A stretch of DNA of 64,000 nucleotides from Macrostomum lignano (lineage: Eukaryota): contig NIVC01002041.1 of NCBI GenBank assembly GCA_002269645.1, forward strand, positions 113,804 to 177,803, given 5' to 3'. Shown in pieces: positions 1 through 64,000 of the stretch. A program made the position numbers and the translations under genes. How positions within the stretch are numbered: the stretch's first letter is position 1; each line of letters starts with the position of its first letter. The notes below the pieces were generated by a model that was given only the letters and a program-made list of their open reading frames with translations, was not told the DNA's origin and did no database searches.

Positions 1-1074
1 CGATTTTTAATGCAATTATCAATTGGATTGGCTAGGGTGCCGAGTGCAGTTCCGTGGCAGTGGCTGCCGTGCATAGTAAGTACATAAGTACACATGTACT
101 ACTGCAATGTACTTTGTCTTCCTATATAATTAACAATCTCGCTGCATACTTTATAAACGCAGCAATTTCTTCCCAATCATTCGAAGCTCTGCGTGTAAAT
201 AAGAAAATTTGCTAGCCAGGTTTTGCTCTATTTAATTTTTAAAGTTGTTATTATATTTATTGCAGTATGCTGGACAGCGGTGCTGATTCGGGCTATTGTT
301 TACTCTTAACTCTATATAGGCAACACTTGTGCATCATACTATTAAAAAACCAGCGAGCACGCATCTTATGTAGATATTTCCTCAGTGCTTTTCTCCCAAA
401 ATTCCCAACACAGCCTGGTGCTGGCACCAGTAGTATTTCAGGCTAGATTTAAGCGATCGATAAAAAAATAGTTTTTTTCATTTCATTTTAACAAATTGTT
501 CGTTCCACCCGCATCCAGTCTTCATTGTTTTCGATACTGCTGAGCTGTCGCACTAAATTCCCGAGCTGTGTTATTGTGCTGCTAGTTATAAACCTACGCT
601 AATACTCGTAAACCTGAGTTCCGTTTAGTAGATGTAAAAATGTAGGTTTCCTATTTTTTATCAAATATTGTAAGAACAATTTGGCGCTATATAGCGTTTA
701 AGGTTCCGACTCTATGACTAATAATATATCGCAGTATGCTTTACAATACGAAACTGCATACTAAAATTGAGCAAAACCGTCTTTGTTAAGCAGACAGCTG
801 AGTCAAAGTCCAAACCTGAGCGTGGGACTGAAAATCGTACTAATAATGTACATAGTAGCTTGGCTTTATTTTTTGCAGCATATGAAACACTACGAGGTTT
901 GGTAGTGTATCATATTAAACTTGGATTTTTCGAACTTTGGTTGGGGTGCATTGGGGGGTTAACTGGAAGAGAGAACTCCAGGCAACGGCCAAAGCCACGA
1001 GCGGCGCTAGCCGCGAGTGGAAATTTGGCCGTTGCCTGGAGTTCTCTCTTCCAGTTAACTTCATTGCAGGAAAT

Positions 1075-3314
1075 ATCTATGGCACGAATCGAAGTGGCCC
1101 AGAAGGAGGAGGCACAAACGTCTATGGCACGAAAGCCAAAAGGCGTGGAGAGTTCATGGCAATGACAATCCTATTGATTGAATGGAGGGTTGAAATGTCT
1201 ATGGCAAAACTTTCAGTGGGGGTGAAGGGGTTTGTGTGAGGGATTCCCAGGCAGTAAGTAGTCTGTCCAAACCTGTTGATTCAAGAGTTTTCTGTCCATC
1301 ATGAGCGACCCGATAATACATTATATTAATTGGGGTAACCTCCCGTGTGAGGACCTCGGCAACATCACGCAGGATGAACTGAACTTCCTCTCGGAATCCT
1401 CTGCCGTTGATCGGCACGACGAAGATTTCGATGCGTTCCTGAAGTATGTCCAAAATGGTCCAGCTGATACTGGGCTGCCAATGATCGATGGAGATGAAAA
1501 GATAGACGTTTCCGAGATGGACAGAATCGAGATCGAGAGTCTGCCTGAGGATACTCGGAAGCAGATGTACCAGCATGGCCAACGTTTTCGAGACTTCCTG
1601 GAAGGGGAGAATCTGCGCAACATTCAGCATGTCAACAATCCTACATTGAACCAATATCTTCGGTACTTCTACTTCAAGCTGAAGAAACAGGATGGCTCGT
1701 TCTACTCGCCGGCCTCTCTCATCTGTATCCGGGCTGGAATTCAGCGTTTCCTACGCATGGTTCTGAAGCTGCCTGTCGATATAATCGGTGGTGAGGAATT
1801 CAATTCCTGCAACGAGATGCTGCGTGTCAAGGTTCGTGATTTCCATCGAGATGGTGGCTGCACCAGGCAGTATGAACCAATTGAAGAAGGCGACATGCAG
1901 AAGTTGCGGTGCTACTTTGAAGGGACTACGGCTGAAATCGAGCAGGCTAAATTTCTGTTCTATGTTCTTTACTCCTTTGGAGAGCGTGGCCAGGAGCATC
2001 TGAAGTTCCTGAGACAAAGGGACTCGCTTGAATTGCACACGGATTCTGACGGCAAGGAGTACTACTGTCTTCCTGCTCTGCCAACGAAGAATAAGTCAGC
2101 CGATCCTGTGAAGGCGAAGGCCAGGCCGGACAACAAACAAGCTCGGATCTACGACACGGCCAAAGTGAGGAGATATCTACAACTGCTACCTCCAACAACC
2201 AAGGACAACCATCTGTTCCCGCGTCCACTATCCAACACGGATTCCAATGGACAGCCTATGTTCTCAACAAAGCAGAATCGTGGGGAGAACTACTTCCTGC
2301 GTTTCATGCGAAACTTGAGCGAGAAGGCCGGTTTGTCCAAGATGTACACGAATCATTGCATTCGGTAAGCCTTTTTCTTCATATTGCTTTAAACCAGTTG
2401 CATATTTTCTATGCAATACTTTATTTCTGTTGTAGAGTGAGCAGGATTGCTGATCTAGAGGCTGCTGGGTACAATCTGGCTGACATCATGTCGATAACCG
2501 GTCAGGTTTCTGAGAGGACAACTCGCCGTTACCTGTCCAAGCGCCGTGATCGCTCGCTGCAGTCTACCAGTGAGGCTGTTTCTATGGCACTTGATTTGAA
2601 TGGTTCTTCACAAGCTGTTGCGACTCCATTGCGTGAGAGTTCACCGGTGCCAGTACCTGTGTCGTCTTCCGTGCAGATCACCGGCATCAGTCATGACAAT
2701 CCGTCGGTCAGGTACAGTTTCCACAACTGTTCATTCAATGGTTGCAAATTTGAGTAATGGACTCAACCGTCGTATTTTCTGGACTTTCTCCTGCTGTCGT
2801 GATGAGAACATGACCATAGGTTAGACTTGCACTCAATTGACTAAGCAGTGTTATTGTTGGAACATTTTTTGTTGGACTTCAATAAATATAAGAATTTCAC
2901 GCTTCGTGTTACTTTTTTCGCCTATGGTATTGTTGTCCAGTCTTGTTATTTTACCTCCAGAAAATGGCCGGTCATTGTCCGGAGGTCATTGCCATGAACA
3001 AATATTTCGGGCAATGACAAACTTCTTTACTTCAAGGGCCAGATGAAGAATCTAGCTCGTGCCTGCCGGCCAGGAGAGGGGATAGTGGAGATAGAAGATG
3101 AGATGAGATTAGAGGAGAGGAGAGACTTCTCGTAATACCCAACTACACCCCATAGGATTTGCCAGTCACACCCTTAAAGCATCGATCGATATATTACTGT
3201 TATAGTGTTATTGTGCCATAGACATTTTTGTCTCACAAAGGCAGCGAGAGAAAGAATGAGAGAGCGAGGCGACTGGGTGCGGGGGCTAGCCCCCGCTGAG
3301 GTGTAACCATAGAC
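1075..3314 (+). mobile_element. Probable Crypton DNA transposon (ends approximate)
   Basis: The YR gene is bracketed by a perfect 14-bp inverted repeat, AAATGTCTATGGCA (1193-1206) and TGCCATAGACATTT (3214-3227). Further GTCTATGG/CCATAGAC copies occur at 1120 and 3307. No clear terminal direct repeat was found. Confidence 0.5.
1301..2757 (+). CDS. Crypton-type tyrosine recombinase (DUF3504/ZMYM-QRICH1-KCTD1-related YR), 2 exons, about 461 aa
   Basis: Exons are 1301-2364 and 2436-2757, separated by a 71-bp GT-AG intron (2365-2435) that joins ...NHCIR to VSRIADLEAAG in frame. Motifs: YFYFKLKKQDGSFYSPASLICIRAGIQRFL, catalytic R in FGERGQEHL, TKNK, HCIR (HxxR), TGQVS, Y in RRYL, and C-terminal FHNCSFNGC. 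Confidence 0.88.
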
Positions 3315-3478
3315 ACTTTCCAAGTTATACACGCTGTATAAATCATGCACTCTTTCGCAAATACATGTGAAAGTGTTGTTAAACTTCCCGCCAATTTGCG
3401 GGCACTAAACATAGTCTATGGTATTAAATGGATTGATTAAGTGCCCGCCGGGCAAAAAGGTCATGTTACAATATATTT

Positions 3479-4244
3479 ATATATAGCTTTTTGCAGCTTA
3501 TTTGGGCCTACGCGCATTTAATTTAATCCAAGATACGTTTGCCAATGTAACGGAGCTTTTGTCTATGGTAGCAAGGCTGGCGCAGTGGCATTTGATTTGG
3601 TCCAACAAACATCAATTTGGTCCAAATTCTTGTGAGCCAATGGCAAACTCTTGCCTTCTCGCAACCGCCTAAGGGTTGTTGTGCACCGCTGGAATGTCAG
3701 CGTCTGCACCAGCAATTTTCAGTCGCTTTTCCAGAGCTCTGCTGCTGGTCCAAATCTGATAACCAACTGGAACTGTTCCTTCAACTGCTGCTGCATTTTC
3801 TGCAACGTCAAAAAAGGGTTCGTCTCAATTGCATTAAGTAGCAGTTGGACCTGAGTCTCTAACAACTTGCCTTGGCGATTGCCACCTTTCACAGGCGACC
3901 CATGCCAGAAGTGGTTTCAACACGCTGATGGATGCTGTAAACCATCTTTCTTCTATATTCAGCAACCTTGCAATGTCCTTTGGGTTTTCACCTCTGTTGA
4001 GTGCTTTGATCACAAGCCAGTGGCATACGTTCGACAACCTAGCATGGTTCACAATTCTGGGGCTGATCTTGCTCCTCCGCAACAGTTGCAAATGAAGCTA
4101 TGGACCAAATTGATGCTTGTTGGACCAAATTAAGTGCCGCTGTGCCAGCCTTGCTACCATAGACAAAAGCTTCGTTACATTGGCAAACGTATCTTGGATT
4201 GAATTAAATGCGCGTAAGCCCAAATGGGCTGCAAAGAGCTATAT
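3479..4244 (-). mobile_element. Non-autonomous element with about 143-bp inverted repeats enclosing a decayed IS630/Tc1-like transposase N-terminal fragment
   Basis: 3479-3621 is the near-perfect reverse complement of 4101-4244. Frameshifted minus-strand translation gives VIKALNRGENPKDIARLLNI ... GGNRQGKLLETQVQLLLNAIETNPFLTLQKMQQQLKEQF, resembling paired HTH regions. Confidence 0.6.
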
Positions 4245-5164
4245 TACCGTTTAAAGTAAAACCGTGAAGCCGTGAGGTCTAAACGCGCTTCAAAAAGAGA
4301 GCGCATCCCATATGTTTGGAACAGTTTACTCTCGCTAGGAAGTCCCATTACTCCGATTAGGGATTGGACAATTTAGTTTTATGTAAAACTAATTATAACT
4401 GCGTCCAGAGACAGGCAAATTTAGAAATTAAATGGACATTCAAGCAAGCATACAAACCTTAGAGATTTAGTATATTTAGATTGTTTACGAAAAACGGATT
4501 AATTATCGACACTATCACGCGTAGGCAGCTGGTTTTACTGTAATTACCCCCTCCACCTCCTGCTTTCGCTTTGTGCTTTTGAGAACTGATATGGATTAGA
4601 GTAGATTAATAAGCAGATTAAAGCAAAGGCAGCATCGGATTTACATCGGCTCTGCTGCACCTGCACGCCCGGCCACTAATTAATCCCATCTGTGATCACG
4701 AACGAATTCGACAGGAAACGCTGCGTGTACCCGATGGGAAATCTGGAGGGGTGTTGGAGGCTCACTTTTTGGCGCTCGCCTTAGAGTCTTAGGGCACATT
4801 AGAGTCTAATGATTTTTTTATTTGGTTACACTAAACCAATGGGAGGCTAAAGGCTAGGTTAGAGGCTCGACTCTTGGGTGTGGCAGCCTCTAAAAATGAC
4901 CCCGATTTGATGCTCGCTATTTGAGGCTCGTATTGGAGGCTGGATTAGAGGCTGGCGATTCGATGCTGAATTTAAGGCTCAATTAGAGGATGGATTCGAG
5001 ACTGGCGTAGTTTTTTCAAAGGCAATACTAAACAGTTAGACAATATCTGTTCAAAAAGATTTTAAAAGGCCATATAATCGGCCATAAACGTATTCGCTTA
5101 TACAGAGACGGGTGTCTTACTGGGCACAGGCGAGTATATACAGAGTTCACATTTTTGTGGGAGG

Positions 5165-8100
5165 CAGTGTTGCCACTGACTGATTTCGAAAAAAAAACGC
5201 AGGCCGAAAAAAATAACGCCAACTTTTTTTCTCATAAAAAGGACTTCCTTGCTAGCCGTATCACTGTTACCGGATTCGAATATTGTACTTATATTGTATC
5301 TATTGCACGTATATTGTGTCTGGTGACTTCTGACACAGCGGCACTCATTCCAAAAATGCCAAAGACGAAAAACCAGTAGTTACTTGTTAGCAAATTTCGA
5401 GCAAAAATTATAATAATTAGTTTTTCTTCTTCTTAGGCACATGGGGAAGGCGTGCAAGAGCAGCGTTCTCCGCTTGTCGCTTCAGCCTTGCTGCTTCCTC
5501 GGCTGTGCGCTGAACGACTTGGTCCATTGCACGCTGTTCAATGACAAGCCGCTCAGACTCAAATTGTGACAGCCGAACAGAAACGGCCGTATCTTCTCCC
5601 TGTGCTTTGCGCAGCCTGTCAATCGCAATTTGAACGTCTCGCTCGGCTTCAATGCACTTTGCCGTAGTCTCCGATTTTTTCGCGACCTGCTGGCTCTGTT
5701 CCTGAGCGAGGCGTTCGAGTGCATCTTTTCGCTCAGCGTTCTATAATGTTGCGGGAAATATTGAATTAAATACAGTAATATAAATTCATTATAAAAAGTA
5801 ATTAATGTTTTCACGGAATGTTTTTACCTTCTCAGCTTCTCGGCGCAACTTCTCTTGTTCTGCTTCAGCTGCCTTTTTAATTGCTGCCAGTTCACTTGCC
5901 TTTTTTTCAGCAGCCATTCGCTGCTTGTACTCGGAACTCGCCTTTAAAGCGGCCTGGATTAGTTCATCAGGAATCGGCACATTTTTTGGTTTAAGGCTAC
6001 GAGCACACAAAAAGCTGCGAGCTAAAAGTGAGTCTCGGAGCTTTTCGTCCGAGAGTCGATTTCGCTTTGGATTGGCGCTAGCGTCGTGGGACTTTCCGAT
6101 GAACCGCTCTGCATCTGCGTTTCCATGAAACAGGGTGCAGCATGCAGAAGCAAGACGCGATAAAAGCGGGTATCGACCAGTCTTGGCAGCCTTCCTCCAA
6201 CCACCAGCAATGTCGTGATTGTCAGGCAAAAGGAGATCGCCGGCGTTGGTTCGCAGATTTAGTAGCCTAACCTCAGTTTGGAGGCTACTAATGTCGCTAG
6301 CTGGAACGACTAGAGGAAGCTTTTTAGCAACGAACAGCACAGCCTCTTCATCGACTTCAGTTGTGAAGTCCAGAAACTTCATGCAGCGCAGAACTTTCTT
6401 CTTGAGCGGCAGCTTCCCCTGCAAGTAGGTTGCCACCGCTAGGTAAAACTGCTTAAAGCGAAAAAGTAGCGGCTTTTGCCGATCAGGCAGAGTAGCTTGC
6501 TGGCCAATTACAATCTTTGTCATGGGTAAATGCAGACTTTGATCTTTAAAGTCGACGAATGCAACCGACTTCTTCTCAAAGGCAGATGGTTGTATAAACT
6601 GGATGGCAATGGCTTCAAGCAAGGCGGTCATCTCCGGATGCAGCCGGTGAATTAGGACTGTACAGCTTTCTTGGAGCAGTTTCTCAAAGCGGCTTGCAAG
6701 CTTTAGAGCGTGGATCATAAATCGGACGCAAACCAGTGTGTCCGGGTTTTGGATGGCAGCTCGGAGTCTTCGTATGCGGTCAGAATTGTCGTCAGATTGC
6801 GAAAGGAAGAGAGATAGAGGAACCCACTGCTCCTCTATGCGCTCCAAGCAGGGAAGGAGAATGAGCCATCGTAACTCCACGTTCCGCTTGAAGGAAAGCT
6901 GTGCCATGCCAATTTGTTCTTGCAGGGCCTTGAATTCCTTTCGACGAGTAATGCTTCTGCTGAAGCAGGCAAAAATGTCGTCAGCAAGGTCGGACACTTC
7001 AGAAAGATGACAGTCTGAAGCCTTTCGAAATGCGTTGGCAACAATGTGCAGTGTGCAGCTACCTATGTCAAGTAGATGTTCGAGCTCAGGAGTTTGACGC
7101 AAGATTGCAGACACGCCGGCGTGTTCGCCAACCATCACGCTGCAACCATCGGAAAAATTTCCAATCCATTTCGATAAAGGGAGCTTGCTGTCCAAAACGC
7201 ACTGTCGAATTAGTTGCGCACATGAAGCAGCGTCGTGGCCTTCCAGAGGAAGTTGGTTGAGCATCTCGACCACAACACTGCCCTCAGAATTAAGATAACG
7301 TACGCAAATCATCATAAGACCGTCACTCTCATCATAGCTGATGGAGTAAAAGCCGAATGACGATTCTAGTGCATCCACACCCACAATCGACTCAGTTATT
7401 TTTTGCTGCACAAAAGGAACGATCGCGAATGACAGCAAGTAGGCCTGCTTGGTGCGGGCACAAGAAAAGCTTGCAGCGATTTTAGAATCCGAAAACATGG
7501 CTCGGAATAAATCAGGGCTGTCGTCCTCCGTGTTAAAGCTCTTCGATTTGTATGCCGAGTTCCACACCCAGCGAATTTCGGCTGCAGTCGTTTTGATTGA
7601 CTTGTCATCGCTACTACTAGCTGCTGGATCTTTCTGTTTAGTGCAGAAGGATGCGATTGACTTCTGCTTCTGCTGCAGTGCTGTAGCTGCATTTGCTTCG
7701 TGAATTTTTGCTTTCATGTGCTGTTTGATGGCGGAAATTCCACCGCTTCCAACATGTATCGGTCTATCGCAGAAAAGGCAGAACGCGTCTGTATTGACTT
7801 TACCCTTCGTCAACCATTTCTCTGCTTCTAGGGAAACAATCCAAGCGGCGTCGAAAGTTGTTAGCCGAGTTCGCTTTGAATCGTTCGACGCAGTGCTCAT
7901 GCTCACAGAAATTATTCTTTGTTGTTGTTGTCTGGAGTTTAAAATCAGCTTATGATTGAAATGCATATGAAAATACTTAAGTTAAAATGGCAATGTCAGG
8001 TATGCTAATAATAACCTATGGTATTGGGTGAGGGCGATTCTGTGGTGTTGAGGGCGGTTCTGTGGGTTCAAGGGCAATTCTGTGGGGTATTTTTAGTGGT

Positions 8101-8323
8101 TTCTAAATGTTACTAAGCAGGAAAGCAAAAGCGAGTTCTTTAAATTGTATTTTGTACAGTGTTTATTATTAGCATTACTGTTATTTGAGTGCAGTACAAA
8201 AATATTACAAGGATCAATGAACCATTCAAGAAAAAACGCCAGAAAGTGAGAATTTGGAGAAAAAAAACGCCTAACGCCAAAAAAAAACGCCAGCGTTAAA
8301 AAACGCCACAAGTGGCAACACTG
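5165..8323 (-). mobile_element. Full-length hAT DNA transposon (Blackjack-like TIR)
   Basis: TIR CAGTGTTGCCACT lies at 5165-5177 and 8311-8323. A perfect 8-bp TSD, GTGGGAGG, lies at 5157-5164 and 8324-8331. Subterminal AAAAAACGC(C) repeats are present at both ends. Confidence 0.95.
5417..7966 (-). CDS. hAT transposase, 2 exons (7966-5828 and 5740-5417), up to about 820 aa
   Basis: BED-like finger (FCLFC...QH...IH), DDE residues (YDESD, FSDG, ADAER), CTLH (CxxH) and LRW. An 87-bp GT-AG intron (5741-5827) joins ...AEK to a 107-aa helical exon ending PKKKKN*. Confidence 0.9.
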
Positions 8324-8436
8324 GTGGGAGGGATATTTGCTCCTCTATTTGCAAAAGAGCTGCAGACACACAACATTAAGCCTCCAACTTGAGCTTCTCT
8401 TCCAGCCTCTAATCCAGCCTCTAATCCGACCTCTAA

Positions 8437-8890
8437 TCCAGCCTCTAACTTGAACATCGAATCCAGCCGCTAACTTGAACATCGAATCCAGCCGCTAACT
8501 TGAACATCGAATCCAGCCGCTAACTTGAACATCGAATCCAGCCGCTAACTTGAACATCGAATCCAGCCGCTAACTTGAACATCGAATCCAGCCGCTAACT
8601 TGAACATCGAATCCAGCCTCTAACTTGAACATCGAATCCAGCCGCTAACTTGAACATCGAATCCAGCCGCTAACTTGAACATCGAATCCAGCCGCTAACT
8701 TGAACATCGAATCCAGCCTCTAACTTGAACATCGAATCCAGCCGCTAACTTGAACATCGAATCCAGCCGCTAACTTGAACATCGAATCCAGCCGCTAACT
8801 TGAACATCGAATCCAGCCTCTAACTTGAACATCGAATCCAGCCTCTAACTTGAACATCGAATCCAGTCTCTAACTTGAACATCGAATCCA
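8437..8890. repeat. 25-bp minisatellite (GAATCCAGCCGCTAACTTGAACATC), about 17-18 copies
   Basis: A 25-bp period is directly visible, and it fades into degenerate CCAGCCTCTAA units up to about 9190. Confidence 0.93.
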
Positions 8891-10344
8891 GCCTCTATTC
8901 CAGCCTCGAATTCAACCTCTATTCCAGCCTCGAATTCAACCTCTAATCTAGCCTCGATTTAGCCTCTAAACTAAACATCAAATCCAGGCTCAAATAAAGC
9001 CTCTAATCCAGCCTCTACTTCAGACTCTAATTTGAACCTCTACTCCAGCCTCGAATCCAGCATCAAATACAATCTCTTTCAATGCTGAATATTATTTTTG
9101 AGGCTAACATCAAACCAACCTCGAAAAATCCGCTTTGAGGTTCATTCGAGGCTGCGTTTGAGGCTAGGGTAAAAATTAGAGGCTGCCCTTTCCTATCGGG
9201 GTAGTTCTTTTCCTCAAAATGATGAAATGAATAAACAATAAATAAGCAGCGACATCTGCGCAGAAATCTGATGGCAAGGCGCACAGTTACATATATTGAC
9301 AGAAAATGGCAGTGGTCGTTTAGTGATATATTGATTTAATAACGCGCTTACAATAAAGTACAGACAATTAGTTACTCTATATGTCAGGTAATTTAGGATA
9401 AATAAACATTAATACATTCAAACAGACGCACAAAAATTGAAAAAAAAAAACATTTAAAAGTCTGGCGGCATTTTGAATTAGCAGTTCTATCAGACAGCAA
9501 GCAGTTCTATATCGGTATATGAATATTCCAAGGTTCCCCATTGCAAAGATTGGGTCCCAAAAGAGCGCAACGTCTACAAAATACTAAAAGCAGACAGACG
9601 AACAGACGCGGAAATATACGCATATCAATAACACTTCTAATGCAATATAACAGCAAGAAAGCGGTTAGACGCGTAAATTTTATTAAGAATAAAATCTGCC
9701 GAGTTAAAGCATCCAATCTTTAAAAGCAACTACTTTGTCCTAAAGAAACAAAAAAGTACAAAACAGCAACAATTTAGTTTGAGAATGTCCGAAGGCCGTT
9801 GTTGAAGCCAAACTCTCAAAGTTGAACATGCAAGAGGGAGATTCGTCATGAAAATGAGCTGGGTTATATTTATAACTTCTAGAAAACAGTTGCAACTTGG
9901 GCAAGAATAAGCCGGTAATCCGATAGACATTGTCTCCTGATTATTTTGGCAACATTAATAACCGCTGCCCTGTAGTTGGCAAGTCTAAATTTATTCAGCA
10001 CAGGCAAGAACAGTGTAGCCATGGCAACAGATAGCATAAAAAATAGACAATAGTTGATAAACATATTAGCTAAGACCATTAAACACTGGTTTCGATTTAA
10101 TAATTCGTATTTCCATAGAAAAGCGTAGCATATTATAAAAACTAAAAAAAATACTAAACAAAACAATTAAAATAATTCACTGAAATACCAGATTAACTTG
10201 CGAGTAAGGACAGCAATCTGCTGATCGGGATCAAGGGAAACCAGACGAAAAAGCATCTCGTGCTACTGTAAGTTTTGTCACAAATACTAAATTTCCTAAT
10301 GCCAGAAATTTAATTAGATTTCGCTTTTAAAAGTACCTAAACTT

Positions 10345-10590
10345 CCGAGACCCTGAGCTTCAGAGACCCTGAACTTCAGAGACGCTGAGCTTCACAGACC
10401 CTGAACTTCAGAGACGATGAGCTTCACAGACCCTGAACTTCACAGAACCTGAACTTTTCAGACCCTGAACTTCAGAGACGCTAAGCTTCACAGACCCTGA
10501 ATTTCAGAGACGCTAAGCTTCACAGACCCTGAACTTCAGAGACGATGAGCTTCACAGACCCTGAACTTCACAAGCCCTAAGCTTCAACAG
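10345..10590. repeat. 16-bp minisatellite (GAGACCCTGARCTTCA) with a 32-bp higher-order pattern
   Basis: The tandem units are directly visible. Confidence 0.85.
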
Positions 10591-10828
10591 AGACTGTAAA
10601 CTTTACAACGCCCAAACTAAGTCTAGAATTTTTTTATACAATAGTTGTAAACTCTAAGGCTTGTGAACTTAATTGTATTGATACTCCTGGTGTCAGCAGG
10701 CTTATAGAGCCTATGCTACACTGTTAGGCTTGTGCCCTCCTTCTACCAGCAAATAGGCGTACAACAAAAAGCAAAATCTGTTTAGATCTAAAGTGAGTAA
10801 AAAGTTAAAGCGAGCTGTAATAACAAAA

Positions 10829-10892
10829 AGACAGACAGACAGACGACAGACAGACAGACGACAGACAGACAGACGAACAGACAAGACAGACA

Positions 10893-10933
<41 letters not shown>

Positions 10934-10936
10934 CTA

Positions 10937-11016
<80 letters not shown>

Positions 11017-11040
11017 GACAGACAGACAGACGAACAGACA

Positions 11041-11118
<78 letters not shown>

Positions 11119-11165
11119 CTAAGACAGACAGACAGACAGACAGATAGACAGACAGACAGACACTA

Positions 11166-11213
<48 letters not shown>

Positions 11214-11231
11214 GAACAGACAAGACAGACA

Positions 11232-11284
<53 letters not shown>

Positions 11285-11347
11285 CTAAGACAGACAGACA
11301 GACAGACAGATAGACAGACAGACGACAGACAGACAGACGAACAGACA

Positions 11348-11432
<85 letters not shown>

Positions 11433-11523
11433 CTAAGACAGACAGACAGACAGACAGACAGATCAGACAGACAGACAGATCAGACAGACAGACAGACACT
11501 AAGACAGACAGACAGACAGACAA
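10829..11523. repeat. Interrupted (GACA)n microsatellite, about 690 bp
   Basis: Directly visible. It accounts for the RQTD and SVCL ORFs in the track. Confidence 0.97.
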
Positions 11524-11583
11524 GTACACAAACTGTCACAACAGATTGGCCAGCAGGCAAAGAGCAGGATGAAGAGCTGTCAA

Positions 11584-14500
11584 TCAGGCCGGATCCTGCT
11601 TGGTGAGAATCTCCAGCACCAGAGGGCTGGCCTCGTACACGCCCGAAGCGAGCATAGCCTGAAACTCTTGGGCGGCCATAAGCGACAGCTGCCTGACCAG
11701 GGGCAGGCGCAACAGGAGGCCGGCTACGCGCGATGGCGCCTCCGGGAATCTGGCCGAGCTGCACTGGCGCAGGAACTCCAGCACCCGGTTCTGCTGCCGC
11801 GTCACCAGCTGGGGATCGCACAGGCCCTGCACGTCTGGGCGGGGTTGGGCAGGGGGATTAGTGAGGAGAGGATAGGAGCTTTTCTATTCCGATAAGCGCT
11901 CCCAAAGCTCAGTTCTGATAGACAGGAATAATTCACTCACTCACTTGCAGAGGATTAAGGCAAAGCATCCGAACGGATTACTAACGGATCAGATAAATGG
12001 ACATACGAGTACATAGACAAACTGAAACCGCATTCTGCTCCAGAAATTCTATATTAAGCAGTCTTGACGCGGTGGGAAGTAGCATCGCTTTGATAAATAA
12101 TGGCTGGGAGCAATATAGAGAGGATAAAAGCCATTTGCTAACGATAGAATCGCTTCGCTCACTGCACGCGCAGGAAAAGTACTTTGAGAAGGTTTTTAAA
12201 GAAAATACACTGCATATTAATCATAATGATGCGAACGGCTACAAATAGCTATTCAATGGAAATGATGGCAACAGTAATCGTAAGGATCAAATCTACAGAA
12301 TAAAAATGGCAAGAAAATTTTGCATCTCACGAAAGATGCAGCCTAAACTGTCACCACCTGCTGACAAGAAAAAGAAGTAAATAGAAAATTTAGAATGATT
12401 AAATCTCATTTTTGTGATTTTATTCATAATCTTTTATCATCATTAAGTTTAATTATTAATAAACTGTCTACAGAAGGTACTTCCCACTTCCCAAAAAATG
12501 TTTACCCAACGTACAAGAAAGGCCACTCAGTACATTACCGTCTGTAAGCTACTTTCAGTTCAGTAGTAGGTTAAACAAAAGCATATTAGTGTATTTTTAA
12601 AGTCAAGGCTCATTTATTGGCTCCAATCGCGCCTTTTCACACAAAACCTCTACCCCACCCCACCGCTCAATTTTTATTGCCTTCCCCCACTGTTTAAGCC
12701 TAAAGCGGCCATGTACATTTCAGTGGACTGGCTAATGTACATTATGGCTGAACCAATTAGCAAGCTGTTTGCGCCTGCAAGCTTGGGCTTCTAAATTTGA
12801 GCTGGCTTTATTGAGCTCTATAAAATAGCTTATGTATTCTTCTTTGCTACTGAACTGGAAGTATAAAGCTGTATTTTGAGCGTGCCACCCCACCAGAACA
12901 TGCTTTGGCTCTTAGAGAACAAATGCTACACTGCGCAAAAGAGCGTACTGCGTATTAACAATTCAGAATATAATACTTATAAAGTGGGGCAATATGTAAA
13001 AAATATTTACTCAATTGAGAAGCCAGGGAGAGAGAAACTTCCTTCCTTCCCACTAGAGTTCAAGAGAGCCAATTCAAAGCTCAAGCCGGGGCATTGCAAC
13101 ATGAGTAGCACACAAACTTTGTTGTCACGCTGACACAAAATTGCAAAAGCGCAAAGCGGGAGCCCAGTGTAACATGGCTTAGGCTGATTTATACTGGATT
13201 GCCCAATAAAAGCCCCACCTATTTTTTGGGTGTACAGCGGGCCCTGACTTATCGTAAGGTATGTTCACTCTGTGTCTTGGGGGCTGGCCCTCATAGGTGT
13301 TAATTGCACAGCATCCTCCCGGCCAATGACTCAGAAGACCTTTAGCTTAAACAGTAATCAATAGAAGAATAGTTGAAAACTCACTGTCACTGTAGAGCGT
13401 GAGCAGCTGCAGCAGGGCGCAGTCAACAATGTCCACATTGAAATACTGCATGCAGTGGACAATCTCCTGCACTAGATGGAATAAGCTGTCCGGATAGCCA
13501 GTATAGTAGCGAGTCTGGTGAATATCGAACTCCATGCCTTCGCTGAACATTACCTTCTTGGGCTGGGCCAGCTCCATTGTTCTGCAAGGGCCGGGCGGCG
13601 GCGGGAGGGGGTATTGCCGAGTGCGGCAACCCAGGGGGCTCACCTAGTTAGCGTATTATTCATACCGTAAACTCTCCCAGTACAAAATAATACTCTGGGT
13701 GAGTAGGGATCAAACAATATCAATATTTTGAAATAGGGATTTAAGTTTAAACTGTCCTGTAATAGACGAGAGAATGAACATAAATATTATTGAATTAGGA
13801 TCTTGCTGCAATTAGGATTTCGACTGCAGGATTAAAAACTCTGCATTGGGGCAATGGGAATTCAGTTAGAAGATTGGGGCGATGGGAAATCAGTTAGAGG
13901 ATTGGGGCAATGGGAATTCAGTTAGAGGATTGGGGCAATGGGAATTCAGTTAGAGGATTGGGACAATGGGAATTCAGTTAGAGGATTGGGACAATGGGAA
14001 TTCAGTTAGAGGATTGGGGCAATGGGAATTCAGTTAGAGGATTGGGGCGATGGGAATTCAGTTAGAGGATTGGGACAATGGGAATTCAGCTAGAGGATTG
14101 GGACAATGGGAATTCAGCTAGAGGATTGGGACAATGGGAATTCAGCTAGAGGATTGGGACAATGGGAATTCAGCTAGAGGATTGGGACAATGGGAATTCA
14201 GCTAGAGGATTGGGGCAATGGGAATTCAGCTAGAGGATTGGGACAATGGGAATTCAGTTAGAGGATTGGGACAATGGGAATTCAGTTAGAGGACTGGGAC
14301 AATGGGAATTCAGCTAGAGGATTGGGACAATGGGAATTCAGCTAGAGGATTGGGACAATGGGAATTCAGCTAGAGGATTGGGACAATGGGAATTCAGCTA
14401 GAGGATTGGGACAATGGGAATTCAGTTAGAGGATTGGGACAATGGGAATTCAGTTAGAGGATTGGGACAATGGGAATTCAGTTAGAGGATTGGGACAATG

Positions 14501-17500
14501 GGAATTCAGCTAGAGGATTGGGACAATGGGAATTCAGTTAGAGGATTGGGACAATGGGAATTCAGCTAGAGGATTGGGACAATGGGAATTCAGTTAGAGG
14601 ACTGGGACAATGGGAATTCAGCTAGAGGATTGGGACAATGGGAATTCAGCTAGAGGATTGGGACAATGGGAATTCAGCTAGAGGATTGGGACAATGGGAA
14701 TTCAGCTAGAGGATTGGGACAATGGGAATTCAGCTAGAGGATTGGGACAATGGGAATTCAGCTAGAGGATTGGGACAATGGGAATTCAGCTAGAGGATTG
14801 GGACAATGGGAATTCAGCTAGAGGATTGGGACAATGGGAATTCAGTTAGAGGACTGGGACAATGGGAATTCAGCTAGAGGATTGGGACAATGGGAATTCA
14901 GCTAGAGGATTGGGACAATGGGAATTCAGCTAGAGGATTGGGACAATGGGAATTCAGCTAGAGGATTGGGACAATGGGAATTCAGCTAGAGGATTGGGAC
15001 AATGGGAATTCAGCTAGAGGATTGGGACAATGGGAATTCAGCTAGAGGATTGGGACAATGGGAATTCAGCTAGAGGATTGGGACAATGGGAATTCAGATA
15101 AAAATAGGGGAATAGTAGGACAGTTGATTTTGGGAAAGGACCTTAGCAAACACCCAATTCTCGCAGATCAATAGAAAACACGCACCTGAACGCCAAGCGA
15201 ATCATCTGAATGTCCAGAAAGGCGCTCTGAATAAGCAGCTTCCTATCTGACATTGCCAATTCCGAGAAGTTGGGCACCTCTTTGCAGAAGCGAATGATGT
15301 TTTCAACCTCCAAATAGGCTGTGTTCATAAAGGCTTGACCGCAATTCAGTCTTGTGCAGCAAAAGTAGCCTGCATTGATTGAAAAGTGCATCGAGTTCGC
15401 TTCATCAATTGGATGCTTTTCCTTAATTCTCCCGATGAAAACCCAGACCAAGAATAGGAAAGAAGAGACTCTAGACGACTCTAAAACGACGAGATGTCAC
15501 GGTAAAAGTCGCCAAAAAGTTGTCAAAGCGTCGCCTAAGACCCAATTTAAGGCGTTTTTTCGTTTAGAACTCTGAAACGAATCTGGGGCCGTCTGGGACC
15601 TCCGGAGTCGATGTAGAATCACTGAGTTGTCTCTAAAGCGCATCTGCGTTACTTTATAAAGAATAATAATCGCATTTTGCATTAATAACACAACTCTATT
15701 GAGTCTGCTTGAGTTAGTAGAAAGTTAAGCGCTAACAGAAGGACTCTTTCGCGACCCCATACAATTCTACACCTCACGAGATGCATTCGTGACTTAACAG
15801 ACGCATAACAGTCGGTTTGAATTGTTAAAAAGTCACAAGAGCCTTTTAGCGATTCCTGTCACAGTAACGTTTTTCACTGAGTCCCTCCCCTCTCCTGTAA
15901 AGCAGCTAAAATAGCTGATCAGCAAAACATAGAGGATACAAGACTACGACTAGCGCCCATCTTTCACCTTGCCGCGTCGCCAAAAGAGGGGAAGGGGGAG
16001 CAGCCAAATCCCAATCCATTTTATCCCCGCCCTTCTCTTCCCTAGCAACACTGCTTGGGAGAGAGTTGGTGAGGCAAAACCTTGAGTATTCATGCAAAAA
16101 GGAGCTGAATAGCTAATCCGCAGCAAGAGACTTTCTGCTCTCCTTGCTTTAGTGCAAAGATGGCTTTTATTATGCTTCTTGTACTCAATTAATAACCTAA
16201 TAAAGTTCACCTTGTACTTAACACTCGTGAGTCAACGAGATAAACTTATTATTGAGCAAAAAAACTCAGGCCAAAAAATGTAGCAAATAAACGATTTATA
16301 AACAAACTTTAGGGTTTAATCTATATATTTGGCCCACCTGTGCTATCCAATTTGCCGATGGTGCAAGCAATTAAATTAGTGGAAACAGCTGCCGCCTCTT
16401 CTATCTGACTGGAATTTTAACAATTTCATCCTCTGCTGATTCATTGTCGACTGCCCTTCAGTTAATATAAGCTCAGGCCAATTCAATGGGATTTTGTAGG
16501 ATTTTATCAGTTCAATAATTTCCACTCAACCCAGGCCTTTAAAACGCGACAAAATAATAAAATGACAGATGCAGGCGAGTGAAATATTTCCACTGTTTAA
16601 AGGTGGGTAGCAGCCTCCATTTTTTTAACGATGGGCTGCATCTGCTGTCGATCCAAAGGTGGCTTTGAAATTGCAGGCTGCATCTACCGCTGATCTCGGT
16701 TGCATCTATAGCTGATCTCGGTTGCATCTATAGCTGATCTCGGTTGCATCTATAGCTGATCTCGGTTGCATCTATAGCTGATCTCGGTTGCATCTATAGC
16801 TGATCTCGGTTGCATCTATAGCTGATCTCGGTTGCATCAATAGCTGATCTAGGTTGCATCAATAGCTGATCTAGGTTGCATCTATAGCTGATCTAGGTTG
16901 CATCTATAGAGCTGATCTAGGTTGCATCTATAGCTGATCTCGGTTGCATCTATAGCTGATCTCGGTTGCATCTATAGCTGATCTCGGTTGCATCAATAGC
17001 TGATCTAGGTTGCATCAATAGCTGATCTAGGTTGCATTTATAGAGCTGATCTAAGTTGCATCTATAGAGCTGATCTAGGTTGCATCTAACGCGGTTGCAT
17101 CAATAGTTGATCTAGGTTGCATCTACCGCGGTTGCATCAATAGCTGATCTAGGTTGCACCTACCGCGGTTGCATCTATAGCTGATCTAGGTTGCATCAAT
17201 AGCTGATCTAGGTTGCACCTACCGCGGTTGCATCTATAGCTGATCTAGGTTGCACCTACCGATGATCTAGGTTGCACCTACCGATGATCTAGGTTGCATC
17301 TATAGCTGATCTACTAGGCTGCACCTACCGCTGTTTGCATCTTTAGCTACATAAATTTGGACTGCAGCTATCATCACAATACTGAAAAGCTACTCACCCT
17401 GCTCAGCAATTTTCGGTATCTTATTCGGTTCCAGCGCCAGCAGATCGCTGACAAACTTTTTGGCCTCCAGACTGCTAAGCATCTCTAAATAGGCGCCGCG

Positions 17501-20495
17501 ACCGACTCCATTAAAAGGCGAGCCGATGCGAGCGTCTGTAGTCCCGGCTTCGATCGGGGGATACAGCTCGTCCAGGTCGCAGCTGTGGTAGCTAGATTGC
17601 TGCTGCTGCTGCAACTCGTGCTGCTTCTGCTTTTGTTGCCCAAGCAACGGCTGCAGCGGCGGTATTATAGAGGGAAGATTTATTACGAGGGGTGTCCCAA
17701 AAGTCGGTGCACTTTCTTCACTACAGCCTTTTCTGACCGATCAGAAATATTTATTTTGTAGCAGTTAACAAGAGAATTATCTGCCCGTTAAAATTACTTT
17801 CTGTTTATTTCTGTATCTGCTGGCATTCTTGAGATATGAGCATTTTTATGCCCCACCCCCTGTGCTACTTTTACAAATTGCCATAGACCGAAGCTTTGTA
17901 CCTGATGTACGAAACAACGAAACATTCAACGAATCAATAAAACATCCGCAGCATGAAAGCTGAGGAAAGAACAGTTAAAAGTTAATCATTAACATTGTCC
18001 TGAGGCTTCTCCACATAGTCACCACTGCGCTGCACACTTGACACTTATGGCATCAGCAAGGGCATCAGCAATGGCATCGACAAATTCAGGAATTGCTTGA
18101 CACCGATGCCAGACTGACAGTTTGTGAGATTGATCAGACTGACATGCTCGGCAGTCCAAAGTTCACTGTTCCACACCGCACGGTGACTGCAGAGTTGGAA
18201 CTGTCAAAGATCTCGGCCCGCTGGGTACCGCGGCTCCACACCTTCTGCGCCATGACAACCCACAATCTACGTCCCACACGGCCAAGAAAACGGAGGAGAC
18301 GACCAAGCAGGCAAGTTTTGAGCTGCTCTGACACCCACGCCTTCTCTCTGGATTTGTCACCAGCTGACTTTTCCATCTTTCCAAAGATGAAGAAGCTGCT
18401 GCATGGACGAATTTTTGCTTGTTGTGGGAACCTGGAAGCATTGACTCGCCAAGTTCTCCTAGATAGATAGGCCAGTCTGAAGAGTCACAGCTCTACAGAC
18501 TTTCTAGCCGGGCATTGCTGACCACAGAATAGCCATCAGACTCGATGAAAACGGCATCTAGGCCAAGAGAAGCGTCCCAGAGTCACTTGCGTCAACCCCC
18601 AGAGTCGTTGCAGACGACACAGGTAAAATAGGAAACTCTTGAAACGACTTTAAAACGACGGGATTTCGCGGTACAAGTCGCCAAAAAGTTGTCAGAGTCG
18701 CAAAACAGTCACTTTCTTCAAGCGTTTCACTGTCTGCGACTCTCAAACGACTCTGGGCGCGACCCTTTGGGGTCGTATAGTCGAATTTGAGGCGTGCTAG
18801 AGATGCTGTAGAGTCACTGAGTCGTGTTTGAAGCGCACTTGCGTCGCTTGATGAATTCGAGTCGCAGCTCTTGCGAAAGTTAAGCGCCAACACAACAATT
18901 CTTGGACGACTCTTTCGCGAGTCTGTAACTCACGTGACGCTCTTGTGACCGCTTTTGGGTCGTTAAAAAGTTACAAGAGCCGCCCCACAGTCGCTAGATA
19001 CTTGCTTGCAATGACTTTTAAGACCTTAGAGATAGGTCTGTTTGCTGACAAGCTGGTTGACTTAGTCCGTATACTCGTACCAGTGTACACTACTGTATTC
19101 AAACACGCTCACGCAGGGTGTACAGCGGCGCTTGTGACTTTCTAATCGTCAGGCTTATACACTTTGTGTCTGGGGGGGGGGGGGGGTGAATTGCAAAACA
19201 CAGAGGGATCACAGAGCCAGCGATAGCCTATGGCCAGCCCTGCTGCAAACCATTTACATAACGGGATTTGCTTCAAGACTTTGGTACATTGTGTACTCAC
19301 ACCACTGCACGACTGCAGCGTATTTTTCGACGAAGGTATTAGCGAATGAAATCCGGCTACGCTAACAGAAAATGACGGCAACTGGCTGATGTCCAAATCC
19401 GGCGGCATCTGCTGCTGCTGATTGCCGCGGCCGCCAAGCTGATGGCGAGGAAGCTGGTGCTGCCGCCGGTGCTGCAACTGATGATTGCCGATTGGCGGCT
19501 TATGATGTGTCAGTTTGGGGAGTTGCATTTTGCCAGCGGGAACTGCGAGCGAAGAGTTGAACGGCTGAGGCGGCAGCGGGATGTTCATAGCTGACTGGCG
19601 CTGACGTTGCGAAGGCGGCGGAGCAGAGAAATGGCAGGCGCCGTCCGTTGGAGGCGTCTTTGGCCGCTTCCGGCGATTGCCGGGGGTGCGATCGGGCCGG
19701 ACCACTGGGTTAGGGATTGCGGGGGAGTGGCTTGGTTTCTGTGCGGATCTGTATCACACAATTGAAACACACCCAATCCAGTGCACCCGTTGGTTGAAAC
19801 ACACCCAATCCAGGGCACCCGTTGGTTGAAACACACCCCATTCAGTGCACCCGTTGGTTGAAACACCCCATTCAGTGCACCCGTTGGTTGAAACACCCCA
19901 TTCAGTGCACCCGTTGGTTGAAACACCCCATTCAGTGCACCCGTTGGTTGAAACACACCCAATCCAGTGCAACCGTTGGTTGAAACACACCCCATCCAGT
20001 GCACCCTTTGGTTGAAACACCCCATCCAGTGCACCCGTTGGTTGAAACACACCTCTTCCAGTGCACCCGTTGGTTGAAACACTCCCATCAGTGCAACCTC
20101 TGATTGACAAATCTAGTGTTAAACTAAATGAGTAGACTTAAAATTACAAAAATATCTGCTTACAGTCCCTGTCCATGCCGGCATTCAAGCACTTTGTCAG
20201 TCGACAATACTGACAGACATTTCTACTGGTCTTGTTGATCTCGCAGGTGCCCTCCCTCGCGCATTTGTAGTCACGTGGTGTCTGTATACTGCGCTTAAAG
20301 AATCCTTTGCAGCCTTCGCAGGCCTCAATGCCATAGTGAATGCCACTTGAACTACAGAGTCAAAAGATTTTAATTGTGTAAAAATATCTTCAGTAGCAGT
20401 CACTACTCGAAACAATTAAGTTAAAACTATTGATTGCTGGAGACTTACATGTCATTGCAAACTCGGCATAGTTCAATAGACTTTAATTTCTTCAT
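11584..20495 (-). CDS. Nuclear hormone receptor (C4 zinc-finger DBD plus LBD), 7 coding exons, 507 aa
   Basis: Exons are 20495-20449, 20351-20164, 19704-19301, 17650-17398, 15369-15186, 13581-13385 and 11834-11584. All introns are GT-AG with compatible phases, and the total is 1524 nt. DBD: [30 protein letters not shown]...[33 protein letters not shown]: [40 protein letters not shown] and AF-2-like PLVLEIL. Confidence 0.93.
13845..15100. repeat. 28-bp intronic minisatellite (GGATTGGGACAATGGGAATTCAGCTAGA), about 44 copies
   Basis: A 28-bp period is directly visible inside a nuclear receptor intron. Confidence 0.96.
15430..15860 (+). repeat. Diverged copy of a GACTC/GAGTC-rich dispersed repeat
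   Basis: Shares CGATGAAAAC, AAGTCGCCAAAAAGTTGTCA, AAAGTTAAGCGC and GTTAAAAAGT(C/T)ACAAGAGCC with 18543-19025. Confidence 0.7.
16686..17330. repeat. 22-bp intronic minisatellite (ATAGCTGATCTCGGTTGCATCT)
   Basis: A 22-bp period with variant units is directly visible. Confidence 0.94.
17684..18540 (+). mobile_element. Internally deleted, decayed mariner element
   Basis: TA followed by TIR-like CGAGGGGTGTCCCAAAAGT at 17684. The ORF 18093-18470 retains KISARWVPR and a degenerate YSPDL motif ([22 protein letters not shown]). No right TIR was found. Confidence 0.8.
18543..19025 (+). repeat. GACTC/GAGTC-rich dispersed repeat (about 480 bp, MITE-like)
   Basis: High-identity reverse-complement match to about 50975-51410, and a weaker match to 15430-15860. 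Confidence 0.8.
19760..20095. repeat. 30/32-bp intronic minisatellite (CAGTGCACCCGTTGGTTGAAACA(CA)CCCCATT)
   Basis: About 11 tandem units are directly visible. Confidence 0.92.
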
Positions 20496-21379
20496 AGAAC
20501 ACCTTCTTGTTCTTGGTCTTGAAAAAAAATTATGCTAGTATCAAGTAAAAAAGAGTACCAAGTGGATATTTAAGGGCAAGCAATGACCACTAAAAGCAAG
20601 GTAGTCATATTCCTAGAGCAAGTAGATATTTGCCATCATTGACTTATATAAGGTATCATATTTATACTATAGTGATAATGAAGCTAGAAGGTCAAGCTAT
20701 TGCCACTGAGGTTTAATCTTATTAATTAGATTCTAGGCTAAAGGTTTAAGTCATTTGTACATTTTGAATATAATTGCATCAAAAATTTATATTTTTCACT
20801 TGATCTTTAGCTTAGGCAATGACACAAATTTGCATAAAATTAATAATAACATAATCTTTTCATTGTTAAACCCCAAAAGACTAACGCGGAGTAAAAGCAA
20901 GTGGCACAAAAGACCGGCAGACGCGGCCCAGAAAGGGAAAACGAACCCCTTAAGCGACGAAATATATTGATCTTGTAATTTAAAAGAGAAAAAAAAATAT
21001 TTTGCCAAAATTACGCCGACTCAGCGGCCGCGACGCGTGACTAAATAGCACAGAGCGGGGGGAGGCTGCCCTAAGCCCTGCACGCACGCAGAGCACCAGC
21101 ACCCCACCAACCCACCAAAGCGAGGCCGGGCCGGCGCGGGGGGGGGGGTTTAAAACCAGTTAGAGTCAGATACCTGCCTCAAACTGACGTATTAAACCCC
21201 AAAAGACTAACGCAGAGTAAAAGCAAGTGGCACAAAAGACCGGCAGACGCGGCCCAGAAAGGGAAAACGAACCCCAACACCAACAGAAAGAGGGAGAAGG
21301 AGACAAGCGTGTAAAATCAAATCAACGAGCCGCAGAAAAAATTAAACCAAGCCAAAAAAGCCAGGTCCAAGCAATAGCT

Positions 21380-23737
21380 CTAAGACTCGTACCTGAGCTC
21401 GGGATCTGCTTCAGCCGTCGCAACTCGCTCCGCTCGAGAACTGCGCCAGAGACCGGGGCTCAGCGCGAGCGACGCCTGCTCAAGCAACCGGGCCGCCGTT
21501 GACTCATTGAGGCAGGCCCTGCGCAGATCTTCCGGCTGCGCCTTGGCCCGGCCGAAGTAGCGCAGCAGAAACAGCAGCATGTGGCGGGGATGCGTCAGGC
21601 AGCGCGACAGCGGGTCGCTCAGCAGCTGCCAGGACCCCGGCATATGGTGAGCTCGAAACTGAAAGTCGTGCCTCAGCGCTGCCAGAGTGGCCGTTTTGAG
21701 CAGGGTCATGACGATCGGGTTGCTGGAGGCACCGCGGTTGATGGTGCCGACCGCCGCGCTGCTGTCGACGTAGCAGGCCACCTTGCCGCCGGCCAGCTGC
21801 TCCTGGAACAGAATGATGGCGAGCAGCGGCAGTACCGTCTCCTTGGCGTTGATGTGCTCGCTCAGGAAGATGCCACCGGCGTCACTGCAGAAGTCGACGA
21901 GGCGGAACTCGCGCTGGCCATCAGAGGTGCTCAGGATCATGCCACCGGCACTGACGCAGGCGTCCGTCTCGACCGCTGCCAGCACTCGTGCACGCCGCCA
22001 CAGCTTGTCGGTCGGGAACACTGGGATTGCATGCTGCCAGAACTGCAACTGGGCCAGTAGCTCGCCGCGCACCGGTACTCGATGATGCTGATCAGGAATA
22101 GCGATGGTTATCTCCAGGAGCGCGCGAAGCAGGGCCTTTGCAGGTTTGGCCACTTTGCAGAACCAGTTCAGTTTGCCGACTAGGTGCTGAAGGCGACGTT
22201 TTTGCAGGCTCTTCGAGTTGGCGCAGTCCTGGAGAAGTTCTCGAAGGCCGTCCATCTTCTTGGCGGGCAGTGACAGCAGGCCAGTCAATGTGTCGATCTG
22301 CACACCCAGGAAAGTGACCGAAGTGGCTGGGCTCTGCGTCTTGGCCCAGTTGATCTCAAAGCCGAGGCGCTGCAGGGTGACCAGCAGAAAATTGTGCAGC
22401 TGCAGGCAGACCTCGTAGTCCCGGGCAGCTATGCAGAAATCGTCGAGGTATGCGATGACGACGAATTTGGACAGATGCGAGAATTGCCTGTACATAAAGC
22501 GCTTGACAGCTTGCGTTACGCGGTGGAAAATGTTGACTGATGCCGCCGCACCGAATGGGAGTCGCGTGTCAACCAGATAGGTGGGCTGACCGTCCAGCTC
22601 GAACGTCCACCGGAGCCCCGTCGCCTTATAGCAGTCTGGGTGCACCTGAACACTTCGGTAGGCGTGGCGTAGGTCGACCTTGCTGAGGAACCAGCCTGGT
22701 GCCAGCTGCCTGGTGAGATCCTCGACATTAACAAACTTCATCTTCTGGCGGGGCTTGTACAGATCGTTGAGGCTGTTGCCCTGTGGCGCGGACGCGTCGT
22801 GAATCAGGCGGATGGCGCCGTCTGCCTTCGGGACGGCGCCCAGTGGGCTGATGATGGTCGGCCTGGCGATGCCCAAGTCAGTTGCGCTGATGTACCGGCC
22901 AGCCACGACCTCCTCTCTGATCTGCAGCTCAACGGCATTCCGATTTGCCTCGCAGCGGGCGGATGCATGATTTTCGAGCTGGGATTCGCTGGTCGGAGCC
23001 GCGTCGGTGATGCGAAAGCCATCGCGAATTCCCGCGATCAGAAACTCCGCGTCCGAGTCTCCGAGCAGGACTGGTGTCCAAGCAGCAGTTAACAGCGGCC
23101 AACGTTTTCGGAGTGCAGCCACCGGGCCGGCAACAGGGCCGGCAGCAGCGCCGGCAGCAGGACCGGCAGCAGGGCCGGCAGCGGGGCCGGCGGCAGGGCC
23201 GGCGGCAGGGCCGGCGGCAGGGCCGGCGGCAGGGCCGGCGGCAGGGCCGGCGGCAGGGCCGGCGGCAGGGCCGGCGGCAGGGCCAGCGGCTGGGCCGGCA
23301 GCAGGACCGGCGGCAGGGCCGGCGGCTGGGCCGGCAGCAGGACCGGCGGCAGGGCCGGCGGCTGGGCCGGCAGCAGGGCCGGCGGCTGGGCCGGCGGCAG
23401 GGCCGGCAGCAGGGCCGGCAGCAGGACCGGCAGCAGGAACGGCAGCAGGGCCGGCAGCAGGGCCGGCGGCAGGGCCGGCGGCAGGGCGAGTGGCAGGGCG
23501 AGTGGCATGGCGAGCGGCAGTGCGAGCGGCAGGGCGAGCGGCAGGGCGAGCGGCAGGGCGAGTGGCAGGTCGAGCGGCAGGGCGAGCGGCAAGGCGAGTG
23601 GCAGGGCGAGCGGAAGGGCCAGTGGCAGTGCGAGCAGCTGTCTCGCATGGAATTAAAATTTTGGACTGTCTATCAGACGCCGTCCGCTTAGGGCTAAAAC
23701 TGGTGCCGCCGCGACCCGCCTCTTTGCTCAGTTTTTT
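21380..23737 (-). CDS. Pol (RT plus RNase H) of copy 1, in the -1 frame relative to gag
   Basis: RT motifs [26 protein letters not shown] and YLDD. RNase H motifs ETDAC, HINAKE, YVDS and HMPG...SDPLSR. The frame is open from the slippery site at 23731-23737 through the PAAG repeat into the track ORF 21380-23122. Confidence 0.88.
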   Translation of the reverse strand, partial: KKLSKEAGRGGTSFSPKRTASDRQSKILIPCETAARTATGPSARPATRLAARPAARPATRPAARPAARPAARTAARHATRPATRPAAGPAAGPAAGPAAVPAAGPAAGPAAGPAAGPAAGPAAGPAAGPAAGPAAGPAAGPAAGPAAGPAAGPAAGPAAGPAAGPAAGPAAGPAAGPAAGPAAGPAAGPAAGPAAGAAAGPVAGPVAALRKRWPLLTAAWTPVLLGDSDAEFLIAGIRDGFRITDAAPTSESQLENHASARCEANRNAVELQIREEVVAGRYISATDLGIARPTIISPLGAVPKADGAIRLIHDASAPQGNSLNDLYKPRQKMKFVNVEDLTRQLAPGWFLSKVDLRHAYRSVQVHPDCYKATGLRWTFELDGQPTYLVDTRLPFGAAASVNIFHRVTQAVKRFMYRQFSHLSKFVVIAYLDDFCIAARDYEVCLQLHNFLLVTLQRLGFEINWAKTQSPATSVTFLGVQIDTLTGLLSLPAKKMDGLRELLQDCANSKSLQKRRLQHLVGKLNWFCKVAKPAKALLRALLEITIAIPDQHHRVPVRGELLAQLQFWQHAIPVFPTDKLWRRARVLAAVETDACVSAGGMILSTSDGQREFRLVDFCSDAGGIFLSEHINAKETVLPLLAIILFQEQLAGGKVACYVDSSAAVGTINRGASSNPIVMTLLKTATLAALRHDFQFRAHHMPGSWQLLSDPLSRCLTHPRHMLLFLLRYFGRAKAQPEDLRRACLNESTAARLLEQASLALSPGLWRSSRAERVATAEADPELRYES
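23116..23640. repeat. 12-bp GC-rich coding tandem repeat (CCTGCCGCCGGC and variants), copy 1
   Basis: Directly visible. It reads PAAG, PCRR or LPPA in the three minus-strand frames. Confidence 0.93.
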
Positions 23738-24774
23738 GATTCGGCAGCCACCGAGCTGTGTTGCAGCTTTGAGTGGCTCCCTTCGCAGATGCGGCAGATG
23801 TGGGCGAAATTGCAGGTGTGTCTGTGACAGCCTTTGTTGCTATTGAACAAGCCGCAGATGACCTGTCCAGCGGATGACAGCTGGCCCCTGCTACGGTGAC
23901 CCTGGACTCCTTGACCGACCGCGACTGGGCCAGCAGCTCGCAGGTTTTTGGGCGCCGTCATATGCTTGATGATGAGGTTCAGATCGGGGCTGTCCCAGTC
24001 GCGCTGTCGCGAGTGCTGCTGCAGCCTCATGTCCTGGTCGTACTGGAGCACCACCTTCCAGTCGTAGCCAGCGTCGATCAGCTCGCCGATGTGGATGTTA
24101 AAGTTGAGGTAGGCGTTCAGACTCTTGCAGTCGGGCTGTCCATCCGTACCGGGCGCCACCAGCTGGCCGGTCTCCAGCAGTCGCTGCATGATCCGCGCGT
24201 TGGCAGCCACCCACTGGCCGAAGTTGACTCCGGACAGGCTCGGCGTTGCGCCTTTCAGAGTCAGGCGACCACGTTCCTGTGTCAGCCATCCTCCCGACTG
24301 CTGCTTCTCGTCCAGAAATTCCGGGATGAGCAGCGCTGATGGGGGCCGCTGGGCTCCGGCCGAATCAAACCTCGGTTGTCGGCTCTGGTCCCCGAACAGG
24401 CTGGCGTAGATGTCCGGCCCTCCTCTGGCCAGCGGGGGCGATGCGGCGCCACTGCGGATCGACTGCACTTCATCCCGCAACTGGGCCTCAGCCTTCTGCA
24501 GTTTAAGCAGCTCGATCCTCTTCTGAGTCTGCCGAATCTGCACTTCTGTGGCCTCCTCCGCTGGCGCAGCCCGGCGCACGTCATCCTCGTCCTGGTCGTC
24601 GTCACCGTCGTCATCGCTGGGAGCTCGTTCGGCCTGGCTTGCAGCGAGCAGGCGGCCTATCAGCTCTTCTTTATTGCCACTTGTAGGTAAGGCCTTCTCG
24701 AGTAAGGCATCTTTGAGAGCCTGCACGGTCATGCTGCCCAACGTAGAGTCCATTGTGAGTGCAGTGCTTGGCAA
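23728..24774 (-). CDS. Gag-like ORF1 of copy 1 (N-terminal SAP domain, C-terminal CCCH/CCHH zinc knuckles)
   Basis: SAP-like MTVQALKDALLEKALPTSGNKEELIGRLL and zinc-knuckle CGLFNSNKGCHRHTCNFAHICRICEGSH. The first ATG is at 24753. Confidence 0.85.
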   Translation of the reverse strand: MPSTALTMDSTLGSMTVQALKDALLEKALPTSGNKEELIGRLLAASQAERAPSDDDGDDDQDEDDVRRAAPAEEATEVQIRQTQKRIELLKLQKAEAQLRDEVQSIRSGAASPPLARGGPDIYASLFGDQSRQPRFDSAGAQRPPSALLIPEFLDEKQQSGGWLTQERGRLTLKGATPSLSGVNFGQWVAANARIMQRLLETGQLVAPGTDGQPDCKSLNAYLNFNIHIGELIDAGYDWKVVLQYDQDMRLQQHSRQRDWDSPDLNLIIKHMTAPKNLRAAGPVAVGQGVQGHRSRGQLSSAGQVICGLFNSNKGCHRHTCNFAHICRICEGSHSKLQHSSVAAESKN

Positions 24775-25493
24775 ATTAGGCAGGCTAAAAATATTTTGCC
24801 AAAATTACGCCGACTCAGCGGCCGCGACGCGTGACTAAATAGCACAGAGCGGGGGGAGGCTGCCCTAAGCCCTGCACGCACGCAGAGCACCAGCACCCCA
24901 CCAACCCACCAAAGCGAGGCCGGGCCGGCGCGGGGGGGGGGTTTAAAACCAGTTAGAGTCAGATACCTGCCTCAAACTGACGTATTAAACCCCAAAAGAC
25001 TAACGCAGAGTAAAAGCAAGTGGCACAAAAGACCGGCAGACGCGGCCCAGAAAGGGAAAACGAACCCCTTAAGCGACGAAATATATTGATTTTGTAATTT
25101 AAAAGAAAAAAATATTTTGCCAAAATTACGCCGACTCAGCGGCCGCGACGCGTGACTAAATAGCACAGAGCGGGGGGAGGCTGCCCTAAGCCCTGCACGC
25201 ACGCAGAGCACCAGCACCCCACCAACCCACCAAAGCGAGGCCGGGCCGGCGCGGGGGGGGGGTTTAAAACCAGTTAGAGTCAGATACCTGCCTCAAACTG
25301 ACGTATTAAACCCCAAAAGACTAACGCAGAGTAAAAGCAAGTGGCACAAAAGACCGGCAGACGCGGCCCAGAAAGGGAAAACGAACCCCAACACCAACAG
25401 AAAGAGGGAGAAGGAGACAAGCGTGTAAAATCAAATCAACGAGCCGCAGAAAAAATTAAACCAAGCCAAAAAAGCCAGGTCCAAGCAATAGCT

Positions 25494-27905
25494 CTAAGAC
25501 TCGTACCTGAGCTCGGGATCTGCTTCAGCCGTCGCAACTCGCTCCGCTCGAGAACTGCGCCAGAGACCGGGGCTCAGCGCGAGCGACGCCTGCTCAAGCA
25601 ACCGGGCCGCCGTTGACTCATTGAGGCAGGCCCTGCGCAGATCTTCCGGCTGCGCCTTGGCCCGGCCGAAGTAGCGCAGCAGAAACAGCAGCATGTGGCG
25701 GGGATGCGTCAGGCAGCGCGACAGCGGGTCGCTCAGCAGCTGCCAGGACCCCGGCATATGGTGAGCTCGAAACTGAAAGTCGTGCCTCAGCGCTGCCAGA
25801 GTGGCCGTTTTGAGCAGGGTCATGACGATCGGGTTGCTGGAGGCACCGCGGTTGATGGTGCCGACCGCCGCGCTGCTGTCGACGTAGCAGGCCACCTTGC
25901 CGCCGGCCAGCTGCTCCTGGAACAGAATGATGGCGAGCAGCGGCAGTACCGTCTCCTTGGCGTTGATGTGCTCGCTCAGGAAGATGCCACCGGCGTCACT
26001 GCAGAAGTCGACGAGGCGGAACTCGCGCTGGCCATCAGAGGTGCTCAGGATCATGCCACCGGCACTGACGCAGGCGTCCGTCTCGACCGCTGCCAGCACT
26101 CGTGCACGCCGCCACAGCTTGTCGGTCGGGAACACTGGGATTGCATGCTGCCAGAACTGCAACTGGGCCAGTAGCTCGCCGCGCACCGGTACTCGATGAT
26201 GCTGATCAGGAATAGCGATGGTTATCTCCAGGAGCGCGCGAAGCAGGGCCTTTGCAGGTTTGGCCACTTTGCAGAACCAGTTCAGTTTGCCGACTAGGTG
26301 CTGAAGGCGACGTTTTTGCAGGCTCTTCGAGTTGGCGCAGTCCTGGAGAAGTTCTCGAAGGCCGTCCATCTTCTTGGCGGGCAGTGACAGCAGGCCAGTC
26401 AATGTGTCGATCTGCACACCCAGGAAAGTGACCGAAGTGGCTGGGCTCTGCGTCTTGGCCCAGTTGATCTCAAAGCCGAGGCGCTGCAGGGTGACCAGCA
26501 GAAAATTGTGCAGCTGCAGGCAGACCTCGTAGTCCCGGGCAGCTATGCAGAAATCGTCGAGGTATGCGATGACGACGAATTTGGACAGATGCGAGAATTG
26601 CCTGTACATAAAGCGCTTGACAGCTTGCGTTAGGCGGTGGAAAATGTTGACTGATGCCGCCGCACCGAATGGGAGTCGCGTGTCAACCAGATAAGTGGGC
26701 TGACCGTCCAGCTCGAACGTCCACCGGAGCCCCGTCGCCTTATAGCAGTCTGGGTGCACCTGAACACTTCGGTAGGCGTGGCGTAGGTCGACCTTGCTGA
26801 TGAACCAGCTTGGTGCCAGCTGCCTGGTGAGATCCTCGACATTGGCAAACTTCATCTTCTGGCGGGGCTTGTACAGATCGTTGAGGCTGTTGCCCTGTGG
26901 CGCGGACGCGTCGTGAATCAGGCGGATGGCGCCGTCTGCCTTCGGGACGGCGCCCAGTGGGCTGATGATGGTCGGCCTGGCGATGCCCAAGTCAGTTGCG
27001 CTGATGTACCGGCCAGCCACGACCTCCTCTCTGATCTGCAGCTCAACGGCATTCCGATTTGCCTCGCAGCGGGCGGATGCATGATTTTCGAGCTGGGATT
27101 CGCTGGTCGGAGCCGCGTCGGTGATGCGAAAGCCATCGCGAATTCCCGCGATCAGAAACTCCGCGTCCGAGTCTCCGAGCAGGACTGGTGTCCAAGCAGC
27201 AGTTAACAGCGGCCAACGTTTTCGGAGTGCAGCCACCGGGCCGGCAACAGGGCCGGCAGCAGGACCGGCAGCAGGGCCGGCGGCAGGGCCGGCGGCAGGG
27301 CCAGCGGCTGGGCCGGCAGCAGGACCGGCGGCAGGGCCGGCGGCGGGCCGGCAGCAGGACCGGCGGCAGGGCCGGCGGCTGGGCCGGCAGCAGGGCCGGC
27401 AGCAGGACCGGCAGCAGGGCCGGCAGCAGGACCGGCAGCAGGGCCGGCAGCAGGGCCGGCAGCAGGGCCGGCAGCAGGGCCGGCAGCAGGACCGGCAGCA
27501 GGGCCGGCAGCAGGACCGGCGGCAGGGCCGGCAGCAGGGCCGGCAGCAGGACCGGCAGCAGGAACGGCAGCAGGACCGGCGGCAGGGCCGGCAGCAGGAC
27601 CGGCAGCAGGGCCGGCAGCAGGACCGGCGGCAGGGCCGGCAGCAGGGCCGGCAGCAGGACCGGCAGCAGGAACGGCAGCAGGGCCGGCAGCAGGGCCGGC
27701 AGCAGGAACGGCAGCAGGGCCGGCAGTAGGGCCGGCAGCAGGGCCGGCGGCAGGGCCGGCGGCAGGGCGAGTGGCAGGGCGAGTGGCATGGCGAGCGGCA
27801 GGGCGAGCGGCAGGGCGAGCGGCAGGGCGAGTGGCAGGTCGAGCGGCAAGGCGAGTGGCAGGGCGAGCGGCAGGGCCAGTGGCAGTGCGAGCAGCTGTCT
27901 CGCAT
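25494..27905 (-). CDS. Pol (RT plus RNase H) of copy 2
   Basis: Same RT and RNase H motifs as copy 1. A 1-bp deletion in the repeat at about 27345 places RT in frame with the upstream MRDS ATG. Confidence 0.88.
27232..27897. repeat. 12-bp GC-rich coding tandem repeat, copy 2
   Basis: Directly visible. The gag-to-RT spacing is 143 bp longer than in copy 1 (12 units minus 1 bp). Confidence 0.93.
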
Positions 27906-27984
27906 GGAATTAAAATTTTGGACTGTCTATCAGACGCCGTCCGCTTAGGGCTAAAACTGGTGCCGCCGCGACCCGCCTCTTTGC

Positions 27985-29031
27985 TCAGTTTTTTGATTCG
28001 GCAGCCACCGAGCTGTGTTGCAGCTTTGAGTGGCTCCCTTCGCAGATGCGGCAGATGTGGGCGAAATTGCAGGTGTGTCTGTGACAGCCTTTGTTGCTAT
28101 TGAACAAGCCGCAGATGACCTGTCCAGCGGATGACAGCTGGCCCCTGCTACGGTGACCCTGGACTCCTTGACCGACCGCGACTGGGCCAGCAGCTCGCAG
28201 GTTTTTGGGCGCCGTCATATGCTTGATGATGAGGTTCAGATCGGGGCTGTCCCAGTCGCGCTGTCGCGAGTGCTGCTGCAGCCTCATGTCCTGGTCGTAC
28301 TGGAGCACCACCTTCCAGTCGTAGCCAGCGTCGAGCAGCTCGCCGATGTGGATGTTAAAGTTGAGGTAGGCGTTCAGACTCTTGCAGTCGGGCTGTCCAT
28401 CCGTACCGGGCGCCACCAGCTGGCCGGTCTCCAGCAGTCGCTGCATGATCCGCGCGTTGGCAGCCACCCACTGGCCGAAGTTGACTCCGGACAGGCTCGG
28501 CGTTGCGCCTTTCAGAGTCAGGCGACCACGTTCCTGTGTCAGCCATCCTCCCGACTGCTGCCTCTCGTCCAGAAATTCCGGGATGAGCAGCGCTGATGGG
28601 GGCCGCTGGGCTCCGGCCGAATCAAACCTCGGTTGTCGGCTCTGGTCCCCGAACAGGCTGGCGTAGATGTCCGGCCCTCCTCTGGCCAGCGGGGGCGATG
28701 CGGCGCCACTGCGGATCGACTGCACTTCATCCCGCAACTGGGCCTCAGCCTTCTGCAGTTTAAGCAGCTCGATCCTCTTCTGAGTCTGCCGAATCTGCGC
28801 TTCTGTGGCCTCCTCCGCTGGCGCAGCCCGGCGCACGTCATCCTCGTCCTGGTCGTCGTCACCGTCGTCATCGCTGGGAGCTCGTTCGGCCTGGCTTGCA
28901 GCGAGCAGGCGGCCTATCAGCTCTTCTTTATTGCCACTTGTAGGTAAGGCCTTCTCGCGTAAGGCATCTTTGAGGGCCTGCACGGTCATGCTGCCCAACG
29001 TAGAGTCCATTGTGAGTGCAGTGCTTGGCAA
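27985..29031 (-). CDS. Gag-like ORF1 of copy 2 (SAP domain plus zinc knuckles)
   Basis: 348-aa ORF almost identical to 23728-24774. Confidence 0.85.
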   Translation of the reverse strand: MPSTALTMDSTLGSMTVQALKDALREKALPTSGNKEELIGRLLAASQAERAPSDDDGDDDQDEDDVRRAAPAEEATEAQIRQTQKRIELLKLQKAEAQLRDEVQSIRSGAASPPLARGGPDIYASLFGDQSRQPRFDSAGAQRPPSALLIPEFLDERQQSGGWLTQERGRLTLKGATPSLSGVNFGQWVAANARIMQRLLETGQLVAPGTDGQPDCKSLNAYLNFNIHIGELLDAGYDWKVVLQYDQDMRLQQHSRQRDWDSPDLNLIIKHMTAPKNLRAAGPVAVGQGVQGHRSRGQLSSAGQVICGLFNSNKGCHRHTCNFAHICRICEGSHSKLQHSSVAAESKN

Positions 29032-29281
29032 ATTAGGCAGGCTAAAAATATTTTGCCAAAATTACGCCGACTCAGCGGCCGCAACGCGTGACTAAATAGC
29101 ACAGAGCGGGGGGGAGGCTGCCCTAAGCCCTGCACGCACGCAGAGCACCAGCACCCCACCAACCCACCAAAAAGAGGCCGGGCCGGCGCGGGGGGGTTTA
29201 AAACCAGTTAGAGTCAGATACCTGCCTCAAACTGACGTAAAAAATTTCAAATATGAATAATTATATATATATTAATGCATA

Positions 29282-30137
29282 GGGTCATTCCACAAGAGGG
29301 TCTATCATGTTTTTGAAATTTAAGCACTTGTAACTTTTAAAACATATAGATAGAACAAATCTGCAAAAAGCAATATATGTGAAACTTTTGGTTCTATATT
29401 TATTTATTACTTTGATTTATGGAAGTGCTTATCCCTACAGTCCCATACAGATAATTTTAATTTTATTCACACAGATCCATGTTGATAATTTTCAGCTTAT
29501 CCCCACAGCAGATTGGGATAGAGAATCTTAAAATGAATCTGTTAAAATCTGTCTATTTGTTTTCACTGTTTTACAAATCTTCTATTTCAAATAAACTATT
29601 GAATACTAAATAGTATTGAGTAACTTTATTAAAACTTTTTCACCAATCTATGTAGATAAAATTGGAATTATTGACACAACTTAAAGACTTGAATGGTGCA
29701 GTGGCAGCTATTATAATAAGCTACCATGGGGATAAGCTGGAAATTATCGACACAGATCGATGTGGATAAAATCGGAATTATTGACATGGCCTATAGACTT
29801 AAATGGTGGTAGCTATTTCAATAAGCTGCTATGGGGATAAGCTGGAAATTATTGACATGGATCTATATGAATAATTGGAATTATTGGTATAGGACCATGG
29901 GGATAAGCACTTCCTTTATTTATTACTACTTGGTTTTTTATTACCAAACAACTGTTAGCATAGTTTATGCTCTGCTATATGTTTAGTTGTTTTAGAATTC
30001 ACAAGCAGCTATATGAAAAATATAAAACTAAAAGTTTGACACATTGCTTTTTGCAGATTTGTTCTATTTATTATGGTTCAAAAGTTACAAGTGCTTAAAG
30101 TTCAAAATCATGACGGGACCCTCTTGTGGAATGACCC
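29282..30137. mobile_element. Non-autonomous TIR element (MITE) with internal tandem repeats
   Basis: Perfect 21-bp TIR GGGTCATTCCACAAGAGGGTC, extending imperfectly to about 100 bp. ATA lies on both flanks. Internal GGGGATAAGCTGGAAATTAT units recur. Confidence 0.85.
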
Positions 30138-30829
30138 ATATGCCAGTTGCAGGCTTTTATTTTTTCTTTTGCATTGAATATGCCAAGTGTACTAATGAAA
30201 AAAGCCTATTTATGCTAGAAAATTTGGTGAAATCTACTACCTTTTTGACTATAGTATATAGGGGCAAGCTGGTAAGGCAAGGGCAAATAGAGCTAGGTCA
30301 AAAACAAGATAAGATAGAGAGTAGCATTGGTTAATTAGCACAATAGAACTAAGCCACACTGCCTATTTTTGCCAATATTACAATATAAATCTAGATAAAA
30401 ATGACTAAATGACTAAATTAGACCTTGGAATAGACATTAGGACTATTTCAAAGCATTGGGCCATTGGGGCAGATTTTAAGTTTGAGTTTTGGGGAACTAT
30501 GGCATCAAGGCAATTTTTATCTTAAATATTTTTTGGAACATATGCGCCATGATCCTGACTATAGTATAAGGCATAAGAAACATAGATGTATAATAATATA
30601 TAATTGTTATTCTATTACTATATTATTAAGGGCATTCTTTTGTTTCACAATCACCTAGCACTATCCCTATGGGAATTGGGACTTTTGTTATATGATCTCC
30701 CCACAGAGGACAGAAAATTAGGCCTACTCTTAAAATTGAACTTCAAAATGGGACCACTTCTAAGTATATCATTTTAACATAAAATCTTGTGTCTTATAGA
30801 ATTTAGAAGCCTATCTTTATATTCACTTT

Positions 30830-31460
30830 TGTTATGCAATCATTCAAATGGTGAATTTATATGCAGATGATTGCAAGATGAAACCAAAAGAGCTTGTAGA
30901 TTTTGACTTACGATCATACCAATAGTAAAATTGTATTGGAGGGATTGTATGATGAAATGATAGGAAATTGTTGCTATAATAGATGTTTCAACCAAACAAT
31001 TGATTGCAGCCTCTAATATGTCCACAAACCAAAAGCCACCTAGCTCTTTTTGCACACCTTTTCGGGTGCCGCCACTACCCCATGCCCCCTCACTTTCGTC
31101 ATACGATCATCCCTTGGTATAATACAGGTCCAATGAACTGGGGGGGGGGTTGAAAGGTATGACAAAAGTGAGGGGGGGATAGCGCTTATAAATCTTATAA
31201 TGATGAATACAATTTCATTCTTGAACTCTATAGATCATTGATGGAGATTGATGTAGCAATTCATATCCAAAGCTGCCATGAACTGGTATAACTTTGCCAG
31301 GGATGTAATGTGTAATCCATTCACTTTTGTCATACAATCACTCTAATACAATTCTACCAATGCAGTGATTGTAATTCAAAACCTACAAGCTCTTTCAGTT
31401 TTATCTTACAATTATTTATATAACTTCACCATTCAAATGACTGTATGATGAAAGTGAATA
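30830..31460. repeat. Decayed foldback (inverted-repeat) element
   Basis: About 30880-30950 matches the reverse complement of about 31330-31400. An inner hairpin runs CCCCTCACTTTCGTCATAC / GTATGACAAAAGTGAGGGG (about 31086-31175). Confidence 0.55.
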
Positions 31461-34082
31461 TAAACTACATGTTTTTATAACTAATGCTATGCCCACCATC
31501 CTCAAGTTGACTGAAAAGTGAGTTGCAGTGATGAATTAGGTTGACTGGAAAGTGAGTTGCAATAATTTTATTCTTGGAAAATAAATGTGAAACATATTTT
31601 TTTGATAAACTAAAGTGTCTTTTTGACTCTTTTTAATGCGGATTGTAAGACGAAACTTGACCTGCTCAGGGATTATAAAACGAAAGAATGCCCTATTAGG
31701 CCTACTAGGCCCTAGTATACTAAAAGTGGTTTCTGTTTTAATACTTAGACATATGATACCTAGAGATATCTATCTAGGTATATTTTTATTCTATATAGGG
31801 GCCTAATAAAAACTTACTTAGATAAATTACTTAATTAGAAAATAGGCCTACTTCTGAGAAAATTTGGACAAACCAACTTGCCAATTTATACTTGAAAATG
31901 TTTAAGCTCATGAAATAGACTTATAGCTAGCTAGGCGCTAGGGCGGCTAGGCCAAGTGATACTGTAAATCTATTTGTAAGGCCAAGCCACCTGGTTGCAA
32001 TTTGTACCTTTTTTGCTCAAGTGTCAAACTTTGCATCTAAACATTCCAATGATATAAAACTAAAACGTAGATATTGACATTAGGAAAAAAGTTCAAATAT
32101 CGCGAGATTTAATTAGTAGTAGTAGTAGTAGTAGTAAATTTGGCTCAGGCTTAAGGAGCCTGTTATGCCAGTATGATCCGATTTATTTATTCAAAAGGTT
32201 AAATTTTACACAGTTGCTGAAAACGAGTACTACAGCGATATTTGTATTAAGTAAGGTATTTGAAAGGGCGTCAAGAATTTTTTACGTTTTTTTTAGCCGA
32301 TTAACGACTAACGACGGAAGCAGCAAGAATCTAAGCAGGGAAAAATAGAAAATCGATGTTGTAGGCCTATAGCCTATATATGACCTTAATGCAAAACGAT
32401 TCTTCTAAAATGCGATTCAGAAAAGGTAGTTAAATATTATTTAGTCAATATAAAAAATATTTAGTATAATTGAGGATTGTTCTCAATAATAGGCGATTTT
32501 TGTAAAAAGATATAGTATATTAGATGTAGAGCTTTATGGACAAACATACAAACCTTAGAGATTTAGTATATTTCTGGGTAAATCTCAGATTGAAATGTAC
32601 GTAAGTTATAAACAAATTTTTTCTTACATCAGGAATTTCATTGTTAAATTAGAAGCAATTGTACATGAATTTAACTTTCGTTCATAAAAAACTGATTAAA
32701 AAATATTTTTTTAAACTTTTAGTCAGAGTTTATGTTTTTTTGTGGCGATAGCGACCAAAAACGTATTTTTCTGACTTGTATCTTAAGTACGTTTTTTTGT
32801 TTCATAATGTTTTTTTGTGCACGTGTAATATATTTGTCTATGGGAAAATGACAGAAAATATTGGGGAAAACCTTCATCTGTGAGCTTGTGGATGTTTTAC
32901 CGCTGTGTTTTCAATATTTATGAACTTATTTGGCCCTGTCTCGATTGCATGATATTTGTCTACTGTTAAAAAATTCCTGTAAGGTGTAAGTTTTCTGATA
33001 AACAATGCCAACCATTATGATCTTCAGTGATTCATTCTTTCAGATACATTTTAAATATTGTTATTCCATTTTATCTGCGACTGTCAATGCACTGTTACTT
33101 ACTTATGCCTATTGATGTTACATTTAGACTTTTTTCATAAGCACAAAATTTCCTGTAAGGTGTAAGTTTACTCAGCTCATAAGCATGTAAATGTTCCTAA
33201 ATCTTCTAATTATGTAGAAAAATACTAAACAAAGAGTAGTTTTTCATTGCATGTTCTTGTGATTTTACTAAAGAAGTATAGACCTTATTAAGTTCATTAT
33301 ATTGGGTTTTAACCATTTATAGCCAAGTAGCATACTTAAGTAAGCAGTTTTGTTTATGTTTGTGTGAAAATCTGTGATGATTCACTTCTAATGATATTCA
33401 CTTTTGATCTTATGAGTATATCTTGAGCTCTAACGCTCAGTAATCCACAGAAAAATTCTAATTTATTCCTGCCAATCTATTTAGTATGTTCCTCTAATAT
33501 CACCATATTTGAATGCTGTTTTGGCTAGCATAAGCAAAGGACAATAGGTACGGCAGGAACCTTTAGAAATAGATCATATGCTTAGGTCAAAGTAAAAAGA
33601 ATGCTGGTATTGTATATTTTAATTGTATTTAATGACCCCTTAGAAAGCCTTTTTAATTAAGAAGCATATCTAATGCTAGATCCGAAGGAGCAGCGTAATT
33701 CGTTGTACGAGTATATTAAGTTCATTACAAGTAACACTAGCATAGTCTATCTACTTCTATTTGTATTTATTTCTATATGTAGCAGTATATGTTTACCTTG
33801 CAATCTGAATGCCATATATATTATTCTATTTAGTCATTTTCAATTGAACTCTGCTATCTCGGTGTTTACATGCAAAAATAGAAAGTGAGAGTCTATCTGC
33901 CTTTTTGTAAATTTTGGCAATTTTTAATGTTGACATTCTTAAAATTACTACACTTATTTTCTTTAAATTGATACCAGATACCATGAAGATGATTATAACT
34001 CATTCTTATATGGTTTCTGAGATACACAAATTGACTTCAAAATTCAGCTGCTGCAGCACCTGCTCTTTGAGCTGAGCTGTAA

Positions 34083-34800
34083 TTAAATGTCATTCAATAT
34101 ACACAACCAATTTTGACAACTCGTTGCTTTCTCGTCGATAGCGTCGAGAAAGTTGTTGGGCAACGATGACTTGTTGCCAGCTTCCTGACTGTCATCGAGA
34201 TGATGCGGCACCCATCGAACAGTGACGTACTGCAGCCACAGGTCCTCTATGCATTTGAGAGTTTGGTGGATGGTGGATGAAGGAGCTTTACTGAGTTCCG
34301 CCATTTCTTTGCATGTCCATCGCGGATCGATTTCCAGCAGACCACGGATGAGTTTGATGCTGCTCTCGGTCCGCACTTTCCGGGGTCTCCCAGATCTTGG
34401 CTCATTCAGAGTCGAAGTGCAGCCATCTCTTGAAGCGATCATACCTCTTGTACACATCGCGCTGGCAAAGTTCATCCTTGCTGTACGCGTCTACAAGCTG
34501 TAGGTGACTTGTGTAGCTGGCATTCCTCGCAGCCATTCAGATTTAATTTACCACCGCTGCTCTTCCTGCGGTTCATCTCCCAAAACCGAAGAGGGAAAGC
34601 AATGGTGATGACAATCGCGGTGGGGTTATAATAATGCGAGCTAAGAAAGGAGAAAGGTGCAAATACGAGCTAGATAGCTCAAGTGCGCAGGAAACGACTG
34701 CTGCTGGTCGCAGGACAGCTGTGGTAACAGCTGCAGCGACTAGAGCGATGTCTGTGGTAGAAATGGATCGATTGCACGAACTTTTGAGACGCCCCTTGTA
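34083..34800 (-). mobile_element. Truncated mariner relic (5' TIR plus HTH coding fragment)
   Basis: The TIR TACAAGGGGCGTCTCAAAAGTT ends at 34800. The ORF contains LNEPRSGRPRKV...DPRWTCKEMAEL...TVRWVPHHL. Confidence 0.82.
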
Positions 34801-36144
34801 ATTTTTTGTACCCAGCTGTCGATACTTAAGGTTCTGGGTTTTCCCACGGGGATAGAGTAGTCAAGTGGTTACTTTACTTTATACTACTGATGGGAGGCAC
34901 GTACAGGAGCCGCGAAAAGGGACAGGACAAAACATATATATATATATATATATATATGTTTTAGTTCCCAGTTTTGCTTTAGTATTGCTTTGCCATTTCC
35001 ATTTTTCCTATAGTTTTCAGTGCCATATCTGCTTTGCATAGTATTTTCAAATCTGCAAGTTTTTCTGTTTTTTCTTTTTTTGCCAGCATCATTTTGGCTC
35101 GTTTTTTACTGTTTTACATTTTCCCAGTGCCAGTAGCTGTACGCTTTTCATTGATTTTTTATGGTCTGCACTTCCTAAGTCCAGTGCAGTTCAAGTATCT
35201 GTTTCGGTCTGTTTTTGCTTGCGTATTTAAAAGTAGAAATTAAATGGGGAATATACAATAATTCTACAGACAATATATTTGATCGGTGATGGGAACCTTA
35301 ATCAAAAGTTCAAAAGGAAAATTTATAAGAATTTTCAAGTTCTAGCAATTTCAATTTGCAGGTTTCGATCGCCATATTAAATTTCAGTAAAGATAAATAA
35401 CCCAGTTGAAATCGTTTCTTTGCCATCAATAATAAATTCCGTCCGTTATCAGTCCGTCAACGGTATGTGTTTTCGATATATATTAAAAATGGTTTAAGTA
35501 CCGTGTATTCCGTTTATTTTATAAATCAGGCAGATTCATAGCACGTTAAATTTAGTAACCATAAACAGTTTTAATTTATAACAAAATGTTACTCAAAAAC
35601 AAAAAAGATTTTAATGAATACTACTAACCAGTAGAAAGATAACTCTAACAAAACAAAAATTACAATTTTGTGAGTTAAATAAACAAACTGTTTGTCTTCG
35701 GTATTAATCGTTGTCAAAATACCCTTCGAAAAAACAAACAGCATTCTTTCTTGAAATTCAGGGTTACTTGTGGTTTTAAGTAGAAAAATTATTATATTAT
35801 TCTTTTATCTTTAGATGTAAAGCATTATTTTCCATGCCACTGAACTTTTATTTTTTGTCAATTTTTTTACTTCTGTGTTTGAGATTTACCCTTCTAGACT
35901 TCGCGAGTTGATAAATTTAAATTTTGATTTTTTGACCTTCAGTTAAGCTTAAACTATAACAACGCTCTCCAATTTGTTTAGTGAGTAGTAATCAGAAGAT
36001 AAGGAATAATAGCTTTTCAGGTTAAAAGTTGTTAAAAAGTAAAAACTGCTGAATAAATTGTTTTTTAAAAGTATAAGAATTATCGGTTTAAATTAATAAT
36101 TTCTCATTGCTGGTGCCCCTACATGGCTCTTCATATTGCAATTT

Positions 36145-36490
36145 TTCTGGTTCTAGAACCAGAACCAATTTTAAAGTATAACTTTTTATCTCCTTAACTA
36201 GAGGGATATGCTTGCTATAAACTCTTAATTATTGAATAAAAATCGCCAAGAAGAAAGTGAAAATTGTGCGAAGTGAGGCTGTTAAGGCAGTCAAATATTA
36301 ACAGGGCCTTTTCACATTGCTTGCTCTGATTCCAGAACCACAATCAAGTTTGTGAAGTATAACTTTTAGTCTCCATAACTAGAGGGAGATAGGTGCTATA
36401 AAGTTTTTATTATTGAATGACAATCGCCAAGAAGAAAGTGAAAAATTGTGCTAAGTTAGGTTGTTAAGGCAGTCAAATATTAACAGAGTT
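36145..36490. repeat. Diverged tandem duplication, about 180-bp unit
   Basis: The block ...AATCGCCAAGAAGAAAGTGAAAA...TGTTAAGGCAGTCAAATATTAACAG occurs twice, about 180 bp apart. Confidence 0.75.
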
Positions 36491-38599
36491 TAATAGTTAT
36501 ACTGCTGTTTTTCTTGGAATTCCGAACCGATTCTGATTCTGGAATTGGTAATATGAAAAGGCCCACAGAGTTAAATAGTTATACTGCTGTTTTTCTTGGA
36601 AGATCCGAACTGATTCTGGTTCTGTAATTGATAATTGTGAAGAACAGCAATCTGGCAAGTTAATATTAGTGGAAATTTTTTCAAGTAACGTACTAGCCTA
36701 GCCTAGGTTTAAATCTCCTACTTTTTTGATTTTCGAGAAGGATAGGCCCTAGGCCTAACGTTTGTGTGATCTCTTGTGTAATGCTTTTTTCTTAAAACTA
36801 CTTGAGTACTGCACCTAATTTAGGCAAGGCGAGGGCAGGCACTAGAATTCTTAGCATTACCACTTAATAAACGATAGGCCTACTTGACTTCAAGTTGTCC
36901 TCACTCCTCACCTTTGTTCTCTTGGATCTAGTTCTGAATTTTTACTTGTGTTGACTGAATGTGCTGACATATACCTTATTTGTTGATATCAAAAGTTTTC
37001 AGAATTTTGACTTTAAGAGATCTTTACTTAAAATAGGCTTTTAAATCAATAACTTAGTCTTAAAAATTAACCAAACTTCAGAAATTTATCTTATTTCTTA
37101 GTTAAAAATAGGCCTAGGCCACTAATTTTTAAAATGTTAAAAAATGCATATAAAAGATATAATACTTGTTGTATGAATTTCAAAATCTTTTCAAAAGTTG
37201 AGGGTAAAATCTTTAAAAAATTAATTTTAATACTCTACTTTACCAATCCCTAAGCCTAATTTTTTACTTTAGTAAAGGTCTTGACTTTTGTAATATGCTT
37301 GTATGCCAATATATGCACATGTATAAGGCAAATTGGAATAAAAGTAGAATAGTATAGTGGGCCAGTTTTTTCCAATAGATCATAGCAAACTATATTACTA
37401 TATAAACCTTATTAAAAAAGTTTTTTTAAACTATGAAATTGACAAAAATTGTAACAATAACATAAAAAGTCATTGTGAAATATAAAGCTAATGGCAAAAT
37501 AGCAATTTTTTAATTTTTAACCAAACTTTTTACTTTTAATTTATGTTGATAAATTTAAAATTTTGAGAAAATTCTCATTGTTAATTTTTTAGCTAATAGC
37601 TTAATAAGCTATGTTATTGAGGTAGGGGCGGAAAAGAATTTAAAAATTTGAATTGGGGTTGTTCGGGTTTTCTTCAAAACCAGTTAGCATTGCGTTCGCA
37701 CGAATTAAATCCGAAGAATTGCCCAAATGAATCACAACGAATTTTCTTCTCCTTTTACTCCGACAGCCGGGGTCCTCAAGTTCCGGGGGAGGGTAGTCGT
37801 AATCGTAGTGGAGCAGTTGTGTAGCGGTGAAGTTGTTCAAATTGATGAAACACCGTAGTCGGAGATTCCTGACTCCGTAAAATAATGCATTGAATAGCTG
37901 AGTTTGTTACTTTCAGTAGGGTAGTTGCTGCCACCACCGTAATTTATGTACTATAGAACGGATAAGTCTCAGAGCTGTCTTTGAGATGAGAACTTGGTTG
38001 TTTTATGCCCCACGGGCAAATGACTCAATAAATACTATGGCTTATAGTTCAAAAAATAAATATGGTTTGGCGTTTATTAAGTTTCTTAGTAAATTAAATG
38101 GAGCAGGCTTATTAATTAGTGCTGAATTATTATAGGCTACAATAGAATAATTCGTTCACAGCGCCAGATAAATATAGCAAGTATAGAAACAAACAGAATA
38201 GGAGGCAAAAAAGGGGAAGGACCAGAGGGAGTTACAATTTCACCTAAAAATGGAGGGTTTAAATACAAAAGAAAACCCATTCTCCAGTTGGAGCAGTGAC
38301 TAGACTGAGCGATGGACAGGCACCGCTCAAGCGCTAGATCGCACAAAAAATACCGTAAAAGAGTTCATTCCAACAAACGGTTCAGACCGTGGGCACGGTC
38401 GGGCACCACATGGAAAACGCAATGGAATACCTATTGGGCACAATTCCAAACTATGGAGGAAAAATGGGTGGACATCGCACGGACAGTTTTTTTCCAAGCC
38501 AAAATTTGTTATCAATTTAAAAACTTCAATCAAAAGTGGCATCCGCCTGCCACATTATTTTAACTTATCTAAAAAAAAATCTCTGCATGGCAATTTTTT

Positions 38600-40050
38600 A
38601 TGTGTGGTTTCAACATTGAAAGATCTTTTGGCTATCCTATTATAATATTGATTGAATGATTGTTAAATTATTTTTTTCTTGACCTTTTCTTCTTTTTCTT
38701 CTTTTCTTTTCTTCTCATTTTTATTTTTAGAGTCCAAAATATAAAACAAATAAATAAAATAACAGTTTAACATAGTACTGGTAGCAAAGTTGATTGTTAT
38801 GTAGTCAATTGCCACTAAAGCTGACTATATCTATCTCTATAGGTAGCACAATCCAGTTGGAGGCCATTGGTTCTCCAGATGTATGCAAATTCAGCAACAA
38901 AGAAATTTGGCAACAGAAATTTAGCATAGACAAATTTGGCAAAAGCAAATTCAGCAATAATCTTGGCAAATTTAACTATGTATCTTTTTATAGCTAAAGA
39001 CAAGTTAAAGCAAATTATATTTAATAAAGGCTTTCTTAAAATGCTTGAAAAAGTTTATAAATATAAAATATTAGCCATATAAGCCTGTTAAAATAACCAA
39101 AAAGCATGTTAAATTGGACATCCTATATATTTAAGAATATGGTGATATATAGATACCATTTGACATTTTTTAATTTTGTCATTTTTATTTGCATGGCATA
39201 ACTTTGTGAATCCCTTTTCCCAACATTGTAACCAATGGAAAGACCTTATTAGGCATATAGGAAAATCATTTTTCTTATTTTTTCCTAGTCTCAAAGGTTT
39301 TTGCTTATTATGAGGCTGCTCAAAACATTTCTTGGAAAGGACTTTTAAAACTCACAAGGATAAATGATAGATAAAACAAACTATTAAAAGGGAAAACTAA
39401 TATGCATTGAAAAACACCATCTTTTGTACTAAAGGAATTATCTAACTTATAAACAATTTTTTCCTTTATTAATTGTCACTAAATTTGCTTTTACTAAATT
39501 GGTCCATTGTGAATTTCTATTGGCAAATTTGTTTGTTGCTAAATTTGTTTGTTGCCAAATTGATCCACACACTAGTTATGCATCTATCTAGAGAATAGTT
39601 AGTCCAAAATCAGAAAATTAAAGCAATAGCTGAACTTGAATTCTAGTATTGATAGCTTAGTAGCTAATTTTTCAATTTCAAATGCGTCTCCCTTTAAAGG
39701 TCCCTTTATAATATCTTAGCCTTTTGACCATAGGCATATTTTCATGCTTTGTGCATATAAAACATACTATTTTAATAATTCCTGACATATCAATGTATAA
39801 ATTTAAATCTTATATAGACTTTGCTAAATAAAATTACCTAGTCACACTATTATCTAACATTAAAATAGTACCTTTGTGTTGTAATGTGGCAATTGACTAT
39901 AACAAACAATTTTGTTGCTAGTACATATTAAGCTATTAATTAATTTATTTGTTTTATGTTTTTGTACTTGAAAAAATAGAAAGGAATTGAATTCAAGCAA
40001 AAAATAATTTAATGAACAATTCTATATGATAGCCAACCTTTTTATGTGGT
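38600..40050. repeat. Large decayed AT-rich inverted-repeat element
   Basis: Several blocks at 38620-38960 match the reverse complement of blocks at 39515-40045, for example GTAGTCAATTGCCAC / GTGGCAATTGACTA. Confidence 0.5.
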
Positions 40051-41614
40051 TTTGATACCTTGGCCAATATGTGGCCAAATACATTTTTGGGAGCCAATAG
40101 CCTCTTATAACCAAGAATGTTATTTTATATATCACAAGTAGATTATAAACTTTTTCAAATGCTACTTCTAGTTTTCTTGTTGCACTGCACAAGATTTTCA
40201 AAAATATCTAGATAACTGCATAAGTTTATCAACAATTTGTATGCCCAAGAATGTATCTAGGATTTTGCATAAAAATTCTATCCTAGTAACTTATGCTTAA
40301 TATAAGAAAAAAAGAAATTAGAAGAACTATTTTTCTCTAGTCTTTTTAGTCTTATGCATTTAAGCCTAAGCCTAAGGTTGACTTTTGCAAGCATTATTTT
40401 AAATATATCATCTATTCTAGTTGTATTATTAGACTTATTTTTATCTAAAACAAGAGATAAAAAAGCTAAAGAGGATATTTTGGCATAGAAATGTGTTAGA
40501 TATAAATTTATATAATTATACAAAATATTTCTTAAATAAATAAGCAACCTAATTAAAACATGTAAGTATTTTGGTCTTAGAAAACAATGCTTGCAAGGGG
40601 GTATTTGGCATGGTAGTGAAATATAAGATAAACTAGGCCTATAGGCTAACATCTGCAATGTTTCATGCTTGCCTATATCTTGAGCAAGTTCAGGCTAATA
40701 AAAAGTTTATACCCCTTATTTGCCTTATCTTTCATTATACTCATCCTTGCAAGTGTTCAAGGCAAAGTGGCAGACCCTAGGGCTATTAGACAGACTAGGC
40801 TCTAGCCTCCAATGCTGGCTATTTATCTAGTGGCTTTTGTCAAACTTAAATATGCTAGTCTAGTTTACCAATCTATAGGCTATGGTACTACTTAATGTAC
40901 CCTTTTATACCTGAGCTGTTTGACTATGCACCAATGGGCTAGAAAGTAGTCCAGTTGCTAGCAATCCCTTTCCTAGTGTTAAGCCAGCCTTGAGGGTTCT
41001 TTTGGTCTATTGCCCAGTCAGGTAGTGAACAAATGGTTACTATGCCTTTTTAAGGATAGCCTAAAAGCCTTAAACGTAGCAGTTTAGCTGACTATAGATA
41101 ATAGCTATTGGCAATACTGGGGTACCTCCCTGGGTAGTGCCAACCCTTTGTCTATAGCAATGTGTCAACTGTTCAAGGATTAGTGGAATAGGTATCCATG
41201 CCTTCTCACTGTGTCAGCACTGTGTCAAGTTGGTAAACAGCACTTGGTATAAATCAAGCCTAGTAATAGCCAAATGATATTTTTCCTAGTCTATTGGGGT
41301 ATAGGTAATGTAAGTATCTTGGCATACTAAAGCAATTGTTGCAATATGGATAAGCAAAGCACATTTTAAAAAATTTAAAAAATTAGGATACAAGTTTGCA
41401 CTTTCAAAATCTTAGTAGTGCCTTTACCAGGCACTTGTTCAAATTGTGCATGTTTGTTGTTTAATATGACTTTGATTTAATATGAAAGTGTTTTAGACCT
41501 ATTCCTAATTATGTTTTCAGTATTTACTAGGACTGGTCTCAATATTAAGATACTGATTTATTTCTAAAGTATCTAAAACTGTAAATTTGCTTGTCGCATG
41601 CTCTCTGCAAAAGC

Positions 41615-44600
41615 ATGCTATTGCCTCAGTTGAGACGCTTAGCACCATTGGCCTATCGTGGCCTCTCTTCCCAGTCTGCTGCTGCAGTGCCAAACAGTAC
41701 GCCATTGCAACAAACTGTGACAGTGGTGCCCGGAGATGGCGTCTTCCCTGAACTGTTGGACGCTACAAAGCAGGTTAGCATTAGCAAGTTTTTTTCCAAC
41801 TGGATGTCATTTAATTTTTGTTCCTTAAGTTCCATAACTTTCTATAATTTATAAATCCACTTCTTTATTTGAGGTTTTAATAGTTTTGTAATTATCTGGA
41901 TTCTTTGGATTTTAAGACTTCTATCAATTGTCAAATTTGAGTAATCTGTTAACATGGAATCTGCAGACTTGTGCATGTTTATGGGTCAGATTTAGTGAGC
42001 CTCGGAAGTTGTAAAGGGTGGGGTGAATATGTTTTAAATTTTTTTTTCTTTATTGCACTTTTGAATTGATTAAATAAGTTCAGAGATTGTGTTTGGTCCT
42101 TTAGGGGTTGTAGCCTAGTGCTAAGAGCGTCGGACTTACGACTTGAAGGTCGGGGGTTCGATTCCGTTCCCACTGGAACAATTTGTGTCCTTGAGCAAGA
42201 CACTTAACTCTGCATTGCTTCAGTTCACCCAGCTGTAAAATGGGTGCCAGCATTAGCTGGGGTAATTGAGGCTGTGTGGCGACCCCCCAGTCCTTGGACT
42301 GAACAGCCGTACGCAGCCTTCAGATGCGCCGCGCAATAGCTGCGCCTGAGCTGTCGGTTGCACATATGGCCCAATTGAGGCAGGTGTAATAAATTATTAT
42401 TGTTATTATTGGTCCTAAGTGGCTCTCTATGTCACTCGATGCCGTCGAATAAAATTGTAGCTTCATTCCGTTTTTACTGTCTTAATTTTTTAGTATAGTT
42501 AGCATTAAAAATAAAGAAGTTTATGTAAAGCAAAGCAAGGTAAAGCCCAAATTATTAAGCTACAAATAAAGCTTGTAAAATAGGATAACAAATACACAGA
42601 TGTAAAATGTAAACACCATTTTACGAGTTAAATACTTTTTTTTTTATTAGAGGCAGGGGGTTGTGTGCACCCTGGCGCAATTTAAGCGTCATTTGCACAC
42701 AACCGGCGAGAGGCATTGCTGCCCATTCCGCCGACTCCCCTGAGCAGGCATACAAGCGCGCGGATACGTACGCAGGCACACACTCACACAGGAGTGTACA
42801 GCGGCCCTAACTTTATATTATCGTTAGGCATGTACACTTCACTGCGCCTTGGAGGGTTGGCTCTCAAGGCCGTTAATTGCACAAGCGAGCCAAGCCGAAA
42901 TTCCAATTCAGCTCCAAATTAATGTGGCTGCACTTGGAATCGAGCCTGGGTCGCTGGCACACCAGAGCAGCTGCGCTACCGCTGGGCTACGGCCCCCCTA
43001 GTTAAATACTATATATATTTTATAAAATCTACGTAAATATTTCAAAAAGTATAGTTTTGCATTCCCTTCTTAGAAGTCGTATAAATATCGGTAGAAATTG
43101 ATGCATTTACTAATCACTGCTTTTTCGAATCAGAATTATATCTACTTATCGTAATGGTGTAGCCTTACTCATTTTATTAATCACACTATTTAATCAGGTA
43201 CTAAAGGCAGCCGGCGCCCCGCTCGCCTACGAGCAGGTGTACGTTAGCGACGTGAATCGCAGTTTAAGCCAGCCGCTTGACACCCTAATGGAGTCTATTC
43301 AACGCAATAAGGTTGCCCTAATGGGTATAATGTCTCACCCGACCTATGGCTCGGACCTGGCTAGCAGCAGCATGCGACTGCGCCGCAAGCTCGACATGTT
43401 TGCCAGCTGCGTGAATGTCCGTTCTATGCCCGGCATCACTAGCCGGCACAAGAGCATCAATTTAGTCATCATACGGGAGCAGACCGAGGGCGAGTATAGC
43501 GCACTGGAGCACGAGACGGTGCCTGGCGTAGTTGAATCACTGAAAATTGTCACCAGAAAGAATAGCGAACGGATTGCTAAATTTGCATTCGACTATGCTG
43601 TTAAGAATGGTAGAAAACGGGTTACCGCCGTGCACAAAGCCAATATTATGAAGCTCGGTGACGGCCTTTTCTTGGAATCGTGCAAAGAGGTATGTTATAT
43701 TTCTTTTAGCCTATTGACTTCAGTAATGTATTGGCTTCTGTAGTACTGTTCAGTTCCATCTAACTTATCTATACTCTGCGAGAGCCGCTATCCCCTTCAG
43801 TGGTCCTTTAGTGAGAGCCGCTATCCCCTTCAGTGGTCCTTTAGTGAGAGCCGCTATCCCCTTCAGTGGTCCTTTAGTGAGAGCCGCTATCCCCTTCAGT
43901 GGTCCTTTAGTGAGAGCCGCTATCCCCTTCAGTGGTCCTTTAGTGAGAGCTGCTATTCCCTTCAGTGAGAGCCGCCATCCCCTTCAGTGAGAGCCGCTAT
44001 CCCCTTCAGTGAGAGCCGCCATCCCCTTCAGTGAGAGCCGCTATCCCCTTTAGTGAGAGCTGCTATGCCCTTCAGTGGTCCTTTAGTGAGAGCCGCTATC
44101 CCCTTCAGTGAGAGCCGCTATGCCCTTCAGTGAGAGCCGCTATCCCCTTCAGTGAGAGCCGCTATGCCCTTCAGTGAGAGCCGCTATCCCCTTCAGTGAG
44201 AGCCGCCATCCCCTTCAGTGAGAGCTGCTATCCCCTTCAGTTAGAGCTGCTATCCCCTTCAGTGAGAGCCGCCATCCCCTTCAGTGAGAGCCGCTATCCC
44301 CTTCAGTGAGAGCCGCTATCCCCTTCAGTGAGAGCCGCTATCGCCTTCAGTGAGAGCCGCCATCCCCTTCAGTGAGAGCCGCTATCCCCTTCAGTGAGAG
44401 CCGCTATCGCCTTCAGTGAGAGCCGCCATCCCCTTCAGTGAGAGCCGCTATCCCCTTCAGTGAGAGCCGCTATCGCCTTCAGTGAGAGCCGCCATCCCCT
44501 TCAGTGAGAGCCGCTATCCCCTTCAGTGAGAGCCGCTATCCCCTTCAGTGAGAGCCGCTATCCCCTTCGTGTCCATCAGTGATGAGAGCAAATGCTTAAC

Positions 44601-45087
44601 TCAGTGCAGAAATCATATCTGCATCTGCCATTCCTCCTGTGCCCAGGTCAGCCAGCTCTACCCGGGCATCGAGCTGGAGAACATGATTATAGACAATTGC
44701 TGCATGCAATTAGTTTCCAGGCCTGAACAATTCGACGTTATGGTTATGCCGAATCTCTATGGCAACATCATTGACAACTTGGCCTCGGGTTTAGTTGGCG
44801 GGGCCGGCATCGTCCCGGGCGCCTCTTATTCGCACGATTGCGTCATCTTCGAGTCCGGCGCCAGGCACCCGTTCGCCCAGGCAGTCGGCAAGGATATCGC
44901 CAATCCCACGGCTATGTTCCTGGCCTCGGCCAACATGCTGAACCATTTGAATTTGCCAATGCACGGTAGACGTATACGCCAGGCCGTGTTCCGCGTGCTC
45001 GAGGCTGGCAAGTGTCAAACTCGCGACCTTGGCGGACACGCGCGCACCTCGGAATTCACCTACGCTGTTATTAACAATATGGAATGA
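41615..45087 (+). CDS. IDH3B: NAD-dependent isocitrate dehydrogenase subunit beta, mitochondrial, 3 exons, about 363 aa
   Basis: Exons are 41615-41773, 43198-43689 and 44647-45087, with phase-0 GT-AG introns. Motifs [54 protein letters not shown] and the beta-type [11 protein letters not shown]. Confidence 0.93.
42104..42410 (+). mobile_element. tRNA-derived SINE with a Nin/Deu-like central domain
   Basis: A-box TAGCCTAGTGCTAAG, B-box GGTTCGATTCC, core GTGTCCTTGAGCAAGACACTT...CACCCAGCTGTAAAATGGGT, and an (ATT)n tail. Confidence 0.8.
42650..42998 (-). mobile_element. Second tRNA-derived SINE (different family)
   Basis: The minus strand starts GGGGCCGTAGCCCAGCGGTAGCGC (A box) and continues to GGCTCGATTCC (B box). 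A body fragment resembles about 19060-19140. Confidence 0.68.
43780..44567. repeat. 22-bp intronic minisatellite (GTGAGAGCCGCTATCCCCTTCA), with longer variants at the 5' end
   Basis: Directly visible in IDH3B intron 2. Confidence 0.95.
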
Positions 45088-45814
45088 TTTCTCTTGTGGC
45101 GCCTTTTGAAGTCTGCGTGGTAAATCTAAGAATAACTCGGACCTCTGTCTGAATAGAAATCTTATACATAGTCTAAACAGACAATTTTTAGCCTCCTCTC
45201 CGCTATTCTGCGCCTCTGACTCATTTAAACAACCTTTTCTGTTCTCAGAAACAAAGACGCTAGCTAGGTGTTTTGTGTGTGAGGAGAAATTTAGTGTTTA
45301 ATTTTATTGTTTAAAATTTATCCCACGTGTGCTTGGGTAAAGCTCGCCGAAGTTGGACTATTTAGAAATGAAACAAATATTATTGAAAGCTAATATTCGT
45401 CTTTAGCAGCTACTAAAAATTTGTCATTGTAAAATGCACCCATATTTGTCGTTTAGTAAATATATAAAAAACAGAATTAAAAGGTTATTTTATATTGATT
45501 ATTTTTTAATTCCTTCATTTAAATCATTTAAATCCTTGCAAGCTCAAGTTATCTGAGAAACATTGCACTTCTAAGGTATGAATTTTTTATTAAATCATAA
45601 TTAGAAATATGTCCCGTCCATTTACTTTCAGTAGTCTAGAGAGCAATAAATGGTTGTAATTAAACAAAAAACTTTTTGGTAGATGAAAAGTAAGCCTAAG
45701 TATTTCAGATCTACTTAGTAAGTAGTACAATTGCAAATCTCGCTTACCTTTCGCTTAGCAACCAGGTAAAGCATTTAAATTCAATTGCAGCCCTCATTTC
45801 CGTCGTCAGCAAAG

Positions 45815-46294
45815 ATGCTTCGCAACAGTGCCCGACTGCTTCAGAACTCATCGGTCATTGCTGGCCGATTCCGTCGCAGCCTGTCGGACATGGCGTTCAC
45901 CTTAGCCTCTCCAGGTGAAGTGTTCTACCGATCGGCTAAGGTGCGCCAAGTTGATGTGCCAACCCTCACGGGCAGCATCGGCGTTCTGGCCAATCACGTG
46001 CCTCTGCTAGGCTGCCTAAAGCCGGGCGTAGTGTCCGTACACGAGGAGGACGGCAGTATTAAAAAATACTTTGTCAGCTCGGGCTCGGTCACTATTAATG
46101 ACGATTCCTCTGTGCAGATCCTGGCGGAGGAGCTGGCCTCGCTAGCCCAGCTGGACCCCGCGGCTGCCCGCGACGGCCTGGCCAAGGCGCAGCAGGCGGC
46201 CAATGCCGCCACTGACGAACTGTCTAGGGCGGAGGCCACCGTTGAAGTCGAAGCGTTCGAAGCCGTTATCAAGGCGCTTGACGAGAACAAGTAG
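45815..46294 (+). CDS. ATP5F1D: Mitochondrial ATP synthase F1 subunit delta, single exon, 159 aa
   Basis: Presequence MLRNSARLL...RFRRSLS, then FTLASP, VRQVDVPTLTGSIGVLANHVP, LKPGVVSV and YFVSSGSVTINDDSSVQILAEE. Confidence 0.95.
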   Translation: MLRNSARLLQNSSVIAGRFRRSLSDMAFTLASPGEVFYRSAKVRQVDVPTLTGSIGVLANHVPLLGCLKPGVVSVHEEDGSIKKYFVSSGSVTINDDSSVQILAEELASLAQLDPAAARDGLAKAQQAANAATDELSRAEATVEVEAFEAVIKALDENK

Positions 46295-46741
46295 ATATTT
46301 GTAGCTAAACAAGAATAGACAGATCTATTGACAGTGTGTTAGAAATATTCTGTTTAACTTTCCCTTTAGCAAATATCCTAAAGCTAAGCATAACTATTAA
46401 GTCTGTATAACTCAACGGAAATCGTATAACCCACTAGAAGCTTATAACATCGTTCGGATAACTATATAAACAGTTAGCTAGCTAGTTAACAGCCCTAGCC
46501 AATAAATAGCTTTGAACACGCTGAAATGTGTGTTAATAATTGCGTCTCTGACTTACTTTCTGCTATTAACTTTTTATCGTGCTTTGTATCAGGATTCTTT
46601 AGATTTTACCCCACTAAATTACACCTTGGTAGATAATCGAACAGGCTTTGTTGCGCAGTGCTGAGAACTAAGCGTCGATCAAATCACCAATGAGATGGTG
46701 GTTAGCTGAAGGACCAGGAGATAGCTGGACTCACTGAAAGA

Positions 46742-48422
46742 AATAGCGGCTCTCACTGATAGGGAATAGCGGCTCTCACTGATAGGGAATAGCGGCTCTC
46801 ACTGATAGGGAATAGCGGCTCTCACTGATAGGGAATAGCGGCTCTCACTGATAGGGAATAGCGGCTCTCACTGATAGGGAATAGCGGCTCTCACTGATAG
46901 GGAATAGCGGCTCTCACTGATAGGGAATAGCGGCTCTCACTGATAGGTAATAGCGGCTCTCACTGATAGGTAATAGCGGCTCTCACTGATAGGTAATAGC
47001 GGCTCTCACTGATAGGGAATAGCGGCTCTCACTGATTGGGAATAGCGGCTCTCACTAATTGGGAAAAGCGGCTCTCACTAATAGGGAATAGCGGCTCTCA
47101 CTGATAGGGAATAGCGGCTCTCACTGATAGGGAATAGCGGCTCTCACTGATAGGGAATAGCGGCTCTCACTGATAGGTAATAGCGGCTCTCACTGATAGG
47201 GAATAGCGGCTCTCACTGATAGGGAATAGCGGCTCTCACTGATAGGGAATAGCGGCTCTCACTGATAGGGAATAGCGGCTCTCACTGATTGGGAATAGCG
47301 GCTCTCACTAATTGGGAAAAGCGGCTCTCACTAATAGGGAATAGCGGCTCTCACTGATAGGAAATAGCGGCTCTCACTGATAGGTAATAGCGGCTCTCAC
47401 TGATAGGTAATAGCGGCTCTCACTGATTGGGAATAGCGGCTCTCACTGATAGGGAATAGCGGCTCTCAATGATAGGGAATAGCGGCTCTCACTGATAGGG
47501 AATAGCGGCTCTCACTGATAGGTAATAGCGGCTCTCACTGATAGGTAATAGCGGCTCTCACTGATAGGTAATAGCGGCTCTCACTGATAGGGAATAGCGG
47601 CTCTCACTGATAGGGAATAGCGGCTCTCACTGATAGGGAATAGCGGCTCTCACTGATAGGGAATAGCGGCTCTCACTGATAGGGAATAGCGGCTCTCACT
47701 GATAGGTAATAGCGGCTCTCACTGATAGGTAATAGCGGCTCTCACTGATAGGGAATAGCGGCTCTCACTGATAGGGAATAGCGGCTCTCACTGATAGGGA
47801 ATAGCGGCTCTCACTGATAGGTAATAGCGGCTCTCACTGATAGGGAATAGCGGCTCTCACTGATAGGGAATAGCGGCTCTCACTGATAGGGAATAGCGGC
47901 TCTCACTGATAGGGAATAGCGGCTCTCACTGATAGGGAATAGCGGCTCTCACTGATTGGGAATAGCGGCTCTCACTAATTGGGAAAAGCGGCTCTCACTA
48001 ATAGGGAATAGCGGCTCTCACTGATAGGAAATAGCGGCTCTCACTGATAGGTAATAGCGGCTCTCACTGATAGGGAATAGCGGCTCTCACTGATTGGGAA
48101 TAGCGGCTCTCACTGACTGAATGGCATAGCGGCTTTCACTGACTAAATGGCATAGCGCTCTCACTGACTGAAGGGGATAGCGGCTCTCACTGACTGAAGG
48201 GGATAGCGGCCCTCACTGACTGAATGGCATAGCGGCTTTCACTGACTAAATGGCATAGCGCTCTCACTGACTGAAGGGGATAGCGGCTCTCACTGACTGA
48301 AGGGGATAGCGGCTCTCACTGACTGAAGGGGATAGCGGCTCTCACTGACTGAAGGGGATAGCGGCTCTCACTGACTGAAGGGGATAGCGGCTCTCACTGA
48401 CTGAAGGGGATAAGCGGCTCTC
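46742..48422. repeat. 23-bp minisatellite (AATAGCGGCTCTCACTGATAGGG, about 60 copies) switching to 26-bp units near 48110
   Basis: Directly visible. The core is the reverse complement of the 43780-44567 unit. Confidence 0.96.
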
Positions 48423-48620
48423 AATAAAGGATCAGGAGATAACAGGGCAGCTCTTACCGAGCCAAATATTCATCATATTCAATAGTCTCGCTGTATTTTA
48501 TTCTCAATGCATGCCCACCAAGTTCGCTTATCCTCAGTGCACAGCTTATATCCCAAATCTCCCCTTGATCAATCTTTAAGTGTGCTTTAAGAGCCCTCGC
48601 ATTACAAGAATCGCAGCAAG

Positions 48621-50403
48621 ATGGTAAAGATTTTTGTCGGCAACATTCACGACCCGGCGCCGGACTTTGAGACTCAGCTGCGCTGCGCCTTTGAAAAATT
48701 TGGCACAGTCACCGACTGCCGGCTAATATCTAATTACGCATTTGTGCACATGGAATCTGAGGACTCGGCTAGTAAAGCTATTAGCGGCCTCCACAAAACT
48801 ATGCTGGGCAATTCGCGTGTCAATGTGGAGCTTGGCAGGCCTGATAGGTGCGACTTTTACTGTACACGGTCTTGCTAAGAACACGAAACACGAGAGTCCA
48901 GAGACCCTGACGCCCCTTCGGATGCCCTGACGCCCGCCCAGAGACCCTGACGCCCCTTCGGATGCCCTGACGCCCGCCCAGAGACCCTGACGCCCCTTCA
49001 GATGCCCTGACACCCGCCCAGAGACCCTGACGCCCCTTCGGATGCCCTGACGCCCCTTCGGATGCCCTGACGCCCCTTCGGATGCCCTGACGCCCCTTCG
49101 GATGCCCTGACGCCCGCCCAGAGACCCCGACGCCCCTTCAGATACCCTGATGCCCCTTTGGATGCCCTGACGCCCCTTCGGATGCCCTGACGCCTCTTCA
49201 GATGCCCTGACGCCCCTTCGGATGCCCTGACGCCCCTTTGGATGCCCTGACGCCCCTTCGGATGCCCTGACACCCGCCCAGAGACCCTGACGCCCCTTCG
49301 GATGCCCTGACACCCGCCCAGAGACCCTGACGCCCCTTTGCATGCGTCGTCACCCGTGTCCTGAATAGCGATGAACATGTAACAATCTTTTAAAGAAATT
49401 GCAATCCCAAATTTCATTCAACAGGAACCGGAATGAACGCGGACAGACAGGCGGCGACAGAAGAGGCGGCTACCGCGGCGGCGGCGGAGGCGGTGGCATG
49501 GGCGGAGGCGGGCAGATGGCCTACATGTCCAACTTCGCTTTCCGGGGCCAGCCGTCCGGCGCTGCCGCCTTCTTCCAGCAGACCCAGCCTGGCTACGGCC
49601 TGGCAGGCTACGGATTCCAACAGCAGCAGCAGCCGTTGCTAGCCTATGGTTTGCCTCAGCGGCCGCCCAATCCGGCCGACATGATTGGCGGCACCTCGAT
49701 GGACAGCTTCGTTGCTAACGGAGGCGATGGCGGCCTCATCGACGCGTCAGCTGGCGGCCGGCAAAAACGGTTCGCGGCCGACGCGTCCGGCCTTGGCGGC
49801 CTCAGCGGTGGCGGCGGCGGCGGCGGTGGCGGACAAGCCGGCGGCGATGGAGGCAAAATGCCGCGGCTTGACTATGACCAGCAGCAGCAGCAGCAGCAAC
49901 AGGTAGCCGCCTATTATCCCGGCTATGCGGATCTGCTTACCTACGGGGGGCAGAACTACGGCTCCGCTGCTGCCATGTACGGCGGCGCCCCCGGCACCGG
50001 CGGCGGCATGGAAGCCTACGGCGGCTACGCTGGCGACGCTTACGGATACGGACAGGCCGCCGGCGCCTACAATCCGACCGCTTCCGCGGCGCCAACTTCT
50101 ATTTATGGCGGCGTCAGCTACGCGCCAAGCTCCTACGGCGCCAACGGTGCGGATTTATCGGCAGCTTATCAACAGCAGCCGCAGGCGATGCCGCAGTATT
50201 CGGCAGCGGCAGGCTTCACTAGCACCGCTACAGCATTCGCGACGCCGGCCTATTCGCACTACGGTGGCGGAAACCCCGGCGCTCAGCCTATCTATGGTGG
50301 CGCCATGTACGGCGCCGCCTCAGGAGCCGGGATGGCGCCACTGCCGCCAGCCTCAATGTCTGGCGCTGGCTATTCCGCCACTGGCTCGGTGCATCCTGGC
50401 TAA
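48621..50403 (+). CDS. RBM4/RBM14/lark-family RRM protein with a G/A/Y/Q-rich low-complexity tail, 2 exons, about 401 aa
   Basis: Exons are 48621-48847 and 49425-50403, with a phase-2 GT-AG intron. RNP2 is KIFVGNI and RNP1 is NYAFVHM. Confidence 0.85.
48897..49335. repeat. Composite intronic minisatellite (20-bp GATGCCCTGACGCCCCTTCG plus a CCCGCCCAGAGACCCTGA variant)
   Basis: Directly visible. It accounts for the ORFs 48723-49343 and 48998-49417. Confidence 0.92.
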
Positions 50404-50974
50404 TATAGAGAATGAGTAACATTTACTAACGGATGGAGAACAAAACTTTTTTTCTACCGCATGAAAACAGCATCGTGTGTGCGTTTGTAGTAACCAAAAT
50501 CGCAGCGTGAGCAAATGACAGACAGTCTCACTGCCCCATCAGCGACCGCTGCACGTAAATAAAGTACATTTGATTTTTTCGGCTTTTAGCGGAGCTTCAT
50601 ATGATAGATTAAACTGTTATATCTGAATAAATTTCCCTCATCTAATAAATCGATTTTCCGGCTAACGCAGTTTCATCTGTCTGTTGCGGCTCCGCTAAAG
50701 TGTCCACTATATCGTCGTTTTGTCTTGTTGTGCCCCCTTCGGGTGTGTTCTGTGTGTGGTTTTTTATGTAATAATTAATCTAAATTAAATGTCATTTTAA
50801 GTTTTTTCGTCCATCCATTTCACTGCACGGTATTTTTTCCTGTCTTCTTGAATTTTTTATCTTCTTTTTTGGGTCCTCGAGTCTCCCCAGTAACTAATTG
50901 AGTTGTTGTCAAAGCTTTGCTAGGATTGTTTTAATATCATCGTGTTACCCTTTGAAAATGATACTGTAACAAGA

Positions 50975-51410
50975 AGGGCTAAAGAGTCATTGCAAACAAC
51001 TATCCAGTGACTGTGGGGCGACTCTGGTGACTTTTTAACGACTCAAAAGCGCCGGAGAGGCGACTGTTGCGTCACAAGAGCGTCACGTGAGTTGCAGAGT
51101 CGCGACGAAAATGCGCTTCAAACACGACTCAGTGACTCTACAGCGTCTCTAGCACGCCTCAAATTCGACTCTACGACCCCAAAGGGTCGCGCCAAGAGTC
51201 GTTTGAGAGTCGCAGACAGTGAAACGCTTGAAGAAAGTGACTGTTTTGCGACTCTTTGACAACTGTTTGGCGACTTGTACCGTGAAATCCCGTCGTTTTA
51301 GAGTCGTTTAGAGTCACTTCTTTCCTATTTTACCTGTGTCGTCTGCAACGACTCTTGGGGTTGACGCAAGTGACTCTGGGACGCTTCTTGGCTTAGATGC
51401 CGTTTTCATC
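50975..51410 (-). repeat. Third copy (inverted) of the GACTC/GAGTC-rich dispersed repeat
   Basis: Reverse complement of 18543-19025. Confidence 0.8.
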
Positions 51411-54400
51411 GGGTTACAGATTAACAGATTGGCGGCCTCTTTGAATTCTGCTCATTTTCCATCTCTGATCTCTGAATCTTTGCTGGCTGACCTGAGACAG
51501 GAGGCGTTTTGGCTCCTCGATAATTGCGCGACAACTAAAAACTGCGACTGCTATGCTAAAGAGAGTTGTTGCATTTTGCCAACTGTGTGCCGTCTTCTTC
51601 TTAAGCAAAATCAGGCGACGAAAGCTCGGTAAGTGAGCCCTGCATTTCTATCAAGAAGCTTTGTTTTAATGCGTAATAACAGCACTGCGTTTTTGCGCTT
51701 GTTCTAGCAGCAATCGATATCCAATCACAGATTCGAGTGCGCGGGATGCGGCTAATTCATCCATTCACCTTTCTGAAGCTTATAAAACACTGATTGAAAA
51801 CCGCATTTCTCCCTTTACTGACCCTTTTATGCCCCCCAATACTTGATGCTGTGCGCGCCGACCAATGCCCCCGGTTCCGGCTTATTCGCAAAATCAGTGC
51901 AGCTTCTTCTGGATTAATAGGATATTAGTTAATATATATTTTTAGCTGTTTTCTTTCAACACGCGTTTCTGTTCGACACGATGCTATGTTTACTAGTTAA
52001 AGAGATAGTATTAATTGTGTAAAATTTCATTGCGTTGAGACACGCTTGCAACTGGCCATCTGTGACTGAAATCGGCTATAAATCAATCAGTTGAACTCGA
52101 ACACTCTTGCGCACGCAAAAAGCAGCATTAAGTTATTATTTACTGTGTACTCTACTCTGTACTCCCCAAGCCGCGCCTTCCCTACCCGCTTTGTCATTGC
52201 AGAACTGTCATTGCGAACTATGCGTGTTAAAAATAAGATCGATGATAACTTTGCTCTGATGCGCTCATTGTGACCGCGAACTGTTGCCAATGATGCGCTG
52301 TCTGTCTGTCTGATGCATCTTTCCTGCTGGCTATATTCAAAACTCTTTCTCAATCTGCTTCTTTTGCCTGTCTATTGGCGTCTATCAGTTTCCTCACGGC
52401 ATTGCGGATCCGCTGATCGCTTCTCCCATTTCGGCTCGCAGTAGTCCCTCAGGGGTCCATTTATTATTATTATTAATATTATTATTATTATTATTATATT
52501 TAGGCTAATCGTAAGTTGTCCCTTTTTGTTTGTCTGAATGTCTGTCACTTTCGGCCATTAATTTTTCTGTTTCTTATTTTTACAAACGATAATGTTAATT
52601 TTTGTACAGCGGTTGAGATCTGCTAGGTGAATGAATGCCAATTTTATTATTGCTGTCATCCGTTGTGAATGCTTTAACCTCTCGCTTTAGTTATCTTGCA
52701 GAGTGAGCGTTAGTTTATCCCCCTCCCTATATTGCCTTGGCCGGTGACACAGATTATTGTGTTTTCTATCGTTTTTTGTCCCTGTCGTTAGAAACAGATT
52801 AAATCCAATTCAATTAGCTAGCCAATAAAATTATGAAAGCTGAGCGTGGAACCTGAGGCTTATAAGATTTAAACAAATCCTGACTTTTGTAGCCAAATAA
52901 TAATTAATAACATTAATAATAATAATAATAATAAAAATCTGATTGCTTCAGATGAGCTTCAGTTTTTTATTTTATTTATTTAAGTTTCGTTCGTTTAAAA
53001 TCATCAGAGTGAAGAAATTCAGCTTTGCACAACTCAATTGTCTCTGTGTCCGAGTACTAATTTTAGTTGTACTTTTCTGTTTTGTCCCTGCACTTTGTTA
53101 ATAATATACATATAATTGCTCTAGGCTACTTACTATCTGTTTAGCATAGTTCACTTTGTTATTTTCTGTTCTGTATTGTGAAATTCAAAATACGTATTTC
53201 TGGTTTGTACTGTCGAGTTTTAATCACACAAAAATTACTGTAGTTATTAGTGCAATAGCGGTTAGTTTTCGTACATTAATTTTATCTGGTACGGTTACAG
53301 ATCTCCTAATTTCAGCTAAATTCACAGTTTACTCGTATAAATATGATTTTTCAGTTCAGCGATGATGAATTCTCCCTTGAGCTGTAATAAAGCTTGTAAT
53401 TCCCCCATCACTTTAGCTAATCCACAGATTCTAAAATAACTAGATGGGCCACTCAGGCATATATACTTAGAAAACAGTTTTCTACTTTCAGTTCAGTAGC
53501 AAAGAAGAATACATAAGCTATTTTATAAGAATAAAGGCAGCTGAAATGACTTTGATAAGTTTAGAAGCCAAGCTTGCAGACGTAAACAACTTGCTAATTG
53601 GTTCAGCAATAATGTACATTAGCCAGTCCACTGAAATTTACATGGCAGCTTTAGGCTGGAATTCCGAGAAAGGCAATAAAAATTGGGGCGGGGCGTGGGG
53701 GGTAGTGTGGAAAGGCGCGGTTGGAGGGTTTAAGCTGGAGGGTAAGAGCCAATAAATAAGCCTTGGCTTTAAAAATACATTAAAATGCTTCTGGTTTAAC
53801 TTACTACTAAACTGAAAGTAGTTAACACGCAAATGCGCTGAGTGGCCCATCTAGTTATTCTAGTATCTTTGAGCTAATCTAGCTAATAGGACATTTTTTT
53901 CTTTTGTATAATGTTCTTATATTTGTTCAGTGTGTCTATTTTCTTACTCTATTTCATTTGTAAAGTTTCTCTCCCAGTGTAACTTCTTTATAGTTCATTT
54001 CTATATGTTTAAGTCATTGATTTCATCCCCACACAAATCATCCCGGATCCCCATATCCTAGCCAATTTTTCCACTCCCACCTGCCCAAGTCTCACATGAC
54101 TTCCCATCCAAATTCGTCTCATTTCCTTAAATTGTTGATTGATTACTTTTTTTAATAACGGTATATAAATTATAATAAAAATGCTTTCTGTTTAAACTTA
54201 CTATAACATAACAATAAAAAGGGATTTAAAATAAATTTTCACTAATATACTATTCATGTGTGCCCAAATATGAATAGACATTATGCGCGCTTCACTTTTT
54301 ATTAATCATCATTATCATCAAACTCCGAATGCACTACTGTCCTTATTATTAGTAGTATTATAAAGAGACTAGCGCTGTCCCTCAGCTGTTGAACATCGTA

Positions 54401-55101
54401 TATATAGGTTATTTTTGGCTTGCTGCTGGTGCCATGTTGAAGTTTAACATAGCTAAGCTGGGAGCTTTCCAGCTTTGAAAATTGAATCTAATCTAGGCAA
54501 GAAGTGCAATAGGGACAAAGCTTTTAATTTTATTTGTTAATTTATGGTCGCTAAATCTGCCACTGCACTGCCACTACGGCTGTACAATGCAGTGGCAAGC
54601 TCAATAAGAAGCTGGCTGTGAAGCAAGGACCACTGTAGTATAATATAGTATTATCTATAGTTTACATGTATAATTAATCGTATAATCTCCGCAGTGTATT
54701 TTTCAGGAAATTGGTCTCCTAAAAATCACACGATCTTTGAGTTTTACGTCCTGTTGTGTTATACTACAGTGGTCCTTGCTTTGAAACCCGATGAACGAGA
54801 CAACATAACGTACAAGATTTGGATGAGCCAAGTCTCGCGTATAGAGCCAAGTTGCTTCTTTGGATCTAATTACGAGCTAAATGAAAATTGATTGTAGCGG
54901 CAGAGGCTGCGACCATAGACAAATGAAATTAAAGCTTTAGTTCATCCAAGGGGCCAACCCCAAGGCACAGAGTGTTTACACGTCTGACGATTAGAAAGTC
55001 AAAGGGCCGCTGTACTTGGATGTGCCTCAGCGCTGATTGTGGGATGATGTGATGTCGCAAAAAACCACCTGCTTAGTTTGATTATGATTAAACTTGATGC
55101 G

Positions 55102-55279
55102 TTAAGCCCAAGTAGGCTGTAGAATAAAGTGTAATCAACAGTAATTAACACCCGTTATTATATTCGATTTTCTATCCTATTTTTATCAGCTTAAGCCCAA
55201 GTAGGCTGCAGAATAAAGTGTAATCAACAGTAATTAACACCCGTTATTATATTCGATTTTCTATCCTATTTTTATCAGC
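55102..55279. repeat. 89-bp tandem duplication ending in a splice acceptor
   Basis: TTAAGCCCAAGTAGGCTG...CCTATTTTTATCAGC occurs at 55102 and 55191 with one mismatch. Confidence 0.92.
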
Positions 55280-55300
55280 TTGCTCTTTTCGGACATTGAG

Positions 55301-55825
55301 ATGTCAATCAGCACTGGCTATGAGCTGGACAATCGCTTGGACGGCCTGCTAGTGCTGTATATGCAGTCCGTGTCGCAGTACCTGGCCCTGGCCAGCTCGC
55401 TGGAGGCCCGGCTGGCCAGCGGTCGGCTTGGCATCAGCAAGACCCGCTGCTCAGCGCTGCCAGCTGCTGGCAGCGGCATCGGCGGCGGCTCAGCCTGCCT
55501 TGGCCAGCTGCAGTACTGCGAGGCCGACATGTCCGCCGCGTCAGCCACTATTGAAGTTGTTGACGACGACAAGGCCGAGTGGGGCTTCGAGTGCGACAAG
55601 TTTGCGCTGTCGCACAATCCGGAATCTGGCAACCGAGCTCTGCGCTGGTTTGCCGCCCTGCCGCCGCCCAGCCTGCGGGCTGCTAGGCGCGAGTTCGAAT
55701 CTGCGCTGTCGCTGACGGTGGCTCTGGCCAATGAGAAGGCGCGAATGCAGCAATTGGATAGCGAAATTGCGACTATTAAAACTAATAATGCTATTGCGGC
55801 TAAGAAGGCGGATGCTGGGCCTTAG
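55301..55825 (+). CDS. CCDC115: CCDC115/Vma22-like V-ATPase assembly factor, single exon
   Basis: LDGLLVLYMQSVSQY...LASGRLGISKTR...LQY...M and ALRWFAALPPPSLRAARREFESALSLTVALAN follow the Vma22/CCDC115 pattern. Confidence 0.8.
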   Translation: MSISTGYELDNRLDGLLVLYMQSVSQYLALASSLEARLASGRLGISKTRCSALPAAGSGIGGGSACLGQLQYCEADMSAASATIEVVDDDKAEWGFECDKFALSHNPESGNRALRWFAALPPPSLRAARREFESALSLTVALANEKARMQQLDSEIATIKTNNAIAAKKADAGP

Positions 55826-56514
55826 CTGCTGCAACTGCAACCCTTCCCGTTCCTGGAATTTGAAATTTTGACAAATGTGCCGCTAGCAGAAAGCCGAGCA
55901 TATTCCATAGTCCAAAAAAAACCTTCAAATTTCTACTGCACTTTCACGGTTGATTTTTAATATCAATTACATTGTATCAAGCCTGAGGAACGTACGTCAA
56001 TTTTGTATCAGTATGCCTAACCCTGTTCTCCTTACTAATATTATTTATTCCATAGTTGAGCCGGTTTCTGGTATGTTAATTGGTATAGTTTTACCGATAT
56101 TATAAACTGCTTTCTAGTCCGATCCAATTGCTGTAATATAAAAATTACATAAGTAACACAGAACGCCGTGTGCGTCGCAGATGTTGTTTTTGCTAGAAGT
56201 GCACAATGTCAAGGACACAATAAAAGTCTAAGCTTAAAAGTCGTTTATTTATTAACAATAACAAGTGCTTAACAACTGCAATAAATTTATATTACGTTAC
56301 AATAAAGTAAATCTTAATTACTCGCACAGACCAGGTTAAATCACTTTTTATAAGTACAAATTTATGCACAAGTGAAACATCGCGCATTCTGGTGAATTTT
56401 GCAAGCTTTTTACTGTAGAGGGACAGCGAGACAGACTGCTTGGCAGTTTTAATTAAACTGCTGCGCTAAGACTTGAGCTATTTAGCCATTCTGGATTAAA
56501 TTCCCGTCATTAAG

Positions 56515-56860
56515 AGATAGGCCTAAGCCAATCAGACTTTACATTAGGACAGGCATTGATTTCTGGATAGTTAGGGCTGGCTTTTCAGCCAATCAGAATT
56601 TTGAACGGGCAGGCATTGATTAAGGGATAGCCAGGACTGGCTTCTCAGCCAATCAGACTTTATATAGGGACAGGCATTGATTCAGGGATAGTCAGGGCTG
56701 GCTTTTCAGCCAATCAGAATTTATAACGGGGCAGGCATTGATTAAGGGATTCCAGGACTGGCTTCTCAGCCAATCAGAATTTAGAACGGGGCAGGCATTG
56801 ATTCAATGATAGCCAGGATTGGCTTCTCAGCCAATCAGACTTTAAAATGGGGCAGGCATT
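56515..56860. repeat. About 60-bp tandem units, each containing AGCCAATCAG (CCAAT box)
   Basis: Repeated TCAGCCAATCAGA...GGGCAGGCATTGATT units are directly visible. Confidence 0.85.
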
Positions 56861-57660
56861 GACTAAGGGAAAGCTAAAGCTAATTAGCTTTGCTAATAAA
56901 TAATGTTGCATGAAAGCTTTTACAGAATTGAATACTTTATTGTGAGCCCTGTCTGCCTGCGCATAATTATTATTGCATAGCATACTCGTACATGTACAGG
57001 TATAATAAAAGCTTTCAACACAAACTACAATAGCACTATAAAAACAAAGAAATAAAGAATGATGCTCGTCACAACTTCAATATATTATATAATAGCCGCT
57101 ATGTAAACAGTATGAACCTGAACACTAGTTTAAACATTTTGTGCAGACGATTCTCAGCCAATCAGACTTTATATAGGGACAGGCATTGATTCAGGGATAG
57201 TCAGGGCTGGCTTTTCAGCCAATCAGAATTTATAACGGGGCAGGCATTGATTAAGGGATTCCAGGACTGGCTTCTCAGCCAATCAGAATTTAGAACGGGG
57301 CAGGCATTGATTCAATGATAGCCAGGATTGGCTTCTCAGCCAATCAGACTTTAAAATGGGGCAGGCATTGACTAAGGGAAAGCTAAAGCTAATTAGCTTT
57401 GCTAATAAATAATGTTGCATGAAAGCTTTTACAGAATTGAATACTTTATTGTGAGCCCTGTCTGCCTGCGCATAATTATTATTGCATAGCATACTCGTAC
57501 ATGTACAGGTATAATAAAAGCTTTCAACACAAACTACAATAGCACTATAAAAACAAAGAAATAAAGAATGATGCTCGTCACAACTTCAATATATTATATA
57601 ATAGCCGCTATGTAAACAGTATGAACCTGAACACTAGTTTAAACATTTTGTGCAGACGAT
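56643..57660. repeat. Near-exact 509-bp tandem duplication
   Basis: 56643-57151 matches 57152-57660. Identical ORFs lie at 56774-56983 and 57283-57492. Confidence 0.93.
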
Positions 57661-58741
57661 ACCAACAGAGTGATTAAACATCGTTACTAAACTGACAGAA
57701 TATAGAAATATAGAATGACAAAATTGCATACAAAAGACGAACCATCAAGTTTATTATGGAAAGAGAAATTGAGACAAGCTTGTTATATTATAGAGGAAAA
57801 TTTAACAAAGGAGACTGTACACAAAACGGCATAGCGGCTCTCACTGCACTTCCACCTTTGATACCAAAGCTAAAGCTGATAAAAAGCAACTCAAATTGAA
57901 TAAAATAAAATGAATGAAAACAGAGTACAATTAATTCAACTGACTGATTGGTTGGTAAAGTTCGAGTGCGATGGACAACAGCGGATCAGTGCAAACTGCA
58001 ATCGTTAGGAAACAGGTAAAATGAATCCAAATATTAATCAAACTAAATCAATAGATATTCTTTGCGTCCACTAATTAAATATATTCACCAATGCTAAAAT
58101 TATTATATAAGAGTATACAAAGGGGACAAAAAAGGACGACACTTTGAACCACAAAAGACCTCCTAAAACTACACCGGCAATCACCAATTAAGAAACTTGA
58201 CTTCGATAAATAATATACGAGCGTATGCATATGCCAGAATATTGGACGGGACCCTTGAATTACCTAGCTAATGCGAAACAATTGCAAGTCCTTCATCAAA
58301 GCACATCAATGCATTGATGCAGCAGCCATTAAAATAATGGGGTTGGGGCGTGACGGCAGGGTACAACGAATTGTTAATAAGTAATAATAATAATGAGCTA
58401 TGAGAAACGAACAAGTCTCCTTTGTTCAAAACACACATACAAGAGTTTCAGTTGAAACAGGAAACCAATGACCTGATCGAAATTGCATGATAAATCATTA
58501 AACAGAACACACCAAGGTAGGTAGATAGGTCTATTCACACGGAGGAGATTTACCAAAAGAGAACTGAGGACAACAACGATAAGAAAAGTAAAAACAGAAG
58601 CGACAGGCGGACAGACAATAATACGCTCGTAATAAACAATCTAGGCTTGACTGGACTGAATTAGCAACGCGACTTGAAGCAAAAAGCCAGTTTTACAATA
58701 GAGAAAAAAGCTTATTAAACAACAAACCGGCCAGCTGATCT

Positions 58742-64000
<5,259 letters not shown>

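Follow-up and report, generated by a model that had tools for sequence, protein, structure and literature searches.

A head-to-tail pair of Ngaro-type retrotransposon units without a tyrosine recombinase gene in Macrostomum lignano

Two complete Ngaro-type elements lie head-to-tail on the minus strand at positions 20866-29239 of the window (the whole stretch of M. lignano DNA that was analysed, 64,000 nt). We consider it probable, at roughly 0.7, that this region is a dimer of a non-autonomous derivative, descended from a Ngaro-like retrotransposon of the DIRS order by deletion of the tyrosine recombinase (YR) gene, with the YR being supplied in trans. Each unit has retained the split direct repeats, a gag gene with a SAP domain, and a gene for reverse transcriptase (RT) and RNase H (RH).

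Organization of the tandem array

Each unit, one of 4119 nt and the other of 4255 nt, reads A1-gag-pol-B1-A2-spacer-B2 (Table 1), so that the four A and four B repeats of the whole array follow the order A-int-B-A-sp-B-A-int-B-A-sp-B. Repeat A is 196-199 nt long and repeat B is 84 nt long, with 96-100% identity among copies; the most divergent is the outermost A1, at 96.0-96.5% identity to the other A copies. The first-pass annotation had described a single element bounded by A1-ORFs-B1-A2-B2 repeats. These repeats are real, but they belong to each unit, and the span is a tandem dimer rather than one element. The A2-B2 spacers are AT-rich and 39-43 nt long across both copies; the spacer of copy 1 matches that of copy 2, apart from one substitution and a 4-nt indel, and has no match beside A1 or B1.

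Table 1. Features of the tandem array, with positions in the window
Feature	Position	Strand	Remarks
B2 of copy 1	20866..20949	-	84 nt; 3' terminus of the array; 98.8% identity to B1 at 21192-21275
A2-B2 spacer of copy 1	20950..20992	-	43 nt, AT-rich
A2 of copy 1	20993..21191	-	199 nt; 99.6% identity to 24787-24984, within a 283-nt A+B block
B1 of copy 1	21192..21275	-	84 nt
Putative remnant after YR deletion	21276..21440	-	Last 19 pol codons (stop 21380-21382) and 104 nt untranslated to B1
pol of copy 1 (RT + RNase H)	21380..23122	-	YLDD at 22439-22450
12-nt coding microsatellite of copy 1	23124..23628	-	Between gag and RT; 42 units (TRF)
gag of copy 1	23728..24774	-	First ATG 24753; 341 aa; intact
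A1 of copy 1	24787..24984	-	Abuts B2 of copy 2
3' repeat block of copy 2	24985..25389	-	B2, spacer, A2, B1
B2 of copy 2	24985..25068	-	Within the 3' repeat block
Spacer of copy 2	25069..25107	-	Within the 3' repeat block
A2 of copy 2	25108..25305	-	Within the 3' repeat block
B1 of copy 2	25306..25389	-	Within the 3' repeat block
pol of copy 2	25494..27905	-	803-aa ORF from ATG; RT/RH
12-nt microsatellite of copy 2	27238..27892	-	Exceeds that of copy 1 by 143 nt, in two indels (119 and 24 nt)
gag of copy 2	27985..29031	-	Intact, with a SAP domain; differs from copy 1 at 4 amino acids
A1 of copy 2	29044..29239	-	5' terminus of the array

The head-to-tail junction is the B2|A1 boundary at 24984/24985, and the segments 24787-25068 and 25108-25389 are 100% identical over 282 nt. 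Outside a 12-nt coding microsatellite, the two units are about 99.5% identical, being separated by 16 substitutions and by differences in the length of the spacer, poly-G and poly-A tracts. Among the coding substitutions, about 11 in all, 8 are non-synonymous; since most of the differences between copies are of this kind, nothing points to purifying selection after the duplication.

The array meets its flanks at CATTG|TTAAACCCC on the left and GACGTA|AAAAAT on the right, ends as clean as had been claimed. As the same annotation had noted, there is no target-site duplication: the flanks, TTTTCATTG before the element and AAAAATTTCAAA after it, share no repeat. No paralogous empty site was found within the 64-kb window. 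No inverted repeat pair was reported inside the element, all four pairs found being in the right flank, beyond 29305.

Coding capacity

The gag protein of copy 1 has an N-terminal SAP domain (Pfam SAP, E = 8.5e-7) and a C-terminal knuckle, C-x8-C-x4-C-x3-H, and it matches the gag ORFs of 10 relatives by BLASTP (E = 1e-65 to 4e-8). The pol of copy 1 matches Pfam RVT_1 (E = 2e-17) and is 33-54% identical to 58 RT/RH proteins. In a 26-sequence alignment, the invariant residues of RT and RNase H are kept, including YLDD and the RNase H D-E-D-D. With open ORFs, both Pfam domains and these residues in place, the earlier description of an intact gag and YLDD RT/RNase H stands, as does the designation Ngaro-type, given coding-competent gag and RT/RH and intact split repeats. 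Besides RVT_1 and SAP, the element has no Pfam match; in particular, there is no methyltransferase, rve or protease.

The two units differ in how pol is joined to gag. The copy 1 microsatellite encodes (PAAG)n when read in the pol frame. This frame stays open through it as far upstream as 23839 and overlaps the gag end in the -1 frame. In copy 2, the pol N-terminus is also encoded by the microsatellite, but pol is in frame +1 to gag and the two do not overlap. This difference in frame is due to the 119-nt microsatellite indel, and at most one of the two can be a functional gag-pol frame arrangement. The 3' 1370 nt of pol in copy 2 show zero differences from copy 1, and it ends in the same truncated tail.

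The missing tyrosine recombinase

Both pol ORFs, with stops at 21380 and 25494, end 104 nt from B1, in agreement with an earlier figure of about 105 bp. A tblastn search with the YRs of relatives gave a best E of 0.1. A profile built from the element's own lineage, run with all filters off over six frames of the entire 64-kb window, reached no E value below 0.3, and the inspected matches all lie outside the element. These searches bear out the original reading that the element has no YR. An HMM check had also been suggested for a divergent YR; none was found in the element, and a hidden or divergent YR is rejected.

The window pol is collinear with those of the related loci L086 and L003 until the YR start, and similarity stops 19 codons before the stop. 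This pattern of collinearity followed by a break is the signature of an internal deletion. Since pol matches its closest YR-bearing relatives only as far as the YR start, the YR was deleted rather than replaced or hidden. With a 5' breakpoint at about 21430-21440, the deletion would have removed essentially the entire YR gene (about 300 codons) from the start of the YR domain. When the 3' region was compared by BLAST at the DNA level with L003, L085 and L086, the RNase H coding part alone aligned. There is a weak, low-complexity local match at 21307-21256 to sequence just past the YR stop of L085, with a score reached by 0/300 shuffles.

Two resemblances of the pol tail to YR motifs were considered. 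The stretch "GLWRSS..." was rejected as the YR C-terminal GDWxS...Y motif because the tail is collinear, without gaps, with the L003/L086 pol frame. The RNase H end, which both sequences share, probably accounts for a match to the YR N-terminal motif of P0060 (E = 1e-6). L086 and L003 read the homologous nucleotides as part of pol, with the P0060 motif 13 codons beyond them, so the claim made here is confined to similarity ending at the YR start.

Recurrent loss of the recombinase among relatives

A YR sits directly after RNase H in 67 of the 77 evaluable related loci and in each of the three relatives studied closely, and it directly follows RT/RH in L001, L002, L003 and L086. In relatives of the window pol it carries the residues R..K..HxxR..W..Y, and RNase H runs directly into the YR start. 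The closest relatives (54-58% pol identity) carry the YR exactly at the position where that of the window element is missing. A coral locus (L002) is an intact element with A1, gag, RT/RH, a 352-aa YR and B1A2B2. The first-pass annotation had proposed a semi-autonomous lineage without a YR. This form is indeed not unique, being found in both tandem copies and in the M. lignano UniRef protein A0A1I8JA32, but the prevalence of the YR among relatives argues against a lineage that has been YR-free since ancient times.

In ten related metagenome loci, independent deletions of the YR spare gag and RT/RH. The breakpoints differ, the loci are dispersed over the pol tree, and several are complete 3.1-3.3 kb gag+pol units. 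On this tree, which comprises relatives of the window pol, the loss is polyphyletic: the YR-less L013 stands beside a YR-bearing sister, L028. In L015, pol is followed by gag on the contig. Judging from these loci, YR-deleted derivatives that keep gag and RT/RH arise repeatedly among relatives of the window element, and this recurrent loss suggests that the YR acts readily in trans.

Other copies in M. lignano

The window pol is 99% identical to A0A1I8JA32, which has the truncated pol tail of both tandem copies. Its gene model extends into 78 aa encoded nowhere in the window, so it represents another locus; given the shared tail at that locus, the deletion predates copying. A0A1I8JA32 could be a paralogue produced by large-scale duplication and not by transposition, though its downstream sequence differs. 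An exact-protein look-up of P0001 put no further M. lignano copies on record. No YR-encoding partner is present inside the 64-kb window. The closest YR has 91 related proteins, none of them bearing the name Macrostomum, in a database that hardly covers M. lignano transposon proteins; in the same sparse coverage, the gag search gave one match, a metagenomic one, and no Macrostomum protein. Literature searches on Ngaro or DIRS with Macrostomum, and on tandem or head-to-tail YR retrotransposons, returned nothing relevant.

Mobility and origin of the dimer

The split direct repeats are what the replication model for Ngaro-like elements requires, and the element's own proteins should still allow its transcription, packaging and reverse transcription. 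Insertion at a new site would require a YR in trans from an autonomous relative, which fits the observed ends, precise at the B|A junction and without target duplication; the first-pass annotation had likewise suggested an integrase borrowed in trans, a reasonable proposal. Experiments have demonstrated that DIRS-1 proteins work in trans on exogenous cDNA (PMC7192593). The likeliest origin of the dimer is recombination between the resident copy and a second circular copy. The two would have recombined at homologous positions, either via the YR at a B|A junction or via homologous recombination; integration of a dimeric intermediate would be an alternative route. Unequal crossing-over between A1/A2 or B1/B2 was rejected, as its products lack the observed B1-A2-spacer-B2-A1 order.

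An unlikely alternative is that the locus is a dead relic, a single old YR-deleted copy that derives from one insertion, has been duplicated locally and on a large scale, and is immobile, never having been mobilised in trans; the insertion possibly took place while the element was autonomous, with the deletion coming later. M. lignano has undergone a recent whole-genome duplication, and the three known copies (the adjacent pair in the window and a UniRef protein) would suit such a history, as would the mostly non-synonymous substitutions between copies, the 3.5-4% divergence of the outer A1 from the other A copies and the microsatellite indel that shifts the pol frame. However, simple unequal crossing-over of internal repeats could not make the exact B2|A1 joint, every ORF is open in copies that have hardly diverged outside the microsatellite, and the A0A1I8JA32 model enters sequence missing from the window. 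Moreover, YR-deleted units have been assembled repeatedly from other organisms' data, suggesting that such derivatives amplify. We regard it as barely credible that the second unit is an assembly artefact, with one real copy doubled by mis-assembly of paralogous or allelic reads. While repeat-rich genomes favour such errors and the units differ chiefly in a hypervariable microsatellite, the 16 distinct substitutions outside it, the unequal spacer, poly-G and poly-A lengths and the clean, unique B2|A1 joint within a perfect 282-nt repeat all point to two real copies.

A cycle that dispenses with a tyrosine recombinase, for example one in which circular or linear cDNA is joined to resident copies by host homologous recombination, is very unlikely; integration without a YR was the other route suggested in the first-pass annotation. 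A tandem dimer is the expected product of homologous recombination between a circle and a resident copy, no YR partner was detected in the window or among the 91 YR-related proteins, and gag+pol-only units recur, with L015 showing pol then gag. Yet the outer ends of the array fall exactly on the B|A junction, and the AT-rich DNA around them is unrelated and shows no target duplication, so the first insertion needs a site-specific event and not homologous recombination. Polyphyletic YR loss beside YR-bearing sisters is better explained by parasitism on autonomous relatives, and the pol-to-gag adjacency in short-read contigs can be an artefact of split repeats in the assembly graph. In Dictyostelium, DIRS-1 cDNA is not incorporated without DIRS-1 proteins (PMC7192593), which also counts against a YR-independent cycle. 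A broader proposal, which we hold to be quite improbable, is that units with gag and RT/RNase H alone represent a recurrent and successful semi-autonomous Ngaro lifestyle, with the YR freely provided in trans or replaced by homologous recombination. If true, YR-less Ngaro lineages would arise repeatedly, amplify and build head-to-tail arrays.

Implications

Returning to the YR-deleted derivative served in trans, the element is an ordinary kind of parasitic, "half-autonomous" derivative, its YR lost almost entirely by deletion, and the current picture of how YR retrotransposons work is unchanged. To our knowledge, these elements are the least understood retroelement order, and DIRS-1 is the only one mobilised experimentally. 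Repeated loss of the recombinase with gag and RT/RH left open provides natural evidence on cis- versus trans-acting functions, and the exact B2|A1 joint is a fossil of a circular or junction-containing intermediate. For annotation, YR-less copies will escape any search for DIRS and Ngaro elements that relies on the YR, and RT-based classifiers may misfile them.

Comparison with known elements

Ngaro-like elements, of the DIRS order, were defined by Goodwin & Poulter 2004 and are summarised in PMC8547959, PMC6681497 and PMC7192593. They share with the window element the A1-[ORFs]-B1A2B2 split direct repeats (a layout matched by coral L002), gag followed by RT/RNase H (YxDD, D-E-D-D), the lack of a methyltransferase domain and insertion without target-site duplication. 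DIRS-like and PAT-like elements have a methyltransferase domain (PMC7192593). The assignment as Ngaro-like would rest on this anatomy and on pol relatives with the canonical Ngaro layout. Ngaro-like elements carry a YR downstream of RT/RNase H, whereas the gene is deleted from the window element, though its pol relatives have one; with no YR in the element or the window, it is filed as a YR-deleted Ngaro derivative and not as a complete member. It further departs from Ngaro-like elements in its 39-43 nt A2-B2 spacer, its N-terminal gag SAP domain (found elsewhere only in L084, the closest relative from metagenomes), the 0.5-0.65 kb of coding 12-nt microsatellite between gag and RT, and the head-to-tail dimer. 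DIRS-like elements sensu stricto have terminal repeats that are inverted, together with an internal complementary region, neither of which is reported here. LTR retrotransposons (Gypsy, Copia, BEL) are flanked by two identical LTRs, show a target duplication of 4-6 bp and have genes for a protease and a DDE integrase, whereas the repeats of the window element are split and it has none of the latter features.

Non-autonomous derivatives are known in several groups. BARE2 or Dasheng-type elements are derivatives of LTR retrotransposons in which one gene is missing and a partner provides mobility. They share with the window element the logic of internal deletion, retained cis signals and reliance on a partner's protein, but belong to another order, with DDE integrase and target duplication in place of a YR and no duplication. 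Within the YR retrotransposons, Ngaro type 2b deletion variants without ORF1 occur in Cafeteria burkhardae (PMC8547959). They can be likened to the window element in that they are internally deleted, keep their terminal repeats, occupy several sites and depend on full-length relatives (PMC8547959), but they have lost the 5' ORF1 and kept the YR, whereas the window element has kept gag and RT/RH and lost the YR. SIRE of Trypanosoma cruzi, a short VIPER derivative that is non-autonomous (PMC6681497), is likewise built from the repeat ends of a YR retrotransposon; it has zero coding capacity, whereas the window element retains two of three genes.

Two complete units in head-to-tail array

The block at 20866-29239 is GC-rich (60-66% G+C) within AT-rich DNA, and every long ORF in it lies on the minus strand. 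The first-pass annotation took this block for a single A1-ORFs-B1-A2-B2 element, a reading that self-comparison overturns. In the sense direction (29239 to 20866), the order A1, gag, microsatellite, pol, B1, A2, spacer, B2 occurs twice, and the block is therefore made up of two complete head-to-tail units: copy 2, upstream, of 4255 nt (24985-29239), and copy 1, downstream, of 4119 nt (20866-24984). They meet exactly at a B2|A1 joint at 24984/24985. Across this joint, a 282-nt B+A block (24787-25068) matches the internal B1A2 block of the upstream copy (25108-25389) at 100% identity and that of the downstream copy at 99.6%. Once the microsatellite is excluded, only 16 substitutions and a few homopolymer indels separate the two units (~0.5% divergence), with no differences at all across 21149-22518. 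The most diverged repeat copy is the outermost A1, at ~96% identity.

As first described, the left end of the array reads ...TTTTCATTG|TTAAACCCC... and the right end ...CTGACGTA|AAAAATTTC... in the forward sequence. Comparison of the flanks revealed no repeat, in agreement with the earlier claim that there is no target-site duplication. No paralogous empty site was found within the 64-kb window.

Features of the tandem array and of the surrounding window
Feature	Position	Strand	Remarks
Repeat A (196-199 nt)	20993-21191, 24787-24984, 25108-25305, 29044-29239	-	self-comparison
Repeat B (84 nt)	20866-20949, 21192-21275, 24985-25068, 25306-25389	-	self-comparison
gag ORF, copy 1	23728-24774	-	SAP domain N-terminal
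gag ORF, copy 2	27985-29031	-	SAP domain N-terminal
12-nt GC-rich microsatellite (GGGCCGGCRGCA)n, copy 1	23124-23628		between gag and RT; 42 units
12-nt GC-rich microsatellite (GGGCCGGCRGCA)n, copy 2	27238-27892		between gag and RT; ~44-52 units
125-bp inverted repeats	29277-29401, 30018-30143		87.5% identical
30-32 nt satellite	19762-20095		~10.7 copies of TTGAAACACCCCATCCAGTGCACCCGTTGG
Forkhead-domain ORF, intron-less, 384 aa	58742-59896	-	Pfam E = 1e-35
Minisatellites	8435-8897, 10829-11522, 13845-15097, 16675-17313, 43780-44568, 46730-48423, 48905-49338, 56526-57383		
Long ORF, 725 aa	5789-7966	-	no significant Pfam match
Long ORF, 355 aa	1301-2368	+	no significant Pfam match; weak QRICH1 only
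Long ORF, 334 aa	49399-50403	+	no significant Pfam match

Gag, pol and a coding microsatellite

The gag protein, 341 aa from the first ATG, is intact in both copies; its homologue in each of ten related elements is the ORF that precedes the RT (E = 1e-65 to 4e-8). It begins with a SAP domain, a DNA/RNA-binding domain (Pfam E = 8.5e-7 and 2.4e-9 in the two copies), and has a C-terminal knuckle of the form C-x8-C-x4-C-x3-H. A SAP domain also starts the gag of the closest metagenomic relative (locus L084, 278-1222); a Pfam scan of the sole more distant gag included, that of the coral locus L002, detected none. The pol matches RVT_1 (Pfam E = 2e-17), contains YLDD and, in a 26-sequence alignment, retains the RNase H D-E-D-D as well as the residues that are invariant in the RT.

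The microsatellite between gag and RT reads (PAAG)n in the pol frame and (CRSP)n or (LPAL)n in the other open frames. Its length differs by 143 nt between the otherwise near-identical copies, and a 119-nt length difference in the array alters the relation of the gag and pol frames. The pol frame of copy 1 is already open at 23839 and overlaps the end of gag in the -1 frame, while in copy 2 pol lies in the +1 frame with no gag overlap, its own ATG at 27905 opening an 803-aa ORF. It is likely that at most one of these versions is the working gag-pol arrangement. In the relatives inspected the microsatellite is absent, and gag and pol abut or overlap.

Loss of the tyrosine recombinase

B1 lies only 104 nt beyond the pol stop. 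A tblastn search of the whole window with the tyrosine recombinases (YRs) of two relatives gave a best E of 0.1. A profile was then built from 19 YRs of the same RT lineage, all with the invariant R, K, HxxR, W and Y, and was applied without any filter to the stop-to-stop pieces of all six frames of the window. The best E was 0.3, and no inspected match fell inside the element. The array thus has no detectable YR by a lineage-specific profile, as the first-pass annotation had proposed from motifs.

Related loci, in contrast, have a YR directly after RNase H. The complete element L002, from the coral Oculina patagonica, consists of A1, a 494-aa gag, a 524-aa RT/RNase H (RT/RH), an intact 352-aa YR with its stop inside B1, and finally A2 and B2. 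L001 (38% pol identity) carries a frameshifted YR directly after RNase H. In L003 and L086, the closest pol relatives outside Macrostomum (54-58% identity), RNase H is followed by a YR with HSLRRGGAT...GGWSSDA..RY. The window pol aligns with the L003 pol frame without gaps, and with that of L086 with one 1-residue gap, as far as a ten-residue stretch where similarity stops; this end-point is the start, in an overlapping frame, of the conserved YR N-terminal domain of L003 and L086. For the last 19 pol codons and the 104 nt that follow up to B1, no counterpart could be detected, apart from a weak, CT-rich similarity to the sequence immediately beyond the YR stop of a further relative, L085. The simplest reading of these alignments is that the YR was lost by an internal deletion of ~300 codons, which would start at about 21430-21440 in copy 1, equivalent to about 25545-25555 in copy 2.

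The same YR-less tail is present in a third copy, the Macrostomum lignano protein UniRef100_A0A1I8JA32, which is 99% identical to the window pol and differs from each tandem copy at two to three positions. In its gene model, splicing at the GT of ...CTCAG|GTACGA adds 78 further residues. These are encoded nowhere in the 64-kb window, so at least one further locus must carry the same deletion. No other Macrostomum pol, gag or YR of this family is present in the protein collection, whose silence on an autonomous partner therefore means little. A search of the available literature found no paper linking Ngaro or DIRS elements to Macrostomum.

Recurrent YR loss among relatives

A metagenome scan with the pol alignment yielded 80 more loci, giving 83 that were scored with the pol and YR profiles. 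A YR starting 0-120 nt after RT/RH was present in 67 (52 full-length, 15 cut short by the end of the contig) and absent or deleted in ten; the sequence after pol was too short to judge in the other six. The earlier proposal of a YR-less lineage thus stands in part: the tail is not unique to this locus, being common to both copies and A0A1I8JA32, but most evaluable relatives (67/77) carry a YR.

All ten YR-less loci keep gag and RT/RH, and their YR losses are independent. Five have no YR at all (L015, L034, L045, L056, L070); the others retain a C-terminal remnant only (L013, L026), short N- and C-terminal remnants (L004), the N-terminal part only (L048) or a YR with an internal deletion (L009). 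Breakpoints differ among the six loci read after pol in all frames (L004, L005, L013, L026, L028, L056). The ten loci are scattered on the pol tree, some beside YR-bearing sisters, as with L013 next to L028 (73% identity). In L013, L056 and L034, the contig start repeats the contig end, giving 3.1-3.3 kb units of gag and pol only, and L015 has another gag 550 nt after pol. These are short metagenome contigs, in which chimeras and effects of split repeats on the assembly graph are possible, and that of L070 continues into a different element. Even with these caveats, the family has clearly lost the YR repeatedly and polyphyletically while keeping gag and RT/RH.

L003, L084, L085 and L086, with SAP-gag, RT/RH and YR (39-58% identity), all come from JGI sample 3300040801. 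The loci from this sample, which include all the closest YR-bearing relatives, are GC-rich and occur as several variants, some frameshifted; their source may be another flatworm.

Classification and origin of the dimer

The element resembles Ngaro in its split direct repeats, in its order of gag then RT/RH (followed by YR in the relatives), and in lacking a methyltransferase and a target duplication, but it lacks the YR that defines the group. The most fitting name is therefore YR-deleted, non-autonomous Ngaro derivative. Incomplete elements have precedents: in fungi the majority of YR element copies are truncated or incomplete (PMC3783388), Ngaro deletion variants that still spread are described from Cafeteria (PMC8547959), and SIRE is a non-coding derivative of VIPER (PMC6681497). 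New here are an element family combining a SAP-gag with a coding microsatellite, a clean head-to-tail dimer, and loss of the YR only, recurring across the lineage.

In the proposed model for elements of the A1...B1A2B2 type, annealing of the repeats restores the full-length cDNA, so that a new insertion has identical A1/A2 and identical B1/B2 (PMC6681497). In Ngaro elements a YR takes the place of the DDE integrase (PMC8547959). Trans action is known for DIRS-1, whose proteins can work on supplied cDNA; in their absence that cDNA is not incorporated (PMC7192593). The derivative probably provides its own gag and RT/RH, and insertion at new sites would need a YR from an autonomous relative. The dimer probably arose in one of two ways: by reciprocal recombination between a circular copy and the resident copy at homologous positions, either by a YR at a B|A junction or by homologous recombination, or by integration of a dimeric intermediate. 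Unequal crossing-over between A1 and A2 or B1 and B2 is ruled out because its predicted products lack the observed B1-A2-spacer-B2-A1 order.

Surrounding sequence

The intron-less Forkhead ORF is probably a host transcription-factor gene, and its presence identifies the window as host chromosomal DNA. To the right of the array, 37 bp from its end, the two 125-bp inverted repeats enclose ~620 bp of internally repetitive AT-rich DNA, an arrangement that looks like a MITE or foldback element. On the left side, the 30-32 nt satellite is 770 bp away from the array. Minisatellites are unusually abundant in the window, among them 25-nt x18, (AGAC)172, 28-nt x45, 22-nt x30, 22/44-nt x22, 23-nt x72 and 61-nt arrays. 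The units of the arrays at 43937-44568 and 46730-48423 are mutually reverse complementary (GAGAGCCGCTATCCCCTTCAGT and CTCACTGATAGGGAATAGCGGCT), and the two arrays form an inverted pair ~2 kb apart.
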